A stretch of DNA of 64,000 nucleotides from a virus. A program made the position numbers and the translations under genes. The notes under the pieces were generated by a model, which saw nothing but the letters and a program-made list of their open reading frames with translations, was not told the origin of the DNA and did no database searches. The first letter of the stretch is position 1; each line of letters opens with the position of its first letter. This document shows positions 1 through 64,000 of the stretch, one piece after another. The stretch covers positions 1 to 64,000 of the IMG/VR virus record IMGVR_UViG_3300014502_000005; one strand, written 5' to 3'.

Positions 1-104
1 TAGCGGATTAAATAGTAATAACTTATCAAATTAGTAGAATGAATATAGAAAGCACAGAACTTCAAAACGGCACGGAAACCGCTATTGGTTATATACCCAA
101 CGTT
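1..104 (-). repeat. attC-like hairpin element, truncated by the window edge; opposite orientation to the 58 kb and 63 kb copies
   Basis: Inner stem TAGCGG/CCGCTA, ends ...TATATACCCA-AC-GTT; loop similar to the reverse complement of the 63060-63201 and 58366-58504 elements. Confidence 0.7.
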
Positions 105-378
105 AAATTAATTCCACTGTTTTGTATTTCAAAAAGTAAATCGCCTCATCGTCGTTAGGTGAAAATTCTAGTAATTCCAGATAGTCTAAAAAGTCTTTTC
201 TTTGGGGCCTACTCAATTCTTTAATAAGGTTCATACATTGAGTGTTTTGCCCGTTAATCTTTGAATTTAAAATGTGATTAAAATAATCGTCAGTACTTTT
301 AAATCCGTAGTCTGTTAGATCGTGTTTGCTTATCATATCAAAAAGTTTTAAGGATTGCAGTTTCAGGGAATAAATCAC
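103..378 (-). CDS. Hypothetical protein
   Basis: ORF in packed minus-strand cluster; its stop TAA lies in the AAC end of the attC-like element. Confidence 0.7.
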   Translation of the reverse strand: MIYSLKLQSLKLFDMISKHDLTDYGFKSTDDYFNHILNSKINGQNTQCMNLIKELSRPQRKDFLDYLELLEFSPNDDEAIYFLKYKTVELI

Positions 379-703
379 AACCTTTATTTAAAAGGTAGCG
401 TGTTTGTTTCCTGGCTTTAACTAGTTTAATAAATTCTTTTCCTTTTTCGGTAAGACAGTAAAAGTCATAATGTTCATATTCTATAAAATCAGTAGAATAC
501 CGGCATCCACCTATTCTTAATATAGAATACTCATAAGTCGAAATTTCAAGCGAAGGCAAAAGCTTCTCGGGTTCGTTTTTAAACTTATTCCAGATAATAG
601 AAGTTGGCAAAAGCTTTTCCATTGGGAATAAGGCTAAAACCTCTTTAATACAAATGCGATCTGCGTAACTTACTTTTCTCGATAATAAAGTTCGTGTTTT
701 CAT
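338..703 (-). CDS. Hypothetical protein
   Basis: 121 aa ORF in packed cluster. Confidence 0.7.
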   Translation of the reverse strand: MKTRTLLSRKVSYADRICIKEVLALFPMEKLLPTSIIWNKFKNEPEKLLPSLEISTYEYSILRIGGCRYSTDFIEYEHYDFYCLTEKGKEFIKLVKARKQTRYLLNKGCDLFPETAILKTF

Positions 704-876
704 TGTTTATATTTTTTAATGTACGAATCTGATACATAAATACTAGTATCCCTAAATTCAACTTTATAAACTAGTCCTTTGCTCCACTTCTCTATAGAAG
801 TGATTACCCCTAAATAATTTGGGCTGTCTTTGGTGGCCTTATCATTTGCCACAATGTCCCCTATTTGTGTTTTCAT
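700..876 (-). CDS. Small hypothetical protein (58 aa, MKTQIGDIVANDKATK...), not in ORF track
   Basis: Fills the gap exactly with ATGA overlaps on both neighbours. Confidence 0.7.
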   Translation of the reverse strand: MKTQIGDIVANDKATKDSPNYLGVITSIEKWSKGLVYKVEFRDTSIYVSDSYIKKYKQ

Positions 877-1223
877 TGTCCTGTATTTTTAATAGTAAAA
901 AAATCATTAATAAAAGAATTAAATATACCTATTGCTGAATTTTCATCTAATGAGTGAAAATTACATTTCCCAGAATAAAGATTGCCCGCATATTTTTGTA
1001 TGATTAGTTTTGCGCTTATTTCGTCTTCAAATCGGCAAAATATAGAGCATGCCTTCGAAAGGTTTGTATTTTTTTCCAAGTGAATAACTAATCGGCCATA
1101 TTGCTTAGACCTATATGTATAAGTATCTAATTCTCTCAGGTCGTTACTTTCTTGGAAATTATTTTTTATTAAGATGCTTTTAATTTGATTATTAAAAGCC
1201 CGAAACTTTTTTATGTTTTTCAT
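873..1223 (-). CDS. Hypothetical protein
   Basis: 116 aa ORF with ATGA coupling. Confidence 0.7.
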   Translation of the reverse strand: MKNIKKFRAFNNQIKSILIKNNFQESNDLRELDTYTYRSKQYGRLVIHLEKNTNLSKACSIFCRFEDEISAKLIIQKYAGNLYSGKCNFHSLDENSAIGIFNSFINDFFTIKNTGQ

Positions 1224-1492
1224 AAGTTGTCAGCTATAAAAGTTAAAGTGTCTTTTGGGATTAAATTAATATCCTTAATTTCTTTGCCCAACCAAGAAAT
1301 GTTTTTCCTAGCTTCTTGTACATAATGCTTAACGGTTGTTGTTACTTCGCCGCAATGTTGCCCAAAGCCTTGAGGCGCAAAAGGATATTCGTTAGCTGCC
1401 AATATTGTTCCGTCGTGAAGTATAGCCGTATACCGGTCAAAAGACCTGCCTTCGTTGTCAAATAGCCAGAAATGTTTTTTATTTGTTTTCAT
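1220..1492 (-). CDS. Hypothetical phage protein (DNEGRSFDRYT...PQGFGQH motif)
   Basis: 90 aa ORF; motif type recurrent in phage small-gene clusters. Confidence 0.7.
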   Translation of the reverse strand: MKTNKKHFWLFDNEGRSFDRYTAILHDGTILAANEYPFAPQGFGQHCGEVTTTVKHYVQEARKNISWLGKEIKDINLIPKDTLTFIADNL

Positions 1493-1563
1493 AAGAGTTA
1501 GTTTTAAATTGTTTATAATTAAGTTTCAATAAAATAGCCCTCTTTGTACGAACTTTGAACCGA

Positions 1564-2133
1564 CTAATTTATTTCATTCATTAATTCTAGCTCCTCATCT
1601 GTAAATAAGGCTTTTAAATTCATATACTCATCAACTGCAGAGTTATAAATTCTTTCATCTTTTTTACTATCGGTATTATAACCGAAATCAGAACAAAAGT
1701 TTTCAAACGTACCAGGATCATATTTTGTAAGACAGGCCAAAATATCATAATTGTTTGGTGCCTCCCTTTCGTGCTTAATAATGTTAATTGGATCATGCCT
1801 TATATCTAATCTATTTTTATTGAGTGTATAAATCTGTTCTATTTTGCGTTTTGCGTCGTCTTCACACACAAAGAAGTTATGAAGTATATTTAATTTAAAC
1901 TTAGCGTCTAAAGAGTAATAAACTGATTTTTTAAGAGATTGGCCGAACTCAAAAGAATAAACATATTCACCTCTTTTTAACATGATTTGATAAATATCAC
2001 GTGTCTCTTTTTCACCTTCAAAGTAACTATCATGTTTTAGATACCTAGCGACAAGGCTAGTTTTAGTTTTCTTTAAAAAGGTTAACGCTTGGTTTTCATA
2101 TTCGCTAATTCCTTTATTCTTTGTTGTTTTCAT
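1564..2133 (-). CDS. Hypothetical phage protein (YDILACLTKYDPGTFENFCSDFGY motif)
   Basis: 189 aa ORF. Confidence 0.8.
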   Translation of the reverse strand: MKTTKNKGISEYENQALTFLKKTKTSLVARYLKHDSYFEGEKETRDIYQIMLKRGEYVYSFEFGQSLKKSVYYSLDAKFKLNILHNFFVCEDDAKRKIEQIYTLNKNRLDIRHDPINIIKHEREAPNNYDILACLTKYDPGTFENFCSDFGYNTDSKKDERIYNSAVDEYMNLKALFTDEELELMNEIN

Positions 2134-2363
2134 AATTTTGAGTTATTAAGTTTACAATAAAAATTTTTAGCAGTTGAATTAATTTGTTCTTTTCTTAATT
2201 CCTGTAATTCCTGAAGGCTTTTACCTTTCAGTTTTAAAATCCAATAGTTTTTTGTTTTTTCTGGGAACCCTGAAATAAAGCTATGATATTCTAAGTATTT
2301 GGCACAATCATTTAAAAGTGCGTTTTGCTCTTTTGTTTGCTCAATGATTGATTGTATTTTCAT
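2130..2363 (-). CDS. Hypothetical protein
   Basis: 77 aa ORF with ATGA coupling. Confidence 0.65.
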   Translation of the reverse strand: MKIQSIIEQTKEQNALLNDCAKYLEYHSFISGFPEKTKNYWILKLKGKSLQELQELRKEQINSTAKNFYCKLNNSKL

Positions 2364-2367
2364 AATC

Positions 2368-2649
2368 TTATTTTTTATTAATTAATATCATCAAATCATA
2401 AATACAAGAGTAACCAGGGAATTTTTTATTGAAAGTTTTATGTATTTCATATGCGTACCAATCGCCGCGCCAGGGAAGATTTAATTGTTCTAAGCAAGTG
2501 ATCCGGCAGGTAGGTATTTTAATCATAATGTCATCGTCGCTAGTTTCAAAAGTGCCAATAAAAGTTTTTTTAGAATCCGTAAATTCTATCTGATAAAAAG
2601 AATTACCAGCGACACCATTTCTTTGGAATATCATTGACCTTATTTTCAT
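2368..2649 (-). CDS. Hypothetical protein
   Basis: 93 aa ORF (QRNGVAGNSFY...WRGD). Confidence 0.7.
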   Translation of the reverse strand: MKIRSMIFQRNGVAGNSFYQIEFTDSKKTFIGTFETSDDDIMIKIPTCRITCLEQLNLPWRGDWYAYEIHKTFNKKFPGYSCIYDLMILINKK

Positions 2650-2778
2650 AGTTTAGTTTTTTAGTTTGCTATAATAAAAGTACAATAATCTATTTTAAAA
2701 AAGAATGACTTTTGTCATGTTTTACAGCATTATTTTAAATAAAGTGTATGTTATAAAACATACACTTTATTAATTACT

Positions 2779-3201
2779 TTATAGTCTGATGCCTATTCCT
2801 ATTTTAGAATTTAAATTAAAGTCTACGTCTACGTTAAACGATAGTACTTTATTTAATTCTTTTAATATAGAGATACTTAACAGAACATTAGATTTTCTTA
2901 TCTGATCCTTATAGTCTATATAGTCGGCTCCAATAGAGAAGATAAGGAATTCTTCTTTTTTGTCTAATACTTTATAGCCTACTTGCAAGGAACCACGTTT
3001 AAATTCTGTATAACTACCAGAAAAATTAAACTCTCCTTTGTCAAAAGAAGGCGTTAGGTAAATAACCTTAGAACATGGAACATAAACCTTTAATCCAATT
3101 CCATTTAAAAATGGTGCATACGTAGGGGTTAAATAAACATTTTGGCCCCAAATAGAGAAACATCCGATAAGGATAACTGTTAATGTGATTAATCTTTTCA
3201 T
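2779..3201 (-). CDS. Exported protein, probable small outer-membrane beta-barrel
   Basis: Signal peptide MKRLITLTVILIGCFSIWGQ; amphipathic beta-strands; C-terminal IGIGIRL beta-signal-like strand. Confidence 0.55.
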   Translation of the reverse strand: MKRLITLTVILIGCFSIWGQNVYLTPTYAPFLNGIGLKVYVPCSKVIYLTPSFDKGEFNFSGSYTEFKRGSLQVGYKVLDKKEEFLIFSIGADYIDYKDQIRKSNVLLSISILKELNKVLSFNVDVDFNLNSKIGIGIRL

Positions 3202-3214
3202 TTTCTTTAGTTTT

Positions 3215-3271
3215 GATTAAGACAAGGCCTTTCGACCTTGTTTCGCTTAATTTAAAGCTCGTCAGTTAATC
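3215..3271 (-). ncRNA. Hammerhead ribozyme (type I)
   Basis: Minus strand GAUUAA-CUGACGA-GCUU(UAAAUU)AAGC-GAAA-CAAGGUC(GAAA)GGCCUUG-UC-UUAAUC: full catalytic core, stems I-III, GUC cleavage triplet. Confidence 0.9.
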
Positions 3272-3418
3272 TTTTACAATAATCAAAGCTGAATATTGAG
3301 TGAGGGCGTCCTGATATTTAATATCTATTAAATCTTCAGCCTCGTACTCTTTTAAAATGACATTTATTTCAGCTTCAAAATCAATCCCAATACTGTTTAC
3401 TACTAAAAAAGTTTTCAT
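3266..3418 (-). CDS. Small acidic hypothetical protein (50 aa, MKTFLVVNSIGIDFEAE...), not in ORF track
   Basis: ATG-TAA frame after an A-rich leader; stop codon is part of hammerhead stem I. Confidence 0.6.
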   Translation of the reverse strand: MKTFLVVNSIGIDFEAEINVILKEYEAEDLIDIKYQDALTQYSALIIVKD

Positions 3419-3442
3419 AATTTTTAATTTAATGATTAATAA

Positions 3443-3613
3443 TTAATTAGGATATATATAAAAAATCTTTTCCTCTAATTGTTTAGTCCCTGTATTTGTA
3501 ACATTAAATGCTATTTCTTCCCTTTTTTTAACTTGCTTTTTAAATAAGTAAAGCCAGTTATTTTCAGGTTCCGGGAAGTCTATATAATTAAGTTCAATGT
3601 CTATAGGTTCCAT
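3443..3613 (-). CDS. Small hypothetical protein (56 aa, MEPIDIELNYIDFPEPE...), not in ORF track
   Basis: ATG-TAA frame filling the gap between neighbours. Confidence 0.6.
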   Translation of the reverse strand: MEPIDIELNYIDFPEPENNWLYLFKKQVKKREEIAFNVTNTGTKQLEEKIFYIYPN

Positions 3614-3621
3614 AATTGTAG

Positions 3622-3822
3622 TTATTTAATTACATAACCATTATAAGTAAATTTTTCAACTGCAAAGCCAGCCCTGGTTATTTCACTAATAAATAGTTCC
3701 TCTTGCATAGACGCTATTTCATTCTCTAGTTTATCTACTGATTCAGCAGAACAACCCTCTAAATCGAATTGGTTTAAAATAAACTGAGCTATTTCTTTTT
3801 TTGTGTAAAGTTGAGTTCCCAT
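3622..3822 (-). CDS. Hypothetical protein
   Basis: 66 aa acidic ORF, first of the leftward cluster. Confidence 0.65.
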   Translation of the reverse strand: MGTQLYTKKEIAQFILNQFDLEGCSAESVDKLENEIASMQEELFISEITRAGFAVEKFTYNGYVIK

Positions 3823-4001
3823 GATTTCTATCGTTAGATTGTTTATATAAATATACGGAGTATTATAAAATATTGTACCCTAAAAATGGTGATATTCATC
3901 ACTAGTACTAGGTGATATAGATCACCTTTTGACATGACAAAAATCATGTTTTATGTTAAAATCTTGTTAATAACTTGTAATTCAGGTATGATTAAAATGA
4001 G

Positions 4002-4009
4002 TATATTTG
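4002..4009 (+). promoter_or_regulatory. Bacteroidota -7 promoter element TATATTTG
   Basis: TAnnTTTG 13 nt before the ATG at 4023. Confidence 0.65.
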
Positions 4010-4022
4010 TAATATAAAATAT

Positions 4023-4787
4023 ATGATTATGAAGACAAGTGTTGTAATGAAAAGTACTGACAGGCTATTATTTGGGACTGTAATTAGGCAAGAAACTAAG
4101 ACCGGAATGCTTAATATTTCCGATTTAGAAGCTATTGCGGCTAAAAGAAATGCTTTAAAAGATTATTCAATAAAGCATATTAGTGAATTAATTTCAAGAA
4201 AAGAAAATCTTGAACGTATTTTTTATATTATTAAAAAACAAGATATTATAAACGTAGACCTGTCTACTTTTATAGGTAATGTTGAAAATAAGGGTATTAC
4301 AACTACATTAAAATCATTAGGTATATGGAGAACATCTGGCGCAAGACACACTAAGACATCATGGGCCAATCCTTATATATGGATGCTTTTAGCATTAGAA
4401 ATGAGCCCAGAAATATATGGAGAAGCTGTTGTATGGCTAAGCGATCAATTAATAGTAAATCGTATTGAAGCTGGGAATATGTATAAAGGATTAACAGGAT
4501 CAATATCTAAATTTAAGGATGTTGATTACATCAAACTCGCAAAAGCTTTAAACTATATTGTATTTAATAGGCACGAGGCGGGTATTCGTAATTCAGCATC
4601 AATAAAAGAGCTAAAGGAACTTGAGCAATTAGAAAGGCAAATGGCGTTTTCGATTGATTTTGGATATATTAAAACTTTTGACCAGCTTATTTTGGACTTA
4701 CGTAAAATATGGAATGATAAATGGAATAACCATAAGTATTTATTGCAAAAGAATGATAAGTCGGGAATGCTAAAACATGCTCTTTAA
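4023..4787 (+). CDS. KilA-N-like DNA-binding/regulatory protein
   Basis: IRQETKTGMLNISDL and GARHTKTSWANPYIW motifs; C-terminal helical GIRNSA...EL..LE region typical of Bacteroidota KilA-N proteins. Confidence 0.65.
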   Translation: MIMKTSVVMKSTDRLLFGTVIRQETKTGMLNISDLEAIAAKRNALKDYSIKHISELISRKENLERIFYIIKKQDIINVDLSTFIGNVENKGITTTLKSLGIWRTSGARHTKTSWANPYIWMLLALEMSPEIYGEAVVWLSDQLIVNRIEAGNMYKGLTGSISKFKDVDYIKLAKALNYIVFNRHEAGIRNSASIKELKELEQLERQMAFSIDFGYIKTFDQLILDLRKIWNDKWNNHKYLLQKNDKSGMLKHAL

Positions 4788-5403
4788 CATATTAACAAGG
4801 AAATATTATCCACCAATGGTAGGCAAGTTTTAAAATATCGTCTTGTAGGTATGTTAAAAAACATGTTTTAGTATAAAAGAGTCAAAAATAATTTGTATAT
4901 TTGTATGACAAACAATAGGGTATCACAAATTGTGATCTTTAAATAAGAAGCCAGGGATAAAGTTAAGGCAATAGAAAGTAAAAAGGATTAAAGATAAAAC
5001 TAGGCAATAAGTAAAGTAAGGGACAAACAAAAGGGCGGCCCGGGAAGACAATAAAAGATATAGACATCTTATATTATGAAGCTAAAATAACTCAAATTAC
5101 CTTTATACAATAAGACATATAGACAACATACAAACTTCAATTAAAAATATCCTTTCCTTAACATGCTAAATAACATATTATATAAAGAACCTGTGCAAAA
5201 AATAAAAAAGTTGCACACTTTTGTTGCGCAAATTTGCACAAATATAATCCATAGTTAACGTAATAAACATACATCAAATACACAGGAAAGAGTAATAACT
5301 AGGAATAGGTATCAGAAAGTACTCTCAAATTAAAAGTACTTTGAAATTCAAAGTGGATTGTATAAAGATTTGGGGGTTAATTGACATCTAATCCCTCGTT
5401 CAA

Positions 5404-5598
5404 TCAGTCTTTGGCGAGCAGCTTTAACTCAAATCCAACCTTATCAGCGTATTTACAAGCCAATTCTAATGACATTTGACGCTTGCCAGTCTCATATCTA
5501 TGTAATGTAGCTACTGTAATCCCAAGGTGCTGGGCCATTACTGTTTGAGATATATAACTCATCTTTCTTTCTTGAGTAAGCTTATTTATTATATTCAT
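5404..5598 (-). CDS. XRE-family helix-turn-helix regulator
   Basis: ISQTVMAQHLGITVATLHRYETGKRQMS HTH_3 signature; own TACATTTG promoter at 5615-5622. Confidence 0.85.
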   Translation of the reverse strand: MNIINKLTQERKMSYISQTVMAQHLGITVATLHRYETGKRQMSLELACKYADKVGFELKLLAKD

Positions 5599-5694
5599 AT
5601 ATATGTATTTTATACAAATGTACTAAAAATCCCCGAATAATAGGTACAAACGTACTAACCTATCTTTCATAATACTAATTAGGTGGCAATGTAA

Positions 5695-5730
5695 AACAAA
5701 AAACCCTGGCGAGCTTCGCAGCAGACCAGG
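5695..5730 (-). terminator. Intrinsic terminator
   Basis: CCCTGG...CCAGGG stem followed by a T-run on the minus strand. Confidence 0.65.
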
Positions 5731-5758
5731 GATAACAACCTCTTTATGAAAAATCTTT

Positions 5759-5848
5759 CTATGAAAAAACAACTAACAACAATGTTGAAACTATGCCAAT
5801 CAATGAGAGCACGAATGCTTCTGCTTTTTGTAATGTTAAATTTTTCAT
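5759..5848 (-). CDS. 29-aa single-TM peptide MKNLTLQKAEAFVLSLIGIVSTLLLVVFS, not in ORF track
   Basis: ATG-TAG frame between a TATCTTTA promoter-like element and a terminator. Confidence 0.55.
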   Translation of the reverse strand: MKNLTLQKAEAFVLSLIGIVSTLLLVVFS

Positions 5849-6230
5849 GATGTATAATATTAAATGGTTACTTAAAGATAACCATATCATAGGTAATGTG
5901 CAAGTATTTATACATATATTATCATTCCAAAAACATGTTGTTTAACATATCCTAGAGTAAAACATCATGGGCAATCGGTCATGAGTGTTCCAAATATCGC
6001 CTTGTAGACATGCTAAACAACATGTTTTGGTATTAATATTGACAACTATACCTTAAAATATATGTTGAACAACATGTTTTTATTTCATTTCGACAACTTA
6101 TCGCTTTCGCTTTGATCTTTGATGAAGGTTGGTTGAATTGGTTTGTTTATATATATATGTGAAAATTAAGTTGTTGACGGGGTGGGGTTCGGCTTTTGTT
6201 GATTTGATATTCGTTTGATGCCCCTTGAAG

Positions 6231-6515
6231 TTAATGAGTAACCCCCAACTTAGACAAACACTCGATATATGTATTGTATAACTCGTATGGTATTATACCT
6301 ATAGAACAGCCTTCATTTTTGCATCCATCAACATCACACCAGCCAAAGTATGGTTCATATTCTTGTTCTTTTTTTGGGTTAGTCAAAATATTTGGCTTAA
6401 TAAAAGTATCTAACACACTATTGCAGTTGATAAGCAACTCGATTATTTCTTTTTTTGAGAACTTCATATACATTTTAATTTTCTGATCGTGGGTTAGTTC
6501 TACTATTTGTATCAT
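6231..6515 (-). CDS. Hypothetical protein
   Basis: 94 aa ORF. Confidence 0.6.
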   Translation of the reverse strand: MIQIVELTHDQKIKMYMKFSKKEIIELLINCNSVLDTFIKPNILTNPKKEQEYEPYFGWCDVDGCKNEGCSIGIIPYELYNTYIECLSKLGVTH

Positions 6516-6736
6516 AGTCCTTTTAGTTTTAAGTATTCTTCTATAGTTACTGGAAGTTTTTTTAATCTCAAAAATGAGTCTGTACGAAATCCTTTTTTGG
6601 TTCCGAATTTATAGGCTTCTTGTATTTCTGATTTTATAAGTTCTTCTATCTTCTTAGTTTGACATTCTGGGGGAAGGCTTACTATTGATATTATTTGGTT
6701 GACAATGCTTTGGTTGTTTCTGGTAAGTCCTCCCAT
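6512..6736 (-). CDS. Hypothetical protein
   Basis: 74 aa ORF. Confidence 0.6.
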   Translation of the reverse strand: MGGLTRNNQSIVNQIISIVSLPPECQTKKIEELIKSEIQEAYKFGTKKGFRTDSFLRLKKLPVTIEEYLKLKGL

Positions 6737-6921
6737 ATATTTGTTAGTTTTTGGTTTTTGTATTTTATGTTTTTATTGTAAATAGATTTTGGTAGGGTGC
6801 AGAAGCCTATCCCGTCTCTTTCTTTTATTTTGAAAGTTACGTGATTGGCATCGTCTCTGTTAAGAACTTTTTTGTTCCCGAACCGATATGCCACCAGCTT
6901 TATGTCCGGCGTTTGTTTCAC
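6691..6921 (-). CDS. Hypothetical protein
   Basis: 76 aa ORF; TATCTTTG promoter at 6953-6960. Confidence 0.55.
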   Translation of the reverse strand: MKQTPDIKLVAYRFGNKKVLNRDDANHVTFKIKERDGIGFCTLPKSIYNKNIKYKNQKLTNIWEDLPETTKALSTK

Positions 6922-6968
6922 TTTTGTAGTTCATATATTGTATATTACAGTGCAAAGATAAGTAAAAA

Positions 6969-7205
6969 TTATTTAATTGGATCACTTTCTTTTAAAAACA
7001 TTTCAAATAGCTCCTCAATACTTTTTTCTTTCTGATCTAATTCAGGCAACATACTCTTTACCCAGCCATATCCGGTATAAAACCAATTATTTTGAAGCCA
7101 TTCACTAAACTCAAATCCATTTATCCAAATTTTTCTAGTTAAACTACTTTCAAATACTGGGAAAACTTTAGTAGCTACTTTTTCTATCTCTGATTTTAGT
7201 ATCAT
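6969..7205 (-). CDS. Hypothetical protein
   Basis: 78 aa ORF. Confidence 0.6.
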   Translation of the reverse strand: MILKSEIEKVATKVFPVFESSLTRKIWINGFEFSEWLQNNWFYTGYGWVKSMLPELDQKEKSIEELFEMFLKESDPIK

Positions 7206-7271
7206 ATTATTGTATTTTGCATTTAAAAAACCGACCGGTCTTCACAGAAGGATCGGCACAAACCAACAAAT

Positions 7272-7442
7272 CTAACTCTTATATTTAATTATGAAGAACA
7301 GCCCTATTCTGAATTTTAACCAGTAAAATCCTATATCCTTGTAATTGCCTAGCATCTTATCTAACAGTATAGTTGGTAAGATATAGAACTGATATCGATG
7401 CCAATCACAATAGAACACCACATCTTCAATCGTGTACTTCAT
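7272..7442 (-). CDS. Small hypothetical protein (56 aa, MKYTIEDVVFYCDWHRYQF...), not in ORF track
   Basis: ATG-TAG frame followed by a terminator-like hairpin at ~7225-7256. Confidence 0.55.
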   Translation of the reverse strand: MKYTIEDVVFYCDWHRYQFYILPTILLDKMLGNYKDIGFYWLKFRIGLFFIIKYKS

Positions 7443-7692
7443 GGTCTTTTTTTATTTTATTGCACATTTCAATATTTAACTTATAAAACTCACTTTTATT
7501 TATCCCTATCCTTTCGGTTACTTCTTCTATGTTACATATGAATGGCCTATTGTCGTATACTGAACAAAGGTTATCATCTGTCAATTTCTCGCATTTCCCG
7601 GTCTCATCAATGATATATGGAAAGTTATTTACTTTTATGTCTTTTAATATCTTACAACATAGCCCACATTTAGAACAAGGAAATTCAGTCAT
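7426..7692 (-). CDS. YkgJ-family cysteine-cluster (Zn/Fe-chelating) protein
   Basis: CSKCGLCC...C...C.VY..RP..C pattern. Confidence 0.8.
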   Translation of the reverse strand: MTEFPCSKCGLCCKILKDIKVNNFPYIIDETGKCEKLTDDNLCSVYDNRPFICNIEEVTERIGINKSEFYKLNIEMCNKIKKDHEVHD

Positions 7693-7928
7693 CGTTTTAA
7701 AATTTTATATTCTATTTTGCTTATCTTTTTAGAATATCTTTCCATCATCCAAGATTCCCACTCTTCAAACTCAGCCCAACTTTCAAATACCTGGTCTGTT
7801 TCTTTTACTTTTCCGTTCTTGTAATATATAACTCCTACTAACTTTATTCTAGTGAAGAAATGTATCGCATAAAGTATAGATACGAAAATTATCAGTATGG
7901 CTATAATTATTTCGATGAATAGTTTCAT
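7689..7928 (-). CDS. Membrane-anchored hypothetical protein
   Basis: N-terminal hydrophobic helix. Confidence 0.6.
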   Translation of the reverse strand: MKLFIEIIIAILIIFVSILYAIHFFTRIKLVGVIYYKNGKVKETDQVFESWAEFEEWESWMMERYSKKISKIEYKILKR

Positions 7929-7931
7929 AAG

Positions 7932-8153
7932 TTACCGTTTTAAGATTAGGATATATTTCTTACCTTTTACCGGGGCTACTATTCTTTTATACATCTCCAA
8001 GTACCGTGAGATTAATTTTGTGGCCTTAGAAATTTTACCCTGGTATACGACTTCAAATTCTTCTATTGTTGTGAAAGCATCCAGTAAAAACTTTTTCTTA
8101 CCGTTCATATTATTGAACCCATCAATCCAAATGTTGCCATTAATGTTAATCAT
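7932..8153 (-). CDS. Hypothetical protein
   Basis: 73 aa ORF. Confidence 0.55.
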   Translation of the reverse strand: MININGNIWIDGFNNMNGKKKFLLDAFTTIEEFEVVYQGKISKATKLISRYLEMYKRIVAPVKGKKYILILKR

Positions 8154-8171
8154 AATTTCTCGGTTTTAAGT

Positions 8172-8699
8172 TTATAAAATATATTTCTCTGCTAATTTAT
8201 AGAAATTAATCCTTTCTGCCAATCCATTATACCCTCCATTTATTATTCGTGTTATTCCTCGTATGTCGTCAATATCTGCAAGTTTATTTAAATCTTTTAA
8301 CCTCCAGAACCAACAAGCTGATTCAACTGCATACTTTGGTTGTTTTAATAATTCGGGATGATTAACACAATCTATGTTAAAATCGTTGTACAATCTTTCG
8401 TAGTTAAACCTACCGGTTATCTGTATTAAGCCTCTGCCTTTAAATTTCTTTCCGTCTCCCGGGTATATATTCCCTAAATCCTTTCTTCCTTCATACGCTT
8501 CTCCTGAAGCTATCTCTTCTACGTACTGGAATGACCCACTTTCTTGCGCTACCTGAGCGATAAAATGGCGAACCCTAAGCAGTGTATCTATATGATATTT
8601 AGGCATTAATTCATTCAAAAATGGAATATAGTTAGCCAGGTTAATCTTATTGGCGTATATGCAAACCTTTTTTAAAATTTCAACTGTTAATGCGTTCAT
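8172..8699 (-). CDS. GH19 (chitinase-like) endolysin
   Basis: FIAQVAQESG, YEGRKDLGN, FKGRGLIQITGRFNY and INGGYNGL motifs. Confidence 0.92.
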   Translation of the reverse strand: MNALTVEILKKVCIYANKINLANYIPFLNELMPKYHIDTLLRVRHFIAQVAQESGSFQYVEEIASGEAYEGRKDLGNIYPGDGKKFKGRGLIQITGRFNYERLYNDFNIDCVNHPELLKQPKYAVESACWFWRLKDLNKLADIDDIRGITRIINGGYNGLAERINFYKLAEKYIL

Positions 8700-8923
8700 G
8701 TTGTTAATAATTCGTAAGCGGTTACTTTAGCTTTGTCGTGATCTCCGAATACGATAAAACATCTGTCATATTCTGTAGCACAATCGTCCTTAAAACAAGG
8801 GGTTCTTTTGAAAAGGAATTCAATATTTTCTTTTCTTATTTTGCCATTATTAATAGGTTCGTGCCCTGTAATAACACGAAAAGATATATGTAAAAATCTT
8901 CTCGTTCTCCTACTTAATTTCAT
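8696..8923 (-). CDS. Hypothetical protein
   Basis: 75 aa ORF; TATTTTTG promoter at 8952-8959. Confidence 0.6.
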   Translation of the reverse strand: MKLSRRTRRFLHISFRVITGHEPINNGKIRKENIEFLFKRTPCFKDDCATEYDRCFIVFGDHDKAKVTAYELLTT

Positions 8924-9020
8924 ATCCCGTATTTTTTATGAATCCTATTTACAAAAATAGTGTCGTCATTATCATGATGTAAAAACGACATGTTAAAATC
9001 TTTTTTCACTTCTTCAACGC

Positions 9021-9063
9021 AGTGGACTATGCGAATACCTTTTTAATATTCGCATAGTCCACT
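9021..9063. repeat. Perfect 17-bp inverted repeat AGTGGACTATGCGAATA/TATTCGCATAGTCCACT
   Basis: Directly visible; no U-tract on either side. Confidence 0.8.
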
Positions 9064-9106
9064 TGCATAATACAGTTAGCTTCTCGATTTTTACATTTTA
9101 TACATA

Positions 9107-9658
9107 TCATTTTCCATCAATTGCATCCCAAATAAATCCTACTATCTCAGGATTAAACACTTCGCCAATCGCTTTTTTAAAACTAGCGAGTTCCTCAACA
9201 GTAAAATCTTGATCCTGGCTTTCTAATTTCATGGCCAGTTTATAAACACCGTACTTTTCTTCTGGCGTTTTTTTGTCTATACCGGAATTAAGTATTGCAA
9301 ATTTAATAGCTTTTTTAATTGTAAGATTATCTGTAGCCGATTCTCCTTTGATAGTTTTACCATCTAAGCTCAATACTTCTGCATTCAAATCTAATTTGCC
9401 CATATTTTCGTTATTTAAAATTAATGATTTTTTATTTTTACTTCCTTTTGTGCGTGACATAATTATCGTGTTTATGTGATTATTAACCTTATATGGTATA
9501 TCCTCCAGTGACTTTAAATATCCTTCTTCATTTGCTATATAAAGTTGGGATACTATTTCTTCTTCATCTTCTGTTAGTTCTATTCCTGTATGATATTTTA
9601 TAAGTACAGAACTTAATATATTATGAATATGGTCAGTTAAAGTTATTAGTTCGTTCAT
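9107..9658 (-). CDS. Hypothetical protein with internal RTKGSKNKK (AT-hook-like) motif
   Basis: 183 aa ORF; may have an internal start (MSRTKG.. or MGKLDL..). Confidence 0.6.
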   Translation of the reverse strand: MNELITLTDHIHNILSSVLIKYHTGIELTEDEEEIVSQLYIANEEGYLKSLEDIPYKVNNHINTIIMSRTKGSKNKKSLILNNENMGKLDLNAEVLSLDGKTIKGESATDNLTIKKAIKFAILNSGIDKKTPEEKYGVYKLAMKLESQDQDFTVEELASFKKAIGEVFNPEIVGFIWDAIDGK

Positions 9659-9667
9659 ATAATTAAT

Positions 9668-10111
9668 TTAATATCCCCAAACCAGCATCGCAGCGTCTCT
9701 TTGATCTTGATTTGTCTCTTTCATCATTCCGGTTATTTGTCTGAAATATTTTTGATCAACTTTAGAAGCAATTGGTTTTCTTAATTCATAAGGAATATTA
9801 AGATATTGCAACATTTCTTCTATTTTTCGCCCTGTCTCATGATTAGATCCAGTGTTTTTACCAATTCTAGAAGCTACTCCAACTCCTTTTTTTTCATTAT
9901 GCCAATTTGACTTTTTATTTAACCATCCGGCTTCCAAAATTACTTTCATCCCATATTTAGGATTAAATGATTCGTTTTCTTTTTTTAACCAAGATAGGTA
10001 ATCGAAAATTTGAAAAAATGACATATTAGATACTTCTAATATATTTTTTCCTTTTTCGTAAAAAGCTATACCTGATTTATGTATATCTGGATCTATTCCT
10101 ATAAGTATCAT
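9668..10111 (-). CDS. RuvC-like Holliday junction resolvase
   Basis: N-terminal ILIGIDPD...SG, VILE, C-terminal QDQRDAAML acidic catalytic residues. Confidence 0.75.
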   Translation of the reverse strand: MILIGIDPDIHKSGIAFYEKGKNILEVSNMSFFQIFDYLSWLKKENESFNPKYGMKVILEAGWLNKKSNWHNEKKGVGVASRIGKNTGSNHETGRKIEEMLQYLNIPYELRKPIASKVDQKYFRQITGMMKETNQDQRDAAMLVWGY

Positions 10112-10291
10112 ACTTTTAGTTTTAAAAGTAACCTGGGAATCATGCTAAGAACCATTTAATATTATCCCAGGTTACTTATTTTCCCCTTTCGGGTCGGCTG
10201 AGAATTTCTTCTCAAGAATTTTGTCAGCCAATTAATTTTTGTATCTCTTGTTTCCGCTACAAACATACAACATATTTTTGGTAAAAACAAT

Positions 10292-10335
10292 ATGTTATAA
10301 AACATAATAATATTAAATAATTTTACTTATATTTG
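10292..10335 (+). promoter_or_regulatory. ATGTT-N4-AACAT palindrome plus TATATTTG promoter of the rightward operon; divergent TATGTTTG at 10260-10267
   Basis: Motifs sit at the strand switch. Confidence 0.65.
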
Positions 10336-10362
10336 TAGCGTTAATTCTTCATACCATATACC

Positions 10363-10617
10363 ATGATAAACGAAGAACTGCTAATTAAGAGTTTGCAAAA
10401 CGGACTTGAACAATGCCTAAAGATCAAATTACTACATGAATATGCTAACTTTTTTCTAACAGAAGGTTTTGAAAAAGGATACCAAGACCACGAAAAAACA
10501 ATGAGGATATATTATGTAAGACGAAGGCAGGGAGTAATAAAAAGAGTTAACGAATTATTAGACGAAGTTCGGGATAATATCTGGAAACGTAAAGAAGAAT
10601 TAGAAAAACTAAAATGA
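10363..10617 (+). CDS. Hypothetical protein
   Basis: 84 aa ORF. Confidence 0.65.
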   Translation: MINEELLIKSLQNGLEQCLKIKLLHEYANFFLTEGFEKGYQDHEKTMRIYYVRRRQGVIKRVNELLDEVRDNIWKRKEELEKLK

Positions 10618-10856
10618 GTAAAGTAATATATAAAGTTGATTTTGATTATATAAGAACATCGACAAGTATCTTGTACGAGACTTTTATAGTTGACGAATCT
10701 TACCAAGATGAAGACACGGGAGAGAATCATAAGGTTATTTCTATTGAAGAAGTATTTTCTTATGGAGAGCGAACTATAGTAGTTTATTTTGATGATGGAA
10801 TTGAATTAGAAATATTTGACATATTTCATACATACAAGAAACTTTTATTGAACTAA
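10614..10856 (+). CDS. Hypothetical acidic protein
   Basis: 80 aa ORF with ATGA coupling. Confidence 0.65.
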   Translation: MSKVIYKVDFDYIRTSTSILYETFIVDESYQDEDTGENHKVISIEEVFSYGERTIVVYFDDGIELEIFDIFHTYKKLLLN

Positions 10857-11077
10857 TGAAAAAAGTTATTCAGACAAAGGCATGCAAAGGAAAGCTCCAT
10901 AATGGAGAATTGGTCCCTTTAAATGAATTTGTTAAACATAGAAATTACAAAGATGGATATTCTAATATCTGTAAGAAATGCAATAATTTAAAATATAACG
11001 TCACACCTAAAGAAAGAATTTTAAAGGAACTTGATATTATAAACGAGAAACTAGACTATTTAATCGGAGACAAGTAA
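10856..11077 (+). CDS. Small zinc-finger protein
   Basis: C...H...PLNEF...KDGYSNICKKC, similar to the N-terminal finger of HNH/EndoVII proteins. Confidence 0.6.
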   Translation: MKKVIQTKACKGKLHNGELVPLNEFVKHRNYKDGYSNICKKCNNLKYNVTPKERILKELDIINEKLDYLIGDK

Positions 11078-11078
11078 T

Positions 11079-11819
11079 ATGCCAAACGAGATATTTAAAT
11101 TAACCGCCGAGGAATTTAACCGCATTAAATTACTCAACAATAATGTAGCTATCGAAATAGTGCATCGTAATGAAGATGAAAAAACTAAGTCTGGGCTTAT
11201 AATTATACAAGACCCTGATCTTTTTACCGCAAAAGACATAAAGACTGCGGAGGAGTATGACACTTCTCAGCATCTTGATAGGTGGGGAGTTGTTGCTAAA
11301 TTGCCAGATAAACTTCATTTTACGCCTAAGGAACAAAGCAGCCCATGGAAATGTGATTGGGAGACAGAAATAGAAGTTCGGATAGGAGATGAGGTTTGGG
11401 CCAACTATTATGATTTACATCATTGTCCTATATTTAGGGTAGAAGGGCGCGACTACTGGATTATTCAATATCAGGCATTGATTGTTGCTAAAAGGAATTA
11501 TACTGACTTGACAAGTCAAACTATTCTTTTGAATGGATACTGTTTATTCGAACAAATAAACGAAGGGCTTAAATCTAAATTTCTTATTCTTGATGAAAAG
11601 ATAAACAAATCAAAAGGCATAGTCAAGCATGTAGGGAGTTTAAATAAAAACTATTGCTATGCAAATAGGTCTGATGACGTTGAAGTTAATCCGGGGGACG
11701 AAGTTATATTCAGAACAGAAGCCGAATGCCTTTTAGAAAATTCCCAGCATAGACATTTCGAAGATTGTAATTTAAGATACGAACAACGATTTAATATTCA
11801 GGCAATAAAAATTAATTAA
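11079..11819 (+). CDS. GroES/Cpn10-like co-chaperonin, tandem two-domain
   Basis: IKLLNNNVAIE...KTKSGLII...EVRIGDEV and a second copy LLNGYCLFE...GIVKHVG...VNPGDEVIF. Confidence 0.7.
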   Translation: MPNEIFKLTAEEFNRIKLLNNNVAIEIVHRNEDEKTKSGLIIIQDPDLFTAKDIKTAEEYDTSQHLDRWGVVAKLPDKLHFTPKEQSSPWKCDWETEIEVRIGDEVWANYYDLHHCPIFRVEGRDYWIIQYQALIVAKRNYTDLTSQTILLNGYCLFEQINEGLKSKFLILDEKINKSKGIVKHVGSLNKNYCYANRSDDVEVNPGDEVIFRTEAECLLENSQHRHFEDCNLRYEQRFNIQAIKIN

Positions 11820-11941
11820 CATGTGGACAGAAACGTTCTATCCATTTTTTGAAATATACACAGTTGATATAACAAGTCAAATAGACTGGCAATATGAATA
11901 CGTTGAAGAAAATATTGCCGTTTTTTAGGCGGCAATATCTA

Positions 11942-12196
11942 CTAAGTAAGAGCTGCAATAGCAGTGACATCTTGAGTAACCCAAAAAGTTACTGTAGAGG
12001 CCGAGTCTCCGGCTGTTCCGGCAACTTTAATCATGCTATTGACAAGATAATCATAACCATTATCCACCTTACAAACAGATGGTGTAGCATAGATTATCCT
12101 AGAAGTTTCAATGACCTGGCTTTCGGAAGCAAATGTTTTTCCAGAGCCAAGACTACCTTCTTTTCTTTTTCGAACTGTGATCGTTGTGAGTGCCAT
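11942..12196 (-). CDS. Small beta-rich protein (MALTTITVRKRK...), possibly virion-associated
   Basis: Lone antisense gene with own TAAATTTG promoter (12221-12228), which favours the ATG at 12196 over the TTG at 12223. Confidence 0.6.
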   Translation of the reverse strand: MALTTITVRKRKEGSLGSGKTFASESQVIETSRIIYATPSVCKVDNGYDYLVNSMIKVAGTAGDSASTVTFWVTQDVTAIAALT

Positions 12197-12255
12197 AATA
12201 AAAATTATTAAATTATTCAACAAATTTACTGAAAAATTTGAATATTATTTAAGAT

Positions 12256-12573
12256 ATGAAAGTTGAAAAATTAAATACGATGACACGGGGATGGTTTATG
12301 GGAAACTTTGAACCATCTATGTATAAAGGTGATTTCGAAGTTGGCGCTAAAGATTATAAAAAGGGGGATATTGAATTAGCTCATATACATAAATTAGCAA
12401 AAGAATTTACAGTCTTACTTTCTGGCAAGGCTAGGATGAATAATATTTATCTTGAAAAAGGCGATATAATACAGATAGATGAATTTGAATTAACTGACTT
12501 TGAATGCATAGAAGATTGCATAACTTTAGTTGTTAAAACTAAAAGCGTCCAAAACGATAAATATGAATTATGA
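12256..12573 (+). CDS. Cupin-fold protein of sugar biosynthesis loci
   Basis: GWFMGNFEPS, HIHKLAKE cupin metal motif. Confidence 0.75.
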   Translation: MKVEKLNTMTRGWFMGNFEPSMYKGDFEVGAKDYKKGDIELAHIHKLAKEFTVLLSGKARMNNIYLEKGDIIQIDEFELTDFECIEDCITLVVKTKSVQNDKYEL

Positions 12574-13937
12574 TAAAACTAGTTATATTTGACCTTGATG
12601 GTGTATTAATAGATACTAGGGACTTACACTACAAGTTACTAAACAAAGCATTATTTTGTGAAGATAAAAAATACGTCATATTTCATTCTGAGCATCTTCT
12701 TAAATTTGATGGAAAATCAACGTATAAAAAATTAGAGATCCTTTCTAAAGAAAGGGGATTGCCAATAGAAAGCCATAGAAGGATATGGGAAATGAAGCAA
12801 AAACTTACTATTGACTGCCTTCTGGACACTATTGTAGAAGATGAAAAAATAATAGGCATTATTAAGCAATTAAAAAAAGATGGGATTAAAGTTTATGTCG
12901 CTTCGAACTCAATAAAAGAAACCGTAGAAGTTTCTATCTATAAATTAGGCATAACAGAAATGATAGACGGTTATTTATCTAATGAGGATGTAAAAAACAT
13001 AAAGCCCCATCCAGAAATGTATATGAAATGCATGATAAATGAATCAGTATTGCCATCGGAAACATTAATAATAGAAGACTCTTATATTGGCAGGAAGTCG
13101 GCAGTGTCATCGGGAGCTAATCTATGCCCTGTTAAAGATATGAAAGATGTTACTTTAGAAAGAGTCTACAAATATATTAATCGAGAAGTGAATGATATTA
13201 AATGGTCGGACGATAAAATGAACATCTTAATACCCATGGCCGGATGGGGGTCTCGTTTTGAAAAAGCAGGATACTCGTTCCCTAAGCATCTTATAGATGT
13301 TAATGGGAAACCTATGATACAAGTTGTTGTCGAGAACCTTAATATTGATGCTAACTTTATTTACGTAGTTAGAAAAGATCACTATGATAAATATAATTTA
13401 GAATCATTCTTAAAAGTACTTACCCCAAATTGCAAAATAGTTATTACTTATAATGTAACTGAAGGCGCTTGTTGCACTACGTTATTAGCAGAAAAATATA
13501 TAAATAACGACAATCCATTATTGATCGTAAACTCAGACCAATTCATAGAATGGAATTCTGGAGAATTTTATCATTCTTTAAATACTAATAATATAGATGG
13601 TAGCATTTTGACGTTTAAAAATATGCACCCTAAGTGGAGTTACGTTAAATGTGATGATTATGGTAACGTTACTGAATTAAAAGAAAAGGAAGTTATAAGT
13701 AATAAGGCTACAGTTGGTATATATTATTGGGCAAAAGGCTCAGACTATGTAAAATATTCCAATCAGATGATAGAAAAAGATTTGAGGGTTAAAGGAGAAT
13801 TCTATGTAGCCCCAGTCTACAACGAGGCAATAGCTGATGGTAAAATAATAAAAACATATAATATTGATAAAATGTTTGGACTTGGCACCCCAGAAGATCT
13901 TGACTATTTTATAAAAAATCATCGACATGAAAATTAA
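12570..13937 (+). CDS. HAD phosphatase fused to sugar-phosphate nucleotidyltransferase
   Basis: FDLDGVL, KPHPE, IEDS (HAD); IPMAGWGSRF...PKHLI, NSDQ, GLGTPEDL (NTP transferase). Confidence 0.9.
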   Translation: MIKLVIFDLDGVLIDTRDLHYKLLNKALFCEDKKYVIFHSEHLLKFDGKSTYKKLEILSKERGLPIESHRRIWEMKQKLTIDCLLDTIVEDEKIIGIIKQLKKDGIKVYVASNSIKETVEVSIYKLGITEMIDGYLSNEDVKNIKPHPEMYMKCMINESVLPSETLIIEDSYIGRKSAVSSGANLCPVKDMKDVTLERVYKYINREVNDIKWSDDKMNILIPMAGWGSRFEKAGYSFPKHLIDVNGKPMIQVVVENLNIDANFIYVVRKDHYDKYNLESFLKVLTPNCKIVITYNVTEGACCTTLLAEKYINNDNPLLIVNSDQFIEWNSGEFYHSLNTNNIDGSILTFKNMHPKWSYVKCDDYGNVTELKEKEVISNKATVGIYYWAKGSDYVKYSNQMIEKDLRVKGEFYVAPVYNEAIADGKIIKTYNIDKMFGLGTPEDLDYFIKNHRHEN

Positions 13938-14748
13938 AGCATACTTCGTTACTTATAAAAATAATGACGAATTAAATAAAACTTTGATGTCATTTAAAGA
14001 AAGTGGCATTACTAACTATGATTACGAAATAAACATAGTCAACAACGCTTCTGATTATCCGGTTGTTGTTAGCGACTTCTTTGGATTAAAATATAGAATT
14101 ATCAAAAATGAAACAAGGCCATCATTTTCAACAGGTCATTTAGCTAGAAACTGGAACGAATGTTTGATTGATGGATTTAGGGATCCAGAAAATCCAGATT
14201 GTGATATTGTTATTCTTAGTCAAAATGACAATACATTTCATCCTAATGTAATAGACATGCTAGTAGAAGCCCATAAAAAATATTCATTTATACAAAATGG
14301 AGCAGGAGATTCTTTTCACAGTTACACTATTGATTCAGTAAAAAAAGTTGGGTTGTGGGATGAAAGATTTTGTGGAATAGGGTTTCAGGAAGGAGACTAT
14401 CTATTAAGACAAGTACTTTTCAACAAAGAAAATAGTAGCATTACCGATGTAGTACATAATAGAATGCATAATGAACTTAATTTTAATATAATAGATTACT
14501 GTAAGCCTACAGGGTTTATGCGAAGCGATATTCATCATCACGCTTCCTTAAAATATCATTTTGTATCGGGAGATTTATTTATGCTTAAATGGAAGGGGAA
14601 CGAGTCAAGAGATTGTCCTTGGCAATACTGGGATGAACAATCATTAAATAGATTTTACATAGATCGCCCCCAGCACATACTGTATCCATATTTTGAATGG
14701 TCATTTGTCAAAGGTAATTTAAACTACTATCAATATAAAGGATACTAA
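13927..14748 (+). CDS. GT-A fold glycosyltransferase-like protein
   Basis: FVTYKN, LARNWN, QND, VGLWDERF motifs. Confidence 0.7.
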   Translation: MKIKAYFVTYKNNDELNKTLMSFKESGITNYDYEINIVNNASDYPVVVSDFFGLKYRIIKNETRPSFSTGHLARNWNECLIDGFRDPENPDCDIVILSQNDNTFHPNVIDMLVEAHKKYSFIQNGAGDSFHSYTIDSVKKVGLWDERFCGIGFQEGDYLLRQVLFNKENSSITDVVHNRMHNELNFNIIDYCKPTGFMRSDIHHHASLKYHFVSGDLFMLKWKGNESRDCPWQYWDEQSLNRFYIDRPQHILYPYFEWSFVKGNLNYYQYKGY

Positions 14749-15183
14749 ATGAAAATAATAAGCCATAGGGGGAATATAAATGGAGAAAATCCATCGATGG
14801 AAAATAAGCCAGAATATATATTGAAAGCATTAGAAGAAGGTTTTGATGTAGAAATAGATGTCTGGAAAATTGGGCTAAACTTATTATTAGGGCATGACAA
14901 CCCTAGTAATACAATAGATTTTAATTTTTTATCGACTCCTGGGTTATGGATACATTGCAAAAATATAGAATGTATTGAATATTTAATAAATATAAATAGG
15001 CTAAATATATTTTGGCATCAAAAGGACGATATAGCTATGACTAGTAACAAATTCTTATGGACATATCCAGGCAAGAAACTAACAAGTAAGTCTATAGCTG
15101 TTTTGCCAGAAAAAACATTTGACTGGAATATTGAAAATGCTTATGGAGTTTGCACTAATTATCCATTAAAATATAAAAAGTGA
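14749..15183 (+). CDS. Short glycerophosphodiester phosphodiesterase (GDPD)-like protein
   Basis: ISHRGN...EN...GFDVEIDV...LGHD, WIHCKN. Confidence 0.85.
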   Translation: MKIISHRGNINGENPSMENKPEYILKALEEGFDVEIDVWKIGLNLLLGHDNPSNTIDFNFLSTPGLWIHCKNIECIEYLININRLNIFWHQKDDIAMTSNKFLWTYPGKKLTSKSIAVLPEKTFDWNIENAYGVCTNYPLKYKK

Positions 15184-15791
15184 AGGTAGCTGTATTATAT
15201 AGTGGAGCTTTAAGGACTTGGGACGAATGTAGGGAAAACCAAATAAATAACATTCTTACAGAAGGAGTAGATTCGTATTTTTATACAGACGAAGAGCCGA
15301 AAGGAATAAAATATACACAATACGTACAAATACCAGAAAGGTATTATAACGAAATAGACCATAGGTATGATGCGGATAAAAATCCAATAACTAATACTTC
15401 TAATACGCTAGGGATGTGGCATAATATGTTTGTAGGATGGTGTTTAGTGCCTAAAACTTATGATGTTTATGTTAAATCCAGATGTGATATAATACTGTCC
15501 CAGAAGATAAATTTTGAACTATTCGATGTAAGCGGTAATGATATTTATATCCCAATTGAAGGAGATTTTTGTGGTGGGGTAAATGACCGTTTCGCTATTG
15601 GAAATTATGAAATAATGAAAAAGTATTTCAGTATTTATATAGAGCACCAAAATCTTTTTCAGTCAGGGCTAACTTTTCATACAGAATATTATTTAACAGA
15701 AAACTTGAAAAGAAAAGGAGTTAATATTATAAGATTCAGTATAAAAGATACAATAATAAGAGGTGAACCAAGTAAAAGAAACGTGGCATGA
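15180..15791 (+). CDS. Putative glycosyltransferase-like protein
   Basis: KVAVLYSGALR, YDVYVKSRCD, GVNDRFAIG, HTE motifs. Confidence 0.6.
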   Translation: MKVAVLYSGALRTWDECRENQINNILTEGVDSYFYTDEEPKGIKYTQYVQIPERYYNEIDHRYDADKNPITNTSNTLGMWHNMFVGWCLVPKTYDVYVKSRCDIILSQKINFELFDVSGNDIYIPIEGDFCGGVNDRFAIGNYEIMKKYFSIYIEHQNLFQSGLTFHTEYYLTENLKRKGVNIIRFSIKDTIIRGEPSKRNVA

Positions 15792-16405
15792 ATATAGTAA
15801 TACCAATAAACGGAAAAAACGAAAGGATGGGTCAGTTATTTAAAACCCCTAAGCATCTATTGTTATATAAAGGAGTTCCGGCAATACAGAGAACTATCTC
15901 TTATTTAAAGTTAAAATTCTCTGATTCAAATATAACAATACTTGCAAATAGGTCTTACATAGATGAATTAGAGCCGTATTCAAAAGAAGTGGACTTAATA
16001 AAAGTAGGAACAACTAATTCCCATGTAGAAACTTTATTGCAATATACATTGTTGGCATCAGGCGATATTATGTTTATAGATTGTGATATAATTCCAATGA
16101 ACATTAATACTCCTTTTTGTAATACAGTATATGGTTTTAATAATAAAAGTGGTAGTAAGCAATATTCTAATTATACTGTTAATGGCGACTCTATCATTGA
16201 TTGTAATGAAAAAGATGAAACTTCTAAGTACGCGGGCGCAGGAATTTATTATTTTGATGACATAGAAGCTTTTAATATTAGTGCATCTGGAGAAACTAGC
16301 ATTTCTAGGGTTATAAAAAAAATGATACTAACAGGTATTTATTTTAAATTCGATATAGACAATACAATATTCAGGTTTGGAACTTTAAATGACATAGTAT
16401 CATGA
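15788..16405 (+). CDS. Sugar-phosphate nucleotidyltransferase-like protein
   Basis: IVIPINGKNERM...PKHLL, DCD, GIYYF, FGT. Confidence 0.8.
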   Translation: MNIVIPINGKNERMGQLFKTPKHLLLYKGVPAIQRTISYLKLKFSDSNITILANRSYIDELEPYSKEVDLIKVGTTNSHVETLLQYTLLASGDIMFIDCDIIPMNINTPFCNTVYGFNNKSGSKQYSNYTVNGDSIIDCNEKDETSKYAGAGIYYFDDIEAFNISASGETSISRVIKKMILTGIYFKFDIDNTIFRFGTLNDIVS

Positions 16406-17367
16406 CTGTATCTGTAGATTTTGATGGAACTTTATGTTTAGGACTTGATTTTGAAATAAAAAATAAAACTCCTAATACTATATTGATAGGTAAAATAAAT
16501 TATTTAAAATCAAAAGGTAATTATATAAAAATAGTCACTGCAAGAGGATCTTATAATACTTCAATAGAAGAAAGGACTAAAAAGTATTATAATATAATTA
16601 AAGATTACCTCGATAAAAATGGCGTTAACTATGATGAAATATCATTCAACAAGGAATTTGCCGATATATATATAGACGATTTGGCTATACGTCCAGAAGA
16701 AGTTACGATAACTAAAGATTTAAGTTCTTCATTTACCGATAATGTAGTTACAAGAATAAATGATACAGTCATAAAATCAGGTAAGACAATCGAAAAAGAA
16801 TATGAATGGTATAAATCATATTTACATAAAAAAGATATTCCAGAAATACTAAACGTAACTAGGCATTCCATCGTATATAAGTACATAGAATCTTATGGGA
16901 AATTGAATTATGATTCACTATTTGACAAAATAGATAGGTATAAAGATTACGACCCATTAAATAACCTAACATTTAATTCGTATATAATTAATATTAACGA
17001 TCACATTATAAGTAATCAAATACTTATAGATTATAAAAAATTAATATATATGTTGCAAGAAATAAATATTGAACCCTCATTTGCTCACGGAGATCTTAGT
17101 ATAACTAACATTATACCTACAGAAAATGGAATTAAGTTTATAGACCCATTATACAATAAAGATAAATTTGGCAGCTATATAATCGATTTTGCCAAGTTAC
17201 TATTCAGTGTAAAATTCTACCTTGGGGATGTGAAATTATTTGAAGAGCTAAAATCAAAAATAAACATAGGTTACATAGATACTTTGATCGCTTCTGAATG
17301 TGTGAGAGTGGCATCTTATAAACAACAATATAATTTTATCGCAGAAAACTTAATAAATGAATTATAA
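16402..17367 (+). CDS. HAD (capsule-biosynthesis-type) phosphatase fused to an APH/choline-kinase-like phosphotransferase
   Basis: VDFDGTL, TARG, YIDDLA; HGDLSITNI, FIDP, DFAKL. Confidence 0.85.
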   Translation: MTVSVDFDGTLCLGLDFEIKNKTPNTILIGKINYLKSKGNYIKIVTARGSYNTSIEERTKKYYNIIKDYLDKNGVNYDEISFNKEFADIYIDDLAIRPEEVTITKDLSSSFTDNVVTRINDTVIKSGKTIEKEYEWYKSYLHKKDIPEILNVTRHSIVYKYIESYGKLNYDSLFDKIDRYKDYDPLNNLTFNSYIININDHIISNQILIDYKKLIYMLQEINIEPSFAHGDLSITNIIPTENGIKFIDPLYNKDKFGSYIIDFAKLLFSVKFYLGDVKLFEELKSKINIGYIDTLIASECVRVASYKQQYNFIAENLINEL

Positions 17368-17885
17368 TGGAACATATTAATGAAAATTTTATTGGTTGGT
17401 TTACTTATCCTCGTATTTATAAAGATATGGTGGAAAAATTCCCGTCGGGAAGTAATTTTGTCGAGATCGGGACTTATCATGGCAGGTCGTTATCTTATTT
17501 GATCGTTGAAATGATTAACGCTGGTAAAAGTTTTAATATTACTGGAGTTGATTCTTTTACTTTTGAAAAACAACTAGAGACGTTTGAGGGAAACATGCAG
17601 CCTATAATAGATAAATTCGACGTAATAATAGATCAGAGTTGGAACGCAGATAATTATTTTGATGACGAATCTATTGATTTTGTGTTTATTGATGCTGATC
17701 ATGTTTATGAAAGTGTTAAAAAAGATATATTAGCTTGGTGGCCTAAAGTTAAAAAAGGTGGTATTCTAGCTGGGCATGACCTGTGTTCAGAGCATATTGG
17801 GGTAGAACAGGCGGTAGTTGAAATTTTCGGTAATGATTGGGATAAAATTTATTTAGATGAACTTTGTTGGTTAATGAAAAAGTAA
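17367..17885 (+). CDS. Class I SAM-dependent methyltransferase (Methyltransf_24-like)
   Basis: VEIGTYHGRS, DFVFIDADHVYE, GGILAGHD. Confidence 0.88.
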   Translation: MEHINENFIGWFTYPRIYKDMVEKFPSGSNFVEIGTYHGRSLSYLIVEMINAGKSFNITGVDSFTFEKQLETFEGNMQPIIDKFDVIIDQSWNADNYFDDESIDFVFIDADHVYESVKKDILAWWPKVKKGGILAGHDLCSEHIGVEQAVVEIFGNDWDKIYLDELCWLMKK

Positions 17886-17886
17886 A

Positions 17887-18870
17887 ATGAATAAAATACC
17901 AGTAATATTAGAATATCCAGATCAAATATCTTCTGTATGCTCTTTTTGGAGGTCAAGAGGCGTATTGTCTGAACTTGCAAAAGAAGGCCACATAGGGTTA
18001 ATAGAAGGTCAATGGGATGATAATTGGACAACTATACGTTCATGTGACATTGCCTTTTTTCAACGGCCAATGAACAAAGATTGTCTGAACCAAATAATGA
18101 AATGCAAAGACTTAGGATTAAAAATTTGGATGGACTTTGATGATACTTTTGAAATCCCCCCATCCCACGAAGTTTATGATTTATGGACTAAAATATTTGA
18201 TGAAAAAGTATTCTTTAAAATGTTAATGTTAGCAGACGTAGTAACAGTTACTACAGAAAATTTAAAGAATTTTTATCTGAAATATTCAAATGATGTTGTT
18301 GTAATTCCAAATGCTATAAATGATAAATTTCTTAAATTTAGAAGGCCATCAAATAATAAAGTAGTCTTAATAAGGGCTGGTAAACATCACTTACCTGACA
18401 TATGGGAGTATAAAAATGAGATTATACAAGTAATGAATAATCACCCCGATTGGAAACTAGTCGTTTTAGGGTGTGAAATTAAGTTCTTGTCAAACAAAAT
18501 TAAAAACTATGAATATGGAGGAGATTTTGATATTCACCAATATTTCGGATATATTCTAACAACCCAACCATCTATTTTTATAGTACCTTTATTAGACAAT
18601 GAATTAAATAGGGGAAAATCAAATATTAGTTGGCAAGAAGCTACGTTGTGCGGAGCGGTGTCTTTAGTCCCAGACTATTGGAAATTAAAAAAGTATTCGG
18701 GAACATATAAGGACAAAAAAACGTTCAAACAATATTTTGAAGAACTTGTGTTTAACAAAGAATTAAGAATTGGATTATACAACAATTCTTTAAGTAAAGT
18801 TAAGAAGGATTTTTTATTATCAAAAGTAAATAAACAAAGATTGCAAATAATTAAAAATTTAATGAAATGA
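17887..18870 (+). CDS. GT-B fold glycosyltransferase
   Basis: FFQR, DFDD, ADVVTVTT..L, VIPNAI, PL.DN..N.GKSNI..QE. Confidence 0.8.
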   Translation: MNKIPVILEYPDQISSVCSFWRSRGVLSELAKEGHIGLIEGQWDDNWTTIRSCDIAFFQRPMNKDCLNQIMKCKDLGLKIWMDFDDTFEIPPSHEVYDLWTKIFDEKVFFKMLMLADVVTVTTENLKNFYLKYSNDVVVIPNAINDKFLKFRRPSNNKVVLIRAGKHHLPDIWEYKNEIIQVMNNHPDWKLVVLGCEIKFLSNKIKNYEYGGDFDIHQYFGYILTTQPSIFIVPLLDNELNRGKSNISWQEATLCGAVSLVPDYWKLKKYSGTYKDKKTFKQYFEELVFNKELRIGLYNNSLSKVKKDFLLSKVNKQRLQIIKNLMK

Positions 18871-19643
18871 GTGAATGTCTTATAGCTATGGCTGTATATG
18901 ATACAGATGAGAATAAGCGCACGGAATATACTGAACGTACGATTTCTAGTTTATTATCAACTACAGATCATGAAAATACTCGAATATTTATTATTGATAA
19001 TTGTTCTTGTCTTAAAACAAAAAAGATACTAAAGGAATGTTCTAAAATAGATAATATAACAATCATCTATAATAAAGACAATTTAGGAACCGCCGAAGCT
19101 ATTAATTTAGCTTTAAAGAAAAGACAATCAGACGAGTATTGTGTTAAAATTGATAATGACGTAGTTATTCATGAGAATAATTGGGTTGAAAAAATGATCC
19201 GATGCTTTGAAAACGATTCTGAATTGGGAATATTAGGGTTAAAAAGAAAAGATTTGCCTAATTCTCCCGACTCTGAAGAATATAAAACCGGATTAATGTT
19301 TTTGCCCCATAAATTAGGCGAACCTTGGAATATTATAGAATTATGCCAAGATATTATAGGAACGTGTACAATGTTTAATCCAAAATTTCTTGATAGAATA
19401 GGCTACTTGTATCAGCCTGGTATTTACGGGTTTGACGATGTGTTAGCTTGCGAAAGGTCTATATTGTCTGGCTTTTATAATGCCTTCTTTCCAAGCGTAG
19501 AAATAGATCACATAGACGATGGTAAAAATCCATTTACAGACTGGAAAAGAAAATATGCTGGGATATATCTTCCTAAGATTAATGAAATAAAAGAAGGTTA
19601 CAGAACAGGAGAAATACCTATTTATTATAATCCATTTGCATGA
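18867..19643 (+). CDS. GT2 family glycosyltransferase
   Basis: IIDNCS, NLGTAEAIN, KIDNDV, YGFDD. Confidence 0.85.
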   Translation: MSECLIAMAVYDTDENKRTEYTERTISSLLSTTDHENTRIFIIDNCSCLKTKKILKECSKIDNITIIYNKDNLGTAEAINLALKKRQSDEYCVKIDNDVVIHENNWVEKMIRCFENDSELGILGLKRKDLPNSPDSEEYKTGLMFLPHKLGEPWNIIELCQDIIGTCTMFNPKFLDRIGYLYQPGIYGFDDVLACERSILSGFYNAFFPSVEIDHIDDGKNPFTDWKRKYAGIYLPKINEIKEGYRTGEIPIYYNPFA

Positions 19644-20296
19644 GAAAAGAAGATGTCGAAATTAAGTACTTAATGTACGACCCGTTTGATCCTAGATCAG
19701 TAGCTAAATTAGAATCATACGAAGAGTTTAATGTAGATTTTGGAGTAGCCAAAAGTAAGGTTGTTTGTTATATAATACTTTGTTACGACCTTAATACCCA
19801 ATTAAGGAAGGAGGTTCCTTATTTTAATAAGCGTAAATTAGTAGCCGCTGAACTTGCCGGATTCGATCAAGCTAAAGACGGGAAGTTCAAAAAAAATTAT
19901 GAAGATATATTACTTGGGTTAAACGAAAAGGCTAATACAGCTATATCTAAATACATCCGATTGTTTGCTTCTCCTAAATATTTATCTCTTGTATATTATT
20001 GGTCTATTCTTTCAGCAGAGTTTGAAAATATAACAAGTATCAAGGAATCAAAGGATTATAAAAATACTATTGGTAATATTGAAAAATTAGAAGCTAAAAT
20101 AAATGAATGTGTCGAGTTCCTATACGGAGGAGAAGAGGTTAAGGATATTCGTCGAGCATTATATGAAAGTGTTGAAAAAGAAAATTTAAAACTACGGCCA
20201 GAACATATTGCTATGGCCGAAAATGTAGATGAACTTTTAGAAAATCCTTATGGTGATTATAAGCCAGAACCATTAAAATATAAAGGAAGTAAATAA
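19640..20296 (+). CDS. Putative terminase small subunit
   Basis: Helical 218 aa ORF just upstream of TerL; positional inference. Confidence 0.45.
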   Translation: MRKEDVEIKYLMYDPFDPRSVAKLESYEEFNVDFGVAKSKVVCYIILCYDLNTQLRKEVPYFNKRKLVAAELAGFDQAKDGKFKKNYEDILLGLNEKANTAISKYIRLFASPKYLSLVYYWSILSAEFENITSIKESKDYKNTIGNIEKLEAKINECVEFLYGGEEVKDIRRALYESVEKENLKLRPEHIAMAENVDELLENPYGDYKPEPLKYKGSK

Positions 20297-20297
20297 C

Positions 20298-20483
20298 ATG
20301 AAAGCGAAAGTTATTGAAAAGGATAAATTTGAATATACACATAACGGATACGATCTGGCCGAAAACTATCTGAGATGTATCGGAGAATGGAATAGAATAT
20401 CTAAAAATGGAACTTGCGAAAGTAAAAGGTTTATAGTTAGTCAGGCAAATTTAATTTATAGTAAACTAAACAGGATAAAATGA
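20298..20483 (+). CDS. Hypothetical protein
   Basis: 61 aa ORF coupled to the TerL start. Confidence 0.55.
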   Translation: MKAKVIEKDKFEYTHNGYDLAENYLRCIGEWNRISKNGTCESKRFIVSQANLIYSKLNRIK

Positions 20484-22777
20484 ATTATTTAGAGGTCGAC
20501 GATAGTTTTATATTCAATATTGGTCATCCATATAGGTATGAGCCAGACCCTTCTTTAGTTCCCATAAGGATAAGTTTACCGAAACCTCCTTCTTTAGAAT
20601 TAATAGCTGGATATGGCCTTGATCCATTAGAACAAAAATGGGCACGACCGGAAATCCCTTTTAAACTAACTCAATTAGAAAAAGAAGTTAAAAGAGATTT
20701 AGAATTAAGATTAAGCTCGAATAAGAATGAACGTGTCACAGGATATAAAGTATTAGATGAAATTTGGAAAAGAATAGAAGACAATACAGAATATTACGCT
20801 GAAGAAATTAAGTTCATTAAACAAATGTGGTGGTATCGTATTTATGGTTATTGGTTCTTTTGTAAAGGCAAACCAACATATATATGTGGGTGGCATTTTT
20901 TCTTTTTAACATTCTGGAAAATAGATGGTTCATTTTATCCAGAATACAGAGACGTTGATAGAAGAGAGCTTTTAGCGTGGACTTATTTTAAAGAAACTAA
21001 AGAAACTTTTAAGAATTTAGATGAAAAGGGAAATGCTATTATAAATAATAACGGAGAATACGAAATAGAAGAACTTAATTATAATACATTTTTTGGGATA
21101 GCCGAAGCCAAGGGAAGACGTAGAGGAGTATCTAATAAAGCGCAATCATCTCAATTTGAAGTTATAGCTAAGAAAAAGTCAGCTCTTGGGGTTATATTTT
21201 CTATGACTGAAGATAGTGCTAACAAACTATTCACTAATATAACAGTTCGCGCATTTAGGCAAATACCCTTTTTCTTCCTTCCTACATGGGATGGATATTT
21301 TGAACAATCTAAAGAAGTTTTTTTTAATAAGCCAAAAAACATAATACTTGGTGATGATCTACAGAGTAGAATTACTCACGCTGAATCTGCTTATGGCGGT
21401 GAATTTGACGGCATGAAAATAGACATGGCTGTATATGATGAGGAGGGGAAAACCAGATCCGTAGACATAACAAAAAGATGGAATACACATAAGCGGGCTT
21501 CGGCATTAGGGCCACGTATTTTAGGATTTAGCTTTCATGTATCAACAACAGAAGATTTGGATGTCGATGGAGGCAAGCATTTTCAAAAAATGATTTATTC
21601 TTCTAGTTTTTATAACCGAAATGAAATAAATGGCCAAACACCTACAGGATTAGCTACTGTATTTTTCCCTTCTTATGATGGATATGAAGAATGTATAGAT
21701 TATTGGGGATATAGTGTAATAGACTATCCTACAGAAGAACAAATAAAATATGGGTATAAATTAAAATATGGAGCTAAAAAGATACTACAAAGTGAACGGG
21801 ACGCTTTATTAAATAGTAAAGATTTAAGAGACAAAGTTGAGTACCGAAGGCTAGTAGTTAAATTCCCTTTTACCTTAGACGAATGTTTTCTACTTACAGT
21901 CGGAGGCACAAGTGTCGACCTTGATATCATAAATAAAAGAAATGCTGAACTTAGGCGTATAAAAGAGCCTTTTGTAAGAGGAAATTTTGAATGGGCCTCA
22001 GAAAAATATGGCAAGGTATATTTTTTGCCTTCAGACGAAGGAAGATGGGAGATAAGTAAATTATTAAATCCAGGAGAAACTAATCTCAAAGTCCTAACTC
22101 AATTTTATGATGAATTTAACGGGACTATAAAAGATGTGTGGATGCCTAAGTATCCAAACAAATTTACAATGGGGGTTGACCCATTTGATTTTAAGGGAGA
22201 TAAAGAAATGGCCCTAGATACTGGATCAAGAATGTCAGATGGCGGAATTGCTGTTTATTGGGAAAGGGATTTATCCATAGACCCAGAAGATAAAAATATT
22301 TATGAATGGGAGTCTTCAAGATTTGTAGCTGTTTATAGAAGTAGGCCGCTTTCTCATATATTTGATGAAGACGTACTAAAGGCCGCTATTTATTATGGTG
22401 CCATGATATTCCCGGAAACAAACAAAGGTAATATTTGGAAATATTTTACAGTAACTACAAATTTTGATGGTTACTTATTATATGAATATGATGAAGCTAC
22501 CTGTAAATATAAAACAAGGCCTGGAGTTTATCAACTAGAAAAGTCCAAGCAAGATATTTGGGATTGCTTTAGGAACCATATTTCATTTAGAGGACATAAA
22601 GAATGCCATAGTTTATTATTAAATGAAATAGCTGCATTAAAATTATTTGAAGACTTAAATAGGAATGACTGTGCCGCTGCTGCTGGGTGCGCTTTGCTTG
22701 GATCTAAAAGTAGGGCAAGACAATCGTTAGAATCAATAGATGATATTGGAAGCTATGACTGGTGGAAGGCTATGTGA
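20480..22777 (+). CDS. terL: Terminase large subunit
   Basis: Walker A variant KGRRRGVS, Walker B AVYDEEGK, nuclease MGVDPFD; GYWF...GKPTYI.G.H.F motif of crAss-like TerL. Confidence 0.9.
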   Translation: MNYLEVDDSFIFNIGHPYRYEPDPSLVPIRISLPKPPSLELIAGYGLDPLEQKWARPEIPFKLTQLEKEVKRDLELRLSSNKNERVTGYKVLDEIWKRIEDNTEYYAEEIKFIKQMWWYRIYGYWFFCKGKPTYICGWHFFFLTFWKIDGSFYPEYRDVDRRELLAWTYFKETKETFKNLDEKGNAIINNNGEYEIEELNYNTFFGIAEAKGRRRGVSNKAQSSQFEVIAKKKSALGVIFSMTEDSANKLFTNITVRAFRQIPFFFLPTWDGYFEQSKEVFFNKPKNIILGDDLQSRITHAESAYGGEFDGMKIDMAVYDEEGKTRSVDITKRWNTHKRASALGPRILGFSFHVSTTEDLDVDGGKHFQKMIYSSSFYNRNEINGQTPTGLATVFFPSYDGYEECIDYWGYSVIDYPTEEQIKYGYKLKYGAKKILQSERDALLNSKDLRDKVEYRRLVVKFPFTLDECFLLTVGGTSVDLDIINKRNAELRRIKEPFVRGNFEWASEKYGKVYFLPSDEGRWEISKLLNPGETNLKVLTQFYDEFNGTIKDVWMPKYPNKFTMGVDPFDFKGDKEMALDTGSRMSDGGIAVYWERDLSIDPEDKNIYEWESSRFVAVYRSRPLSHIFDEDVLKAAIYYGAMIFPETNKGNIWKYFTVTTNFDGYLLYEYDEATCKYKTRPGVYQLEKSKQDIWDCFRNHISFRGHKECHSLLLNEIAALKLFEDLNRNDCAAAAGCALLGSKSRARQSLESIDDIGSYDWWKAM

Positions 22778-23134
22778 TTAAATTAATTTAATAGATTCTT
22801 GTAATCCAATCTCTAAAGATTCTTCATAAATTTTAAATCCTGCTCTACAAACTATTTTCTTTTTATTTCTAAGTTGAACAGTAGAAACATAAGATACTTC
22901 ATTTGAGTTAATTCCTATTTGTCTTAAAGTTTCAATATGAATATCATGAACTTCTCTTAACCATTTTTGAAGTAATGATTGTGATGGGGCATACCAATAA
23001 ACTTCTTGAGTTGTGCCAAAGTTTTGTATGAAATCAATATCTCTATCTCCAATATATAAATGATCGCTTTTTATATTAAATCCTTTTTCTTTAGCTAATT
23101 TAGCGGTTTCAAATGATATCAATTTATTTTCCAT
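22778..23134 (-). CDS. Hypothetical phage protein (ISFETAKLAKEKGF...APSQSLLQKWLRE family)
   Basis: Motif recurrent in Bacteroidota phages. Confidence 0.75.
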   Translation of the reverse strand: MENKLISFETAKLAKEKGFNIKSDHLYIGDRDIDFIQNFGTTQEVYWYAPSQSLLQKWLREVHDIHIETLRQIGINSNEVSYVSTVQLRNKKKIVCRAGFKIYEESLEIGLQESIKLI

Positions 23135-23136
23135 AA

Positions 23137-23346
23137 TTATAATTTTTTAAGCTCTTTATTTATTTCAGTCATCATTTTTAAAATAGCACTAGGCTTAGTG
23201 GATTCGCTATGCCATATTTCATTTAGCATTTCAAATTTATCTTGAAGGTGCAGTCTATAAATTTCTTTAGAACACTCATCTTTTCCGTTTAAAGTATATC
23301 CCCAATATATTTCTTCTATTTTTTGTAGTGTCATATTATTTATCAT
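23137..23346 (-). CDS. Hypothetical protein
   Basis: 69 aa ORF. Confidence 0.6.
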   Translation of the reverse strand: MINNMTLQKIEEIYWGYTLNGKDECSKEIYRLHLQDKFEMLNEIWHSESTKPSAILKMMTEINKELKKL

Positions 23347-23349
23347 TTA

Positions 23350-23765
23350 ATTTAGTAAACTTCCTTACGGTGGGATTCTTGAGCTAAGTGAATAGTGATT
23401 TTATCCTTAATAAACATTGTTTATCAAGTTAAAACCCACTATTCGAGTAAATTAACTTCCTTGACGGAGCCTCATCTCTCGCTTTCGTGTCTAAAGTGAA
23501 ACACTAAAGTCCTTTAGCTTGGAACCTCCTTCAATTGTTTAGTCAATTGTCGTCTCGTGGTATTCCTTAGTTCTCACGATGTAGCTTTGACGAATCCCCC
23601 TAGTAGTTACATTATTTTTTGGAATGCTAGTTGCGAAGCGACCCATACCAAAAAAGAAAAACCCGAAAGGTTACGTCTTTCGGGCCATCTTTTTTGGCAA
23701 GTAGAAACGCTTGGCGAATACTACCTGTCTATCTTAGACTGATCAACGTAACTGATCTAATATTT
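23350..23765 (-). ncRNA. Candidate structured RNA / long 5' leader
   Basis: GC-richer stretch without a convincing ORF, downstream of a TATCTTTACATC promoter; several hairpins and an internal terminator. Confidence 0.4.
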
Positions 23766-23803
23766 TCTGATGTAAAGATAATACATATTTTTAACATAAA
23801 AAC

Positions 23804-23843
23804 ATGTTTAAAAACATAAAAAATAAATTAGTAATTTTACATC
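23804..23843 (+). promoter_or_regulatory. Putative late promoter ATGTTTAAAAACATA...TAATTTTACATC (portal)
   Basis: Same bipartite motif precedes the scaffold/MCP operon. Confidence 0.65.
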
Positions 23844-23861
23844 AAATTAAATAATTCCCGA

Positions 23862-26228
23862 ATGAATTTTGCGGAAAAGTATCAAAGAGAAGCTATTCAA
23901 TTCCCAAGTAGAAATATTGACCCAAAATTAAAGTTACTAAAAGACTTTGGCATAAAAATGTGCCAGGCAATATATTCTAGCTATGTAGGTGATAAAGCTT
24001 CATTCCCCTATTCTTTATTATCATATTATAATGAAGTTCGTCAATATTCAGATGGTAGGCAAGATCCTTCTAAATACGAAGAAAGATTAAATCCAACAGA
24101 GAGCGCAAACGGGAATATTGTAACCTCTAGTTTTGATGGAGACTGGACAAGTAAGCAAAGTAAAAGAAAAGGATTAGGCAATCTAAATAGAGAAATATTA
24201 AGTCTTGGTCCCAGAATAATGCAAGCCATACTTGGAGCTTTCAAAGACGTTGATTATAATTTAATTGCTGATACCATTGATCCTGATTCTGGATATGAGC
24301 AGGAAATGAGTAAAAGTGCTTTATATGCAGAATCTCAGCATTTGGATTTTTTAAATATGATGAAGCAGGGAGCTGGAATTCCTGTTAACACAGACACTAA
24401 ATACCCTAAAGACTTAGATGAACTACAGTTAATGGAAGATTTAGGCGAGTTTAAAACCGGAATATCTAAAGCTCTCGAAAAATTATTAAAACATACTTAT
24501 GAGATTTCTGACTGGGAAAATACTAAAGATAAACTTATAAAAGATATTGTAAATTTTAACGCAATATGCCTTCATGATTATTATGATGAAGAAGAATGTA
24601 AGTGGAAAACAGAGTATGTTGACATAACTCGTGTTATTGCCCAATATTCAGATAAAAGAGATTATTCAGATTCTTGTTATTATGCTGTAGTTAGAGAAAA
24701 AACAGTTTCAGAGATAAGACATAAATTAGAAGGATTAGACTATTCGGAAGAACAATTAAGCCAATTAGCACAAAATTGGAGTGGCCAATTAGGCAATCCG
24801 GTACAAAGCGAATGGAATAGTTTTGCCCAAAAAGATAATTACGGAAATTGGTTATATGACTTTTTTAAATGTCTTGTTTTAGAAGCAGAATGGATTGATA
24901 GCGATATTGATTATAAAACAGTAAATGTAAGTAGAAGAGGTATAAGGACTATTTATGATCAGGATTTCGGGAAAATAAGGAATACGGATCATAACAAAAC
25001 TAGGACTACTACTATTAAAAGGAAATATGAAGCTAAATGGATTTTAGGCTCTGACCTTATTTATGATCATCAAATAAGTCCAAGCCAACCAAGAGATAAA
25101 AGCAATAAAAGGCCATTAATGTCTTTTCATATATATAATGGTACAGAATTAGCTATTACCCAGAGGTTAATTCCTATATTCGATCACTTTCAGATAACAT
25201 GGCTTAAACTTCAAGAGGCATTAGTAGAATCTTTTGGAGAGATATTATTACTAGACCAGACAGTTTTAGACAGGATAAAAATGGGCGGGGAGACTTGGGA
25301 CACCCTTAAGTTGCTAAAACATGCCAAACGGACACATGTTCTTCCTTTTAGGTCTCTGCCTATGAATGGAAAATATGGCGGAGGGGCAGTTAAGCCTATA
25401 GATATAATCCCTTCAACTATCATGAATAGGATAGACGAATCTATTAAATTATTCGAAAATTGTATTCGAATGATCGAGATGATTACCGGAATAAATCCTG
25501 TCTCTTTGGGGTCTCAACCGAATAATGAGGCCGGCAAGGCAACTACCGAAATGGCTTTACAGAACACAACTAAGATATTAAGGCCTATTATAGATGCCAT
25601 TTTCCAAGTCAAAGAAGATTCTGCCGAATTTTTATCTGAGGCCTTGCGCTTAGGGTTGCGTAACGATAAAGATTGTCGCGAAGCCTACATGAAAGTAGTG
25701 GGACGAAATGATGTAGAAGCATTAGTTAAAAGTGAATATGAAGCTAGAGAATTAGGTATAAAATTAATTCCAAGGCCGAATACTGAAGAACTCCAGAGTT
25801 TATACAGGGATATAGAAACAGCTTCTATGCCAGGGAAGGACGGAAGGCCATTAATAAGGTTTGACGTTAAACTATATATTAAAGAAAAATTAATGCATGG
25901 GGCTAATCTTAGTGATATTAGGCTTTATTTATCTAATGCTATAGACAAAGAAATAGATAGACAAGAAAAATCGGCTAAAGAAAATAGTCAAAATCAAGGA
26001 CAAGTATTACAACAACAAGAACAAATAAAAGCCCAAGGAGAAGCTCAAAAAATACAATTAGAAACTCAGGCTAAGATAGCAATATCAAACAACGAACATC
26101 AAAATGATATGGAACTAGAAAGTCATAAACAGTTTCATGAAAAATATATTAAAGGTCAAGAAAACGAGATGAAACAACAAGAATTAAACCAAAAACAAGA
26201 TGCCGGACAACAACCCACAACAGCTTAA
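23862..26228 (+). CDS. Portal protein
   Basis: 788 aa after TerL; R.Y..G.Q...KY, ITGIN...G motifs; Q-rich C-terminal coiled coil. Confidence 0.85.
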   Translation: MNFAEKYQREAIQFPSRNIDPKLKLLKDFGIKMCQAIYSSYVGDKASFPYSLLSYYNEVRQYSDGRQDPSKYEERLNPTESANGNIVTSSFDGDWTSKQSKRKGLGNLNREILSLGPRIMQAILGAFKDVDYNLIADTIDPDSGYEQEMSKSALYAESQHLDFLNMMKQGAGIPVNTDTKYPKDLDELQLMEDLGEFKTGISKALEKLLKHTYEISDWENTKDKLIKDIVNFNAICLHDYYDEEECKWKTEYVDITRVIAQYSDKRDYSDSCYYAVVREKTVSEIRHKLEGLDYSEEQLSQLAQNWSGQLGNPVQSEWNSFAQKDNYGNWLYDFFKCLVLEAEWIDSDIDYKTVNVSRRGIRTIYDQDFGKIRNTDHNKTRTTTIKRKYEAKWILGSDLIYDHQISPSQPRDKSNKRPLMSFHIYNGTELAITQRLIPIFDHFQITWLKLQEALVESFGEILLLDQTVLDRIKMGGETWDTLKLLKHAKRTHVLPFRSLPMNGKYGGGAVKPIDIIPSTIMNRIDESIKLFENCIRMIEMITGINPVSLGSQPNNEAGKATTEMALQNTTKILRPIIDAIFQVKEDSAEFLSEALRLGLRNDKDCREAYMKVVGRNDVEALVKSEYEARELGIKLIPRPNTEELQSLYRDIETASMPGKDGRPLIRFDVKLYIKEKLMHGANLSDIRLYLSNAIDKEIDRQEKSAKENSQNQGQVLQQQEQIKAQGEAQKIQLETQAKIAISNNEHQNDMELESHKQFHEKYIKGQENEMKQQELNQKQDAGQQPTTA

Positions 26229-27186
26229 AAAAGATCCTCAAGTAGATAGATTTGTAAAAACTAATCCTCAATATCAGGATTTTTTTGAAAATTATCCTGT
26301 GCCAGACAATCCAGCTGCTAAGGATGTTAATTTAGGTTCTGCTGAAGATTATTTAAATAGTCAAGATGTTTATTTGAAAGATAAGGCCAGGTTAAATGCT
26401 TATGCCCAAACTTTAAATCAAGAACTAGAAAAGAAAAACCCAAAACTATATGGAGAGCTAATGTCAAAATATAGTTGGGATGATAAACATCCTTCTTCTG
26501 GCAAAACAAGGACAACCGGAGCCGAAAGTTATGCAAAAAGTGACCCTAATTTTAATTTATCTCCAACAGAACAAAAAAAGATATTAGGAGAAAATTGGGA
26601 AGATTATTCAAATTTAAGGGGGGCATATGGTAAAAATTTAAATTTGGTCGGAGAAAAGGAAGACGCAAGTAAGCCAGAAACATGGACTGTTGGAGCCAGG
26701 CATTCTGTTGCCTTTAATCCAGCTTCTTCGTCTTATATAAATGAACCTACAGAATCGAATAAGCAAGTTAGGTCTACTAGTAAATATAAAAAAACACTAG
26801 AGTATAACACAGGATCGAAAGAATATACTGGGAATACCATGTATAGTAATATAAATAAAGACGACCCTTCTAAAAATATAAACGATCTTTATGTGAGAAG
26901 GTTATCCGAAGTAAAAGCTAATTACGATCCAAACACACAAGTTAAGACTGACCAAGGGGTAGTATTTAAAAAGCCAGGATGGCATTTTTATAAAACGTAT
27001 GACGACGGATCTAAAGACGAAGTAAGTGAAAACGAATACCAAACCTTAAAAAAATTTAACACACTAGATCCAAGTATTAAAAATAAATACATTGAAACTG
27101 TTGACCCTTCAAAATTAAAGGGCAAAAATAAAGAAATAGCAGCTAATAAAATGGAATTACTTAAAACCGTAGAAAATGATAATTGA
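26200..27186 (+). CDS. Hypothetical protein
   Basis: 328 aa hydrophilic ORF. Confidence 0.75.
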   Translation: MPDNNPQQLKKDPQVDRFVKTNPQYQDFFENYPVPDNPAAKDVNLGSAEDYLNSQDVYLKDKARLNAYAQTLNQELEKKNPKLYGELMSKYSWDDKHPSSGKTRTTGAESYAKSDPNFNLSPTEQKKILGENWEDYSNLRGAYGKNLNLVGEKEDASKPETWTVGARHSVAFNPASSSYINEPTESNKQVRSTSKYKKTLEYNTGSKEYTGNTMYSNINKDDPSKNINDLYVRRLSEVKANYDPNTQVKTDQGVVFKKPGWHFYKTYDDGSKDEVSENEYQTLKKFNTLDPSIKNKYIETVDPSKLKGKNKEIAANKMELLKTVENDN

Positions 27187-27454
27187 ATTGTCAAGAGTAG
27201 ATAATAGATACTACCTAAAATTGGACGGGAAGTTTGTAATTGACCCAAGGTTTATTTATACACACATCCAGGCTGGACAAGAAAAATTTAATCATATAAA
27301 AGAGATAGTATCAAAATTCGGAGAAGTGGATTACGAAATTGGGAACATAAATAGTCCGTATGAAGAAACTATACTTAATTCAGTAGAAATAAATAAAGGT
27401 GATAGATTGTTTATAAACAACAAAATATCAGGAAGATTGATAGTTAAAAAATAG
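27176..27454 (+). CDS. Hypothetical protein
   Basis: 92 aa ORF. Confidence 0.6.
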   Translation: MIIELSRVDNRYYLKLDGKFVIDPRFIYTHIQAGQEKFNHIKEIVSKFGEVDYEIGNINSPYEETILNSVEINKGDRLFINNKISGRLIVKK

Positions 27455-27470
27455 AATTAACCGAAAATAT

Positions 27471-27511
27471 ATGTTTAAAAACATATAATATTATTATATT
27501 AATTTTACATC
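27471..27511 (+). promoter_or_regulatory. Putative late promoter ATGTTTAAAAACATA...TAATTTTACATC (scaffold/MCP)
   Basis: Repeats both motifs found before the portal gene. Confidence 0.65.
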
Positions 27512-27531
27512 GAGAAAACTAAATAAATATT

Positions 27532-28731
27532 ATGGGACTAGAAGATGAATTGATAAAAGGAATGAAAACAGCTCATCCTGAATCTAAAAGTTTGGGATCA
27601 GATGCGGTCACTATTACTCCAGAAATTAAACAACCCGAATTAAATCCTGTCGATCAAGTAATAGAAACGCAGCCCAAAGAAACTACCCTACAAACAAAAA
27701 CAGAAAACACAGTTTTTGACGTATCTGATTTTAACGTAAAATATGGGAAACGGTTTAATAGGGAAATAAAAGAAGAGAAAGAATTAGAAGAAATATTTTC
27801 CGCTTCATCTAAAATTTCTGATTACAAAGCTAAATTAAAGGTGTCTCAAGACGAGTATGGATTGACTAAAAAGCAATTCGACGAATTGAGTACTAAGTAT
27901 GAATCAGAAAAAGAAGCATTAAAATTTATAGACATAAAAAAATATTTTGCCAACGATAAGTTGTATAAGACCAATGAAATGTTAAAGAAATATCCAGATA
28001 AGGATATTTCTACCATGACAGAGATTAGTAATATGGATTTAGAAAAGGCAGACAATGTTGATTTATTAGTAAAAAGGGCTAGATTAAATGATTCTGACAT
28101 TTATAAAGGGATGGATGATTCCCAGGTGAAAGAAGTTATAGCCGATAGTTTAGGCAGTATTGATCTTGACGAACCCGATTCTTGGGATAATGTGACGAAA
28201 GCTAAAATTGCAAAGGCGGCTAAAGAAGCTCGAATTGAGTTTAAGGCCTTGCAAGATATTGAGTTACCAGTTCCGGTCGATGTCGAAAAGGTGAGGCAAG
28301 AATTTGCTTCTAAAGAAAAAGAACGCTATGAACAAACTAAAAGTCAATGGTCGCCAATAGTTGACAAAATGGTCGCCAATTTTACCGAATTGGTCATTCC
28401 TGACGAAGAAGGCAAGGAGCTGTATAAGTACACTCCAGAACTCAATGATGGATTTAAGGCAGAAATATCTAAGTACGTGGATTTTTTGGCATACACTGGC
28501 CAACCACTGAACGAAAGCACAATAACAGAAGTGCTAGAAAGTATTAAAGGAAGATATATTGTGAAAGAACTTCCTAAAATAATGAAAGCCCACGCCTTAA
28601 AAGTATCTACCGAAGTTGAAGATAAATGGCACAATAAAGTCAATAACGACAAACCATTATCAGATAAATCAAGGCCTGTATCAGACGGAAATGACATTTG
28701 GAGTAAGATGGCGGATTTGGTAAAGTATTAA
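27532..28731 (+). CDS. Putative capsid scaffolding protein
   Basis: Acidic coiled-coil 399 aa directly upstream of MCP. Confidence 0.6.
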   Translation: MGLEDELIKGMKTAHPESKSLGSDAVTITPEIKQPELNPVDQVIETQPKETTLQTKTENTVFDVSDFNVKYGKRFNREIKEEKELEEIFSASSKISDYKAKLKVSQDEYGLTKKQFDELSTKYESEKEALKFIDIKKYFANDKLYKTNEMLKKYPDKDISTMTEISNMDLEKADNVDLLVKRARLNDSDIYKGMDDSQVKEVIADSLGSIDLDEPDSWDNVTKAKIAKAAKEARIEFKALQDIELPVPVDVEKVRQEFASKEKERYEQTKSQWSPIVDKMVANFTELVIPDEEGKELYKYTPELNDGFKAEISKYVDFLAYTGQPLNESTITEVLESIKGRYIVKELPKIMKAHALKVSTEVEDKWHNKVNNDKPLSDKSRPVSDGNDIWSKMADLVKY

Positions 28732-28751
28732 CAATTTAAAAATTAGAAATT

Positions 28752-30212
28752 ATGGCTTTAGCACCTGCTACATCTTATGCCGCAAGAGGTCAATGGACTG
28801 ACCTATGGCAATCAATTTACGATTTTGAACGAGTTCCACAAGTGTGGAAAGAAATATATAAACAATATGGTCATTTATTTGATGTATTTGACTTTATTGA
28901 TATGATGGGACAAACTATTACTATAAAAGGTAATACTTTGAAAGTTTTTGAGCAATATGCTTACGAGAAATTAATTACTATTGGTACTGGAGGTATTAGT
29001 ACAGGAGCTGTTGGTGCGGATATTACTTTTACGTTAGATGCTTCTGATTATGACGCTCAAGGTAATGCAATATTATTGACTAGTGATAGTATCCTTATTC
29101 CTGGACTTTATTGCGCTGATACTTCTCAGGATTATCTGTATCGTATTATGAGTGATGATTCTGGAGTAGGTGCTGCTAAAATTTATACTGCAAAACCTTA
29201 TAATAAGACTGGTACTAATTTTAGTGCTGCCCGTATTACGACCCTTATTCCTGCTGGGACTAAATTAATGATTGGCCCAGATTCTTTTGGTTATGGCACT
29301 GATCAGCCAAAGGGATTAACTAATGGGTCTTATCAAAGAATTTTCGGGACTGAAATTTCTAAGACTAATTTTGATATGGCTGGCGGCCTTCAATATCAAG
29401 AAAATTATCTTGATGGAGTTCCACTAAAAGGAGGAAGGGGAGTTGGCCGATTTAACGCCGCTTCTGTGCAGCAAGAATTTGAGCTTAATAAAAAAATTAA
29501 TTACAATATTTGGTTGGGACAGGAAGCTGACAATACAACTTTTGTAATGAACGATAAATACGGAACTAGTGTTCCTATTAAAGCTCAACGAGGTTTTTTA
29601 CAGTGGATGCAGAAATTAGCTTTAAAGAAAACCTATTCTGATAAATTTGAACTATCAGATTTCGATGACATTAAATCACTTATGATATCTGTAGGGGAAT
29701 CAGCTCAGGAAATGCTTTTTGGAGTTGGAGATCTTTTATATGCTAACATTGAAAATTCTGGATACCAGTTCTTGAAAGAATATTCAAGCGCAACCAATGT
29801 GATGAAAAAAATGGACGAAATTGGTCTTAACTTTAAGGTTATTGAAAAATTAAATTTCCGTTTTATCATTAAGGAATTTGGTAATTTATCTAATCCTAAT
29901 GGTATGGGTGCTGCTGCTTATTCAGATAGATATCGTTCGATGGGCTTTATTGTTCCTATGGGAGAAAATAAAGTTGCTATTGAAGGCGGAGGCCCAAGCG
30001 TAGATCAAAAAGTTAGAATTTCCAGTCTTATGATTGGCTATCCTAGCCATAATGGTGAAAATCGCGAAAGGGTGGTAGGCTATTTGAATGGTATGACTGG
30101 ACAAAATATGCCTATTGTTCAATCATGGGATGTTACTCAGGGTATGATGCTTTCTGAATACATGCCTATTTTTACAGGTGTTCAGAAAATGATACTTGTA
30201 AATAAAGCTTAA
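28752..30212 (+). CDS. Major capsid protein
   Basis: 486 aa after scaffold, biased high-expression-type codon usage, followed by a strong terminator. Confidence 0.75.
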   Translation: MALAPATSYAARGQWTDLWQSIYDFERVPQVWKEIYKQYGHLFDVFDFIDMMGQTITIKGNTLKVFEQYAYEKLITIGTGGISTGAVGADITFTLDASDYDAQGNAILLTSDSILIPGLYCADTSQDYLYRIMSDDSGVGAAKIYTAKPYNKTGTNFSAARITTLIPAGTKLMIGPDSFGYGTDQPKGLTNGSYQRIFGTEISKTNFDMAGGLQYQENYLDGVPLKGGRGVGRFNAASVQQEFELNKKINYNIWLGQEADNTTFVMNDKYGTSVPIKAQRGFLQWMQKLALKKTYSDKFELSDFDDIKSLMISVGESAQEMLFGVGDLLYANIENSGYQFLKEYSSATNVMKKMDEIGLNFKVIEKLNFRFIIKEFGNLSNPNGMGAAAYSDRYRSMGFIVPMGENKVAIEGGGPSVDQKVRISSLMIGYPSHNGENRERVVGYLNGMTGQNMPIVQSWDVTQGMMLSEYMPIFTGVQKMILVNKA

Positions 30213-30215
30213 TCA

Positions 30216-30249
30216 TAAAGGGAGAGGATATTATTTCTCTCCCTTTTTT
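30216..30249 (+). terminator. Intrinsic terminator after MCP
   Basis: AAAGGGAGAG...CTCTCCCTTTTTT. Confidence 0.85.
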
Positions 30250-30270
30250 ATAAACCAAAACGAGAATATT

Positions 30271-31308
30271 ATGCTGTACTGCAATGATGAATTAGTAAGA
30301 TTAAATGATGAGAATTGGAAGCATCTCGAGCCAAAGTTTGCAAAAATAAGGAAAATGAGAGGCCCGATTCGAATTAAAACGACCCAAATTATTGAAACAA
30401 ATGAAAACGGTCGTAAGGAAAAAGTCCCAAACCATGCTTGGCCATTAATGGCTACAGTAGTTAGTGATGCTGGCGAATCTCAAACTTGGATGTATTCTAA
30501 GAATATCCCAAGATTAAAGGACGGAGAGCCAGTCTTTACTGAAAGGTCTATCATGATAGAAAATGGCAACCTTTTTGTTGATCCAATAAAACAGACAGAT
30601 CTGGTTTATTTTTTAACAGAATTAAGCGGAATGCTTAAATCAGGACTTTGGGCTATTGAAGATTTAGACAAAGAAAGCACAAGGGCCATTGAAAAAATAG
30701 GAGAATCTGCTACTATAGAGTTTTTCTTATGTAGTAAATATAGCCCTATTTATAATGACCACAAACGGCTAAAGCAATTAGCGGCATCTTGGAGTATTGC
30801 CAATAGCGATGCAATACATATGGACACATTACGAAAACAACTCTTAGATAAAGTGTATGCTTCTCAGAACAATTATTCAGTAACTAAAAGAGGTATTGAA
30901 GAATTTGTTGCAGAGGTAAACGGTGAGGATGTATTTTCAGAATATAGAACGTTAGTTCAATTAGCTATTGATAAAAAGGTAATTGGATGGAACAATAAAG
31001 ACAAGGGATGGTATTTTATGGATGTTAATACCACCTCATTTATTGAACCGATAGTTTTTGTGCCTTCTGTTAATTTTTCTCAGAAAGATTCTATACTTTT
31101 TGATTATATACGTTTAAATGCAACTTTATTTGAAACTATAAAAAATGCAGTTGGGGATGAACAGGAAAAAACAGGGTACGATCATATAGGATGGCATGCA
31201 AAAAGAAAATTAGCCAAAGATAGAGGAATTAGTATTTTACATAAAACAGAGGAACAAATAACACAAGAATTATTACAACAAGACTTATTAAAAGAAGCGG
31301 TTAGTTAG
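30271..31308 (+). CDS. Hypothetical protein downstream of MCP
   Basis: 345 aa; position matches a conserved post-MCP gene of crAss-like modules. Confidence 0.7.
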   Translation: MLYCNDELVRLNDENWKHLEPKFAKIRKMRGPIRIKTTQIIETNENGRKEKVPNHAWPLMATVVSDAGESQTWMYSKNIPRLKDGEPVFTERSIMIENGNLFVDPIKQTDLVYFLTELSGMLKSGLWAIEDLDKESTRAIEKIGESATIEFFLCSKYSPIYNDHKRLKQLAASWSIANSDAIHMDTLRKQLLDKVYASQNNYSVTKRGIEEFVAEVNGEDVFSEYRTLVQLAIDKKVIGWNNKDKGWYFMDVNTTSFIEPIVFVPSVNFSQKDSILFDYIRLNATLFETIKNAVGDEQEKTGYDHIGWHAKRKLAKDRGISILHKTEEQITQELLQQDLLKEAVS

Positions 31309-31330
31309 TTTTCTCGGTTTGGTTAGTTTG

Positions 31331-31360
31331 ATCCCTGGTATATTTATATCAGGGATTTTT
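31331..31360 (+). terminator. Intrinsic terminator
   Basis: ATCCCTG...CAGGGATTTTT. Confidence 0.75.
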
Positions 31361-31388
31361 GCATTAAAAAGCAATAAATAAAATTGAT

Positions 31389-31396
31389 TAAATTTG
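31389..31396 (+). promoter_or_regulatory. -7 promoter element TAAATTTG
   Basis: Matches TAnnTTTG; upstream of the tail operon. Confidence 0.6.
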
Positions 31397-31411
31397 TGAA
31401 AACAAAATAGA

Positions 31412-34400
31412 ATGATTGCTCTTAGTTTTAATGTAATATATGATATAAATCAGAGAAAATTTAAAGTTCAGGATACTAGCAATTATTCTGGCCAAGGAGT
31501 ATTATTAACAGATGTTGCCGGAGTAATTAAGATTACAACCCCTAGAGGAATAACATATAATAATACTAATTATTCAAGTCCAGACATAATTCCGAATACA
31601 AGTTTATTTTCAGGATATATTTCTTTGCCAGTAAACGCCCAGGGATACATTTTAGCAGGGGCATATACTATAGAATATTTTGTAAAACGAATAAGTACTA
31701 GCGAAATATCAACTGAAAGCAATTCATATACTTATTCTTTTATAGTCCCTGCTATAAATATAGTTCAGGCCGTAGATGGATATAATTCTATTTTTACTTC
31801 TAGTGATAATACAATTTACGGGACTTACACCAGTTTATCCAGAACGCACGAAGTAACGCCTCCATCCGGAAGTCCATTAATAGTAACGTCTAATAGTAAC
31901 CAAACCATAACTTATTCTCCAAATATTTGGAGTGGAATTTGGGTAAGTCAAATTACATCTGTTTTAGTATATACGATGACAGATGGGCTTATTATTAATG
32001 CTTCGTTAACTGAAACAAAAGAAATTACGGCATATCTTAATGACATGAATGTAATTAGAGGATATATCGAAACGTTTAAATTATTATTTGAATCGGCCAG
32101 GGCAACAAACAAAGAATTAGCGTATAGAATAGAGTTATCTTTAAATAAGGTAAATACTTCTTATGTAGAATATGATTTAGCTTTATATTATAACGACCTT
32201 GCCACTGCTTATTTAAGGACAGTTGATATTATAAATGAGTTAAGTGATTATATTACTATTACTTTTCCTGAAGAAATAATTCCATTTGTAAATCATCAAG
32301 GCGGGTCAAGTCATCCTCCTGTTTCAATTGGGGGTACACCATATGGCGTAAGTATAAACGCCTCTCAAGTATTAACATTTGCTTTAGCCACTACTTCAAG
32401 TGGAGGAATGATTCCACAATTAAGCGGGAATATTACGGATTATATTGGCGGAGACGGTAGTTGGCACAGTCTAACATCAGGGACATATGCGTTAAAATCT
32501 GATTTTACTGCTTATTTATCCGTAACGGCTATAACTGCCGCTAATATTACAAACTGGCAAACAGCATACGGTTGGGGAAATCACGCTTCTGCCGGATACG
32601 CTATAGCAATTAATTATTATACTAAGACCAATCTTCAAACATCTGGACAAGCTGCTGTTCATTTTGGCAACCTAACTAATAAGCCAACTACACTATCTGG
32701 TTATGGCATAACAGATTCTATGTCGGGTAACGCTCCAATAACAGGAGCTACCCATACAAAAATAACATATGATTCAAAAGGATTAGTAACGGGAGGATCG
32801 GATTTAATTGCCTCAGATATACCTAATATTGCTTGGAGCAAAATAACGTCAGGTATACCTACTACTATTTCGGGTTATGGCATTACAAATGCTTACACAA
32901 AAATAGAAGTTGATAATAAAACATGGGCATGGGGCGCCATAACAAGCGGAATTCCTACAACCATTTCCGGCTATGGCATAACTGACGCCTATACAAAAAT
33001 TGAAGTAAACGCAAAGACATGGCCGTGGAGTTCTATAACTTCTACGCCTACAACTGTAGCTGGTTATGGCATATTAAATGCCTTAACTACAGCTCATCCG
33101 GCAAACAATATTATTAGTAGCGGTTCTGGGACTTCTTTTTTAGCAAACGACGGGACATATAAACCAATAACACTAGGAGGAGGAGCAGATACTCAAGTTA
33201 TATTTATTGATTCTACCACTCCGTCTGGAAATGCAGGGTTTATTTTTGATAAAACAAATGTAAGATTAACAGTAACTCAAATATTGGCAAGTAATTATTT
33301 GTATATTGCCAATACTACAACTTCTATAACAAAAGATGTATCAAATAATTTAGTTTTTACAGACGCTGTTTCAGGTTCAGCAACATTAGCATCATTAATA
33401 AGTGGAGCGACAAATTATTGGGCAGCAGTATCTGGAGGTATATCTTATACTGATTATGTAGGAGTAAATAATCCGGTATCATTAGATGAAGCTTTGACCG
33501 TAAATGGAAATATAATAGCCGATAACTTTAGTACTACTTATTTCAGATATTTAAATAGTAATTTACTATTAGGGCCAAATGCAGGAGATAACGAAACTGG
33601 AAGTAATCTATTATATATTGCTAATTCAAATACAGCAACACCCTTAATTTATGGTGATTTTGTTAATCAGGAAGTAAAATTCAATGCCGATACCTATATA
33701 AATACTGTAAAAAGACTGGCTTTTGGGGATTCTACAGTGTATATTCGTAGGGATAGTTCGAATAACTTAGTTTTTTGTGATTTAAATGCAAATAGTGGCA
33801 ATCCTTTAACATTGACCGAACTAACAACGTTAACTGGATATGCGTTAAAGTCAGATTTCATAAGCTACACATCCGCTACGTCTATTACTGCTGCAAATTT
33901 AATTACATGGGGGAAGGCCTCTATTTTAACCACCGCCGGAGCGGGAACTTTGTTTTTAACAGATGACGGCACTTATCAAGCAGGGGGCGGAGGAGGAGTT
34001 ACTCCTACTGACTATACGTGGAAATTTGATACAGGATCAATTTATTATAGGCCATATACAAATAAAACAGAGGCTGGAGGTGCTGCAAGTGGAGGTAAGT
34101 TTTATGGAAGTACAGCTACTCCAACAGCTACAAATAGGCTTAATTATGACGGTTATTTATATGTTACTAAATTATATAGTAATTCAGTAGAAGTTCAAAC
34201 CGCGTTGAATTTTTCAAATGGGTTAACAGAAAATGCAGGTACAGTTACCTTAGGAGGTACATTAATTCAATCAACTACAATAGATGGAATATATGATTTT
34301 AATGTAGATTTAACTGATACTACTATAGTTATTCAAGCACAAAGTTCTACTACTAGTTGTAGGTCTCAAGTATATATACCAATACAAGATACTGATAATA

Positions 34401-36064
34401 GTATTATATTTCAGACATCAGATGTTAGTTTAGTAATAGCGAATACATATCATAAAAGTAATGGATTAGAATACGATGCAGATTACTCGGCTCGTAATAC
34501 AACAAATGACAGATGGATACCAGATAAAGGATATGTAGCATCACAATTAATATCGTTTGCTCCAACTGATAATATATTAGACTGGGATGGTACTAATAAA
34601 TGGTATATTCCTTATACTACTCAACAAGTTGCCGGAGGTTGTTTTGATAGTTCATCGACAGATCCAATTCATACTACCAGGCTCAACTATGATGGAGTTT
34701 TATATGCAACTTCGATACATGGACAAACAGGGACAAGTGGGGATGCGGTATATGGAAATGCAACATCAGGACATGCTATTTATGGTTATGCAACAACAGG
34801 GAATGCTATTTATGGGAATTGTTTTACAGGTGTATCTGGGAAAATAGGGACTACTAATTCAGGAAGTACTGCTAATTTATTGGAGTTATTTAATTCATCA
34901 GGCACAGTTGCTTATATTTCAAATACTGGTAATTTAAATAGTTTAGTTTTAAAGAGTAGTGGAAATATTTCTACGGATGGATATTTTGATAACGGAACAA
35001 CTATTCCTACTCATACTACAAGGTTGAATTATGATGGCCAATTATATGCTACTCAAGTTTGGGCATATGCTCCTTCTACTGGGAATAGTATAGCAATATT
35101 TGGATATACACCAGATTATGACGGAGTTCGTGGCCAATCAGGTACGGCTACTGGCACTAGCGGAGTGTCTACTTCAGGACGTGGAATTTATGGTGTTTCT
35201 ACTTCAGGATATGGAGTGTATGGACAATCTAATTCTGGCTATGCCGGTTATTTTATTCACCCAGCTACTACAACTGTCCCTACTTCGTCAACATTATCTA
35301 TAAATAGACAAACAACAGGTAGCTCAGCGATAGCTAATAATTTATTAGAAATTATAGATAATCCGACAACATCAGGAACAATATCAGGTTCGATATTAAA
35401 AGCAACTATAGTTTCAACTGTAAGAATGGATATGAATCCAAGAGTTGTGGCAACTGGAGGCGATGCTTATATTTTTGACACCCATAATGTATTAACTACT
35501 TCTAATTTATTAAGTTTAAAAAATCAAGCGGTTGTAAAGAATTATATTACAAGTTCAGGAAAGCAATTATTTACTGCGGGAGTTTCTTCTACATTTGTAA
35601 TAGCACCTGGTATTTTAAAGGACTTTTATGTTGATGCTGCAAATGTAGGTACCGGAGAGACTGATTTATATAGCTATACTACGCTAGCTAATATTTTAGC
35701 AACTAATGGTGATAAAATAACTGCCAAATTTTGTGGGACAGCTACGAATAATTCAAATACAAAAGTTGTAAGATTTTATTTTGCTGGCACAAATGTAGAT
35801 GCTAATTTAATAAGTTTAGGAGCTGGAAGTAATGATGTATGGGAAATAAATATTGCTATTATTAGAGTTTCCTCAACAGTAGCAAGATTAACGTTAGATA
35901 GTACAGTACAGTCTAATGGTATATTATGGAATGATTATTTAGAATATACTTCAAAAGATTGGACAGCAACTAATGTTTTAAAAATAACTGGGCAAGGCGG
36001 AGCGTCTAATGATATAATAGCAAAAATGGGTTTTATAGAATATAAACCATCATCAATAAATTAA
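31412..36064 (+). CDS. Large tail fibre / virion structural protein
   Basis: 1550 aa T/S/G-rich; PTT(L/I)SGYGIT(D/N) fibre repeats, three RLNYDG.LY repeats, G.(A/G)(V/I)YG repeats. Confidence 0.8.
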   Translation: MIALSFNVIYDINQRKFKVQDTSNYSGQGVLLTDVAGVIKITTPRGITYNNTNYSSPDIIPNTSLFSGYISLPVNAQGYILAGAYTIEYFVKRISTSEISTESNSYTYSFIVPAINIVQAVDGYNSIFTSSDNTIYGTYTSLSRTHEVTPPSGSPLIVTSNSNQTITYSPNIWSGIWVSQITSVLVYTMTDGLIINASLTETKEITAYLNDMNVIRGYIETFKLLFESARATNKELAYRIELSLNKVNTSYVEYDLALYYNDLATAYLRTVDIINELSDYITITFPEEIIPFVNHQGGSSHPPVSIGGTPYGVSINASQVLTFALATTSSGGMIPQLSGNITDYIGGDGSWHSLTSGTYALKSDFTAYLSVTAITAANITNWQTAYGWGNHASAGYAIAINYYTKTNLQTSGQAAVHFGNLTNKPTTLSGYGITDSMSGNAPITGATHTKITYDSKGLVTGGSDLIASDIPNIAWSKITSGIPTTISGYGITNAYTKIEVDNKTWAWGAITSGIPTTISGYGITDAYTKIEVNAKTWPWSSITSTPTTVAGYGILNALTTAHPANNIISSGSGTSFLANDGTYKPITLGGGADTQVIFIDSTTPSGNAGFIFDKTNVRLTVTQILASNYLYIANTTTSITKDVSNNLVFTDAVSGSATLASLISGATNYWAAVSGGISYTDYVGVNNPVSLDEALTVNGNIIADNFSTTYFRYLNSNLLLGPNAGDNETGSNLLYIANSNTATPLIYGDFVNQEVKFNADTYINTVKRLAFGDSTVYIRRDSSNNLVFCDLNANSGNPLTLTELTTLTGYALKSDFISYTSATSITAANLITWGKASILTTAGAGTLFLTDDGTYQAGGGGGVTPTDYTWKFDTGSIYYRPYTNKTEAGGAASGGKFYGSTATPTATNRLNYDGYLYVTKLYSNSVEVQTALNFSNGLTENAGTVTLGGTLIQSTTIDGIYDFNVDLTDTTIVIQAQSSTTSCRSQVYIPIQDTDNSIIFQTSDVSLVIANTYHKSNGLEYDADYSARNTTNDRWIPDKGYVASQLISFAPTDNILDWDGTNKWYIPYTTQQVAGGCFDSSSTDPIHTTRLNYDGVLYATSIHGQTGTSGDAVYGNATSGHAIYGYATTGNAIYGNCFTGVSGKIGTTNSGSTANLLELFNSSGTVAYISNTGNLNSLVLKSSGNISTDGYFDNGTTIPTHTTRLNYDGQLYATQVWAYAPSTGNSIAIFGYTPDYDGVRGQSGTATGTSGVSTSGRGIYGVSTSGYGVYGQSNSGYAGYFIHPATTTVPTSSTLSINRQTTGSSAIANNLLEIIDNPTTSGTISGSILKATIVSTVRMDMNPRVVATGGDAYIFDTHNVLTTSNLLSLKNQAVVKNYITSSGKQLFTAGVSSTFVIAPGILKDFYVDAANVGTGETDLYSYTTLANILATNGDKITAKFCGTATNNSNTKVVRFYFAGTNVDANLISLGAGSNDVWEINIAIIRVSSTVARLTLDSTVQSNGILWNDYLEYTSKDWTATNVLKITGQGGASNDIIAKMGFIEYKPSSIN

Positions 36065-36065
36065 T

Positions 36066-36752
36066 ATGAACTTAAAAGAAATATTACATAGCGTATCTGC
36101 AACAATTAATCAAATTAATCCTAATTTGACATTAGGAATAGACAGATTTAATCTTTTTCTTAAACTAACAAATTATGATTATTTTAAGTTATGGTGTGGG
36201 CTTCCAGAGCAATGGCAACCTGGACAGCCAATAACTACTAGGGGATGGCAAGTTGCCGAACAAAATACAGAAGCCTTAAAAACATTTATTGTTCCATTCC
36301 AGAATTATACAGTAGATGCGTATGGGCAATTAAGTTATCCAAGTGGGTTTATTCATTTAAGCAGAATAGGTTATTATAATTCGATAACAGATAGGCAACG
36401 TCCTGTTGAAATATTAACACATCAGGAAGCAGATGATAGGATTGGTAGCTATATAACAATACCCGAAAAAGAATATCCAGTAGTCATTTATGAAAACACT
36501 TATTTTCAATTTTATCCTATAGATTTATTGAATGTTAGTATGTCATATTTACGATTACCAGCAACCCCAATATATGCAATAAAACAAGAAAATGGAATAG
36601 ACGTTTACGATTCGGCTAATTCAATACAATTTGAATGGCCGGAGCAATACCATGCAGATTTAGTACGTATGCTAATTAGTTATTTGGCTATACCTTCTAA
36701 GGATGCTAATTTAAGTCAATATATAGAAAGTAAAAAACAAATAGGAGTATAA
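36066..36752 (+). CDS. Tail ring/tubular protein 1
   Basis: YLRLPATP motif; paralogous to the next gene; precedes muzzle. Confidence 0.6.
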   Translation: MNLKEILHSVSATINQINPNLTLGIDRFNLFLKLTNYDYFKLWCGLPEQWQPGQPITTRGWQVAEQNTEALKTFIVPFQNYTVDAYGQLSYPSGFIHLSRIGYYNSITDRQRPVEILTHQEADDRIGSYITIPEKEYPVVIYENTYFQFYPIDLLNVSMSYLRLPATPIYAIKQENGIDVYDSANSIQFEWPEQYHADLVRMLISYLAIPSKDANLSQYIESKKQIGV

Positions 36753-36755
36753 GCC

Positions 36756-37505
36756 ATGACACTTAATCAAATATTAAAATACGTAAATTATATCTGTGTA
36801 AAAGAGAACTCAGGAAGTACTTTAAAGCCAGATCAACTTAATTTTATATTTCCGGCTTCAAATACGAATATGTTTAATCGTAAGGTGCAAGAATCTCAAG
36901 TAATAGCTATTCAATCTAAAATGCCATTTAATAAGGCTTTATATGAGCATTCGGCTTTAAGAGAATTTCATGTGTCAGAAAATATAACTTTTACTACAGG
37001 GTCTTTCGACATAACAACATTAACTAATAGTTATGCCTATTGGCTAAGTATGGTAACATTATATAATGGGGCTTATCGGGAGATAGAAATATTGACAGAT
37101 AAAGACTTGGCTGATAGAAGGACTAACCTAATGGCAAAACAACTAGAAGATTATCCTGCTGTTATGATATTAGGAGATACAATAAAAGTTTTTCCGACAA
37201 ATGTCGCGACCGCCGAATTTGTATTTATGAAAAATCCAGCGATTCCAGTTTTTGACTATTATTATGACGCTGCTTTAAATTTAGTATATTTGGCTGCCAG
37301 CGCAACTCATTTATTAGCCGCAGGAGAAACTGGATCTGCCGGACAGACAGCTGGTACTACCGTAACGTCTACAACAGTTGAATTAGACTGGAACGAGCTT
37401 TATCACGTAGAATTTTGCAATGAAGTGCTTAGTCGAGTTGGGGTCAACTTAAAAGACGAACAAATAAAGGCTTATGTAAGAGAAGTGGAGGGTAAACAAC
37501 CTTAA
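36756..37505 (+). CDS. Tail ring/tubular protein 2
   Basis: Paralogue of the previous gene (EILT...YP...F.P.P.F.Y...ELDW...H). Confidence 0.6.
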   Translation: MTLNQILKYVNYICVKENSGSTLKPDQLNFIFPASNTNMFNRKVQESQVIAIQSKMPFNKALYEHSALREFHVSENITFTTGSFDITTLTNSYAYWLSMVTLYNGAYREIEILTDKDLADRRTNLMAKQLEDYPAVMILGDTIKVFPTNVATAEFVFMKNPAIPVFDYYYDAALNLVYLAASATHLLAAGETGSAGQTAGTTVTSTTVELDWNELYHVEFCNEVLSRVGVNLKDEQIKAYVREVEGKQP

Positions 37506-37514
37506 TTTAAATAG

Positions 37515-38120
37515 ATGGAAAAGTCAAAATATATTGAACTTATAAGAATAAATGTTTTTGGGGGCAAAGAGACTGTAGATAGGCTACATTTAGCCGATCC
37601 TCGTCGGATAGAACTTGACATAGCATCTGCTTTAAATTCTATTTTTTATAAAACATTTAAAAAAGATCCATCTAATTTAGATAGATATTCAAAACCTTAT
37701 TTAAGCGTGGCTGTAAGTTATGAAGCTTCGACACAGACTTATTACTCCATACTTCCGGCTAAGGTGATTCAATATCCTATATGTGGAGATGGTATTTGGA
37801 ATATAAATACGATGACTGGTAAGGATGTAACATTTTCACCTATTCAGATGGGCGAAAGAGAATTATTATTCGAATCTGAATTCGATAGTATAGATGATGT
37901 TATAGGATATTCGCTAAGTGGCAGTAGGGTTGATTATTATAATTTTGACCCCATAATAACTGCTGTTAAAATGGATTTAATAGTTGATTTTACAGAGTGG
38001 GACATGGATGAAGATGTGCCAATTCCTAGTGGTCAAGATTTAGAAGTTATAAATACTATACGTCAAATGTATAATTTAAAGCCTATTGATAAATTAAATA
38101 ATCAAAACGAGACAGCATAA
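37515..38120 (+). CDS. Tail ring/tubular protein 3
   Basis: Position; ends in DK.NN. Confidence 0.55.
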   Translation: MEKSKYIELIRINVFGGKETVDRLHLADPRRIELDIASALNSIFYKTFKKDPSNLDRYSKPYLSVAVSYEASTQTYYSILPAKVIQYPICGDGIWNINTMTGKDVTFSPIQMGERELLFESEFDSIDDVIGYSLSGSRVDYYNFDPIITAVKMDLIVDFTEWDMDEDVPIPSGQDLEVINTIRQMYNLKPIDKLNNQNETA

Positions 38121-38827
38121 TGGATACTCCAGGATATAGAACATTAAAGCAAATAGTCAAAGACATACACTTGGAAGGCGGATATGGTATGGAAAATTGG
38201 AAATACATAGGCCAGTTTGCTTTAAATGCCATTCGAGACCTTCATATGTTTCATACAAAACAATATAAAATTGCTAAAGTATTTGTAGATATTCAGACTA
38301 ATACTATCGATTGGCCGGATGATTATATCGGTTTCTGTTATCTTGGAGTTCCTCAAAACGGTAAACTATGCACACTCACAAGAAGGAATGAATTGATATC
38401 CACTACTACCTTGGTAAATGGGCAAGAAACATTAGACTTAAAACAAGGAGAAGGCGTTATATCTACAGAAGGCCAAACGTCTGGATATGGTGCTAAAGGA
38501 GGTATGAATGATTTTTATTATACAGAGGACGAAGCTAATAGAAGATTTTTTCTTGTAGGGGCTAATCCATTAAACGTCTTATTGGGATATATAAGTTCTG
38601 GCATAACAGATAAAGACACTATTGTTTCGATAAGATTTAAAGAACCTATTATAAATTATGTCCGTTGGAAACTTAAATTACGTGAACCTATAGATTATAA
38701 AGGAGCTGAATATTTTAAGGATATGTACGAACAAGAATGCAATAAATTAAGGGCTTTTGAAGATCCAACTTTAGATGAAATTTATGATGCTTTATTATCT
38801 GAATATTCTGGAACATATACAAGATGA
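38120..38827 (+). CDS. Tail ring/tubular protein 4
   Basis: WPDDYI...LG, LGYISSG motifs; position before muzzle. Confidence 0.6.
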   Translation: MDTPGYRTLKQIVKDIHLEGGYGMENWKYIGQFALNAIRDLHMFHTKQYKIAKVFVDIQTNTIDWPDDYIGFCYLGVPQNGKLCTLTRRNELISTTTLVNGQETLDLKQGEGVISTEGQTSGYGAKGGMNDFYYTEDEANRRFFLVGANPLNVLLGYISSGITDKDTIVSIRFKEPIINYVRWKLKLREPIDYKGAEYFKDMYEQECNKLRAFEDPTLDEIYDALLSEYSGTYTR

Positions 38828-41800
38828 GCGAAAAAGATATAAAAACATTTGGCGATATTTATCTGGATACTGATTCTGATCCAAAGATTAATAAAGGATC
38901 AGATTATGTATTAAATACAATAATACAATCAGATGGAAGATTTGGGGTAGCTGTAAATATAAAAGGTAACAAAGTGGTTACAGACCAATCTTTATTAGAT
39001 TCTATTTTTGTAAACCCAGACAGTTCTCCGATTAGGGTAATAGGATCGTGTAAAGATGAAGCTAGGAATAGGATTATATATTTTCTTTGTAATTCAGTAT
39101 CAGGGCATTTTAGTTCAGCCATTTTTTATTATGATATTTCTAATGGAGACAATAAGGTTATTTATAGCGATACAATTGATTTAACTAATTTAGATGAGCA
39201 TAATCATATAGGCGATAATTTTTTTCTTTTCGGATTAAATCAAACAGTTAGACATTGGGAAGGATTGGCTGTAGCCCCGAATGGAAATATTTATGCAGCC
39301 GCACAAACCGGAGATATATATCTACAAACTAATGGAACTGGAGATTTTGTAGCAACTGGCCAGACAACAAGAAATTGGCAACAAATGGCAGCCACTTCAA
39401 GTGGTAATATATATGCCGTAGCCATGAGTGGCGATATTTATATGCAGACTAATAGTACAGGTCAATTTGTATCTTTAAATCAAACAACTAAACATTGGGA
39501 AGCTATATCTATAGCTCTAAATGGAGATATATATACAATAGGGTACGGCGATATTTATAAACAAACTGGAGGCACCGGTAATTTTGTTGCATTGAACCAA
39601 TTATCTAATGTTTGGACAAGTATATCTGCCTCTCAGAATGGAAGTGGCAATATTTATGCCGTTAGGGTTGGTGTAGATATTTATATGCAAACTGGAGGGA
39701 CAGGAGATTTTGAGGCATTAAGCCAAGGCTCTAAACTATGGACAGGAATAGTTGTTGCCCCGAATGGTAATGTGTACGCAACAGCGATGTCTCATGATGA
39801 CATATATATGCAAACTTCAGGAGCTGGAAGTTTTGTTGGACTCGGAGACACAAGCCATAATTGGACTTATATAACAGCAACTTCAACTAATAATATTTAT
39901 GTTGTTACAGACAACGATGCTATTTATATGCAAACTGCCGGAACTGGGGCTTTTGTAGATTTAGCCGTTACGTCTAAAGCATGGAATGGAATAGCTGCGG
40001 CTCCGAATGGCAATGTATATGCGATTGCTTATAACATTAGCGGCGAAGATATTTATATGCAAACTTCTGGAACTGGTGATTTTAACCCATTAAGCCAGAC
40101 GCATAGGGATTGGGTTTCTATAGCTGCAGCTTCTAATGGAGATATATATGCAACTACATTAACAGGGGCTACTTATAAACAAACCGGAGGAACTGGTAAT
40201 TTCATAAGCCTAGGCGATACTTCTGATATGTGGATGGGCATAACTGCTGCCCCAAATGGGAATGTGTACGCTTCTGTTTACAATGGAGACATTTATAAAC
40301 AAACTGCCGGAACTGGTAATTTTGTAGCGTTAAATCAGACATATAGACAATGGACGCACATGGCCGCTGCGCCAAATGGCAATATATATGCATCCGTATT
40401 TGGAGGAGATATTTATATGCAAACAGCCGGAACCGGAGCTTTTATTGCATTAAGCCAAACAACTAGAAATTGGCAGGGATTAGCCGCCGCTTCAAATGGA
40501 GACATATATGCAGCTGTCCCTTTTGGGGACATTTATTTACAAACTGCCGGAACTGGTAATTTTGTGGCATTAAATCAAACAGTAAGATATTGGAACGCCA
40601 TGGCTGTTGCTGCCAATGGAAATGTATATGCGGATGTTATTGCTGGCGATATTTATACAAACATATTTAATTATGTATATGATGACGCAAAGGCTCTTAA
40701 TTTTAGCTACGATTCATTTATAACCGCCAATACAATAGGAGATTTATTATACTGGACAGATGGATTAAACCCTCCAAGAAAACTAAATTATATAAAAGCG
40801 TATAATCTTATTAATAACATAACTACTGACTATAAATATAGCACATTGTCAGTTGATATGATTGAGGCATATAAGCGGCCCCCTACTGAAAAAATAGGAT
40901 TGACATTATTAACATCTGCGAGCGAAATTCCCATTCGTAATAAAATATATCAATTTGCATATCGTTATGTTTATGATGATTTTGAAAAAAGCGTGTTGTC
41001 TCCATTTTCAGATGTAGTATTTTCGGATATAACAGCTTTTGCCGACGGAACTGTAACTTCTACATCAAGTATTTACGGAGTAAATCTGACTTTAAAATTA
41101 TATTATACGACAAATGGAACTTGGAATGATGTTGATTCGATAGAATTATTTGTTAGAAATAGCGATAAAGGCAATTGGTATTTATATGACAAAATACCTA
41201 ATCCTAAAAATGGATCAGGAGATACATTAACTTACTTGTTTAAAGACGATAAAATAAAACAAGAAGTAGATCAGGACGACCTAGGAAGACCATTTGATTT
41301 TTTGCCAAAGTTGGCAGGAACTCAAGAAATGATTGAGAAAGACAAGTTGATTTATGGGGATATTACGGAAGGGTTTGATAACATAGGTATAAATATAAGT
41401 TCTGTTGTTAATTTAACATTTGCCCATTTTGATGTGGGAGGCGGAACGGTTAGCACTATAGTTCCAAGGACTATTTCGTTGAAATTTCAAACATATGTTT
41501 CGGGATATACCTATAGCCTTATTTTAAAAATAGATGTAAAACAAACAGGAGCAAGCCCTAGAGATATTAGTACTAAAACAGTTAAGATAATATATAAAGC
41601 AGTTCCAGGGTCTACTGAATCGTCTATTTTGGCTAATATTAGGAATTTAATAAATGCTAATTTAAATTCAAACGTATTGGGATATAGTCGGGTGACAAAT
41701 TATGGTTCTGGAGTTAATTATATTGAGATGCCTATCGACTTTCTTACAAATAGTTCTCCTCCTACACATGAATATAGAGATATAAGTGATGTAAAGTCTT

Positions 41801-43839
41801 ATACGACAAATTTAACGTATAAGACCTTAAAATTTGGAGGGAATTATTTAGGAGGGATTCAGTATTATGACAAGGATTTAAGGTATTCTTTTATTCAAAA
41901 ATTTAATAATGACATTTTTGTTCCTAAATATTCTGATAGCACCTATCTTTCAGCTACAAATAATTATGTAGCTTCTTTAACCGTTTCGATAAAAAATAAA
42001 CCGCCAGAATGGGCATATTATTATGCTTTATGTTTTACAAAAAGAAATAATACAGGTATTTATTGGCAAATAAAAGCCTCTAAAGATATAGAATATTTTT
42101 ATGGAGCTAGTGATGGTTTTTTAAAAATAAAAGTTAATAAAATAATAAATCAAGAACACGACGATAATAAAAAATCAAATATTCCAACTTATATTTTTGA
42201 AGAAGGAGATAGGATTAGAGTTATAGGATATGGCACGACTATATACGACTTATTAGTACTTAACAATTCTTTTATAGATGAAAGTATTCTTGGCGTTGAT
42301 TATTTGTCAGGCGATTTATCATATAAAAAAGACGAATCTACAACTCCTGAATTTTTAAAAGATGCAAACGGGAATAAAGTTGTAGATGATTCATCATCTT
42401 TTATTATAACTCCTATTACTATTGATAAAATAAACCTTCCCTATGGGCCTATAACATCCTTGTTTTTTGAAATATATAGACCAAAAAAAGAAGCATCAAG
42501 CCCCTATTATTTTTCTACTTATTTTGGCACTATTGGGAACCCAGGAACGACTAATAATTATCATATAGGAACATCTCAAAATCAAGATCCAAATAATCCT
42601 GTAAATATACCAGCTATTGTAACTTGTAATCCTGGCGACACTTATTTAAAAGTTAGGGAACTAGAGTATACATTTATATGTACAGATGATAATTATTCGG
42701 ATTATTATAATTCAGATAGCTATGGGTTAGGGATGCCAAATATATTTAATCCAGACGCAAAAGAGGAACGATTAATTTCAGGCATGAGGAATTCAGGTTC
42801 TTTATTAGAGGATACTAAAATTAATAGGCTTAATCAATTTAAGTCGGCGGATTTGGAAATATTAAAGTCTAAATTTGGGGTTATTCATGTTTTAAGGGAA
42901 GTTGGAAATGTGTTAAAAGTACTTCAAGATAGAAAAGAGACTTCTATTTATATTAGTCGGACAGAAATGCAAAACGCTGATAATACTTCAAATGTAGTTA
43001 AATCAACAGCATTGTTGGGAACGGCTAATAAGTTTGATGAAGATAGAGGGACTGTTTATCGAAGATCGGCCATTGGTCATAATCGGGAATTATATTATTT
43101 TGATATTTATAGGGGCGAAGTTATAAGGTCAAGTCCTAATGGCCAATATCCTATTTCTGAATATGGGATGAGAACTTATTTTAAGAATAAATCACTAGAA
43201 TTATTATCTGAAGGGATAGAAAATATAGATGTTATTGCGTCATTTGACGAAGAAAATAAAATATATTTACTTACGTTCAAGGGTACGAACTCAGAGACTG
43301 TTGGATTTTATGATCCACAAATAGAAGGCGCAAAACCAAGATGGATAAGTTTTTATTCATTCATTCCAGAACATTATGAATCATTTGGATCGGCACTACT
43401 TTCTTTTAAGGACGGGATAGGTTATCAACATAATTCATCGAATGTAAATCGGACTACTTTTTATAATGTTAAACATAAACAACAGATTAATTGGTATTCT
43501 AATGTTGTTCCGATTATAAAGAAAATATTTAGAAGTATAGGCGTAAAATCTAATAAAGCATGGAGTATTCCAATTATATTGATAGAACCAGATGCTTCTT
43601 ATCCTAATGGGATGTTATCAAAATTAAATACAAATCATTTTGAGTTAAAGGAAGGTCAATATTTTGCCGACTATTTGAATAATATGAAAACTACTTCAAG
43701 CTCGGCATCTGTTTTGGATTTATTTAATGGTGATACTTTAAGAGGATATTATCTGCAAAACCAAATGGAAAATATAGAAAATGCAGAAGTATGGTTACTA
43801 TCGACTGAGGTTAATTTCGATCAAAGTAACAAATTTTAA
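38824..43839 (+). CDS. Tail muzzle/stabilisation protein with inserted beta-propeller repeats
   Basis: G...NIKGN, LLYWTDGLNPPRKLN, FAYRYVYDD.EKS..SPFS, WISFYSFIPE, KEG motifs; 12 repeats of ~40 aa. Confidence 0.8.
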   Translation: MSEKDIKTFGDIYLDTDSDPKINKGSDYVLNTIIQSDGRFGVAVNIKGNKVVTDQSLLDSIFVNPDSSPIRVIGSCKDEARNRIIYFLCNSVSGHFSSAIFYYDISNGDNKVIYSDTIDLTNLDEHNHIGDNFFLFGLNQTVRHWEGLAVAPNGNIYAAAQTGDIYLQTNGTGDFVATGQTTRNWQQMAATSSGNIYAVAMSGDIYMQTNSTGQFVSLNQTTKHWEAISIALNGDIYTIGYGDIYKQTGGTGNFVALNQLSNVWTSISASQNGSGNIYAVRVGVDIYMQTGGTGDFEALSQGSKLWTGIVVAPNGNVYATAMSHDDIYMQTSGAGSFVGLGDTSHNWTYITATSTNNIYVVTDNDAIYMQTAGTGAFVDLAVTSKAWNGIAAAPNGNVYAIAYNISGEDIYMQTSGTGDFNPLSQTHRDWVSIAAASNGDIYATTLTGATYKQTGGTGNFISLGDTSDMWMGITAAPNGNVYASVYNGDIYKQTAGTGNFVALNQTYRQWTHMAAAPNGNIYASVFGGDIYMQTAGTGAFIALSQTTRNWQGLAAASNGDIYAAVPFGDIYLQTAGTGNFVALNQTVRYWNAMAVAANGNVYADVIAGDIYTNIFNYVYDDAKALNFSYDSFITANTIGDLLYWTDGLNPPRKLNYIKAYNLINNITTDYKYSTLSVDMIEAYKRPPTEKIGLTLLTSASEIPIRNKIYQFAYRYVYDDFEKSVLSPFSDVVFSDITAFADGTVTSTSSIYGVNLTLKLYYTTNGTWNDVDSIELFVRNSDKGNWYLYDKIPNPKNGSGDTLTYLFKDDKIKQEVDQDDLGRPFDFLPKLAGTQEMIEKDKLIYGDITEGFDNIGINISSVVNLTFAHFDVGGGTVSTIVPRTISLKFQTYVSGYTYSLILKIDVKQTGASPRDISTKTVKIIYKAVPGSTESSILANIRNLINANLNSNVLGYSRVTNYGSGVNYIEMPIDFLTNSSPPTHEYRDISDVKSYTTNLTYKTLKFGGNYLGGIQYYDKDLRYSFIQKFNNDIFVPKYSDSTYLSATNNYVASLTVSIKNKPPEWAYYYALCFTKRNNTGIYWQIKASKDIEYFYGASDGFLKIKVNKIINQEHDDNKKSNIPTYIFEEGDRIRVIGYGTTIYDLLVLNNSFIDESILGVDYLSGDLSYKKDESTTPEFLKDANGNKVVDDSSSFIITPITIDKINLPYGPITSLFFEIYRPKKEASSPYYFSTYFGTIGNPGTTNNYHIGTSQNQDPNNPVNIPAIVTCNPGDTYLKVRELEYTFICTDDNYSDYYNSDSYGLGMPNIFNPDAKEERLISGMRNSGSLLEDTKINRLNQFKSADLEILKSKFGVIHVLREVGNVLKVLQDRKETSIYISRTEMQNADNTSNVVKSTALLGTANKFDEDRGTVYRRSAIGHNRELYYFDIYRGEVIRSSPNGQYPISEYGMRTYFKNKSLELLSEGIENIDVIASFDEENKIYLLTFKGTNSETVGFYDPQIEGAKPRWISFYSFIPEHYESFGSALLSFKDGIGYQHNSSNVNRTTFYNVKHKQQINWYSNVVPIIKKIFRSIGVKSNKAWSIPIILIEPDASYPNGMLSKLNTNHFELKEGQYFADYLNNMKTTSSSASVLDLFNGDTLRGYYLQNQMENIENAEVWLLSTEVNFDQSNKF
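39235..40662 (+). repeat. 12 tandem ~120-bp coding repeats (L.QT.R.W..(I/M)AAA.NGNIYA...GDIY.QT.GTG.FVA)
   Basis: Counted in the translated protein. Confidence 0.9.
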
Positions 43840-43845
43840 AATGAT

Positions 43846-43853
43846 TAACTTTG
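43846..43853 (+). promoter_or_regulatory. -7 promoter element TAACTTTG
   Basis: ATTAACTTTGTAAAAAT also found at 51846. Confidence 0.6.
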
Positions 43854-43866
43854 TAAAAATAATAAT

Positions 43867-44508
43867 ATGATACCATTAGTTGCCGCGGGAATTGGAAGTG
43901 CAATTGGACTAGGAGAATCTATATTTGGAGGTATAAAAGCTAACAGGGCCAACAAGGCTATGGATCAACTAGAAAAGAATAAACCCATATATTCGCGTCC
44001 AGACGAGATTAAACAATACCTTGAACAGGCTAAGACGAATGCTAATTCAAAAATGCCTGGTCAAACTCAAATGGAACAAAATGCCCAGCAATCAACTCAG
44101 TCTATGATGACTAAATTGGAAGATTCAGGTCAATTAGATGCTGGGTCTATTCAAAAATTATATCAGTCAGAAGTAGGGGCTTATAATAATTTAGCTATGC
44201 AGCAAGCGCAGTATTATCAGTCAAATCAAGACAGACTAAGTCAAGCTTTTAATGAATCTGCTAAATATGCAGATCAGGAATTTGAATATAATATAAACGC
44301 TCCTTGGCAGCGTCAATATAATAGGCAAATAGGCAATTATGAAGCTGGACAAAAGATGGTTGGACAAGGGTTGAATACACTTGCTTCATCGGCTATGAAT
44401 TATGCAGGAATGAAAAGTGGTTCATCTCAAAATGATTCATCACAAACATTTCCTGGGAATAGCATGGATTCTTCAATGAATATACGACAATATAAAAATC
44501 ACGTATAA
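43867..44508 (+). CDS. Internal virion (cargo/ejection) protein
   Basis: Gly/Ala-rich hydrophobic N-terminus then Q-rich helices; follows muzzle. Confidence 0.65.
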   Translation: MIPLVAAGIGSAIGLGESIFGGIKANRANKAMDQLEKNKPIYSRPDEIKQYLEQAKTNANSKMPGQTQMEQNAQQSTQSMMTKLEDSGQLDAGSIQKLYQSEVGAYNNLAMQQAQYYQSNQDRLSQAFNESAKYADQEFEYNINAPWQRQYNRQIGNYEAGQKMVGQGLNTLASSAMNYAGMKSGSSQNDSSQTFPGNSMDSSMNIRQYKNHV

Positions 44509-46106
44509 TGGCAATATCAACATATACACGTGCCCCCAAAGAATATGATTATAGTGATCTTAATGTTGACAAGCAATTAGATAGATTTTCTAATACTTAC
44601 CGGCAAGACCAGGAGAAGGAACGTCAAGATACTAAACAAAGAGAAGCTACATATCTTCAACAAGCAAAGGTTGATCCTATATTTAATATGTCAAGTTATT
44701 GGCAAAAAGAACAAGGTAAAAAAATTCAAGAGTTTCAAAATTTTTTATCTCAAAAATATTATAGCTCAAAAAATAGGCTAAATTTACAAGACCAAATAGA
44801 AATACAAAATCATAAAGCAGCCTTGTATGGTTGGCAACAAGAATTACAGGCTAATCAACAGAAGTACGCCCAAGCTGCAAAACAAATAGAAAATGATCCG
44901 TACGGTATTAAATACGATAAAGATAATTTTGAGTCTAAGGTTGATAAATGGAAAGTTGATGGCAAATTAGATGACGACATGTTGTTGCCACCAAGAATAG
45001 GAGATAGGCGTGGTTATTATGAAACTAAAAACTGGAAGGGGACAAAGCAGACCGATGTAACCGACAGGAATGGCCAAAGGCATACAGTTGAAGTTCCAAT
45101 GACTGATGATGAAGCAAAAGCTCAATCTAAGTATGATTTATTTAATCCTAAAAATGCAGGATTATATAGGACTGTTACAGAAGATTTTGCCAAATTACCA
45201 ATAGAAGATAAGAAAAAATACCTTGATAAATATAAAGGAGAAGAAAATCAAATAGGAGATGCTGTTGTGGATTGGAATTGGGACACAGCAGGTAAATATG
45301 CTATTAAAAAACAAATTTCAGATAAACCTGCCCCAAAAGGAAGTAGAGGAAGTGGCTACGGTGCGGCTTATTATCCAAACGAATCTGGAGAAGCGGTAGG
45401 GAATAGAAGTATTGTTAAAAATATTCATAAGCCTGTCGTTGTTGGAGATATAACAATAAATAATGAGGATGAATATCGTAAATTAGCACTTAAAAAAGGT
45501 CAGACAAGTGAAGAAAGAAAAGCTTTATTAACATGGAGCGATCAGAAAAGAGATTCTAAAAATTTTGTTGAAAGAAAAGTTGGGGTAAAAATTGAAGATG
45601 GGGCTAAAGTCCCTAATAATATTAGCATATCTGTTCCAGCTAAAAATACAGTTGACATATCTACAGGAAAATTAAATAAAGATCAAGAGGAAGGTGTAGG
45701 ACAACAGGATTATAAAAGGATGTCTATTGAATATCTGCCTTGGAATGGAGAAAGATGGGCGGAAGGAGATGAATATGGAAGCAGAGAAAATTTAAAGCCA
45801 GGATGGACTATTAAACCATTTTTAATAGGACGAGACGATGAAGAACAAGAAGTGAATGCCAAATTATTGGATAAGCATGATCTGGAACAGATAGAATATC
45901 AATCAAAAGGTAAATGGAGCGGAGAAAGTGTTAGGAATAATATGAGTATTGGCAAGCCAGAAAATAAAGTTAGTGAACCTTCAAAAGCTAATAAGGCTAA
46001 GTCTTACACTATAAGAGGTAAGAATTATACTCATAGTGATTTATTGAAACAAGGATTTAGTGAAGGTCAGATACAAAAAGCTATTAAAGAAGGTAAAATA
46101 AAATAA
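44508..46106 (+). CDS. Internal virion (cargo) protein
   Basis: 532 aa hydrophilic helical protein; position. Confidence 0.55.
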   Translation: MAISTYTRAPKEYDYSDLNVDKQLDRFSNTYRQDQEKERQDTKQREATYLQQAKVDPIFNMSSYWQKEQGKKIQEFQNFLSQKYYSSKNRLNLQDQIEIQNHKAALYGWQQELQANQQKYAQAAKQIENDPYGIKYDKDNFESKVDKWKVDGKLDDDMLLPPRIGDRRGYYETKNWKGTKQTDVTDRNGQRHTVEVPMTDDEAKAQSKYDLFNPKNAGLYRTVTEDFAKLPIEDKKKYLDKYKGEENQIGDAVVDWNWDTAGKYAIKKQISDKPAPKGSRGSGYGAAYYPNESGEAVGNRSIVKNIHKPVVVGDITINNEDEYRKLALKKGQTSEERKALLTWSDQKRDSKNFVERKVGVKIEDGAKVPNNISISVPAKNTVDISTGKLNKDQEEGVGQQDYKRMSIEYLPWNGERWAEGDEYGSRENLKPGWTIKPFLIGRDDEEQEVNAKLLDKHDLEQIEYQSKGKWSGESVRNNMSIGKPENKVSEPSKANKAKSYTIRGKNYTHSDLLKQGFSEGQIQKAIKEGKIK

Positions 46107-46107
46107 T

Positions 46108-49100
46108 ATGCCAGACAAGGATTTAGTAAACTTATTAGGAGAACCTGAAAATAAACCAGATACTGATTTAGTATCTGCATTAGGAGAGCCCGAATTAAAA
46201 AAAAAAGTATCTACTACAGAATCTCAACCTTATTTAGGTCAAGATTCACAATCAGAATCAGTTGGTCAGGCAAATACATCGAAATCACAAAGTTCGACTG
46301 GTAGTTTTAGAACCGTAGGCTCTCCGAAACAAAAACCAAAATACGATACAGAAGTTTTGCCCGAGACTTTTAATGAAAAACCTATTGTCAAAGCTGAACA
46401 AAAAGAAGATAAGGTTCGTCAAAAAATATATGAAAAACCCAGATCAGTAGATGATTTTAATAAAGAGTTTGGAATCAATCCAGAAGAGAATGATATTAAG
46501 AATCCAGAAAAAATATTAAAACCTGAAGAACAAGAAAATTTACTACAAACTATAGACTTTAAGAGATTTACCAAACAAAAAACTGATGAATATTTAACAA
46601 GACCGGAAGATAGTTATTTATGGTCATTTTCGCATGGAGCAGGAAAAGCTATTTATCATGTTTTGGACGATTTGGACGCAGCTTCCAAAATGCTACATGA
46701 TATTACAGGTATAAATTATGGCGGGACATTTGGTGATGCTGCAAAAAAAGTAAATGAAAGCAATGAAAGTGGCACGACCAAAACGCCAGATACTATATTA
46801 GGAAATGTTCTAGAAGGTTTAGGAAGCACTTCTGTGGATGTTCCATTAATGTGGCTTACTCCTGAGTTGAAATCTAAATATATAGCTGCTGCTACAGGTG
46901 GCGTAGTTAAATCTATGCCCGGTATTGTTTCATATATGGCTGCTGATAATGCTTTATCTAAATATCAAGAATTAGATAAGCAGGATAATCCAGAGGCTAA
47001 TAAATTGACTGAGACATTTAAAGCCGCAGGACTAGGTGCTTTTGAAGGCTATCTAATGCACTCTTTTGGATTTTTATCCTCTGAAGCAGGAGGATTTATA
47101 AAAGGAGTGACGAATAATAATGCTTTAGGCAAAGTAGCTTCTGTAGTTTCTAATGGCACTTTGTTCGGAGGAATGACGGCTTCGGAACAATATATGTCTG
47201 GAAAGATTAATCCTAAAGAAGTTATTAGTAGTGCTATTTTAGGTGCTGGAATGACGGCAGTTTCTATACCTGAATCGTTAAGAAAAGAATTAGAAGCAAA
47301 TCAGCAAAAAGCTAGTGATAGATTTTTTACTTCATCTTCTGAAGATATAGCCAAGATCAATGATTTACCTAAATCTGTTGATAAATTAAGGGAAGAACAG
47401 TTAAAAGTACAAGACAAAGCCGATAAAGAAACTGACCCAAAAAAGAAAGAAGAACTACAAATAGCAGCCAAAACCATCGACGGATATATAGACGTAAAAG
47501 CTGTAACCAAACAAATATTGTCTGATTCTGATGTTGCCATTAAGGCCATACAGGAAGATCCGAAATTAACAGATGAAGAAAAGCAATATCATATTGATAA
47601 GGTGAATGAAGTTGTGGCCAAGAACGATCCAAGAATACAAGCGGCCAATCCTCTTATTAAAGAATCTTCTGATATTGATAAGAATATTCAAACTATTAAA
47701 GAAAACAAGTCTATACCAGAAGAAAATAAGCCAATTATGATTGAAGGCTTAGAAGACAGAAAAAAAGAAGTTTTTAAGTCCATTAAAAAAGAGATGTCTA
47801 AACCTATGGATATTTTTGAATTAAATAAAAATGAACAATTAAAACAAAAAGAAAATGAAAGCAAAATCAAAAAACAAAATGTTCGCTCAACAGAAGCCAA
47901 GCAAGATGTCGGGGAAAAAAGTAGCTCCTCCAAAGAAGTCCCCAAAATCGAAGAAAAAAGCAAAGGGCTGCTAGAGGATGCCACTCAAAAAGTCGGGGTC
48001 GAAAAAAGCGGTCAGCCAGAACATAAGCGAATTCCACAAGGGGAAGACTTACGCGGCGACCAAGAGAAAGTTCGGGAAGGTAAAAGCGAACAAACAGGCA
48101 ATAGCAGTAGCCCTCGAACAGAAGAGAAGGAGCAAGAAGAAATGATACCAGAATTTGTACCGGAAGGCATGGCAGAACCAGAACCTTCCAGTACAAAATC
48201 AGGGAAAGTAGATATTGGAGAAAAAAGTGAGATGTCTAAAGACATGAAAGGCATTTTAGGTATAAAAGATAATAACGTATTTACTAGAGAAATATCGAAA
48301 GAAGGAAAAGAATTTGGCGAAGTCCATGTAAAAGAAATGCCTGAAAATTGGCAAGTTAAATATGTGAATGTAAATGATAAAGGTAAAGGATATGGCAAAC
48401 AGATTTACAGAGAATTAAACAAGCAAGCCGAAACCGAAGGAAAAACAATAGTGTCTGATGAGCCTAATAAAATATCTGCTTCAGCCAAAGGCTTATGGAA
48501 TTCACTAGTTAAATCTGGAGAAGCAGAAAAACTGCCAGACGAATCTTATCGAATGATTTCAACCAAAACAGAAAAACCAATATCACAAGAAAATACTAAA
48601 ATTAAAGAGCCTTCTATTGGCGATAAAGTAGGATTTAAAGATATGGTAGGTACTTCCCGCAAAGGGGAATTATTATCTATAGAAGACGGTAAATATAAAA
48701 TAAAGGCAGACGACGGGAGTACGCATCGTGTAAAGCCCGAAAAATTACAACCAATAGAGCAATCTGAAAAAGAGATTAAAGAAGGAGAGGCTCCCGCCAA
48801 AGAAGAAATTAAACTTAATGAGAAAATAAAATCAACCAAAGTTACTTTGGCTAAAAATGATATTCCTATTATATCAGGGCTTGTTAAAGATATTGTAAAG
48901 CCTGTAGCTGAATCGGCTAAAGATGCTTTTATGATAGCTTATAAATTTCTGTCTCCTAAATCTTTTGCTTCATCTAAGGTTAAAGATATTTTAAATGAAA
49001 CATTGATTGGAGAAAGGAACGAATCCAAGGCTAAATTAGACATGGCATTACGTCCCGTAGAAAAGTTATTCGACCAAATGCCGGATGAGGATAATGTTAA

Positions 49101-51825
49101 GTTTATCGATAATTTAAAAACAGGAAAAGATCAAGGCTCTCCCGAGTTAAATGAAATAGCTAATTTAATCCATAAATTAGATGTTGATTTGTATAAAAAG
49201 ATTACTGAATTCAATCCTAATCTTACATTTAAAGAAGACCATTATAGGGTTTTATGGAAAGTAGTTCCTCAGAGCAAAGAATTTGCCGGCATAGTTAAGG
49301 ATTTTAATGAAGGTAAATCTATTGAAGATATTGCTAAAAATCATGATTTAACAAAAGAGCAAGTTGATTATACTATAAAAAGGTCAACCCAAACTGGGTT
49401 TAAGGGACTTGGGAAAAAGCCGCTTAGAGGCACAAGGGGATTTTTTAAACAATCCACTTTAGCGGATATGTCGGAGGGGATAGAACTTGGAGGTGTTCCT
49501 AAAAGTTACAATCCTATAACTATGTTTAAAATGAGTTATGCGGATGGGATGAAATATGTTACAGCTCAAAACATGTGGAAAACTTTAGGCGAAAGTAATC
49601 TTACTAAGTTTGTCAAACAAGGGGATGTTTCACCAGAAGGATTTGATAAAATAAATGACAATATAGCTAAAAAATATTTCCCTGTAAAAGAACAAGGGGA
49701 ATGGTGGGTTGATGAGGGAGCGGCCAGACTTATCAATAATCATTTAAGTAAAGATTATTTTAGGGCAAACAAGTTTGGAGAAGGATTAATGTGGCTAAAG
49801 AATAATTTCACGGCCATAGAACTTGGACTCTCTGCTTTCCATGCGACAGCTGAAACTATGGAAACTATAAGCTCATCTATTGGAGAAGGCCTACGCAAAA
49901 CTATAAACTTAGGAATATTGGGAGGCGACACTAAAAAAATACTAGAAGGATTGGTCGATATCCCTAAGTCTATATCAACTCCATACACTAAAGCTAAAAT
50001 AGCTGGACAAGCCATGAAGTTTATAATGAATGAGAAAGAGTATATCAATACTCCTGAAGGGAAGTCATTCATTAAAAAATTTCCTGATGCAGCCAATTTG
50101 ATTCACGATTATTTTGTAGGAGGCGGAAATATAGGGATGCATGATGACTATAAAATAAATTCCATAAAAGCATTGAGAGAATCACTGAAAGAAAAATCTG
50201 ACGATCCTGCTTATAAGTATATAAAGGCCGGAGTTATGGCACTCCCAGCTATGAACGAGAAAATAATGAGTTATTTATTTGATAAATATATTCCAAGGTT
50301 AAAATTAGGAATGTTTTTAAGAGAACATGCCATTTCATTAGTTGAAAACCATAAACGGTTAGAAAAAGGAGTTGTTACTAGAAGTGAACTAGCTCGTAAA
50401 AACATGGCTTTTGTAGATGACAGGTTGGGAGAAATGAATTTTGATAATTTATTTTGGGATAGAACATTTAAAACTTCTATGCAATTTATGTTTCGTTCTG
50501 TTACTTGGAAACTTGGTAATTTAAGGGCAATGGGAGGTGCGCCGATAGAGCAAGCAATTGAATTTAGAAATGCTTTTAGAGAAAACAGATATCCTATATT
50601 ACAACCTAAAATGGCATGGTTATTTGGGATGACTGTAATGCAAGTTGCCGCTGCTACAATACTACAAGGGATGTTTGCTAAAAAGAAATTAGAAAATTTT
50701 AAAGATGTCGTAGCGCCTCAAATAAATGAACAAGATGAAAAGGAAAGATTGATTCTTCCCACTTATTTTAAAGACATGCTCCATTTTTATCATTCGCCGG
50801 TTAAATATGTAACAGGTTCTTTTGCTGGAGATATAGGAAGATTTTACGAATTGCAGCAGAATAAAGATTTTTTTGGATATGAGATATATGACCCCCAAGC
50901 TCCGATGAGTGAAAAAGCAAAAGAAATAGGAGAATATTTTTTACCAAAACCCTTTTCTTTTACTAACCTTGCCCAAATGAAGGAAAAAGGTGAACCAGTA
51001 AAAAAGCAGATACTTAGTTTTTTAGGCTTCACTAAAGCCCCAAAATATATCACCAATACTCCAATAGAAAACGAAATAGGGGATTTATACAACATGAGCA
51101 ATAATCTTAAAAAGCCCCATGCTGCAAAAGAAGTTTCAGATGTAAAAAAGCAGATAATTGATTTATATAAATCAGGTAAAGAAGACGACGCTTATAAACT
51201 AATGACTAAAAGCGTATCAGATGGTAAATTAAGAGCGAATCAAACTGATTGGTTGCTTAGGAATATAGATAAAAAAATAGATCCAGGACAATATATGTTC
51301 AGGATGCTCCCATACGACGACAAAAAATATTTGTATGATAAGATGACTAAAGAAGAAAAAATTAAATACGATCCCAAAGAAAGTTTGTCAGGGCAAATAA
51401 AATCGGAAGGTAAAAAAGAAGGTATAGGCAATGACCCGGTTAGTTACAAGTATAAAGAAGCTATGGTTAAAATAAATTCTATTGAAAAAGAGATAAATGA
51501 TGTTGTTAAAAAATCAGGAAGCGCAGAGGCTAAAAAGTATGCTTTAGAAAACAACATTAGTAAAGAATATGTATTTATAGAAAAAAATTCTTCTGAGATT
51601 GAAAAGTTAAGAAGAGTTATTGAATATGTTAAAAAGATGTCGGATGAACAACAAAATAAATATCAAACTAAAATAGAATCGAATATGAATCAGTTTATTG
51701 ATTCATATGAATCAAATGGTCGGGTAAAGCTAAACAGTACAGTTCTTAAATTACACAGAGAATCGCTTAAAGAAAGTAAAAAAATTAGGCGAGAGGAAAA
51801 GAAGGCGTATAGAAGTTTACGCTAA
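46108..51825 (+). CDS. Large multidomain cargo/polyvalent protein with GNAT-like domain
   Basis: 1905 aa; KGKGYGKQIY...SASAKGLWNSL GNAT-like segment; SH3/Tudor-like module; hydrophobic Gly-rich segments. Confidence 0.7.
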   Translation: MPDKDLVNLLGEPENKPDTDLVSALGEPELKKKVSTTESQPYLGQDSQSESVGQANTSKSQSSTGSFRTVGSPKQKPKYDTEVLPETFNEKPIVKAEQKEDKVRQKIYEKPRSVDDFNKEFGINPEENDIKNPEKILKPEEQENLLQTIDFKRFTKQKTDEYLTRPEDSYLWSFSHGAGKAIYHVLDDLDAASKMLHDITGINYGGTFGDAAKKVNESNESGTTKTPDTILGNVLEGLGSTSVDVPLMWLTPELKSKYIAAATGGVVKSMPGIVSYMAADNALSKYQELDKQDNPEANKLTETFKAAGLGAFEGYLMHSFGFLSSEAGGFIKGVTNNNALGKVASVVSNGTLFGGMTASEQYMSGKINPKEVISSAILGAGMTAVSIPESLRKELEANQQKASDRFFTSSSEDIAKINDLPKSVDKLREEQLKVQDKADKETDPKKKEELQIAAKTIDGYIDVKAVTKQILSDSDVAIKAIQEDPKLTDEEKQYHIDKVNEVVAKNDPRIQAANPLIKESSDIDKNIQTIKENKSIPEENKPIMIEGLEDRKKEVFKSIKKEMSKPMDIFELNKNEQLKQKENESKIKKQNVRSTEAKQDVGEKSSSSKEVPKIEEKSKGLLEDATQKVGVEKSGQPEHKRIPQGEDLRGDQEKVREGKSEQTGNSSSPRTEEKEQEEMIPEFVPEGMAEPEPSSTKSGKVDIGEKSEMSKDMKGILGIKDNNVFTREISKEGKEFGEVHVKEMPENWQVKYVNVNDKGKGYGKQIYRELNKQAETEGKTIVSDEPNKISASAKGLWNSLVKSGEAEKLPDESYRMISTKTEKPISQENTKIKEPSIGDKVGFKDMVGTSRKGELLSIEDGKYKIKADDGSTHRVKPEKLQPIEQSEKEIKEGEAPAKEEIKLNEKIKSTKVTLAKNDIPIISGLVKDIVKPVAESAKDAFMIAYKFLSPKSFASSKVKDILNETLIGERNESKAKLDMALRPVEKLFDQMPDEDNVKFIDNLKTGKDQGSPELNEIANLIHKLDVDLYKKITEFNPNLTFKEDHYRVLWKVVPQSKEFAGIVKDFNEGKSIEDIAKNHDLTKEQVDYTIKRSTQTGFKGLGKKPLRGTRGFFKQSTLADMSEGIELGGVPKSYNPITMFKMSYADGMKYVTAQNMWKTLGESNLTKFVKQGDVSPEGFDKINDNIAKKYFPVKEQGEWWVDEGAARLINNHLSKDYFRANKFGEGLMWLKNNFTAIELGLSAFHATAETMETISSSIGEGLRKTINLGILGGDTKKILEGLVDIPKSISTPYTKAKIAGQAMKFIMNEKEYINTPEGKSFIKKFPDAANLIHDYFVGGGNIGMHDDYKINSIKALRESLKEKSDDPAYKYIKAGVMALPAMNEKIMSYLFDKYIPRLKLGMFLREHAISLVENHKRLEKGVVTRSELARKNMAFVDDRLGEMNFDNLFWDRTFKTSMQFMFRSVTWKLGNLRAMGGAPIEQAIEFRNAFRENRYPILQPKMAWLFGMTVMQVAAATILQGMFAKKKLENFKDVVAPQINEQDEKERLILPTYFKDMLHFYHSPVKYVTGSFAGDIGRFYELQQNKDFFGYEIYDPQAPMSEKAKEIGEYFLPKPFSFTNLAQMKEKGEPVKKQILSFLGFTKAPKYITNTPIENEIGDLYNMSNNLKKPHAAKEVSDVKKQIIDLYKSGKEDDAYKLMTKSVSDGKLRANQTDWLLRNIDKKIDPGQYMFRMLPYDDKKYLYDKMTKEEKIKYDPKESLSGQIKSEGKKEGIGNDPVSYKYKEAMVKINSIEKEINDVVKKSGSAEAKKYALENNISKEYVFIEKNSSEIEKLRRVIEYVKKMSDEQQNKYQTKIESNMNQFIDSYESNGRVKLNSTVLKLHRESLKESKKIRREEKKAYRSLR

Positions 51826-51869
51826 AAATAAGCGTCAAAAAATAAATTAACTTTGTAAAAATAAATAGT

Positions 51870-52187
51870 ATGACATTAAATATTATCACTAATCAAACAG
51901 CATACGTAACATTCACTGTTTATGCCCAAGATACAGGATTACTTTCCCATACATTTGATATTCCCAAAGCAAACATATCATCCATTTGTACATATCCAAA
52001 TGAAAAAGTAGAAGATGCCTTGGGTATCGTAGTGGTAAATACTATTACTCAATTAGATCAATCAAATAAAGGAAATGCTTTGCTTGAACTTAGTCCTACT
52101 AAATGGGCGTTATCGACTTCTTCAACCGTTGCGATAGTTGACGCTGCAACTTTGAGGGCTACTTTATTAGGATATTTTATAGTTTAA
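51870..52187 (+). CDS. Small structural protein, paralogue of the next gene's N-terminus
   Basis: High identity to residues 1-105 of 52198..52818; TAACTTTG promoter at 51848-51855. Confidence 0.75.
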   Translation: MTLNIITNQTAYVTFTVYAQDTGLLSHTFDIPKANISSICTYPNEKVEDALGIVVVNTITQLDQSNKGNALLELSPTKWALSTSSTVAIVDAATLRATLLGYFIV

Positions 52188-52197
52188 ATAAATAATT

Positions 52198-52818
52198 ATG
52201 AAACTAAATATTATCACAGATCATACAGGGTACGTAACGTTCGATGTTTATTCTCAAGACACTAGTCTTTTATCTTATACATTTGATGTTGTTAAGGCTA
52301 ATGTTTCATCTATTCGTTCTTACCCTCTTACTAAAGTAGAAGATGGACTGGGGCTAGTAGTCATAGACACTATAACACAGTTAGATCAAATGAATAAGGG
52401 CAATTCTTTTATAGAACTTGTACCTTCTTTATGGGCTTTGTCAACAGCCTCAACAACTCCGATAGTAGATGCTGCAACATTGCGAACAATTCTGGTAGGG
52501 TATATGCCCACAGCTTTATCTTTTAGTATTCCTACAACAATAGCTTATACAACTGCAATTCCTTTTACCCAAGCCTTAACTATAATAACAGGCAAAACAT
52601 TAGCCTCTAACGATACGTTAACAATTGCTGCTAATCCTGTTGAAGGTTCAGGGGCGCAAACATGGTTAGACGGAAACGGGACAAACACGCCTGTATTTAC
52701 TAATTTTGATTATCAAAGTGGAACATTTGATAATACTAATGGCGTTAGAAATTTCATCACCATGGAATATATCGGAGGCAAAGCAATGATTTCCATTTTA
52801 AATATGACAGCCGTATGA
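52198..52818 (+). CDS. Structural protein (duplicated N-domain plus a C-terminal beta domain)
   Basis: 206 aa, T-rich. Confidence 0.75.
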   Translation: MKLNIITDHTGYVTFDVYSQDTSLLSYTFDVVKANVSSIRSYPLTKVEDGLGLVVIDTITQLDQMNKGNSFIELVPSLWALSTASTTPIVDAATLRTILVGYMPTALSFSIPTTIAYTTAIPFTQALTIITGKTLASNDTLTIAANPVEGSGAQTWLDGNGTNTPVFTNFDYQSGTFDNTNGVRNFITMEYIGGKAMISILNMTAV

Positions 52819-55508
52819 TAGTTAGAAATTGGATGATGCAAGGAGGGATTAGCAGTTTGTATTTAACAATTGATAATACAGGGAATTACTATCCATTAGT
52901 TAACGATCAGATTGAATTTACATTATTATCATCCGAAATTGATTTTACAAAAATACTGTCCGATGTATCAAATCTAATCATAATGGACGGGGCAACTGTT
53001 CTAAAGCATTATATAGATTACAATGATTATGCAAATGGTATAATCAAAGGTTTTGTTAAATGTTCAGTAAATGCTAAAAGTTCAAAAAGTTTAACAGTTT
53101 TACTAACTGGCACATCGAATTTGTCTTCATATACAGATACAATGATTAGGGCAACTAGTCATTGTTCTATGTTAAATTTCTATCCATTTAGTTCCGTAAA
53201 TGATTCGTTAGCAATTGGGGAGGCTTTTACCTTAAATAATGCTCAAATATCAACAATAGGAGTAGGTAGTGCATTAGATTTGAGTGGAACAACATCATAC
53301 GCGATTTCAAATATTTTCAATTTAAGGCAAACCAGGGCCGTAAGTGATTATGGATTTTTAATGTTTAATTTTATATTAAAAACTACACATATTGCTGGTG
53401 GTGGTGTTAAGACTATATTTTCAAAATATTTTGATACAAATAATTATATTTATTTTGGGTTAAATGATTCAGGACAATTTTACACTACCTTAAAAGTAGG
53501 TGGGGCAACTCAGTCATGGACATCTACAACTGTGAGACAACTTGCAGGGGCCATTAACTCATTTGCTATAAGATATACCAACAATGCTGTTTTTATACGA
53601 GTTAACGGCGTTACTGTATTAACCTATGACCCTGTATGGATAGTTGCAGCCGATGGGTTACCGTTAACGTTTGGCGCACAAAATAATGGTTCTTATGCAA
53701 ATTATTTTGACGGATATATTTATGATTTTTCTATTCACAATATGATTTATCCGTTTAATTATGAGATAGGCAGGACAAAAAACATGTCCTTAAATTCCAG
53801 GACACAAAAAGAAAAATGGCAATATAGAGGGCATACTGATTTGAATGGCTGTTATGATGTGTCTGAATATACCTATATCTATGCAAATGGTGTATTATAT
53901 GGATATGGCAAAGAATATACAGCTGCAACTGGTATATCGATTGCAGTAAGAAAGACAAGTTATGATGATGGTTCTACATGGTCTGAACGTGTCGTTTTAT
54001 TTGGAAATGGTGCAGGTGGCGAAAATAATCAAGTGCATCGGGGATGTTGTTTTATAGGCAATGATGGACTTTATCATTATTGTTATAGCGCAAAAAACAC
54101 ATCTGTAGTCGCCATTAATAATAAATTGAGGTGTTGTGATTCAGTTGATGGTGTTACATTTACTAACTTCAGGGATATTTTAAACCCATTTACTGGAGCA
54201 ACAGGAGGCATTGAAAATAGTCGTTTTATTTGGGATGCAGCATTAAGCACATATATTGGGTTTGTTGATGTAGGCGGAGTAGCGGGAGTGGCATGGTCTG
54301 AATTTTATGTTGAAGGAGAAACATTAGATACTTTAGGGTATTACCACGAAGGAGCAGAGACATCATTACAGATTGCCGGAGGTATGTATGGAGCTTCGTG
54401 TATTAAAAAAATAGGTAACGAATATTATGTATGGGAACATATATCTTTAGGAGCAGGAAGTATTATTCCGACACAAGCATATTGTTTTAAAAGTTCAAAT
54501 CCTCGCAATAATAGTTGGCAATTGGTTGATGAAATATTAGCATACGATGTGCCAAGATGTAGAGACCAATGGGCAGATTTATATATTTGCGAAAATACAG
54601 ATAAAAATATTTCTATTTTATCTGCCGATGCATGTAAAAATTATGGGTCTCTCGAATTACAAAGTAGTATATTTACTTATAATGGATTATTAACGGATTT
54701 AGTTAAAGATACAATTTCGAGTATTAGTAAAACTAAAAATGACATTACTGTAATACCTTCAATTGCAATTGATGTTGATGCACAAGTATTTATTACAGCG
54801 GCAGGATTAACGGGCAACGATATAACATCAATAGATTTGTTATGTAAAAGATTGAAAGAAAATAAGTTGTGGGAAAGATTTCCATATATTTGGCCATTTA
54901 TAGGGGGTTCTGCTGCCACAAATAAATTTCAATTAAAACGGCCAGTTGATTCTGATGATGCGAATAGACTTACATTTTATGGTTCGTTTACTCATAATGC
55001 AAATGGATTAATACCATCAGGTGCTTCTGGGACATATGCCGATCCTCATTTAACAGTTAAAAGTTTATATTATAATAATTATAGTTTTATATATGTAAGT
55101 CCTATAAATATTAGTACAGGTACTAATTATGGCACTGATATAGCAACGGCAGGAGGAGGTAATGTGTTTAGAACTTGTTATCAAGGGTCATATTTAACAA
55201 ACATGGGTGGACAGGCTGCTAATTATGCCAGTCAGGCAACTTCAAAGGGTGTTTTTATAGCATCTGCATATGATAAGAGGTTAAATTATGCTATGCACAA
55301 CAGGATTATAAGGGCATCTAATACAACATTTGCAGATCGAGTATTTGGCGGTGCTGCTTTAAATTTGTTTTGTTATACGGCAACCCAGCAAAATGCAATC
55401 AATCCATGCAGTTTGATTATTATAGGATTAGGATTAGATATTCAACAAGCAATAAAAAGTACAGATATATTTGAAGAGTATATGATTTCACGAGGATTAA
55501 CAATTTAA
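52815..55508 (+). CDS. Putative receptor-binding protein: DUF2341-like, LamG/ConA-like lectin, beta-propeller glycoside-hydrolase-like
   Basis: VNG...FGA...YFDGYIYDFSIHN (LamG); SYDDGSTWS and SVDGVTF Asp-box motifs. Confidence 0.65.
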   Translation: MIVRNWMMQGGISSLYLTIDNTGNYYPLVNDQIEFTLLSSEIDFTKILSDVSNLIIMDGATVLKHYIDYNDYANGIIKGFVKCSVNAKSSKSLTVLLTGTSNLSSYTDTMIRATSHCSMLNFYPFSSVNDSLAIGEAFTLNNAQISTIGVGSALDLSGTTSYAISNIFNLRQTRAVSDYGFLMFNFILKTTHIAGGGVKTIFSKYFDTNNYIYFGLNDSGQFYTTLKVGGATQSWTSTTVRQLAGAINSFAIRYTNNAVFIRVNGVTVLTYDPVWIVAADGLPLTFGAQNNGSYANYFDGYIYDFSIHNMIYPFNYEIGRTKNMSLNSRTQKEKWQYRGHTDLNGCYDVSEYTYIYANGVLYGYGKEYTAATGISIAVRKTSYDDGSTWSERVVLFGNGAGGENNQVHRGCCFIGNDGLYHYCYSAKNTSVVAINNKLRCCDSVDGVTFTNFRDILNPFTGATGGIENSRFIWDAALSTYIGFVDVGGVAGVAWSEFYVEGETLDTLGYYHEGAETSLQIAGGMYGASCIKKIGNEYYVWEHISLGAGSIIPTQAYCFKSSNPRNNSWQLVDEILAYDVPRCRDQWADLYICENTDKNISILSADACKNYGSLELQSSIFTYNGLLTDLVKDTISSISKTKNDITVIPSIAIDVDAQVFITAAGLTGNDITSIDLLCKRLKENKLWERFPYIWPFIGGSAATNKFQLKRPVDSDDANRLTFYGSFTHNANGLIPSGASGTYADPHLTVKSLYYNNYSFIYVSPINISTGTNYGTDIATAGGGNVFRTCYQGSYLTNMGGQAANYASQATSKGVFIASAYDKRLNYAMHNRIIRASNTTFADRVFGGAALNLFCYTATQQNAINPCSLIIIGLGLDIQQAIKSTDIFEEYMISRGLTI

Positions 55509-55528
55509 AATAAAACATTAAATATATA

Positions 55529-55753
55529 ATGAAAATTAAAGATTTGCCCTTATATATTATTTCTGGGATAGTAGTATTAGGATATTTATTTTTCCTTTTT
55601 ATGCTTTTGTACCATCCTATTCCAGAAGTCAACAGAGATATACTTAATCAAGCTGCCGGAGCTTTATTAGGAGCATTTATTACTGTAGTATCTTTTTGGA
55701 TAGGCAGTTCGGCTGGCAGTAAAAATAAAACAGACTTATTAAATAATAAATAG
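55529..55753 (+). CDS. Holin-like 2-TM protein
   Basis: Two TM helices, ..VVSFWIGSSAGSK.K C-terminus. Confidence 0.65.
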   Translation: MKIKDLPLYIISGIVVLGYLFFLFMLLYHPIPEVNRDILNQAAGALLGAFITVVSFWIGSSAGSKNKTDLLNNK

Positions 55754-55776
55754 TATTAATTTAAAAATTATAAATT

Positions 55777-55872
55777 ATGATTACGAACGATGTTTTAAAA
55801 ATGGGTCAAATCGATCCTCCTCCACCGCCTCCTCCACCATCAAGTCCTAGACCTAAAAAACCTAGGCATTGA
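55777..55872 (+). CDS. 31-aa polyproline micro-ORF MITNDVLKMGQIDPPPPPPPPSSPRPKKPRH, not in ORF track
   Basis: A-rich leader then ATG; eight consecutive Pro codons; TGA overlaps the TTG start of the next gene. Confidence 0.6.
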   Translation: MITNDVLKMGQIDPPPPPPPPSSPRPKKPRH

Positions 55873-56252
55873 AATTAAGGATATGGAAGCGAATAGATTT
55901 GGTAGATTTAATTGGGATAATCCCTCCAATTTTATTTATTGTAATAATAAGCATATTTCATTATAAAAGCAATCCATCCGGCGGATGGTCTGTCGTATGG
56001 GTTTTAAGCGAGAATATGCTTTTATTGTCCATGTCTTTAACAATTATAGTGCTGTCTTATTCAGGTATTTTAAGGAATTTTTTTAAATACGTATTTGCCC
56101 CTTACTTTTTGGTAAAGTGTATTTATCATATATTTTGTTATTTACAGATATATATTATGCCTTATGATGCTTGGAAGAAATTTTGGATTGGGATTATCTT
56201 TTTAATATTTATATTAGGTTTTATAATTATTCTATACAAACATGATAAGTAG
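55869..56252 (+). CDS. 4-TM membrane protein
   Basis: Four hydrophobic segments. Confidence 0.7.
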   Translation: MKLRIWKRIDLVDLIGIIPPILFIVIISIFHYKSNPSGGWSVVWVLSENMLLLSMSLTIIVLSYSGILRNFFKYVFAPYFLVKCIYHIFCYLQIYIMPYDAWKKFWIGIIFLIFILGFIIILYKHDK

Positions 56253-56649
56253 TGCCATTAAAGCCTGTATAGGCTATTTTATAGGAGTTGTAATATGCAT
56301 TCTTTTTATGCTATTAATCGGAAGATTAAATGATTTACAATTTAATACATTGATTACGCCAACAATTGTCGGGTTTATTGGTTCTCTATTATTATGGTAT
56401 AATGACTATACCAAGAAATTAAAAAAAGAAGAGCTTTCGGAAATAGACCGAAAAATTGCTTGTAAAGCGGAGGAAAAAATGGTACTCGATTTAAGGGATG
56501 ATTTAAAATTAAAAGCCGATATAAAAGACATTACATATATACATAATGTATTAGAAAGAATAGTAATTAGAGAAGAGGCTAATGACAAGTCTCATGAAGA
56601 GATGCATAAGATGATTATTGAGATATGGCAATCTATTATTAATAAATAG
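56242..56649 (+). CDS. 2-TM plus coiled-coil protein (holin/antiholin-like)
   Basis: Topology; directly precedes endolysin-like gene. Confidence 0.55.
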   Translation: MISSAIKACIGYFIGVVICILFMLLIGRLNDLQFNTLITPTIVGFIGSLLLWYNDYTKKLKKEELSEIDRKIACKAEEKMVLDLRDDLKLKADIKDITYIHNVLERIVIREEANDKSHEEMHKMIIEIWQSIINK

Positions 56650-56657
56650 AAGAAATA

Positions 56658-57092
56658 ATGAATATTCGTATAGACCGATTGACTTTTGAAGAAGAATATA
56701 CAATGGGGAGGGTGTTCATTAATGACGATTTTATATGTAATTCTCTTGAAGATAAGGTTCGTGAGTTAGGAAAAAACGGTGAAGGTAAAGTTCCCGAAAA
56801 AACAGCTATCCCTGCGGAAAAGTATAAATTTAGGATTACATTCTGGCCTAAATATCAAATTTGGACACCCGCACTAATAGATGTTCCGTTTTTTACCGGT
56901 ATACGGTTACATTCAGGACGAAATGCAGAAGATACGCATGGGTGCATATTAATAGGGCAAAATACATTTGAGGGAAAACTAGAACATGGGTATAATACTT
57001 TTGAAAATTTCATGAAATATTTTAACAAAAATGAAAATGGTACGTATAATGATACTCTATACGAAATTGACATAATAAATAAAAAAGAGTAG
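56658..57092 (+). CDS. DUF5675-family putative peptidoglycan hydrolase (endolysin-like)
   Basis: TAIPA..Y, GIRLHSG....DTHGCILIG His/Cys motif. Confidence 0.8.
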   Translation: MNIRIDRLTFEEEYTMGRVFINDDFICNSLEDKVRELGKNGEGKVPEKTAIPAEKYKFRITFWPKYQIWTPALIDVPFFTGIRLHSGRNAEDTHGCILIGQNTFEGKLEHGYNTFENFMKYFNKNENGTYNDTLYEIDIINKKE

Positions 57093-57094
57093 CC

Positions 57095-57793
57095 ATGAAA
57101 ATAACTAAGTATGAATTAATCGTAACTATAATTTTGGTTGTGATATTTTTTTTCTTTATAAAAGGTATTATTTCAAATAACAAAAAACTTAAAGAAATAA
57201 AGAATTTGTATGAAACATCTCAGGACAGTACGCTTGTTTATCGAAATAAACTAGGACAACAAGTAGCTCATTCTTCTGTTCTAGAAACTTCTAATCAGAA
57301 ATACTTACTTCAACTTAAAACAAATGATGCCCTTATTTTAGAACTACAACAATTATTAAAACAAGAAACTAAAAAAAGGCATGATATTGAAGTTGCTATC
57401 ATAGTTAAAAGCAAAATCATATCTCATCTTGAAGATTCGTTAACAAATGTTATAACTGGGCAAACAATAGAACATAAAGGCGATAGCACTTTTATTTATC
57501 CTATTTATAAGCATGTAGTAAAAGACGACTGGACTTATGAAATGATTCAGATAGGGAAAAGCTATTTTTGGAGGGACTTGACTGTAAGAAATGATTATAA
57601 TATAGTAATAGGAAGCGAACCGGCAGGACTATTTAAGCGCAAACAATTTGCTGAGATAACTAATTTAAATCCAAATGCCGAAACAGGAGCAATGAAAGTT
57701 TACCAGAAAAAAGAGGCTAAAAGCGACTTCTTTCCGCTTGTAATAGGAGGCTTAACAGGATCGTTAATTATGTTTTTGATAAAGTCCTTATAG
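57095..57793 (+). CDS. Putative spanin-like lysis protein
   Basis: N-terminal TM, coiled coil, beta region (ITNLNP), C-terminal TM. Confidence 0.5.
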   Translation: MKITKYELIVTIILVVIFFFFIKGIISNNKKLKEIKNLYETSQDSTLVYRNKLGQQVAHSSVLETSNQKYLLQLKTNDALILELQQLLKQETKKRHDIEVAIIVKSKIISHLEDSLTNVITGQTIEHKGDSTFIYPIYKHVVKDDWTYEMIQIGKSYFWRDLTVRNDYNIVIGSEPAGLFKRKQFAEITNLNPNAETGAMKVYQKKEAKSDFFPLVIGGLTGSLIMFLIKSL

Positions 57794-57870
57794 TTTCAAA
57801 ACAATCTTTAAAAACTTTCCGATTTTAGTGTATCAATTGACTTATAATCAATTCAAATTTAGTACTTACG

Positions 57871-57891
57871 TATATATAGTAGTTATGTGGC
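57871..57891 (+). other. Array-proximal attI-like site TATATATAGTA-GTTATGTGGC
   Basis: Same motif starts the second array at 62601; no hairpin. Confidence 0.55.
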
Positions 57892-57892
57892 A

Positions 57893-58357
57893 TTAAAAGA
57901 GCCACGCTTTGACAATTTCGTATAGGTTTAATTTTAAGTGATACGAATTAATTATCACGAAAACTCCAAATACAAGTCCGATAACTGAATTTACCCAATG
58001 TAATGCCGTATATGCTGGGCTAAATTTAAACAGCTTACTTATTGGAGCTATTGCAATAAAATTAAAAGCAATTATCGCAATAAAAGCAACCCAATTAAAA
58101 GTTAATAAACCTGCAAACATCCATAAGGTAAATAGTAAACTTGGAAGTCCTCGACTAATTAAAACGTCTTTGTAATCTTGCGGATATTCATCCCACTTTT
58201 TGCCTTTGTTTTGCTTATTAAGCTCTTTAAATTTTTTAGATTTTTCAGTGTATTCAACTGGGCTTATTAGCCAAAGAACTTCATGTATTATAAAGCAAAT
58301 TCCGATAAAATAAAAAATGTGTTTCATTGTTATAATTTTTAAGTTATTAATATTCAA
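57893..58357 (-). CDS. Multi-TM membrane protein in gene cassette 1 (likely start ATG 58327)
   Basis: Hydrophobic; flanked by GTTATGTGGC / GCCACATAAC. Confidence 0.75.
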   Translation of the reverse strand: MNINNLKIITMKHIFYFIGICFIIHEVLWLISPVEYTEKSKKFKELNKQNKGKKWDEYPQDYKDVLISRGLPSLLFTLWMFAGLLTFNWVAFIAIIAFNFIAIAPISKLFKFSPAYTALHWVNSVIGLVFGVFVIINSYHLKLNLYEIVKAWLF

Positions 58358-58365
58358 TAATTAAC

Positions 58366-58504
58366 GCCACATAACCCGCGGTCATACGCAAAACGGGGTT
58401 TCCGTTCTCGTTGGATAAGGTATCTGTTTGCAAAGTGTCGTTCATCGTATTTAGTTTATCTGTTAATAATCCCCGTTCAGCGCATACCGCCACCGTTATA
58501 GGGC
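58366..58504 (+). repeat. attC-like recombination site
   Basis: AAC-CC-GCGGT[C]ATACGCAAAACGGGG ... CCCCGTTCAGCGCATACCGC-CACC-GTT; extrahelical G on the minus strand. Confidence 0.8.
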
Positions 58505-58699
58505 ATTTAAAACAAGCTTCGGTTCAAGTTCAGTAAATGCCTCGACTGTTATACCTTCTTTTAATTGCCATTCAGCATCATCATAGTATTCAATAGAATA
58601 CACATAATTGTTATAAACTTTAATTATGCACATATAATGAATACCATTGTAATTAGGCTCATTTTCTGGATATTTTTTAAAAACTTCATTTATATTCAT
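58496..58699 (-). CDS. DUF551-like small protein in gene cassette 2
   Basis: KKYPENEP...W....V.AF pattern; stop TAA within GCCCTATAAC. Confidence 0.65.
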   Translation of the reverse strand: MNINEVFKKYPENEPNYNGIHYMCIIKVYNNYVYSIEYYDDAEWQLKEGITVEAFTELEPKLVLNAL

Positions 58700-58715
58700 A
58701 ACTTAAAAATAAACA

Positions 58716-58754
58716 CCCTATAACAATAGGTCATAAAACAGCAGGGCGTATTTG
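58716..58754 (+). repeat. Truncated attC-like site (left arm only)
   Basis: CCCTATAAC-AA-TAGGTCATAAAAC; complementary to cassette start GTTATAGGG at 58495. Confidence 0.6.
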
Positions 58755-59216
58755 CTATTCGTAACCTTTTGCATCTAATTGATGTAGTCTTTCTCGATAT
58801 TTGTTTTTTAAATATCCTTTCTTTTGAAAAAACAAATCCCAATTTGCTGTATATTTATGGTCTTCATTATAAGCTTCTCGATGATCAGAATCCCCATGGT
58901 CTAATAGCCTATGTTCCTCTGGAGACATAAGCATGATGTTTTCTTCTTCTATTATAAATAGAGGGTAATTTTTTTTATCTAGTACATGCGCGAACAGCCA
59001 AATAAAAAAAGGTGTATTGTAGTATTTATCTAAAGGCCCTCCGCTTAATTCTGACACGTGAGGCCTAGTATTCCATATTTGGTCAAATAATGCTAATTGG
59101 CCTGTATTCTTAGGAAGGATGACTTTTTTAATTTTAGGCTTCCATTTGTAATGAAACTTACAAATACCATGACTGAAAACAGGATTGCTACAATTTGGAT
59201 GAGTGCAAATTTTCAT
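58755..59216 (-). CDS. HNH-like nuclease with N-terminal zinc finger
   Basis: CTHPNC...C..H; FAHVL...ENI...EEH..D. Confidence 0.6.
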   Translation of the reverse strand: MKICTHPNCSNPVFSHGICKFHYKWKPKIKKVILPKNTGQLALFDQIWNTRPHVSELSGGPLDKYYNTPFFIWLFAHVLDKKNYPLFIIEEENIMLMSPEEHRLLDHGDSDHREAYNEDHKYTANWDLFFQKKGYLKNKYRERLHQLDAKGYE

Positions 59217-59542
59217 TTAATAGCTGGTCTATGATAACAACTATAGGTAGGCATTAAATCTGATCCTAATCTTATTTCATGATATAAGATAGGGCTTATA
59301 TTAGTAATTGTGATGTACTTATCTTTATCTATATTTAATATCCCCCACAAAATACCGTCTGAAGAGATTAAAAAATCGGATATATGTATTGGAGCATCTA
59401 GTTTTATTTTTAATGTATATATCCATTTTACTTCCGGAATTATTTTGAATATTTTACAAACTATACGTTGAATGAAAGTCAAGTTTAATACCTTAACTAT
59501 ACCTTCGGTATTTTGATAAGTTATTTTAAAAATGTTTTCCAT
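59213..59542 (-). CDS. Hypothetical protein
   Basis: 109 aa ORF. Confidence 0.6.
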   Translation of the reverse strand: MENIFKITYQNTEGIVKVLNLTFIQRIVCKIFKIIPEVKWIYTLKIKLDAPIHISDFLISSDGILWGILNIDKDKYITITNISPILYHEIRLGSDLMPTYSCYHRPAIK

Positions 59543-59548
59543 AAATAT

Positions 59549-59839
59549 TTAATTTTTATTTATTGGTTTAAAATTATCAATGTTAATTTTATTTATGTTA
59601 ATCAAATCGTCACTAATCAGTCCTTTTCTAAGTAAAAATTTAACTTTCCATTTAACAACATCTCTTTTAGCTTTACTTAATTTACTTGTCTTATTTTGAA
59701 TCAATTTATATTCCTGAATGACATCGAGAACGTCTTTGTCTATTTCTTGTTTTTGTTCTATTTGTTCCTGTTTTGGTATCAACCAAAATACGGCGAATAT
59801 TACGCCCATTGCCGTTATTAATAGTAGAAACGTCGTCAT
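59549..59839 (-). CDS. Membrane-anchored hypothetical protein
   Basis: N-terminal TM; EYKLIQNKTSKLS..KR motif. Confidence 0.65.
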   Translation of the reverse strand: MTTFLLLITAMGVIFAVFWLIPKQEQIEQKQEIDKDVLDVIQEYKLIQNKTSKLSKAKRDVVKWKVKFLLRKGLISDDLININKINIDNFKPINKN

Positions 59840-59841
59840 AT

Positions 59842-60024
59842 TTATTTTAATAAAATGTTAACTCCTCGTTTTTTTGGGATTACTTTTCCTAGTACTTCTT
59901 CTATTTCTTCGTTTGTAACACATTCGTGCTTGTTACAAAGTCCAACTTTATAATTATTAGTATCTCTAATAATAGTGGCTTTACTTAAGCAATAAGCACA
60001 AAGTTCCTTAGTTATTTCTAGCAT
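59842..60024 (-). CDS. Small Cys/His (zinc-finger-like) protein
   Basis: CAYC...LCNKH. Confidence 0.55.
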   Translation of the reverse strand: MLEITKELCAYCLSKATIIRDTNNYKVGLCNKHECVTNEEIEEVLGKVIPKKRGVNILLK

Positions 60025-60245
60025 TTAAATAAATCTTGTATAGTTACTTTTTCGCTTTCGGGAGCTATCTCCCATTCTAAAAAGTCTTTTTCAGTTACTT
60101 CTACAGGGCAAACAGGACTTAGCCCGTATCTTTTAGTGCTTAGGATAACGCCTGTTTCGAAAAACCCTTTAAATATTCCTATTTTGCCTGTTTTAGGGTC
60201 AATAACCTTGGCGTTATAGGGGTCTTTTAAATCTTTTATTTGCAT
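60018..60245 (-). CDS. Hypothetical protein
   Basis: 75 aa; TAACTTTG promoter at 60257-60264. Confidence 0.6.
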   Translation of the reverse strand: MQIKDLKDPYNAKVIDPKTGKIGIFKGFFETGVILSTKRYGLSPVCPVEVTEKDFLEWEIAPESEKVTIQDLFKC

Positions 60246-60313
60246 TGATTTTTATTCAAAGTTAAATAGTATGTGGGTAATAATAAAATAATAAGATATG
60301 TTGTGCAACACTT

Positions 60314-61597
60314 TTAGAATTTAAGTCCTATTTTTTCTGATTTATCTAGTTCTTCTTGCACTTTATCTAGTATTCTTGTATTAAACACAAGATCATGTCC
60401 TTTAATTTGTTCTACGCATTTAATTATCTTTTTATAACAATCTTCTAGCGAATCTCCAGCAGCGACTATGTCTAACGCTTCTGAAGATTGAGAAGGCTGA
60501 GGAATTAGGTAATACGTTCCTTTAGATTTCATTCCAAAACGAAACTTAACGTTATTTCTTATTTCTTCTGGGAAGTAAATGGGCAAAAAATTTTCTCTGA
60601 GGAAATCTGAATTACCAATTAGGATCACTCCATATTCATGAGTAAATTCAGGTTGAATTAAAATACCTTCTGCCCCAGACCAAATTATTTGGGCTAAGTT
60701 TTTTATCATTATTAATTGTAATGACAAGGGGGGTGCTCCGGCCCTACAGGTCTGATCTATAACGTAAGGGACTTTCTTTTTATCTATCCTAATTTCATTA
60801 GAATAAAAGTTACAATATTGTTTTTCCTTAAAATACCAAGACAAATTATCGGTACATAATTTTATTGGTTTTGGCAATTTAGCGTATTCAAATACTTTTG
60901 CTGCATAACATTGGTCCTTAATCTCGATACCGCTCAATACCTTGTCAGGTATTTGGCCGTCTATAATAATAGTATCTATACCAGTTTCTACAATACAATC
61001 AACAGGAGTTTCTACAATAAATTCTGTTATCTCTTTTATGGCCCCTAGCTCATTTTCAAGATGAGTTAATAACGGTTCTGATAGTTTATAGGTATCGTGC
61101 TTAAAACTCTCAAACAAACCTCTCCAATGGGATATTTTAATATAAAGTTTATCATGTGATTTTAAGTATTCTTTTAATTTAGTTATGCCTTTTATTTTGA
61201 TGGTTTTATTTACAGGCATATTGCTTTTGGTCATTATTCTTTTAGAATCATATCGATCTAATTCTAGCCATTGGCCTTCGCCAGAACCAAACACCCGCTT
61301 ACCCATAGATCGAAGCAATCTTTCTATGTCCGAAAAGTAAAGTTCGGGGAAAATGAAAATATCAACTTTATCGAAATTGTAGTCTGAATTTTTATCTGAA
61401 GTAGAAAATAAGTAATCAATAGAATTTATTTCTTCAAATCCTACGCCAGATAATTCAGGAAATCTATCGGGGAACCCTCCGTAATTCCAAGGTGTAAAAT
61501 AGTAAACTTTTTGGAATAATTTAGATAACGTGATAGCTAATTCTACGAACAGGCCGCAATCACAAACAACGGCTATTTTATTTTTTAAATTTTCCAT
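60314..61597 (-). CDS. ATP-grasp enzyme (PurD/GARS-like fold)
   Basis: VFGSG....LELDR...K, LYIK....RG..ESF, FIVE, GIE.KD, IDQTCR.G.P. Confidence 0.75.
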   Translation of the reverse strand: MENLKNKIAVVCDCGLFVELAITLSKLFQKVYYFTPWNYGGFPDRFPELSGVGFEEINSIDYLFSTSDKNSDYNFDKVDIFIFPELYFSDIERLLRSMGKRVFGSGEGQWLELDRYDSKRIMTKSNMPVNKTIKIKGITKLKEYLKSHDKLYIKISHWRGLFESFKHDTYKLSEPLLTHLENELGAIKEITEFIVETPVDCIVETGIDTIIIDGQIPDKVLSGIEIKDQCYAAKVFEYAKLPKPIKLCTDNLSWYFKEKQYCNFYSNEIRIDKKKVPYVIDQTCRAGAPPLSLQLIMIKNLAQIIWSGAEGILIQPEFTHEYGVILIGNSDFLRENFLPIYFPEEIRNNVKFRFGMKSKGTYYLIPQPSQSSEALDIVAAGDSLEDCYKKIIKCVEQIKGHDLVFNTRILDKVQEELDKSEKIGLKF

Positions 61598-61977
61598 TAT
61601 ATTTCATAATTTTCGTAATAATCACTCCATTCCAATCCCATCTCATAACATAATTGCCTTTCTATATTTTCAGCAAAACGATGTTCTCGACGATATATGC
61701 AATCTGGCTCATTACCTGCATCGTCTGCCTTTCCGCCAACTTCTTGAACCTTTCTATCAAACGCATCTATGTCCTCCTCTTTAATCCCTCTCATATTTGT
61801 CAAGTGTTGTTCTATCATCTCGTGAAGTGCAATTAGCCAAGCATGATCATAAGAGGCTTCATCTTTTAAGTATGCCTTAATTATTATAACATCTTTATTT
61901 ACAAAATAGTAGTCTCCAATGCCGCCATTTCTTATCTCATTAGGATTATTTGTAAATTGTATACGTATTTCTTTCAT
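61597..61977 (-). CDS. Small putative metallohydrolase (HExxE...H motif)
   Basis: GDY...LIALHEMIE...Y.REH.FAE.IER; coupled to the ATP-grasp gene. Confidence 0.6.
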   Translation of the reverse strand: MKEIRIQFTNNPNEIRNGGIGDYYFVNKDVIIIKAYLKDEASYDHAWLIALHEMIEQHLTNMRGIKEEDIDAFDRKVQEVGGKADDAGNEPDCIYRREHRFAENIERQLCYEMGLEWSDYYENYEI

Positions 61978-61996
61978 CTAGCAAAGGTATGTATTT

Positions 61997-62515
61997 TTAT
62001 ATTGGATTTATGCACCCAAAAGTTTCTATCATTATCCTGTCTATAGACCAATGCAAAGTCTGGCCATCTTTATGTAAGTGTAAAAGGTTATTAGTAGGTG
62101 TTTTTTTAGATCCTTTCATTAAGATTGTTTTGCCTGATTTCCTTTTTATCATTCTCGTCATACTTCTTACGTTTCTTAGTGTAGAAACTTGATAATATCC
62201 TTCATAGCCAGGAATATCTTTCCAAGTTTCCTTTAGGATATTTTTTAAGTTTTCTATGTCTTCCGAATCCTTAGCATATAAGCTTGTCATTGCAATAACC
62301 TTTTTTATGGCTGCGTTTACAGAAGTTCGAGTTCTTCCTGCTAATTTTAGCCCTATCTCATCGTTTGACCCAACCTTAAACGCCTTACATAAAAACATTG
62401 CTTTTTGTCGGGCCTGGACTATTTCTCCTTTTTTTGTGGGAATGTTCAGCTCCCCAGGAACCATATTAAAGTATTTTTCAACTTCATTTTGTATTTTATC
62501 TATAGTTACTATCAT
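61997..62515 (-). CDS. DnaA C-terminal-like HTH fused to a NUMOD4 motif
   Basis: TIDKIQNEV..YF...IVQARQ.AMFL...IG...GR..TSV..A; ETWKDIPGYEGYYQVS. Confidence 0.75.
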   Translation of the reverse strand: MIVTIDKIQNEVEKYFNMVPGELNIPTKKGEIVQARQKAMFLCKAFKVGSNDEIGLKLAGRTRTSVNAAIKKVIAMTSLYAKDSEDIENLKNILKETWKDIPGYEGYYQVSTLRNVRSMTRMIKRKSGKTILMKGSKKTPTNNLLHLHKDGQTLHWSIDRIMIETFGCINPI

Positions 62516-62600
62516 AAATTAATATTTAAGTTTTTGATCACAAATCTTTAAAATTTAATCGTGCACAATATTAATATTTAAATAATTATATGTAAAATTT

Positions 62601-62624
62601 TATATATAATAGTTATGTGTAACC
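62601..62624 (+). other. Array-proximal attI-like site TATATATAATA-GTTATGTGTAACC
   Basis: Matches the 57871 site. Confidence 0.55.
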
Positions 62625-63023
62625 TTAAACGGCTACCGTGGATAGTCTTTCCTTAATCTGATTTGAGTTCAATATTTCGTCAAATCTAATAATAGAATCA
62701 ATCATCCATTCATAACCACAAAAACCAGCAGAGTTTTTTCTTCTTTTATTGGCTTCTTTGGCATCAACTTGTTCAATCCTAACATTTGCACCCCAACCAT
62801 CACCAAAGTTATAATAATGGCTTTTACTTGGTGGAGTATTACCAATTTCTCGTCTGGTAAAAAAGCCTTCATAAATCGGACTTGTTTTAGCATCTTCCAT
62901 TATTTTGTCAGCAGTTTTATTGTCGAACTTTCTAATAACAAAATATTTGCGTTCTGCGCCTGTCCATTTACCATTCCAACTACCTACATTTGGCATCGTT
63001 AATTCAAAAGATAATGTTTTCAT
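62625..63023 (-). CDS. Hypothetical protein in gene cassette 3
   Basis: MPNVGSWNGKWTG...GDGWGA...GFCGYEWM; flanked by GTTATGTGTAACC / GGCTACACATAAC. Confidence 0.8.
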   Translation of the reverse strand: MKTLSFELTMPNVGSWNGKWTGAERKYFVIRKFDNKTADKIMEDAKTSPIYEGFFTRREIGNTPPSKSHYYNFGDGWGANVRIEQVDAKEANKRRKNSAGFCGYEWMIDSIIRFDEILNSNQIKERLSTVAV

Positions 63024-63059
63024 TTTTATAGTTTTAAGTTATTGATAATCATAATAAAA

Positions 63060-63201
63060 GGCTACACATAACACGCAATATAGTGCATGTGGGCTGTATC
63101 GGTTATTGAAAGTTTCTACATTCTATTATCGTTTGTGGTGGTTTGATAGGTCGGTGCTATTAATCCCACACGACACCATATTGCCACCGTTAGCGGTTAT
63201 T
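63060..63201 (+). repeat. attC-like recombination site
   Basis: AAC-AC-GCAATATAGTGCATGTGGG ... CCCACACGACACCATATTGC-CACC-GTT. Confidence 0.8.
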
Positions 63202-63561
63202 AAGCCAGCCATACACCAACCTGCGAAATTCTGCATCTGATTGTGTGCATCGTAATTTTTGAACATCTAATTTAGATAAGTCTGGACAATAAGCTGTTAT
63301 TAATGCTTTCCAGCAATCCCTATAAGTTTGAGCCTTTGCATGAAATTTTATAGAATGTTGTTCCAATTTAGCTGTATCTCCAAGTTCATCGTATTTTCGT
63401 TGAAGTCCCTGCCAACTATTAATAAGTTCTTCAACTGCTTTTATTCGCAATTGCTTATTTAGTTCATTTATTTGCTCAGAATAACTAAGTTCAGACGTAT
63501 CACAATTAACATCCGCCTTAATAGGCGTGTACCTTGTATTTTTAAGTTTGTGCGTTCCCAT
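63190..63561 (-). CDS. Hypothetical protein in gene cassette 4
   Basis: Stop TAA within AACCGCTAAC. Confidence 0.7.
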   Translation of the reverse strand: MGTHKLKNTRYTPIKADVNCDTSELSYSEQINELNKQLRIKAVEELINSWQGLQRKYDELGDTAKLEQHSIKFHAKAQTYRDCWKALITAYCPDLSKLDVQKLRCTQSDAEFRRLVYGWLNNR

Positions 63562-63569
63562 AAATTTAA

Positions 63570-63884
63570 TTATTTAAAATATTCACACGTTTTACAAAAG
63601 TTTTTACTCTTAACAAAGCGACTGCACGCAGATTTATATGGCCAATTACAGATTTTTATTTTAGTAATATCTCCATTAAACCTCCAAATCTGCTGCATGT
63701 GGTCAAACCAAATCTGTATATTATCAACAGAATAATTGTTTTTTACGCAATATTCATCTATTTCACTTATAGTTGGTTCTTTATCAGTCATGCCTTCAAT
63801 CCACATCTCATGCGGTTGAGTTCTATATGTTACATTTTCATCTTGTATATTCATAATATTTTGATTTAAAATAAATAATAACAA
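63570..63884 (-). CDS. Hypothetical Cys-rich-tail protein in gene cassette 4
   Basis: C-terminal C...C...CKTC; likely start at MNIQDEN. Confidence 0.65.
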   Translation of the reverse strand: MLLFILNQNIMNIQDENVTYRTQPHEMWIEGMTDKEPTISEIDEYCVKNNYSVDNIQIWFDHMQQIWRFNGDITKIKICNWPYKSACSRFVKSKNFCKTCEYFK

Positions 63885-63980
63885 CCGCTAACACCGTATA
63901 TAAAACATGGCTTGACAGGTTCGTGCTTACTTGAAACATTCGAGCAAAGCCACGTTTCATATACGAACCGTTAGTTGCCA
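63880..63980 (+). repeat. attC-like recombination site (short loop)
   Basis: AAC-AC-CGTATATAAAACATGGCTT ... AAGCCACGTTTCATATACG-AACC-GTT. Confidence 0.8.
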
Positions 63981-64000
63981 TTTAAAGAAACGTATTCATC

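Follow-up and report, generated by a model that had tools for sequence, protein, structure and literature searches.

A predicted type I hammerhead ribozyme between two genes of a leftward phage operon

Reports of type I hammerhead ribozymes in phage intergenic regions date back to 2011 (PMC3088659), and such ribozymes are regarded as characteristic of bacteria and phages (PMC13725137). Several gene-flanking prophage hammerheads cleave both in vitro and in E. coli, and the role proposed for them is the cutting of long phage transcripts into gene-length mRNAs (Perreault 2011, PMC3088659); mRNA processing by self-cleavage is the standard, unproven hypothesis for phage hammerheads (PMC3088659; Weinberg 2019, PMC6765202). 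In the haloviruses HF1/HF2, the hammerhead HHphage is located 13 nt upstream of a start codon, and the 5' end of an HF2 transcript was mapped within 3 nt of its cleavage site, which shows that an element of this kind can set the 5' end of an mRNA in vivo (PMC3088659). In a fusarivirus, a short intergenic region is filled by a type I hammerhead whose helix III is long; it cuts 7 nt before the next start codon, and the resulting subgenomic RNA was confirmed by RACE (de la Pena 2026, PMC13725137).

This study considered a 64,000-nt window of phage DNA, corresponding to bases 1-64000 of a 76,236-bp IMG/VR record rated complete by CheckV, in which a hammerhead between two co-oriented genes had been predicted. 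The 57-nt element at 3271-3215 on the minus strand is by its motif a genuine type I hammerhead, for which cleavage is predicted. The statement in the original prediction that hammerheads occur in phage intergenic regions is borne out by the published cases (PMC3088659), and the element has a consensus core and a sense intergenic site between small variable phage genes in common with the prophage and phage hammerheads of Perreault 2011 (PMC3088659). Those examples often occur two or three to a locus and many are type II or pseudoknotted, whereas the element is a single type I hammerhead. Compared with HHphage, it is likewise positioned just upstream of a start codon, at 19 nt rather than 13 nt, but HHphage has a variant core needing high Mg2+ and precedes the first gene of an archaeal virus, whereas the present core is canonical and lies between genes (PMC3088659). 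The fusarivirus case is further removed, as it comes from a eukaryotic RNA virus, has a short or absent helix II and was proposed to act in cap-independent translation (PMC13725137). Overall, the element is a clean but ordinary example of an already known kind of phage ribozyme, with its exact job unproven. RiboJ-type insulators, in which a self-cleaving hammerhead upstream of the ribosome-binding site strips away the upstream context and defines a 5'-OH leader, are engineered constructs that join an extra hairpin to a type III hammerhead of satellite RNA origin; they provide a mechanistic analogy for the element and are not its relatives.

On direct reading, the core, stems I-III and the GAAA tetraloop that had been predicted were correct in every detail (Table 1). 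The core comprises C3 U4 G5 A6 N7 G8 A9, G12 A13 A14 and a non-G base at H17 (C17), and the core-adjacent pairs are all canonical (G3258-C3245 at 10.1-11.1, U3220-A3266 at 1.1-2.1 and A3241-U3222 at 15.1-16.1). Stems I, II and III have 6, 4 and 8 bp, respectively, with stem III counted to include A15.1-U16.1 and containing one U.G wobble; stem I is open and stems II and III are loop-closed, which is the topology of type I. At minimum free energy, the isolated 57-mer is predicted to adopt precisely the three-way junction (-15 kcal/mol, z -2.5), and no pseudoknot was found in the element by sequence inspection. The predicted cut, 19 nt ahead of the ATG at 3201, and the placement of the upstream stop codon within stem I were also confirmed. 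The motif is statistically significant: when both strands of the 64-kb window were scanned with a descriptor for the core, the A15.1-U16.1 pair, any base but G at position 17 and minimal stems, a single site was identified, compared with 0.01 loose matches per window in 300 dinucleotide-preserving shuffles, none of which had stems as long as those of the element.

Table 1. Features of the hammerhead locus in the 64,000-nt window, listed 5' to 3' along the minus strand. A1 is an alignment of the element with its relatives, in which the invariance of CUGACGA and GAA concerns positions already fixed by the search pattern; R1 is a covariance model of the relatives.
Feature	Position	Strand	Sequence or description	Basis
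Upstream 50-aa ORF	3266..3418	-	Match to Pfam Spore_Cse60	E 1.3e-4, 22.4 bits vs 20.7-bit cut-off
A at -1	3272	-	One A of the A.A cap that closes stem I	Conserved in relatives
Type I hammerhead, whole element	3215..3271	-	57 nt: GAUUAA CUGACGA GCUU-UAAAUU-AAGC GAA A-CAAGGUC-GAAA-GGCCUUG-U C UUAAUC	Sequence reading, MFE fold, descriptor scan, model R1
Stem I, 5' strand	3266..3271	-	GAUUAA; ends with the TAA stop codon of the 50-aa ORF (3268-3266)	
Core strand C3-A9	3259..3265	-	CUGACGA	Invariant in A1 except N7
Stem II hairpin	3245..3258	-	4 bp, 6-nt loop: GCUU 3258-3255, loop UAAAUU 3254-3249, AAGC 3248-3245	
Core G12 A13 A14	3242..3244	-	GAA	Invariant in A1
Stem III hairpin	3222..3241	-	A15.1 3241, CAAGGUC 3240-3234, GAAA tetraloop 3233-3230, GGCCUUG 3229-3223, U16.1 3222	Sequence, fold, covariation
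C17	3221	-	Predicted cut just after this base (3221/3220)	Hammerhead consensus position
Stem I, 3' strand	3215..3220	-	UUAAUC; would be the 5'-OH end of the downstream mRNA	
A at +1 past stem I	3214	-	Other half of the A.A cap	Conserved in relatives
Leader from ribozyme to ATG	3202..3214	-	A-rich, without a Shine-Dalgarno motif	Sequence reading
Downstream 140-aa ORF	2779..3201	-	Predicted small beta-barrel	Signal peptide, ESM Atlas model
Hairpin	2738..2771	-	15-bp perfect hairpin, 7 nt past the stop of the 140-aa gene	Fold -16.8 kcal/mol

Relatives of the element were retrieved with the pattern CTGANGAGCTT-N3-12-AAGCGAAAC, a pattern confined to the core and stem II and taken from the element itself; it matched at least 119 loci in viral contigs. 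Among the matches listed, 106 of 122 were complete type I hammerheads, and stem I reached 5 bp or more in 103 (84%); in a shuffled-flank control the completion rate was 1.7%, or 0.7% under the same stem I requirement. By eye, several of the other listed matches resembled type III hammerheads and a few were apparently inside coding sequence. The stem I of the element (GAUUAA/UUAAUC) is also present at L036, L103 and L112, where the stem III sequences are unrelated. In alignment A1, composed of the element and 39 unique relatives of the same subclass among the matches listed, covariation was demonstrated by double changes at all 6 pairs of stem I and at 3 of 5 pairs of stem III, amounting to 140 double-change cells versus 40 +/- 5 after shuffling within columns and 13-30 after sliding the partners by 1-3 columns. 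The members of A1 were chosen for pairing, and the shuffled-flank control is therefore the unbiased figure. Homology was demonstrated with model R1, built from the 39 viral relatives without the element, which matched the element over its full length (1-62) with 64.2 bits and an E-value of 3e-14, the relatives having been fished by the element's own core and stem II. The subclass represented by R1 has a 6-bp stem I, a stem II of the form GCUU-N5-AAGC and an A.A cap. Combined, the perfect core, three stems, covarying homologues and 64-bit score strongly support the original prediction of a hammerhead between two co-oriented genes.

Several features outside the catalytic core are held in common by these relatives. 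Stem I was 6 bp long in 49 of the 81 unique listed elements and 5 bp long in 25, and H17 was C in 72 and A in 9 of the 81 unique listed relatives. The base before stem I was A in 74 of 80 listed relatives and the base after it was A in 75 of 80; the element carries both of these capping adenosines (3272 and 3214). The A before stem I was retained in 42 of the 46 listed relatives whose stop codon lies elsewhere, indicating that it is structural rather than a by-product of the stop codon. In A1, the first U of loop II was invariant and the last U was present in 90%, with most relatives having a 5-nt loop of the form U-N-A-W-U. [quoted passage not shown] A contact of this sort is required for rapid cleavage at cellular Mg2+. 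Viewed more broadly, the matches (L004-L122 in viral contigs and L124-L243 in genomes) make up an abundant short type I subclass with a 5-6 bp stem I and conserved A.A, in which stem II takes one of two forms, GCUU-N5-AAGC or GCUUG-UGAGAYU-CAAGC.

The Rfam hammerhead models, which had been put forward as a check, aligned with the element and fell short in score. No hit was reported at the gathering score across the whole 64-kb window, and the hammerhead was visible to the models only with permissive filters. The RF00163 (Hammerhead_1) model aligned end to end over 3215-3271 with 21.6 bits against a gathering score of 34, and the best-scoring family, RF03152 (RAGATH-1), also aligned end to end with 31.3 bits against a gathering score of 56.3. 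The hammerheads at 16 related loci were likewise unreported by Rfam at the gathering score, indicating that the low score is a property of the models and their seed rather than of the element. RF00163 has the same topology and core as the element, and its seed is drawn mostly from other lineages with different stems and loops. RAGATH-1 resembles the element in its core, long stem III, 5-bp stem I and A-rich linker before stem I, but its stem II has 1 bp whereas that of the element has 4 bp. Additionally, the 5' hairpin of RAGATH-1 aligned to coding sequence with its pairs marked as non-canonical by cmscan. Membership in RAGATH-1 was rejected on the basis of this non-canonical hairpin, the stem II mismatch and the sub-gathering score; the alignment rests on the common core and stem III, and the element was therefore not filed there. 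As the gathering thresholds miss an abundant short type I phage subclass, routine annotation under-reports it. A search of the whole 76-kb genome with model R1 and the Rfam hammerhead families returned one site only, and with only one ribozyme present, circularisation or splicing of RNA by paired ribozymes was ruled out.

The intergenic placement of the ribozyme is conserved. A same-strand upstream ORF ends near the ribozyme in 76 of the 81 unique listed relatives, and a downstream ORF starts soon after it in 70 of the 81. The distance from the cut to the ATG has a median of 27 nt and an interquartile range of 23-33 among the listed relatives, compared with 19 nt for the element; at these distances the ribosome-binding region is always outside the ribozyme, so that no cleavage is required for its exposure. 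In approximately 76% of the 76 listed relatives in which an upstream ORF was detected, the stop codon falls within -7 to +7 nt of the start of stem I, measured from first base to first base; the commonest positions are -3 (UAA|stem) and -2 (UA|G of stem), and the full range among the listed relatives is -85 to +17. The element, with its stop at +3 from the start of stem I, shares this position with L016, L068, L086 and L112. Stop codons receive 0 mentions in Perreault 2011 (PMC3088659), where stop placement at the 5' edge is apparently undiscussed, and the combination of an A.A-capped, fixed 5-6 bp stem I with abutting upstream stop codons may be previously undescribed. This description of the subclass, together with its being missed by the Rfam thresholds, is a modest addition to what is known. 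The proteins encoded on either side are small and highly diverse, with 45 clusters among 59 downstream proteins and 59 clusters among 70 upstream proteins of the listed relatives; a ribozyme-associated gene family was therefore rejected, in line with Perreault et al., who likewise noted no link between the ribozyme and a particular gene family (PMC3088659).

Given this context, the element is very probably a type I hammerhead in the sense orientation of a leftward operon which, once transcribed, folds and cuts after C3221. Its most likely role would be to cut the leftward polycistronic mRNA just ahead of the small barrel-like gene. From hammerhead chemistry and the published prophage cases, a nascent leftward transcript, if the minus strand is transcribed, would be expected to fold into the three-way junction and cut itself. 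The upstream fragment would carry the 50-aa ORF with an intact stop codon, so that termination would be normal; its 3' end, structured by stems II and III and bearing a 2',3'-cyclic phosphate, should be degraded more slowly by 3' exonucleases. The downstream fragment would begin with 5'-OH-UUAAUC, continue through a 19-nt unstructured A-rich leader into the coding sequence of the 140-aa barrel-like protein and end near the hairpin at 2738-2771; the AU-rich, 6-bp stem I should dissociate readily after the cut. One polycistronic message would in this way become two RNAs with unlinked stability and translation, and expression of the barrel-like gene would be uncoupled from that of the four small genes upstream. 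The mRNA-processing hypothesis fits the geometry of the element as read from its sequence; what would be gained by cutting is not apparent from that sequence. By thermodynamic folding, the probability of the active fold in sequence context is low (0.03-0.07), and the relatives behave alike. With a canonical core, a stop codon inside stem I, a 19-nt leader and an end hairpin, the locus provides a clean single-copy test case, and this layout makes the role of bacterial and phage hammerheads, a long-open question, easy to test with a small reporter construct.

The position of the stop codon raises the alternative that the ribozyme is coupled to translation, in that a ribosome terminating on the upstream ORF would melt stem I and cover the CUGANGA strand, so that cleavage or product release is timed by upstream translation. 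Such translation could delay cleavage until the ribosome leaves, or could pull the cleavage products apart. In this copy the TAA constitutes bases 4-6 of stem I, and the proximity of the stop to the start of stem I noted above extends the arrangement to most of the listed relatives; with a stop in or beside stem I, a terminating ribosome must unwind the stem, making folding and termination mutually exclusive at that time. Furthermore, upstream coding sequence competes with the AU-rich stem I across the family, with the median active-fold probability falling from 0.41 for the ribozyme alone to 0.06 with 60 nt of upstream sequence and the element at the median, and clearance by a ribosome would alter this folding. 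However, back-to-back features are usual in compact phage genomes, the A preceding stem I has a structural role with which UAA or UA|G stops are merely compatible, stop positions range from -85 to +17, and the competitor helices of the element do not recur across the family (mean z -0.28 and -0.02). The placement of the stop is explained equally well by compaction and the structural A, and ribosome gating, which is speculation, is considered unlikely. If true, translation-timed cleavage would make the element a natural ribosome-gated ribozyme.

The competitor helices themselves were recorded as follows. The 8-base palindrome GATTAATC, the halves of which correspond to stem I, recurs at 3187-3194 in codons 3-5 of the downstream gene; these are the only 2 copies in 64 kb, and the downstream copy has a z of -2.5. 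Additionally, UUUGAUU of the upstream ORF (3289-3283) can pair with AAUCAAA (3218-3212) in competition with stem I (z -3.6). Their use as evidence for a switch was rejected, as they are unconserved in the family and the active-fold probability of the element is typical.

It is less probable still that the element is a relic or an inactive look-alike, which would not cleave at cellular Mg2+ and would serve only as a structured spacer or an RNA-stabilising hairpin. The Rfam scores under gathering are consistent with such a reading, as are a loop II of 6 nt versus 5 nt in most relatives and the fact that no loop-loop or pseudoknot contact is demonstrable from the sequence. Nevertheless, a 6-nt loop II is also present in L068 and L085, all core positions of the element are consensus and its core-adjacent pairs are canonical, and the retention of 11 invariant core bases in hundreds of diverged phage copies, together with covarying stems, is what selection for catalysis predicts. 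Least probable is that the stem III hairpin terminates antisense (plus-strand) transcription with an incidental likeness to a hammerhead: a simple scan does flag an 8-bp stem followed by a T-rich tail at 3220-3243 (+), but the call is weak (5 such sites versus 2.0 +/- 1.5 expected), the core, stems I and II and the family are left unexplained, and the stem III sequences of the relatives are unrelated and often without a T tail on the opposite strand, such that family conservation has effectively already refuted it.

At the N-terminus of the downstream 140-aa protein, MKRLITLTVILIGC forms a signal peptide in which LIGC resembles a lipobox. The model of this protein in the ESM Atlas has a pTM of 0.73, reaches a TM of 0.85 to PF13505 (OMP_b-brl) clusters, some of them from tailed phages, and resembles eight-stranded small outer-membrane barrels. 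A comparison of the protein with 5.8 billion clusters returned only the self-match, and no relatives of either flanking protein were found in viral contigs. The earlier label of putative outer-membrane protein thus holds for the predicted fold, which is barrel-like, and stands without sequence relatives; in this model-based form it is a reasonable fold-level lead and not a homology result. A phage-encoded outer-membrane protein would recall lysogenic-conversion genes. Spore_Cse60, the family matched by the upstream 50-aa ORF, is named from Bacillus sporulation, which is odd for a phage with Bacteroidota-type signals; the match is probably weak or due to chance. The hairpin beyond the 140-aa gene has a z of -4.6, a value equalled by 0 of 200 shuffles; U is frequent in its 3' arm and in the bases that follow, and a 129-nt gap separates it from the next gene. 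This hairpin probably acts as a terminator or 3'-end structure, possibly in both directions. With a ribozyme cut at the 5' side and a strong hairpin at the 3' side, the downstream gene would be bounded on both sides.

The operon consists of 13 tightly spaced ORFs (103-3947), all on the minus strand and divergent from a plus-strand gene at 4023. Within the operon no further ribozymes or structures were found, and the gap at 1493-1563 was unstructured. Sigma-70-like promoters occurred at chance level (30 versus 27 +/- 6 expected), as did the Bacteroidota-type motif TTTG-N17-23-TAnnTTTG, none of which lay near the operon. The window has a GC content of 32%, and the phage has a recognisable large terminase, portal protein and endolysin; a blastn search of 2000-5000 against GenBank phages gave no match. 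All of the listed sequencing runs containing its DNA were permafrost or peat DNA metagenomes, and contigs from four runs containing part of it yielded, over 2300-4100, short fragments only, either identical to the window or unrelated. Shine-Dalgarno-like motifs precede only 5 of the 53 phage ORFs of at least 100 aa, and the leaders are A-rich. Leaders that are A-rich and poor in such motifs are typical of Bacteroidota, and the host is probably a member of this phylum. The narrow subclass pattern gave 0 matches in 185,579 species genomes, and the general pattern matched 120 loci in cellular genomes, with 32 of 121 matches being complete type I hammerheads. The subclass members in cellular genomes were found mostly in Flavobacteriales MAGs with leaders lacking Shine-Dalgarno motifs, in agreement with a Bacteroidota host.

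Two further arrangements were observed among the retrieved loci. In L120 (902-960 and 1461-1520), L059 and L095, two core matches approximately 560-670 nt apart bracket a small gene. The first of the paired matches, like those in L015, L040 and L053, is by eye a type III hammerhead, with the order UUGCUGUC, hairpin I, CUGAUGA, hairpin II and GAAACAGCAA. Separately, ten Flavobacteriales MAG loci (L137, L140, L165, L168, L173, L179, L206, L220, L241 and L242) have a near-fixed stem I, AATACT/AGTATT, and a variable stem III, followed by an A/T-rich leader and an ORF beginning ATGAAAAA; these loci may represent one conserved locus or one mobile element.

Follow-up and report, generated by a model that had tools for sequence, protein, structure and literature searches.

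The region from 57.8 to 76.2 kb of this 76.2-kb (76,236-bp) genome of a Bacteroidota phage most probably constitutes an integron-like platform, encoded by the phage itself, for the capture of gene cassettes, a reading to which we give a probability of roughly 0.8. The window (the whole 64,000-nucleotide stretch analysed) comprises bases 1-64000 of this genome. We class the system as integron-like and not as a canonical IntI integron because its recombinase, of Xer-like type, is missing the IntI-specific insertion. Clusters of attC sites in phages are already known (Qi et al. 2023); we found no paper in the literature describing a self-contained, I2-less integron-like system. An earlier note on the window had described units running from GTT to AAC, each with its own pair of matching ends. 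All the motifs it quoted lie where it had placed them, its fifth unit, starting at 63970, closes past the end of the window, and the system is larger than it had claimed.

When all 76,236 bp of the genome were scanned by script, 10 strong AAC...GTT hairpin sites (score ≥12.5) emerged, all between 58.3 and 75.5 kb; outside this interval there were only weaker matches, in unrelated sequence. Ten units have mutually complementary ends and are confined to 58-76 kb, with the hairpin on the high-coordinate side of every one. An attI-like site, ..TTTTATATATAATAG/TTA (slash, putative crossover), is present in four copies in the genome and adjoins the first unit of each array. Two occurrences of the pattern TATATARTAGTTATGTG are present in the window, where 0.05 would be expected.

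Table 1. Features of the cassette region, in whole-stretch numbering continued along the genome past 64000
Feature	Position	Strand	Details
Partial hairpin of the same site family, opposite orientation, cut by contig start	1-114	+	model R1 29 bits, E = 0.00015, model positions 31-141
attI-like site A (..ACGTATATATAGTAG/TTA)	57866-57885	+	low-coordinate end of array A; more diverged than B-D (four-site alignment)
Cassette U1	57882-58375	-	complementary ends GTTATGTGGC (57882) / GCCACATAAC (58366); 144-aa ORF, 58327 to 57893
attC-like hairpin H1	58373-58497	-	AAC-CC-stem...stem-CACC-GTT; scan score 12.5; model R1 81 bits
Cassette U2	58495-58724	-	ends GTTATAGGG (58495) / CCCTATAAC (58716); 67-aa ORF
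Degenerate or short terminal site closing array A	58722-58827	-	weak model match 58734-58827, E = 0.34; short stem CAATAG/CTATTG
attI-like site B (AAATTTTATATATAATAG/TTA) with fossil stub of integrase 5' coding end	62520-62614	-
Cassette U3	62612-63072	-	ends GTTATGTGTAACC (62612) / GGCTACACATAAC (63060); 132-aa ORF
attC-like hairpin H2	63070-63191	-	model score 122 bits
Cassette U4	63189-63892	-	ends GTTAGCGGTTATT (63189) / AACAACCGCTAAC (63880); ORFs of 123 and 94 aa
attC-like hairpin H3, short form	63890-63972	-	repeat pair I4; z = -3.3
Cassette U5, start in window	63970-64000	-	extends to 64484; end GGAAACTAAC (64475-64484); 153-aa ORF
Site H4	64482-64603		beyond window
Xer/IntI-like tyrosine recombinase	66709-67536	-	275 aa
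attI-like site C	67552 (G/TT)		beside recombinase
Sites H5-H7	67831-68896		H6 at 68435-68517
Sites H8-H9	72731-73529
attI-like site D	75000
Site H10	75394-75514

Units have a median length of 479 nt and mostly carry one ORF each. The U1 product is probably a membrane protein, with only a weak Colicin_V match in Pfam; the U2 ORF takes its stop codon from the TAA of the box; the U3 protein belongs to a family widespread in phages, and another locus (L037) carries its gene at 85% nucleotide identity without flanking sites; neither U4 ORF has a match in Pfam or PHROG. In a repeat search the end pair of U1 (I23) extends to 15 nt at 93%, and that of U3 (I24) likewise spans 15 nt at 93%. This complementarity holds well beyond our phage: across 30 phage loci, at least six complementary bases outside the GTT/AAC core join 46 of 87 adjacent site pairs but only 126 of 13,602 other pairs (0.9%; Fisher p = 4e-66).

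The three hairpins in the window do share the fixed geometry that had been described, AAC-N2-stem..stem-NACC-GTT. They belong to a family of imperfect inverted repeats of attC type, about 85 or about 122 nt long, bracketed by ..TAAC and GTTA.. boxes that stand 46-130 nt apart, and AAC and GTT are conserved at 100% in 117 sites. Structure is conserved over sequence. In an alignment of 120 sites fitted to the site model, 93.1% of pair cells are paired, compared with 67% in shuffles, and 452 cells are changed on both sides, compared with 148 in shuffles; the observed value was reached by none of 500 shuffles of this model-fitted alignment, and all nine pairs of the inner helix covary. Bulged bases keep to no single arm or position across sites. 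All 10 sites of our phage fold better on the minus strand (at H1, -15.2 versus -12.5 kcal/mol for the plus strand), and the same asymmetry is seen at 18 of 21 sites in other phages. In a chromosomal array of Flavobacterium, where the genes occupy the opposite strand, it is again the same site strand that folds better (four of four sites), so the asymmetry tracks the polarity of the site and not the direction of transcription.

Natural recombination is visible in cultured relatives. Ten isolates of Polaribacter phage Freya, whose integrase is homologous to our phage recombinase (39% identity), are near-identical over the compared region (98.7-100% for isolates 1, 2, 5, 6, 8, 9 and 10) and differ only in blocks of small genes just upstream of the integrase. 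Each of the six indel junctions coincides with an AAC or CAAC that both sides have in common; microhomology amounts to 3-4 nt between unrelated flanks, and the junctions are thereby resolved to the AAC triplet. Four of them link the attI-proximal site to an internal one, one links two internal sites to each other, and in the last, in Freya_6, 469 bp of new units have been inserted at the position nearest attI. The integrase-proximal AAC, about 45 nt from the integrase start codon, is used in five of the six. Rather than fixed synteny, these related phages display cassette gain and loss; together with a recombinase beside an attI-like site, this supports the integron-type gene gain and shuffling proposed in the earlier note.

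In metagenome contigs of our own phage, too, branching occurs at TAAC/GTTA borders. The run X2 contig graph is interrupted where a hairpin meets GTTA, with a branch at 63186-63215 (H2); at two X2 joints only TAAC or GTTA is common and other cassettes follow the same hairpin. Joints and loose ends lie at the borders of H3, and one joint is on a hairpin's TAAC side; all these variants were read from contigs, with short sides of 23-34 nt. H3 and H6 have nearly identical cores with both flanks different, and the H8 core is common to a site of locus L106 at 92%, again with flanks differing on both sides. Hairpin cores common to differently flanked cassettes, taken with the joint at the TAAC side, are not sufficiently explained by a single crossover point.

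The earlier note had placed the integrase either elsewhere in the genome or in the host. This needs correcting: a tyrosine recombinase is encoded close by in the same genome, 2.7 kb past the end of the window, and is not supplied by the host. The protein matches Pfam PF00589 and PF13495 and keeps the active-site motifs of tyrosine recombinases. In NCBIfam it scores best with XerA_Arch ("site-specific tyrosine recombinase/integron integrase") and with the integron integrase model TIGR02249, in both cases below the cut-off (156.5 bits against 265 for TIGR02249; NF011946 scores 107 against 435). Every curated Xer model is below its cut-off as well, so the protein is not an orthologue of XerA, XerC or XerD. 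Its closest PDB matches are XerA structures (4a8e, 121 bits; 5hxy, 110 bits) and its best structural relatives are XerA and XerD; like simple Xer-type recombinases of about 270-300 aa, it consists of a core-binding (SAM-like) and a catalytic domain with active-site residues in place and no arm-binding domain. When aligned to VchIntIA (2a3v), residues 27-186 correspond to chain residues 17-180 and residues 220-274 to 262-316, leaving 33 aa between the blocks where VchIntIA has 81; the IntI-specific insertion (I2 helix), and with it the additional domain that marks IntI, is thus absent. Two papers treat this insertion as essential for IntI to recognise folded attC (PMC8138268; PMC7790495), so that recognition of a folded substrate by the phage recombinase would need another solution.

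One attI-like copy, site C, lies about 15 nt from the integrase ATG. On sequence grounds we take the other three to be duplicated copies: sites B and D, and weakly A, retain a stub of the integrase 5' end, B and C have the stretch CAAATCTTTAAAATTT in common (MAFFT alignment), and the integrase 5' ends of relatives also match at B (blastn). The conserved site and the Freya junctions suggest that insertion takes place at this integrase-adjacent position. We propose that crossover falls inside the GTT/AAC triplet, at G/TT on the plus (top) strand, which would correspond to AA/C at the 5' box of the better-folding minus (bottom) strand. With the crossover in that triplet, a cassette would run TTA-N6...gene...N6-TAAC-hairpin-G, and its ends would be complementary through having made up a single R-box stem while the cassette was an excised circle. 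Insertion of new cassettes would occur next to attI, and recombination between two sites would remove or reshuffle blocks. We infer that the phage recombinase is the catalyst, that its substrate is folded single-stranded DNA, and that free cassette circles exist.

An alternative that we regard as unlikely retains the cassette system and its recombinase but supposes that the enzyme acts on duplex DNA, with the ..TAAC and GTTA.. boxes serving as inverted binding arms of Xer/dif type and the hairpin potential being incidental or otherwise used. An enzyme resembling the duplex-acting XerA and XerD, without the I2 insertion, would fit this, as would break points on both the TAAC and GTTA sides of the hairpins. 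However, the boxes are separated by far more than any Xer core spacer, the stems covary strongly, one strand folds better whatever the gene direction, and end complementarity specific to each unit is to be expected of an R-box stem in a folded site.

The reading of the region as a dedicated capture platform, acting through folded sites, draws further on linkage. This architecture is found again in 27 or more further IMG/VR phage contigs, and in Bacteroidota chromosomes as well. Among 78 IMG/VR loci with recombinase relatives, 106 model matches (E ≤ 0.01) fall in 27 loci, and all 106 lie upstream of the recombinase gene and on its strand. The cassette ORFs of our phage are all on the bottom strand, each with its hairpin upstream, and read towards attI and the integrase; across 30 phage loci, 75 of 79 units have their longest ORF on this bottom (integrase) strand. 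The single chromosomal array that we inspected (L028) has most of its genes on the strand opposite to the phage arrangement.

These data also bear on the view that the arrays are passive cargo from a bacterial integron, recombined by a host integrase, with the phage recombinase serving only lysogeny or dimer resolution. Phages with integrase-less attC clusters (CALINs) are on record, Polaribacter phage P12002L among them (PMC9892861), homologous arrays do exist in Bacteroidota chromosomes, and Bartlau et al. interpreted the integrase of Freya as indicating a temperate lifestyle. We nevertheless consider this very improbable, given the unbroken placement of sites directly upstream of the phage recombinase, the Freya crossovers close to the integrase start codon, the gene strand that sets phage arrays apart from the L028 array, and a GC content of the array region (0.318) that equals that of the remaining phage (0.328). 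Least probable of all is that the hairpins are intergenic RNA or regulatory elements (terminators or processing sites) with indels arising by homologous or illegitimate recombination between repeats: in phages they are intergenic and on the sense strand, G.U pairs would favour folding of that strand's RNA and the loops contain conserved sequence, but no Rfam family matches them, in the Flavobacterium chromosomal array the same site strand still folds better with the genes on the other one, junction microhomology is short and always the same triplet between unrelated flanks, and an RNA function leaves end complementarity across 200-1500 nt unexplained.

The system shares much with integrons, above all with sedentary chromosomal ones that have homogeneous attC, such as the Vibrio cholerae repeats: a tyrosine recombinase gene beside an attI-like site; arrays of short, mostly one-ORF units, each followed by an imperfect palindrome bracketed by ..AAC and GTT.., whose structure is conserved while its sequence varies and of which one strand folds better; crossover at GTT/AAC with complementary cassette ends; and new units next to attI. 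As in sedentary integrons, sites are homogeneous in length within the genome (about 122 nt). It differs in its recombinase, which is devoid of the I2 insertion and falls short of curated integron-integrase cut-offs, in its four attI-like sites in one phage genome, in its boxes (N6-TAAC / GTTA-N6 as opposed to RYYYAAC / GTTRRRY), in a short, asymmetric unpaired spacer (2 and 4 nt) and in its presence on lytic-looking and jumbo phages. Whereas integron cassettes carry promoterless top-strand genes driven by Pc at the integrase/attI end, the phage genes are on the bottom strand, and therefore no Pc-type promoter at attI can drive them.

A folded hairpin imitating a duplex site can serve as substrate for Xer-type enzymes that have no I2 helix, as the CTX-phi attP does for XerCD. 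CTX-phi and other Xer-exploiting elements resemble our system in the type of enzyme; they differ in that a whole replicon enters the chromosomal dif site by means of host enzymes, with no arrays, cassette-specific R boxes or attI beside a self-encoded recombinase. The pdif modules of Acinetobacter plasmids are accessory-gene modules between inverted Xer-type sites that are shuffled among replicons. Discrete accessory-gene modules are common to both, but pdif modules use 28-bp duplex sites and host XerC/XerD, and have no long hairpins, unit-specific complementary ends or dedicated recombinase.

Phage CALINs are a published parallel, with attC-type sites between small genes in phages of marine Flavobacteriia (PMC9892861). 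P12002L_attC1 has the same TAAC-GG..stem..-GTTA layout as our sites, and P12002L genes also lie on the strand opposite to the AAC..GTT reading. Those sites differ in that they were found by IntegronFinder/HattCI and tested with IntI1, and no phage integrase was linked to them. P12002L gave no match to our site model and no relative of the phage recombinase, and the tables of that study list no Freya, Danklef, Cellulophaga or Flavobacterium phage. Under the definition of a CALIN (at least two attC sites, no integron integrase nearby), IntegronFinder would probably assign our arrays to that class, as the IntI C-terminal signature is missing from the recombinase; a dedicated recombinase nonetheless adjoins them.

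We lean towards a broader reading, in which recombinases of an Xer-like family lacking the I2 helix would operate a full cassette system of integron type in Bacteroidota as well as in their phages, including jumbo phages, representing either an independent invention of the integron or a surviving pre-I2 stage. In phages, where the cassettes are reversed, it would serve as a hypervariable reserve of early accessory genes that is reshuffled in the course of single blooms, as in the Freya isolates. Since cultured relatives differ by whole cassettes cut exactly at hairpin sites, phages seem to exchange accessory genes by a route known so far mainly in bacteria.

Each GTT and AAC end motif that the earlier note had quoted was present at its position, and a repeat search extended the match in two pairs of ends to 15 nt with 93% complementarity and recovered a 19-nt stem for the third hairpin. 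We scanned the whole genome with a script for AAC-spacer-stem...stem-spacer-GTT; the ten sites that scored at least 12.5 (hairpins H1 to H10) all fall in the rightmost part of the genome, inside a block of leftward genes, and ten units with complementary ends are listed beside them. A covariance model built from these ten sites located two degenerate sites that close arrays, at ~58.73 and ~73.78 kb. The placement of bulged bases varies between sites.

Hairpin sites and complementary-end units (genome coordinates)
Feature	Position	Basis
H1	58373-58497	scan score >= 12.5
H2	63070-63191	scan score >= 12.5
H3	63890-63972	scan score >= 12.5
H4	64482-64603	scan score >= 12.5
H5	67831-67952	scan score >= 12.5
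H6	68435-68517	scan score >= 12.5
H7	68775-68896	scan score >= 12.5
H8	72731-72844	scan score >= 12.5
H9	73444-73529	scan score >= 12.5
H10	75394-75514	scan score >= 12.5
Units (n=10)	starts 57882, 58495, 62612, 63189, 63970, 67552, 67950, 68515, 73527, 75000	complementary ends

An integrase had been predicted to lie outside the window, either elsewhere in the genome or in the host. The first alternative held and the second did not: the gene is phage-encoded, a 275-aa ORF on the minus strand at 66709-67536, 2.7 kb beyond the window, with a SAM-like N-terminal domain and a tyrosine-recombinase catalytic domain. Two curated models fit it best, each with a score below its cut-off: archaeal XerA, named 'site-specific tyrosine recombinase/integron integrase', at 170 bits, and the integron-integrase subfamily at 156 bits. 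The nearest solved structures are XerA (4a8e, 5hxy), followed by the Vibrio integron integrase 2a3v. The active-site motifs GLRVSE, HLLRHS, LGHSS, and IYTHV are conserved. In the alignment with 2a3v, two conserved blocks stand 33 residues apart in the phage recombinase and 81 apart in IntI, indicating that the IntI-specific insertion (I2) is absent from the recombinase. Two papers regard this insertion of IntI as essential to integron function (PMC8138268; PMC7790495); with it absent, recognition of folded sites would need a different solution here.

About 15 nt from the recombinase start codon lies the sequence AAATTTTATATATAATAG/TTA, with further copies at 62612 and 75000 and a more diverged one at 57882; each of these attI-like copies sits at the low-coordinate end of its own array. 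Those at 62.5 and 74.9 kb keep a broken stub of ~60 nt from the 5' end of the integrase reading frame (alignment; blastn) and are, judging from their sequence, duplicated integrase-attI platforms from which the gene has since been lost. We do not take the conserved TTTTAAAGATTTG, which precedes backbone genes, for a Bacteroidota promoter: within site C, the attI-like site adjoining the recombinase gene, it is integrase coding sequence (ILKIC), so that at the attI-like sites B and D it represents a gene stub. Directly after the stub of site B begins a 172-aa ORF (61997-62515, minus strand) with a DnaA C-terminal helix-turn-helix domain and a NUMOD4 motif, which looks like a homing endonuclease; in Freya, a cultured Polaribacter phage with a homologous recombinase, an HNH endonuclease gene stands immediately after the integrase. 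Endonuclease genes may be involved in the duplication or replacement of platforms.

The hairpin lies on the high-coordinate side of every complementary-end unit, and the first unit of each array stands directly against the attI-like site, so the plus strand corresponds to the 'top' strand of integrons. Crossover would fall at G/TT in the right box of each site, and cassettes would have the layout TTA-N6...N6-TAAC-hairpin-G. The minus strand gives the better fold at 10 of 10 sites (sum -155.3 vs -127.6 kcal/mol, DNA parameters), with stem mismatches that are mostly A.C on the plus strand and G.T on the minus strand. Classical attC sites share this geometry: it is their bottom strand that folds better, and cleavage takes place in its 5' AAC box.

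In this genome the bottom strand carries every cassette ORF, and of 14 units inspected by eye, 7 take their stop codon from the TAA of the TAAC box. As the sense strand is the strand that folds, an RNA structure behind the hairpin fold was a serious rival. Rfam, however, returned zero families in 57-76 kb, and a second system decides the matter: the chromosome of Flavobacterium cellulosilyticum carries a homologous recombinase (41% identity) and, downstream of its gene, at least five sites of ~120 nt, between which lie cassettes with complementary ends such as TTAGCAAC..GTTGCTAAC and TTAGGCATT..AATGCCTAAC. Although its genes are mostly on the opposite strand, the site strand that folds better is unchanged (4 of 4 sites). 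The asymmetry therefore tracks site polarity and not transcription.

In L006 and L004, two close relatives, the same covariance model finds putative recombination sites upstream of the homologous integrase. At least 474 relatives of the recombinase were identified in IMG/VR with a profile of 13 integrases; the best 78 of these loci gave 106 model matches at E <= 0.01, in 27 loci (one of them on a 207-kb contig), and every match stood upstream of the integrase gene, on the same strand as that gene. Across 120 aligned sites, 93.1% of pair cells were paired versus 67% after shuffling, 452 cells had changed on both sides versus 148 (0 of 500 shuffles reached the observed value), and 9 of 9 pairs of the inner helix covaried, with the caveat that the alignment was fitted to the model. 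At least six complementary bases beyond the core were present in 46 of 87 adjacent site pairs versus 126 of 13,602 other pairs (p = 4e-66). In the same phage loci, the median unit measured 479 nt, site lengths clustered at 121-124 nt, and 75 of 79 units had their longest ORF on the strand of the integrase. Polaribacter phage P12002L was rejected as a member of this site family: the model found nothing, and a script scan gave only two loosely similar hairpins. Among 80 IMG/VR loci with a relative of the integrase (L117-L196), a contig end lay within 700 nt upstream of its gene in 25 and within 700 nt downstream in only 9, as would be expected if assemblies broke at a heterogeneous cassette array.

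Among isolated phages, the closest to carry this recombinase, at 39% identity, are Polaribacter phages Freya_1-10, Cellulophaga phage Ingeline, and Polaribacter phage Leef. The lengths of the Freya records span 44.0-48.9 kb, and in seven isolates, compared from the last shared gene to the integrase, the region is 98.7-100% identical except for blocks of small genes. Gain and loss of cassettes in related phages, a check named in the earlier note, is borne out by these indels, whose junctions fall on a shared AAC or CAAC in six of six cases. Freya_1, _2, _5, and _9 are missing everything from an internal xxxxAAC/hairpin border to the integrase-proximal TTGCTAAC/ACCCCTATAAC; Freya_8 is missing the segment between two internal sites; and Freya_6 is Freya_5-like with 469 bp of new units at the integrase-proximal position. 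Homologous recombination at these junctions is excluded, because the sequences flanking the triplet are unrelated. A transposon or MITE reading of the units in our phage is also out, as their terminal repeats are unit-specific and neither a transposase gene nor a target duplication was seen. The Freya paper has no word of cassettes or indels, and to its authors the integrase points to lysogeny (PMC8776804). In Danklef_1-5, phages of another species isolated on a different host strain, ~38.0-40.6 kb of MT732458 holds 38% of the Freya_10 variable region in three pieces at 97.3% identity, suggesting that phage species share cassettes with one another.

The 76,236-bp record is estimated by CheckV to be 100% complete, and IMG/VR classes its ends as 'linear'. 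The only matches to its portal-like protein come from podophages of Flavobacterium, Cellulophaga, Tenacibaculum, and Maribacter (~22% identity), and when 62.5-64 kb was compared by blastn with 50,697 phage records, no DNA similarity to isolated phages emerged; near-identical DNA is present in permafrost and peat metagenomes. We mapped Logan contigs of four permafrost or peat runs to L002, which spans genome 57001-76236 including the remaining 12 kb (genome coordinate = L002 coordinate + 57000). In the source-like run (X2), the contig graph breaks at site borders (L002 6186-6215, 6908-6973, 10947-10953, 11453-11518, and 15841-15845). One joint connects the end of cassette U1 to an H3-type hairpin via a common TAAC, another leads from an H3-type hairpin via a common GTTA into array C at its first cassette, and at two sites differing sequences follow GTTA. 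Since the contigs have short sides, this metagenome evidence is supporting and not decisive. Four joints in run X2 were set aside as not lying at site borders, one (6060->17300) with a 20-nt side and no shared letters, and three with inserted letters.

Contig 8 of run X2 (26,279 nt) extends 22.9 kb beyond the record end and contig 1 begins at about genome 22,640, which suggests that the genome is circular or permuted, with a gap of ~200 nt separating base 76,236 from base 1. At window 1-114 on the plus strand is a truncated hairpin of the cassette-site family, in opposite orientation and cut at the contig start; an inverted site at this far end of the arrays could make inversion possible. The left block of leftward genes also holds a separate family of intergenic imperfect palindromes (4774-4867 and 5932-6078; AAAAC-ATG-TTGTTTAACATAT...CATGTTTT) without sequence kinship to the cassette sites, and Rfam gave no match at E <= 0.01 in window 1-11000, a span that includes them.

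A usable Pfam or PHROG assignment was obtained for 0 of 20 cassette ORFs. The 132-aa product of cassette U3 belongs to a large phage protein family, and its gene occurs in contig L037 (85% nucleotide identity) in an ordinary, tightly packed operon with zero sites; ordinary phage genes can thus occur as cassettes. For some cassette ORFs the start seems to lie inside the hairpin upstream, in its loop or in an arm (L002 15721-15854 and 18384-18524, that is, genome 72.7 and 75.4 kb; L006 2591-2735), and hairpin loops have a conserved stretch in common (..GCACGAACCTATCAAA..AATAGAATG..). Signals that start transcription or translation of the cassette gene may reside in the loops.

The cores of H3 and H6 are alike though their flanks differ on both sides, and H8 matches a site in contig L106 at 92%; the genes neighboring these shared-core hairpins showed no homology. 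Paralogy between the H3 and H6 cassettes was looked for and none was found, so the shared core does not reflect co-transfer of a gene with its site. By analogy, core sharing resembles the homogeneous attC sites of chromosomal integrons. A single crossover point does not by itself account for it, and occasional exchange at the other box could.

Integrons are regarded as devices of bacteria, and lately also of archaea, with IntI and its I2 helix as their defining feature. Our analysis confirms the cassette-like units first observed in this genome and supports their integron-type interpretation. The system appears integron-like in its working, yet departs from IntI integrons in two defining respects: the recombinase is without the IntI-specific domain, and the cassette genes, which in IntI integrons are top-strand and Pc-driven, lie on the bottom strand. 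It is best classed as a phage-encoded integron-like system with a recombinase that lacks the I2 helix. Qi et al. 2023 described 21 phages with integrons or attC clusters and showed some of the phage attC sites to be recombined by IntI1 (PMC9892861), but their list contains none of the present family and ties no phage Xer-like integrase to sites. Phage reports to date have dealt with captured fragments, or with attC clusters that have no integrase (PMC9892861), and IntegronFinder 2.0 records a single complete integron in Bacteroidetes proper, that of Salinibacter ruber M1 (PMC9024848). Full-text literature searches in a subset of journals returned no description of the present system.

What is new is that recombinase, attI, and cassettes are all phage-encoded, that the same architecture recurs in dozens of uncultured phages, and that rearrangement is visible among cultured isolates of one enrichment campaign. 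Tools based on IntI signatures would overlook this system and with it a hidden pool of cassettes. The system is a natural test case for the evolution of folded-DNA recombination with and without the I2 helix, and is directly testable, as Polaribacter phage Freya and its host are both cultured. More generally, it offers a concrete mechanism for hypervariable early-gene regions and phage mosaicism.

Follow-up and report, generated by a model that had tools for sequence, protein, structure and literature searches.

The hairpins in this phage DNA are best explained as the sites of an integron-like system in which site polarity is fixed, and cassette genes lie on the bottom strand of the sites in phages and on the top strand in bacterial chromosomes (probability roughly 0.75). 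Integrons are the textbook case of gene capture where a captured gene takes its direction from the geometry of the site. The stretch analysed, referred to as the window, comprised 64,000 nucleotides (positions 1 to 64,000 of the IMG/VR virus record IMGVR_UViG_3300014502_000005); the genome continues past its end.

In the proposed mechanism, the hairpins would be attC-like recombination sites of a gene-capture system that is run by a Xer-like tyrosine recombinase and would be common in Bacteroidota and their phages. Along the top strand (here the plus strand), a site would read: YYYTAAC box, short spacer, stem, loop, stem, long spacer and GTTRRRY box. Two conserved A.C mismatches in the stem of the top strand would correspond to G.T wobbles in the bottom strand, and a good hairpin would thus form from the bottom strand alone. 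Cassettes would be cut and joined in the long-spacer box (G/TT on the top strand, i.e. AA/C on the bottom strand; the slash marks the crossover), and new cassettes would enter at a simple attI-like site beside the recombinase 5' end. Cassettes of bacterial chromosomes have the classical integron order, with the gene on the top strand and its hairpin after it. The genes of this phage and its relatives are on the bottom strand, such that a cassette read in the gene sense begins with the hairpin and ends with the gene, often with the TAA of the crossover box as stop codon. With this layout, every inserted cassette would therefore point towards the recombinase gene and would run with the leftward replication/early block of the phage. 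Co-transcription with the leftward operon is a plausible purpose, inferred without RNA data, and the phages seem to maintain a pool of mirror-image cassettes that supplies their own early operon.

Ten attC-like sites of 85-127 nt were found in the genome, three within the window (Table 1) and seven past its end. All had the boxes and hairpin of attC sites (RYYYAAC and GTTRRRY, stems of about 19-21 bp), with one common architecture, a single polarity, a left spacer of 2 nt and a right spacer of 4 nt (10/10). Several hundred further sites of the same build were found in relatives, which places the pattern beyond chance. Re-reading of the hairpins and boxes confirmed that the initial annotation had placed the three window sites correctly. 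Its statement that most mismatches are G.T on the minus strand and C.A on the plus strand also held: six of the seven stem mismatches in these sites (two per site) were A.C on the plus strand and G.T on the minus strand, and the seventh, in A1, was A.A (plus) and T.T (minus). The conserved A.C mismatches fell at stem positions 8 and 13.

Folding of both strands, which had been put forward as a check, was performed on entire sites with 3 nt added at each end. Under DNA parameters, the minus strand was the more stable in 3/3 window sites and 10/10 genome sites, by 1.5-4.5 kcal/mol; with RNA parameters it was the more stable in 9/10 genome sites (mean 4.4 kcal/mol), the exception being B1. Architecture and polarity markers are direct observations; folding and cleavage of the bottom (minus) strand are inferred by analogy with IntI integrons, with the folding energies as indirect support only.

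Table 1. Features of the window in arrays A and B. Positions are those of the window, and those of the sites include the boxes; a slash within a motif marks the inferred crossover.
Feature	Position	Strand	Details
attI-like simple site, array A	57871..57888	+	TATATATAGTA then G/TTATGT; inferred crossover 57882/57883
First cassette gene, array A	57893..58357	-	TTG start 58357, ATG 58328; weak CvpA-like membrane protein
attC-like site A1	58369..58501	.	ACATAAC, 2-nt spacer, stem of about 21 bp, loop, 4-nt CACC, GTTATAG
67-aa cassette gene	58496..58699	-	Stop codon TAA, read from the TTA in the A1 right box
Incomplete site, end of array A	58719..58750	.	Left box CTATAAC and left arm, without right arm
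attI-like platform copy, array B	62521..62618	+	Decayed recombinase 5'-end stub and upstream region, ends TATATATAATA G/TTATGT
132-aa gene, first cassette of array B	62625..63023	-	No Pfam family
attC-like site B1	63066..63195	.	ACATAAC and GTTAGCG, spacers 2/4 nt, two A.C (plus), extrahelical T in the minus 5' arm
Two genes, second cassette of array B	63190..63884	-	63190-63561 (123 aa), 63570-63884 (104 aa)
attC-like site B2, short 85-nt class	63886..63976	.	CGCTAAC and GTTAGTT, two minus G.T wobbles, without bulge
171-aa cassette gene, 3' end	63971..64000	-	Start past the window at genome 64486; TAA in the B2 right box

The extrahelical G that had been reported on the minus strand of A1 was present, in the 3' arm; the extrahelical T of B1 had been overlooked. 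As an argument for the recombinogenic strand, the G holds for A1 only and fails as a feature of the family, since a 3'-arm extrahelical G occurred in 2/10 sites of this genome, 2/235 phage-type sites and 2/56 chromosomal sites. When every type of single-base bulge was counted, 36/235 phage-type and 28/56 chromosomal sites had one, on inconsistent arms; the bulges of B1 and B3 occupied the arm opposite to the canonical extrahelical position. Conserved extrahelical bases in the 3' arm of the bottom strand are thus lacking, and the extrahelical G is no marker of this site family. It is an inference that strand choice depends on the wobbles and not on extrahelical bases.

Every non-nested ORF of at least 60 aa between 57893 and 64000 was observed on the minus strand, in agreement with the initial annotation. 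The minus-strand ORFs were compact and abutted the boxes, and the plus strand had no comparable ORFs. The stop codons at 58496-58498 and 63190-63192, which had been noticed in the GTT-end box, correspond to the TTA within the right-hand GTTA box of A1 (inferred crossover G/TT at 58495/58496) and B1, and a third was found at 63971-63973; in total, 6/10 cassette genes ended with the TAA of the crossover box. A classical cassette gene would be on the attC top strand and read away from attI; here all cassette ORFs were on the bottom-like strand. The start of the first gene of array A faces the hairpin, which therefore lies upstream in the gene sense (the protein of this gene matched PF02674 with E 0.003, below cut-off). 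Enrichment of Bacteroidota-type promoter motifs in the cassettes was sought and none was found.

The boxes formed perfect chains in this genome (attI-B1-B2-B3, attI-C1-C2-C3 and attI-A1-incomplete site), with a perfect 7-nt complement across every gene segment checked: in array A, the GTTATGT of the attI-like site complements the left box of A1 at every position, and the right box of A1 is the complement of the box of the incomplete site. The latter was read directly from the sequence, having been missed by the hairpin scans, and is followed by 3.8 kb of genes without hairpins. Among relatives, the four variable box positions agreed in full across a gene segment for 132/198 viral and 38/55 chromosomal pairs, and within one hairpin in only 29/322 viral and 6/133 chromosomal cases. 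A crossover inside the box should leave an inner box that matches the box half at the cassette start, and this was the case. The box-chain relation is symmetric between the strands and cannot set the polarity alone.

The assignment of the plus strand as the top strand, made by analogy with IntI integrons, is supported by the unequal spacers and the A.C mismatches, by the attI-like sites on the left, by the sharing of single flanks and by indels between isolates. A simple attI-like site was present at the left end of each array, and the motif at 57871 matched the attI-like sites at 62600-62618 and genome 67540-67558. Over 96 nt, the platform of array B shared 85% identity with genome 67461-67556, a segment that covers the true recombinase start and its attI-like site, and it was 77% identical to 74912-75003; its similarity to these copies ended within the box, and all three platform copies lost their likeness exactly within GTTAT. 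Two attI-like platforms carried decayed recombinase stubs. When alike hairpins had just one flank in common, it was always the top-5' flank (9 versus 0, representing about 4-5 independent events), and in one aligned pair the homology started exactly at the AA/C of the long-spacer box. Similar hairpins also occur within the genome (B2 is 88.5% identical to site C2, genome 68414-68534). Finally, Freya_1 to Freya_10, ten near-identical cultured Polaribacter phages, differed by small-gene blocks directly upstream of the recombinase. The junctions of these blocks were at YYAAC/, and a 126-nt family hairpin started right after two of the three Freya_10 junctions examined. The difference by whole cassettes at the attI-like site implies recent activity. 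As read from these alignments, the natural cassette boundaries are in the long-spacer box; the minus strand as the strand really cleaved is inferred, without cleavage data.

The polarity could nevertheless have been misread: the plus strand would then be recombined, with the crossover in the left, short-spacer box, and each cassette would have the gene first and its hairpin after it, which is the classical order. A stop codon in a TAAC box beside a hairpin does resemble the classical gene-then-attC order, the box chain fits equally well, the bulges of B1 and B3 are on the arm that this reading predicts, and in one Logan contig the left TAAC connects a left flank with another hairpin (Logan joints are short-sided and ambiguous). 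It is judged improbable, because the hairpin-less attI-like sites would be on the wrong side, platform homology stops in the GTT box, and in every array the first gene segment followed the attI-like site without an intervening hairpin. The exclusive inheritance of hairpins with the top-5' flank, the homology beginning at AA/C, the two Freya_10 junctions that run directly into a hairpin, and the chromosomal arrays, where identical markers accompany genes on the opposite strand, also speak against it.

No recombinase gene lies within the window. A Xer-like tyrosine recombinase gene (genome 66709-67536, minus strand) adjoins array C, 2.7 kb past the window end, and provides the XerD-like recombinase expected beside such an array. 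The protein matched PF00589 and PF13495 and scored 130-170 bits with Xer models, under the equivalog cut-offs (XerA, 170 bits, also below cut-off). Against the IntI model TIGR02249 it reached 156.5 bits in two stretches (cut-off 265), and against NF011946 107 bits (cut-off 435). The IntI-specific insertion was absent, with only about 24 residues between YLFNGQ and HLLRHS; the best structural relatives were XerA (4a8e, 5hxy), and IntI4 (2a3v) aligned only over residues 27-186. The protein is therefore not an integrase of the IntI type, defined by an extra domain that binds extrahelical bases.

Gene orientation relative to site polarity was compared between phages and chromosomes, as the initial annotation had proposed, and was found to be opposite. 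In viral arrays, which lie upstream of the recombinase, 235 genes were antisense and 9 sense, and the antisense genes were in the majority in 58/59 viral loci with a recombinase. In the chromosomal arrays of 26 Bacteroidota loci, downstream of the recombinase, 56 genes were sense and 2 antisense; these relatives (including L063, L073 and L041) have the recombinase first and co-directional genes downstream. The inference of inverted cassettes is thereby supported; host copies with the same orientation, which would have refuted it, were not what was found. Phage-type arrays on bacterial contigs were located in prophage-like DNA.

The sites of both groups carried the same polarity markers. Stem positions 8 and 13 were A.C on the top strand in 36-57% of the 235 phage sites and 37-41% of the 56 chromosomal sites, and G.T on the top strand in about 0%. 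The bottom strand was the more stable in 224/233 phage sites (mean -2.44 kcal/mol) and 55/56 chromosomal sites (mean -2.30 kcal/mol). Spacer-based and energy-based polarity were in conflict for 72/451 detected hairpins, some of which are probably detection errors. The wobble bias is equal in the phage and chromosomal sets and is therefore a feature of the DNA, not of the mRNA.

This equality weakens the alternative that had been offered initially, in which the hairpins are chiefly RNA structures of the leftward mRNA (for processing, stability or termination) and the G.U-compatible mismatches reflect selection on the transcript. In the phage, the gene strand is indeed the better-folding strand, including with RNA parameters, and every hairpin lies between one stop codon and the next start codon. 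The bias is as strong, however, where the G.T strand is non-coding (55/56 chromosomal sites). A run of T after the hairpins was looked for and none was found, no Rfam family matched them, and the box chain, platform copies and isolate indels indicate DNA recombination. An RNA role as the main explanation is thus distinctly improbable; in phages, an RNA effect of a secondary nature cannot be ruled out.

Inert relics of host cassettes, taken in by phages in the 'wrong' orientation without functional meaning, could account for the incomplete end of array A with its hairpin-free genes and for the decayed recombinase stubs, but are very improbable given the consistent orientation of the viral loci, the compact minus-strand ORFs without plus-strand counterparts, the cassette differences between Freya isolates, the absence of any cassette protein common to the phage-type and chromosomal segment sets sampled, and a FastTree phylogeny in which most array recombinases formed one large clade of their own (midpoint-rooted, without support assessment; the bacterial-contig loci L042 and L078 fell outside).

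The inverted-cassette system shares several properties with classical integrons: imperfect hairpins within RYYYAAC/GTTRRRY boxes, exchange of box halves between adjacent cassettes, a simple attI-like site adjoining the recombinase 5' end, one strand that folds better, and entry of cassettes beside the recombinase, as in the Freya isolates. In IntI integrons the bottom strand alone is bound and cleaved (PMC3458562). The phage system differs in its recombinase, which lacks the IntI insertion and scores below the IntI model cut-offs, and in its strand asymmetry, which stems from two G.T wobbles and unequal spacers instead of conserved extrahelical bases. The phage genes, on the bottom strand, are directed at attI and the recombinase, which puts them beyond the reach of a Pc-type promoter at attI.

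The rAID-1 arrays of Bacteroidales have an XerD-like tyrosine recombinase beside an array of small genes with repetitive, integron-like intergenic sequences; in the preprint text available, they are defined in gut Bacteroidales chromosomes, with immunity genes, by a recombinase at the 5' end and co-directional genes downstream (Ross et al., bioRxiv 10.1101/471110). This is the layout of the chromosomal relatives found here, a likeness of layout that does not establish identity of the recombinases; membership of the rAID-1 type also calls for a recombinase at least 44% identical to that of B. fragilis rAID-1. The phage array does not fit it, being upstream of the recombinase with genes antisense to site polarity. 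A strand analysis of the repeats was not found in the available preprint text (10.1101/471110). In inverted-integrase integrons of the Treponema type, the recombinase and cassette genes are co-oriented, as in the phage; there, however, the integrase gene is flipped and the cassette genes remain on the attC top strand, whereas in the phage the recombinase occupies its classical place with respect to attI and site polarity, and it is the genes within the cassettes that are turned around. The inverted-integrase layout is resembled more by the arrays of the chromosomal relatives found here.

Clusters of attC sites without an integrase (CALINs), detected with classical attC models, have been described between small genes in phage genomes, including Polaribacter phage P12002L, one site of which recombined with attI1 via its bottom strand (Qi et al. 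2023, PMC9892861, available in part). The P12002L sites were said to have 'divergent directions', and a systematic inversion of genes relative to sites is not reported in the relevant text (PMC9892861). The present genome is no CALIN, as it has its own recombinase and attI-like sites. No paper describing backwards phage cassettes was found in the literature.

One site family thus has two mirror-image cassette forms, in bacterial chromosomes and in phages. The two forms raise the questions of how strand choice is encoded without an IntI domain or extrahelical bases, and of whether gene orientation separates the phage and host cassette pools. The arrays also suggest that phages reshuffle their small early genes through site-specific recombination in addition to general recombination; small early genes of phages often include anti-defence functions. 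A fuller proposition, for which we find the case evenly balanced, is that Bacteroidota phages run an integron-like platform of their own with mirror-image cassettes, the hairpin leading and the gene on the strand that recombines, forming a pool that is not productively exchangeable with host arrays, that strand choice is made by two G.T wobbles and an unequal spacer, not by extrahelical bases read by an IntI domain, and that the system is active in Freya. The cultured Freya phages can be studied experimentally with their Polaribacter host, and gain and loss of cassettes beside the recombinase are already seen between isolates.

A scan of the whole virus record (76,236 bp, rated complete by CheckV) returned ten hairpins that share one build and one orientation, and three of them are those of the initial annotation, at the same positions. 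In all ten, the order of elements on the plus strand is YYYTAAC, 2-3 nt, stem, loop, stem, 4-5 nt (mostly xACC) and GTTRRRY. The large terminase and the portal protein are encoded in the window, which is the first 64 kb of the record. Beyond ~57.9 kb, all sizeable ORFs of the record lie on the minus strand. No match was obtained when 18 kb of the window were used as megablast query against a phage collection.

Positions of the attC-like hairpin sites and of the recombinase-associated features, counted along the whole record
Feature	Position	Strand	Source
A1	58372-58498		hairpin scan
B1	63069-63192		hairpin scan
B2	63889-63973		hairpin scan
B3	64481-64604		hairpin scan
C1	67830-67953		hairpin scan
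C2	68434-68518		hairpin scan
C3	68774-68897		hairpin scan
D1	72730-72845		hairpin scan
D2	73443-73530		hairpin scan
E1	75393-75515		hairpin scan
Tyrosine recombinase, 275 aa	66709-67536	minus	
Platform copy (recombinase 5' end and attI-like site)	62521-62616		
Platform copy (recombinase 5' end and attI-like site)	74912-75003		
attI-like site, shorter copy	57871-57888		

What had been reported of the hairpins, wobbles and stop codons was confirmed. Six of the seven stem mismatches in the three window sites are A.C on the plus strand, i.e. G.T on the minus strand. When both strands were folded, the minus strand was the more stable in 10/10 sites with DNA parameters (margin 1.5-4.5 kcal/mol) and the minus-sense strand in 9/10 with RNA parameters. 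The extrahelical G noted earlier is present in the 3' arm of the A1 minus strand, and B1 carries a previously unreported extrahelical T in the 5' arm of its minus strand. The two stops (58496 and 63190) are TTA triplets within the right-hand box, and this TTA closes an open frame (68-172 codons) at six of the ten sites. Whole-site folding z-scores were weak for the long sites because their loops are ~70 nt, and the arms were scored alone instead.

The B2 and C2 hairpins are 88.5% identical (window 63871-63989, genome 68414-68534). The genes running into them have unrelated lengths and similar ends (…SLNGN* and …SLNWL*), so that the cassette boundary region seems to supply the last few codons of the gene. 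An AT-rich conserved leader of ~45 nt separates the left box of the hairpin from the ATG of the next gene (58316-58379, 63013-63076); it is common to A1 and B1 (79% over 67 nt) despite their differing stems, and a similar leader is fused to a B2-type hairpin in a Logan contig from a different sample.

Where two sites flank a gene segment, the right 7-nt box of the first is exactly complementary to the left box of the second. Perfect box chains run from an attI-like site (a simple, hairpin-less recombination site) through B1 and B2 to B3, from another through C1 and C2 to C3 and, in array A, from the attI-like site (57882) through A1 to a truncated site (58719). Among relatives, the four variable box positions matched perfectly across the segment in 132/198 viral and 38/55 chromosomal pairs, but within a single hairpin in only 29/322 viral and 6/133 chromosomal cases. 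Matching across the segment is the cassette-specific core-site signature of integrons; since the chain is symmetric between the strands, it is evidence for recombination only and does not test polarity. The recombinase is Xer-like: its scores were 170 bits for XerA and 156 bits, in two stretches, for the IntI model TIGR02249 (both below cut-off), and it lacks the IntI insertion. A hairpin-less site ending TATATATAATA-GTTAT lies immediately upstream of the recombinase start. In the two further platform copies the recombinase 5' end survives as a decayed stub, and their similarity ends within the GTTAT box.

Four lines of evidence agree that the plus strand is the top strand and that crossover takes place in the long-spacer box on the right (plus, G|TT; minus, AA|C), the cleaved strand being inferred. 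The left end of each array is an attI-like site joined straight to a gene segment, without a hairpin between the two in any array of the genome. Similar hairpins sharing one flank only (pairs with at least 85% identity among 438 oriented hairpins of relatives) shared the top-5' flank in nine cases and the other flank in none, representing ~4-5 independent events; in one aligned pair, homology sets in precisely at the AA|C of the long-spacer box, extending through the hairpin into the first codons of the gene. Homologous gene segments between arrays gave two informative pairs only, both matching the predicted direction. The third line is the insertion junctions of the Freya phages, described below. 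Fourthly, and by inference only, a central region of a length more usual for tyrosine recombinases would result from the 4-nt spacer on the cleaved side than from the 2-nt side. Joints in Logan contigs from four DNA runs fall at hairpin edges with only 20-34 nt on the shorter side; they fit several readings and were not counted as evidence.

In the likely source sample, Logan unitigs are interrupted precisely at B1, B2, C1, C2 and D1 (6186-6973, 10947-11518 and 15841 in sequence L005). The groundwater metagenome X9 contains many related pieces (88-99% identity) with different neighbours, and related cassettes therefore circulate in other habitats.

For comparison with host chromosomes, recombinase alignments were used to scan one genome per prokaryote species, yielding 80 Bacteroidota loci, and the same kind of scan on viral contigs yielded 80 further loci. 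Both sets carry the same hairpin family, with one short and one long spacer, common oriented loop motifs and, at stem positions 8 and 13, A.C and essentially no G.T on the top strand. In viral arrays upstream of the recombinase, 235 genes were antisense (on the bottom-like strand) and 9 sense, with an antisense majority at 58/59 loci. In chromosomal arrays downstream of the recombinase (26 loci, from Flavobacteriales ALC-1, Aquimarina, Maribacter and others), 56 genes were sense and 2 antisense. The bottom strand was the more stable in 224/233 viral sites (mean difference -2.44 kcal/mol) and in 55/56 chromosomal ones (-2.30 kcal/mol). Thus, for one oriented site family, genes of the phage arrays are predominantly antisense, whereas those of the chromosomal arrays downstream of the recombinase are predominantly sense. 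The initial proposal that the phage cassettes are inverted relative to site polarity is supported by this difference, and the same ORF orientation in chromosomal copies, which would have refuted it, was not found; the identity of the cleaved strand and the transcription of the cassettes remain inferred.

The hairpins had alternatively been suggested to act as RNA structures in the mRNA. The wobble bias is of equal size in phage and chromosomal sets, so it tracks the polarity of the site and not the coding strand, which counts against a role in RNA; an Rfam search with the hairpins gave no match. REP/RAYT-type or IS200-type hairpins were ruled out, as the box chain and attI-like sites fit a tyrosine-recombinase cassette system, and intrinsic terminators were ruled out by the lack of a T run after the hairpins.

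Across the Bacteroidota contigs (L020-L099), one hairpin and recombinase family occurs in three layouts: sense cassettes lying after the recombinase (many Flavobacteriia and Cytophagia), with an attI-like site TATATA...ATT-GTTRRRY after the recombinase stop codon (L063, L073, L049); a classical divergent layout with sense genes at one Balneolaceae locus (L098); and the phage type, in which the cassettes are antisense and lie upstream of the recombinase. Phage-type arrays within bacterial contigs adjoin a phage primase, head protease or terminase. In a FastTree phylogeny (mafft alignment, midpoint-rooted, support not assessed), the phage-type arrays have recombinases that mostly group in a single clade, separate from those of the chromosomal arrays. 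No cassette protein was common to the phage-type and chromosomal sets in the sample.

The Polaribacter phages Freya_1 to Freya_10 (L011-L019; MT732463-MT732472) are ten cultured, near-identical isolates whose recombinase is 39% identical to that of the phage studied here. The isolates vary immediately upstream of the recombinase, where small genes (up to about a dozen) are inserted in blocks; Freya_6, for instance, has an extra block of ~440 nt that is missing from Freya_10. All junctions read YYAAC| followed by the same ACCCCTATAAC. A scan for exact TAAC...GTTA ends found none, and terminator-like hairpins were provisionally taken for the recombination sites; this reading was dropped once a relaxed AAC...GTT scan had revealed hairpins of the family. 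In Freya_10, 126-nt hairpins of this family, with spacers 5/3 and 5/2, start right after two of the internal junctions. The pattern suggests that cassettes were gained and lost recently in a phage-host pair that can be cultured. Integrons are not mentioned in the paper describing these phages, which gives genome sizes of 44.0-48.9 kb.

In gene sense, the proposed phage cassette would consist of C, long spacer, hairpin, short spacer, GTTRRRY, leader, gene and YYTAA. Entry at the attI-like site would place it immediately upstream of the recombinase gene and in the same direction, so that it would join the leftward block, which includes DnaB. By analogy with IntI integrons, where the bottom strand alone is bound and cleaved (PMC3458562), the bottom strand is the presumed substrate. 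The canonical extrahelical bases are not conserved in these sites, and the domain that reads such bases is missing from the recombinase. The proposed source of strand asymmetry is therefore, by inference, the two G.T wobbles together with the unequal spacer. In gene sense, the Bacteroidota promoter motif TAnnTTTG showed no enrichment within the hairpins or on either side of them, and none of the ten sites of the genome contains it. As no promoter motif was found in the cassettes, they are most simply assumed to be transcribed by read-through from upstream, an assumption made without RNA data. On the top-like strand, this -7 motif occurs inside 22% of hairpins in phage and chromosomal sets alike; relative to the genes, it runs antisense in the phage set and sense in the chromosomal one.

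Earlier reports describe chromosomal arrays with integron-like repeats beside a XerD-like recombinase in gut Bacteroidales (rAID-1; 10.1101/471110), attC clusters in phages, a Polaribacter phage included (Qi et al., PMC9892861), and integrons with a co-oriented integrase (PMC4889954). Our literature search found no account of phage arrays in which the bottom strand systematically carries the cassette genes.

Other features of the window were recorded. Long palindromic repeats based on CTAAAACATG...TTTAACATAT (4770-4871 and 5928-6082) lie within a leftward region, are unlike the cassette hairpins in kind and could be an origin or operator cluster. A 1671-aa ORF (38824-43839) contains several internal DNA repeats (39234-40663, ~65-71% identity) and probably encodes a repetitive tail or fibre protein. 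Finally, the hairpin-free stretch separating array A from array B harbours a minus-strand gene (61997-62515) for a 172-aa protein with both a DnaA C-terminal helix-turn-helix (PF08299, E 2.9e-14) and a NUMOD4 motif (PF07463, E 3e-10).
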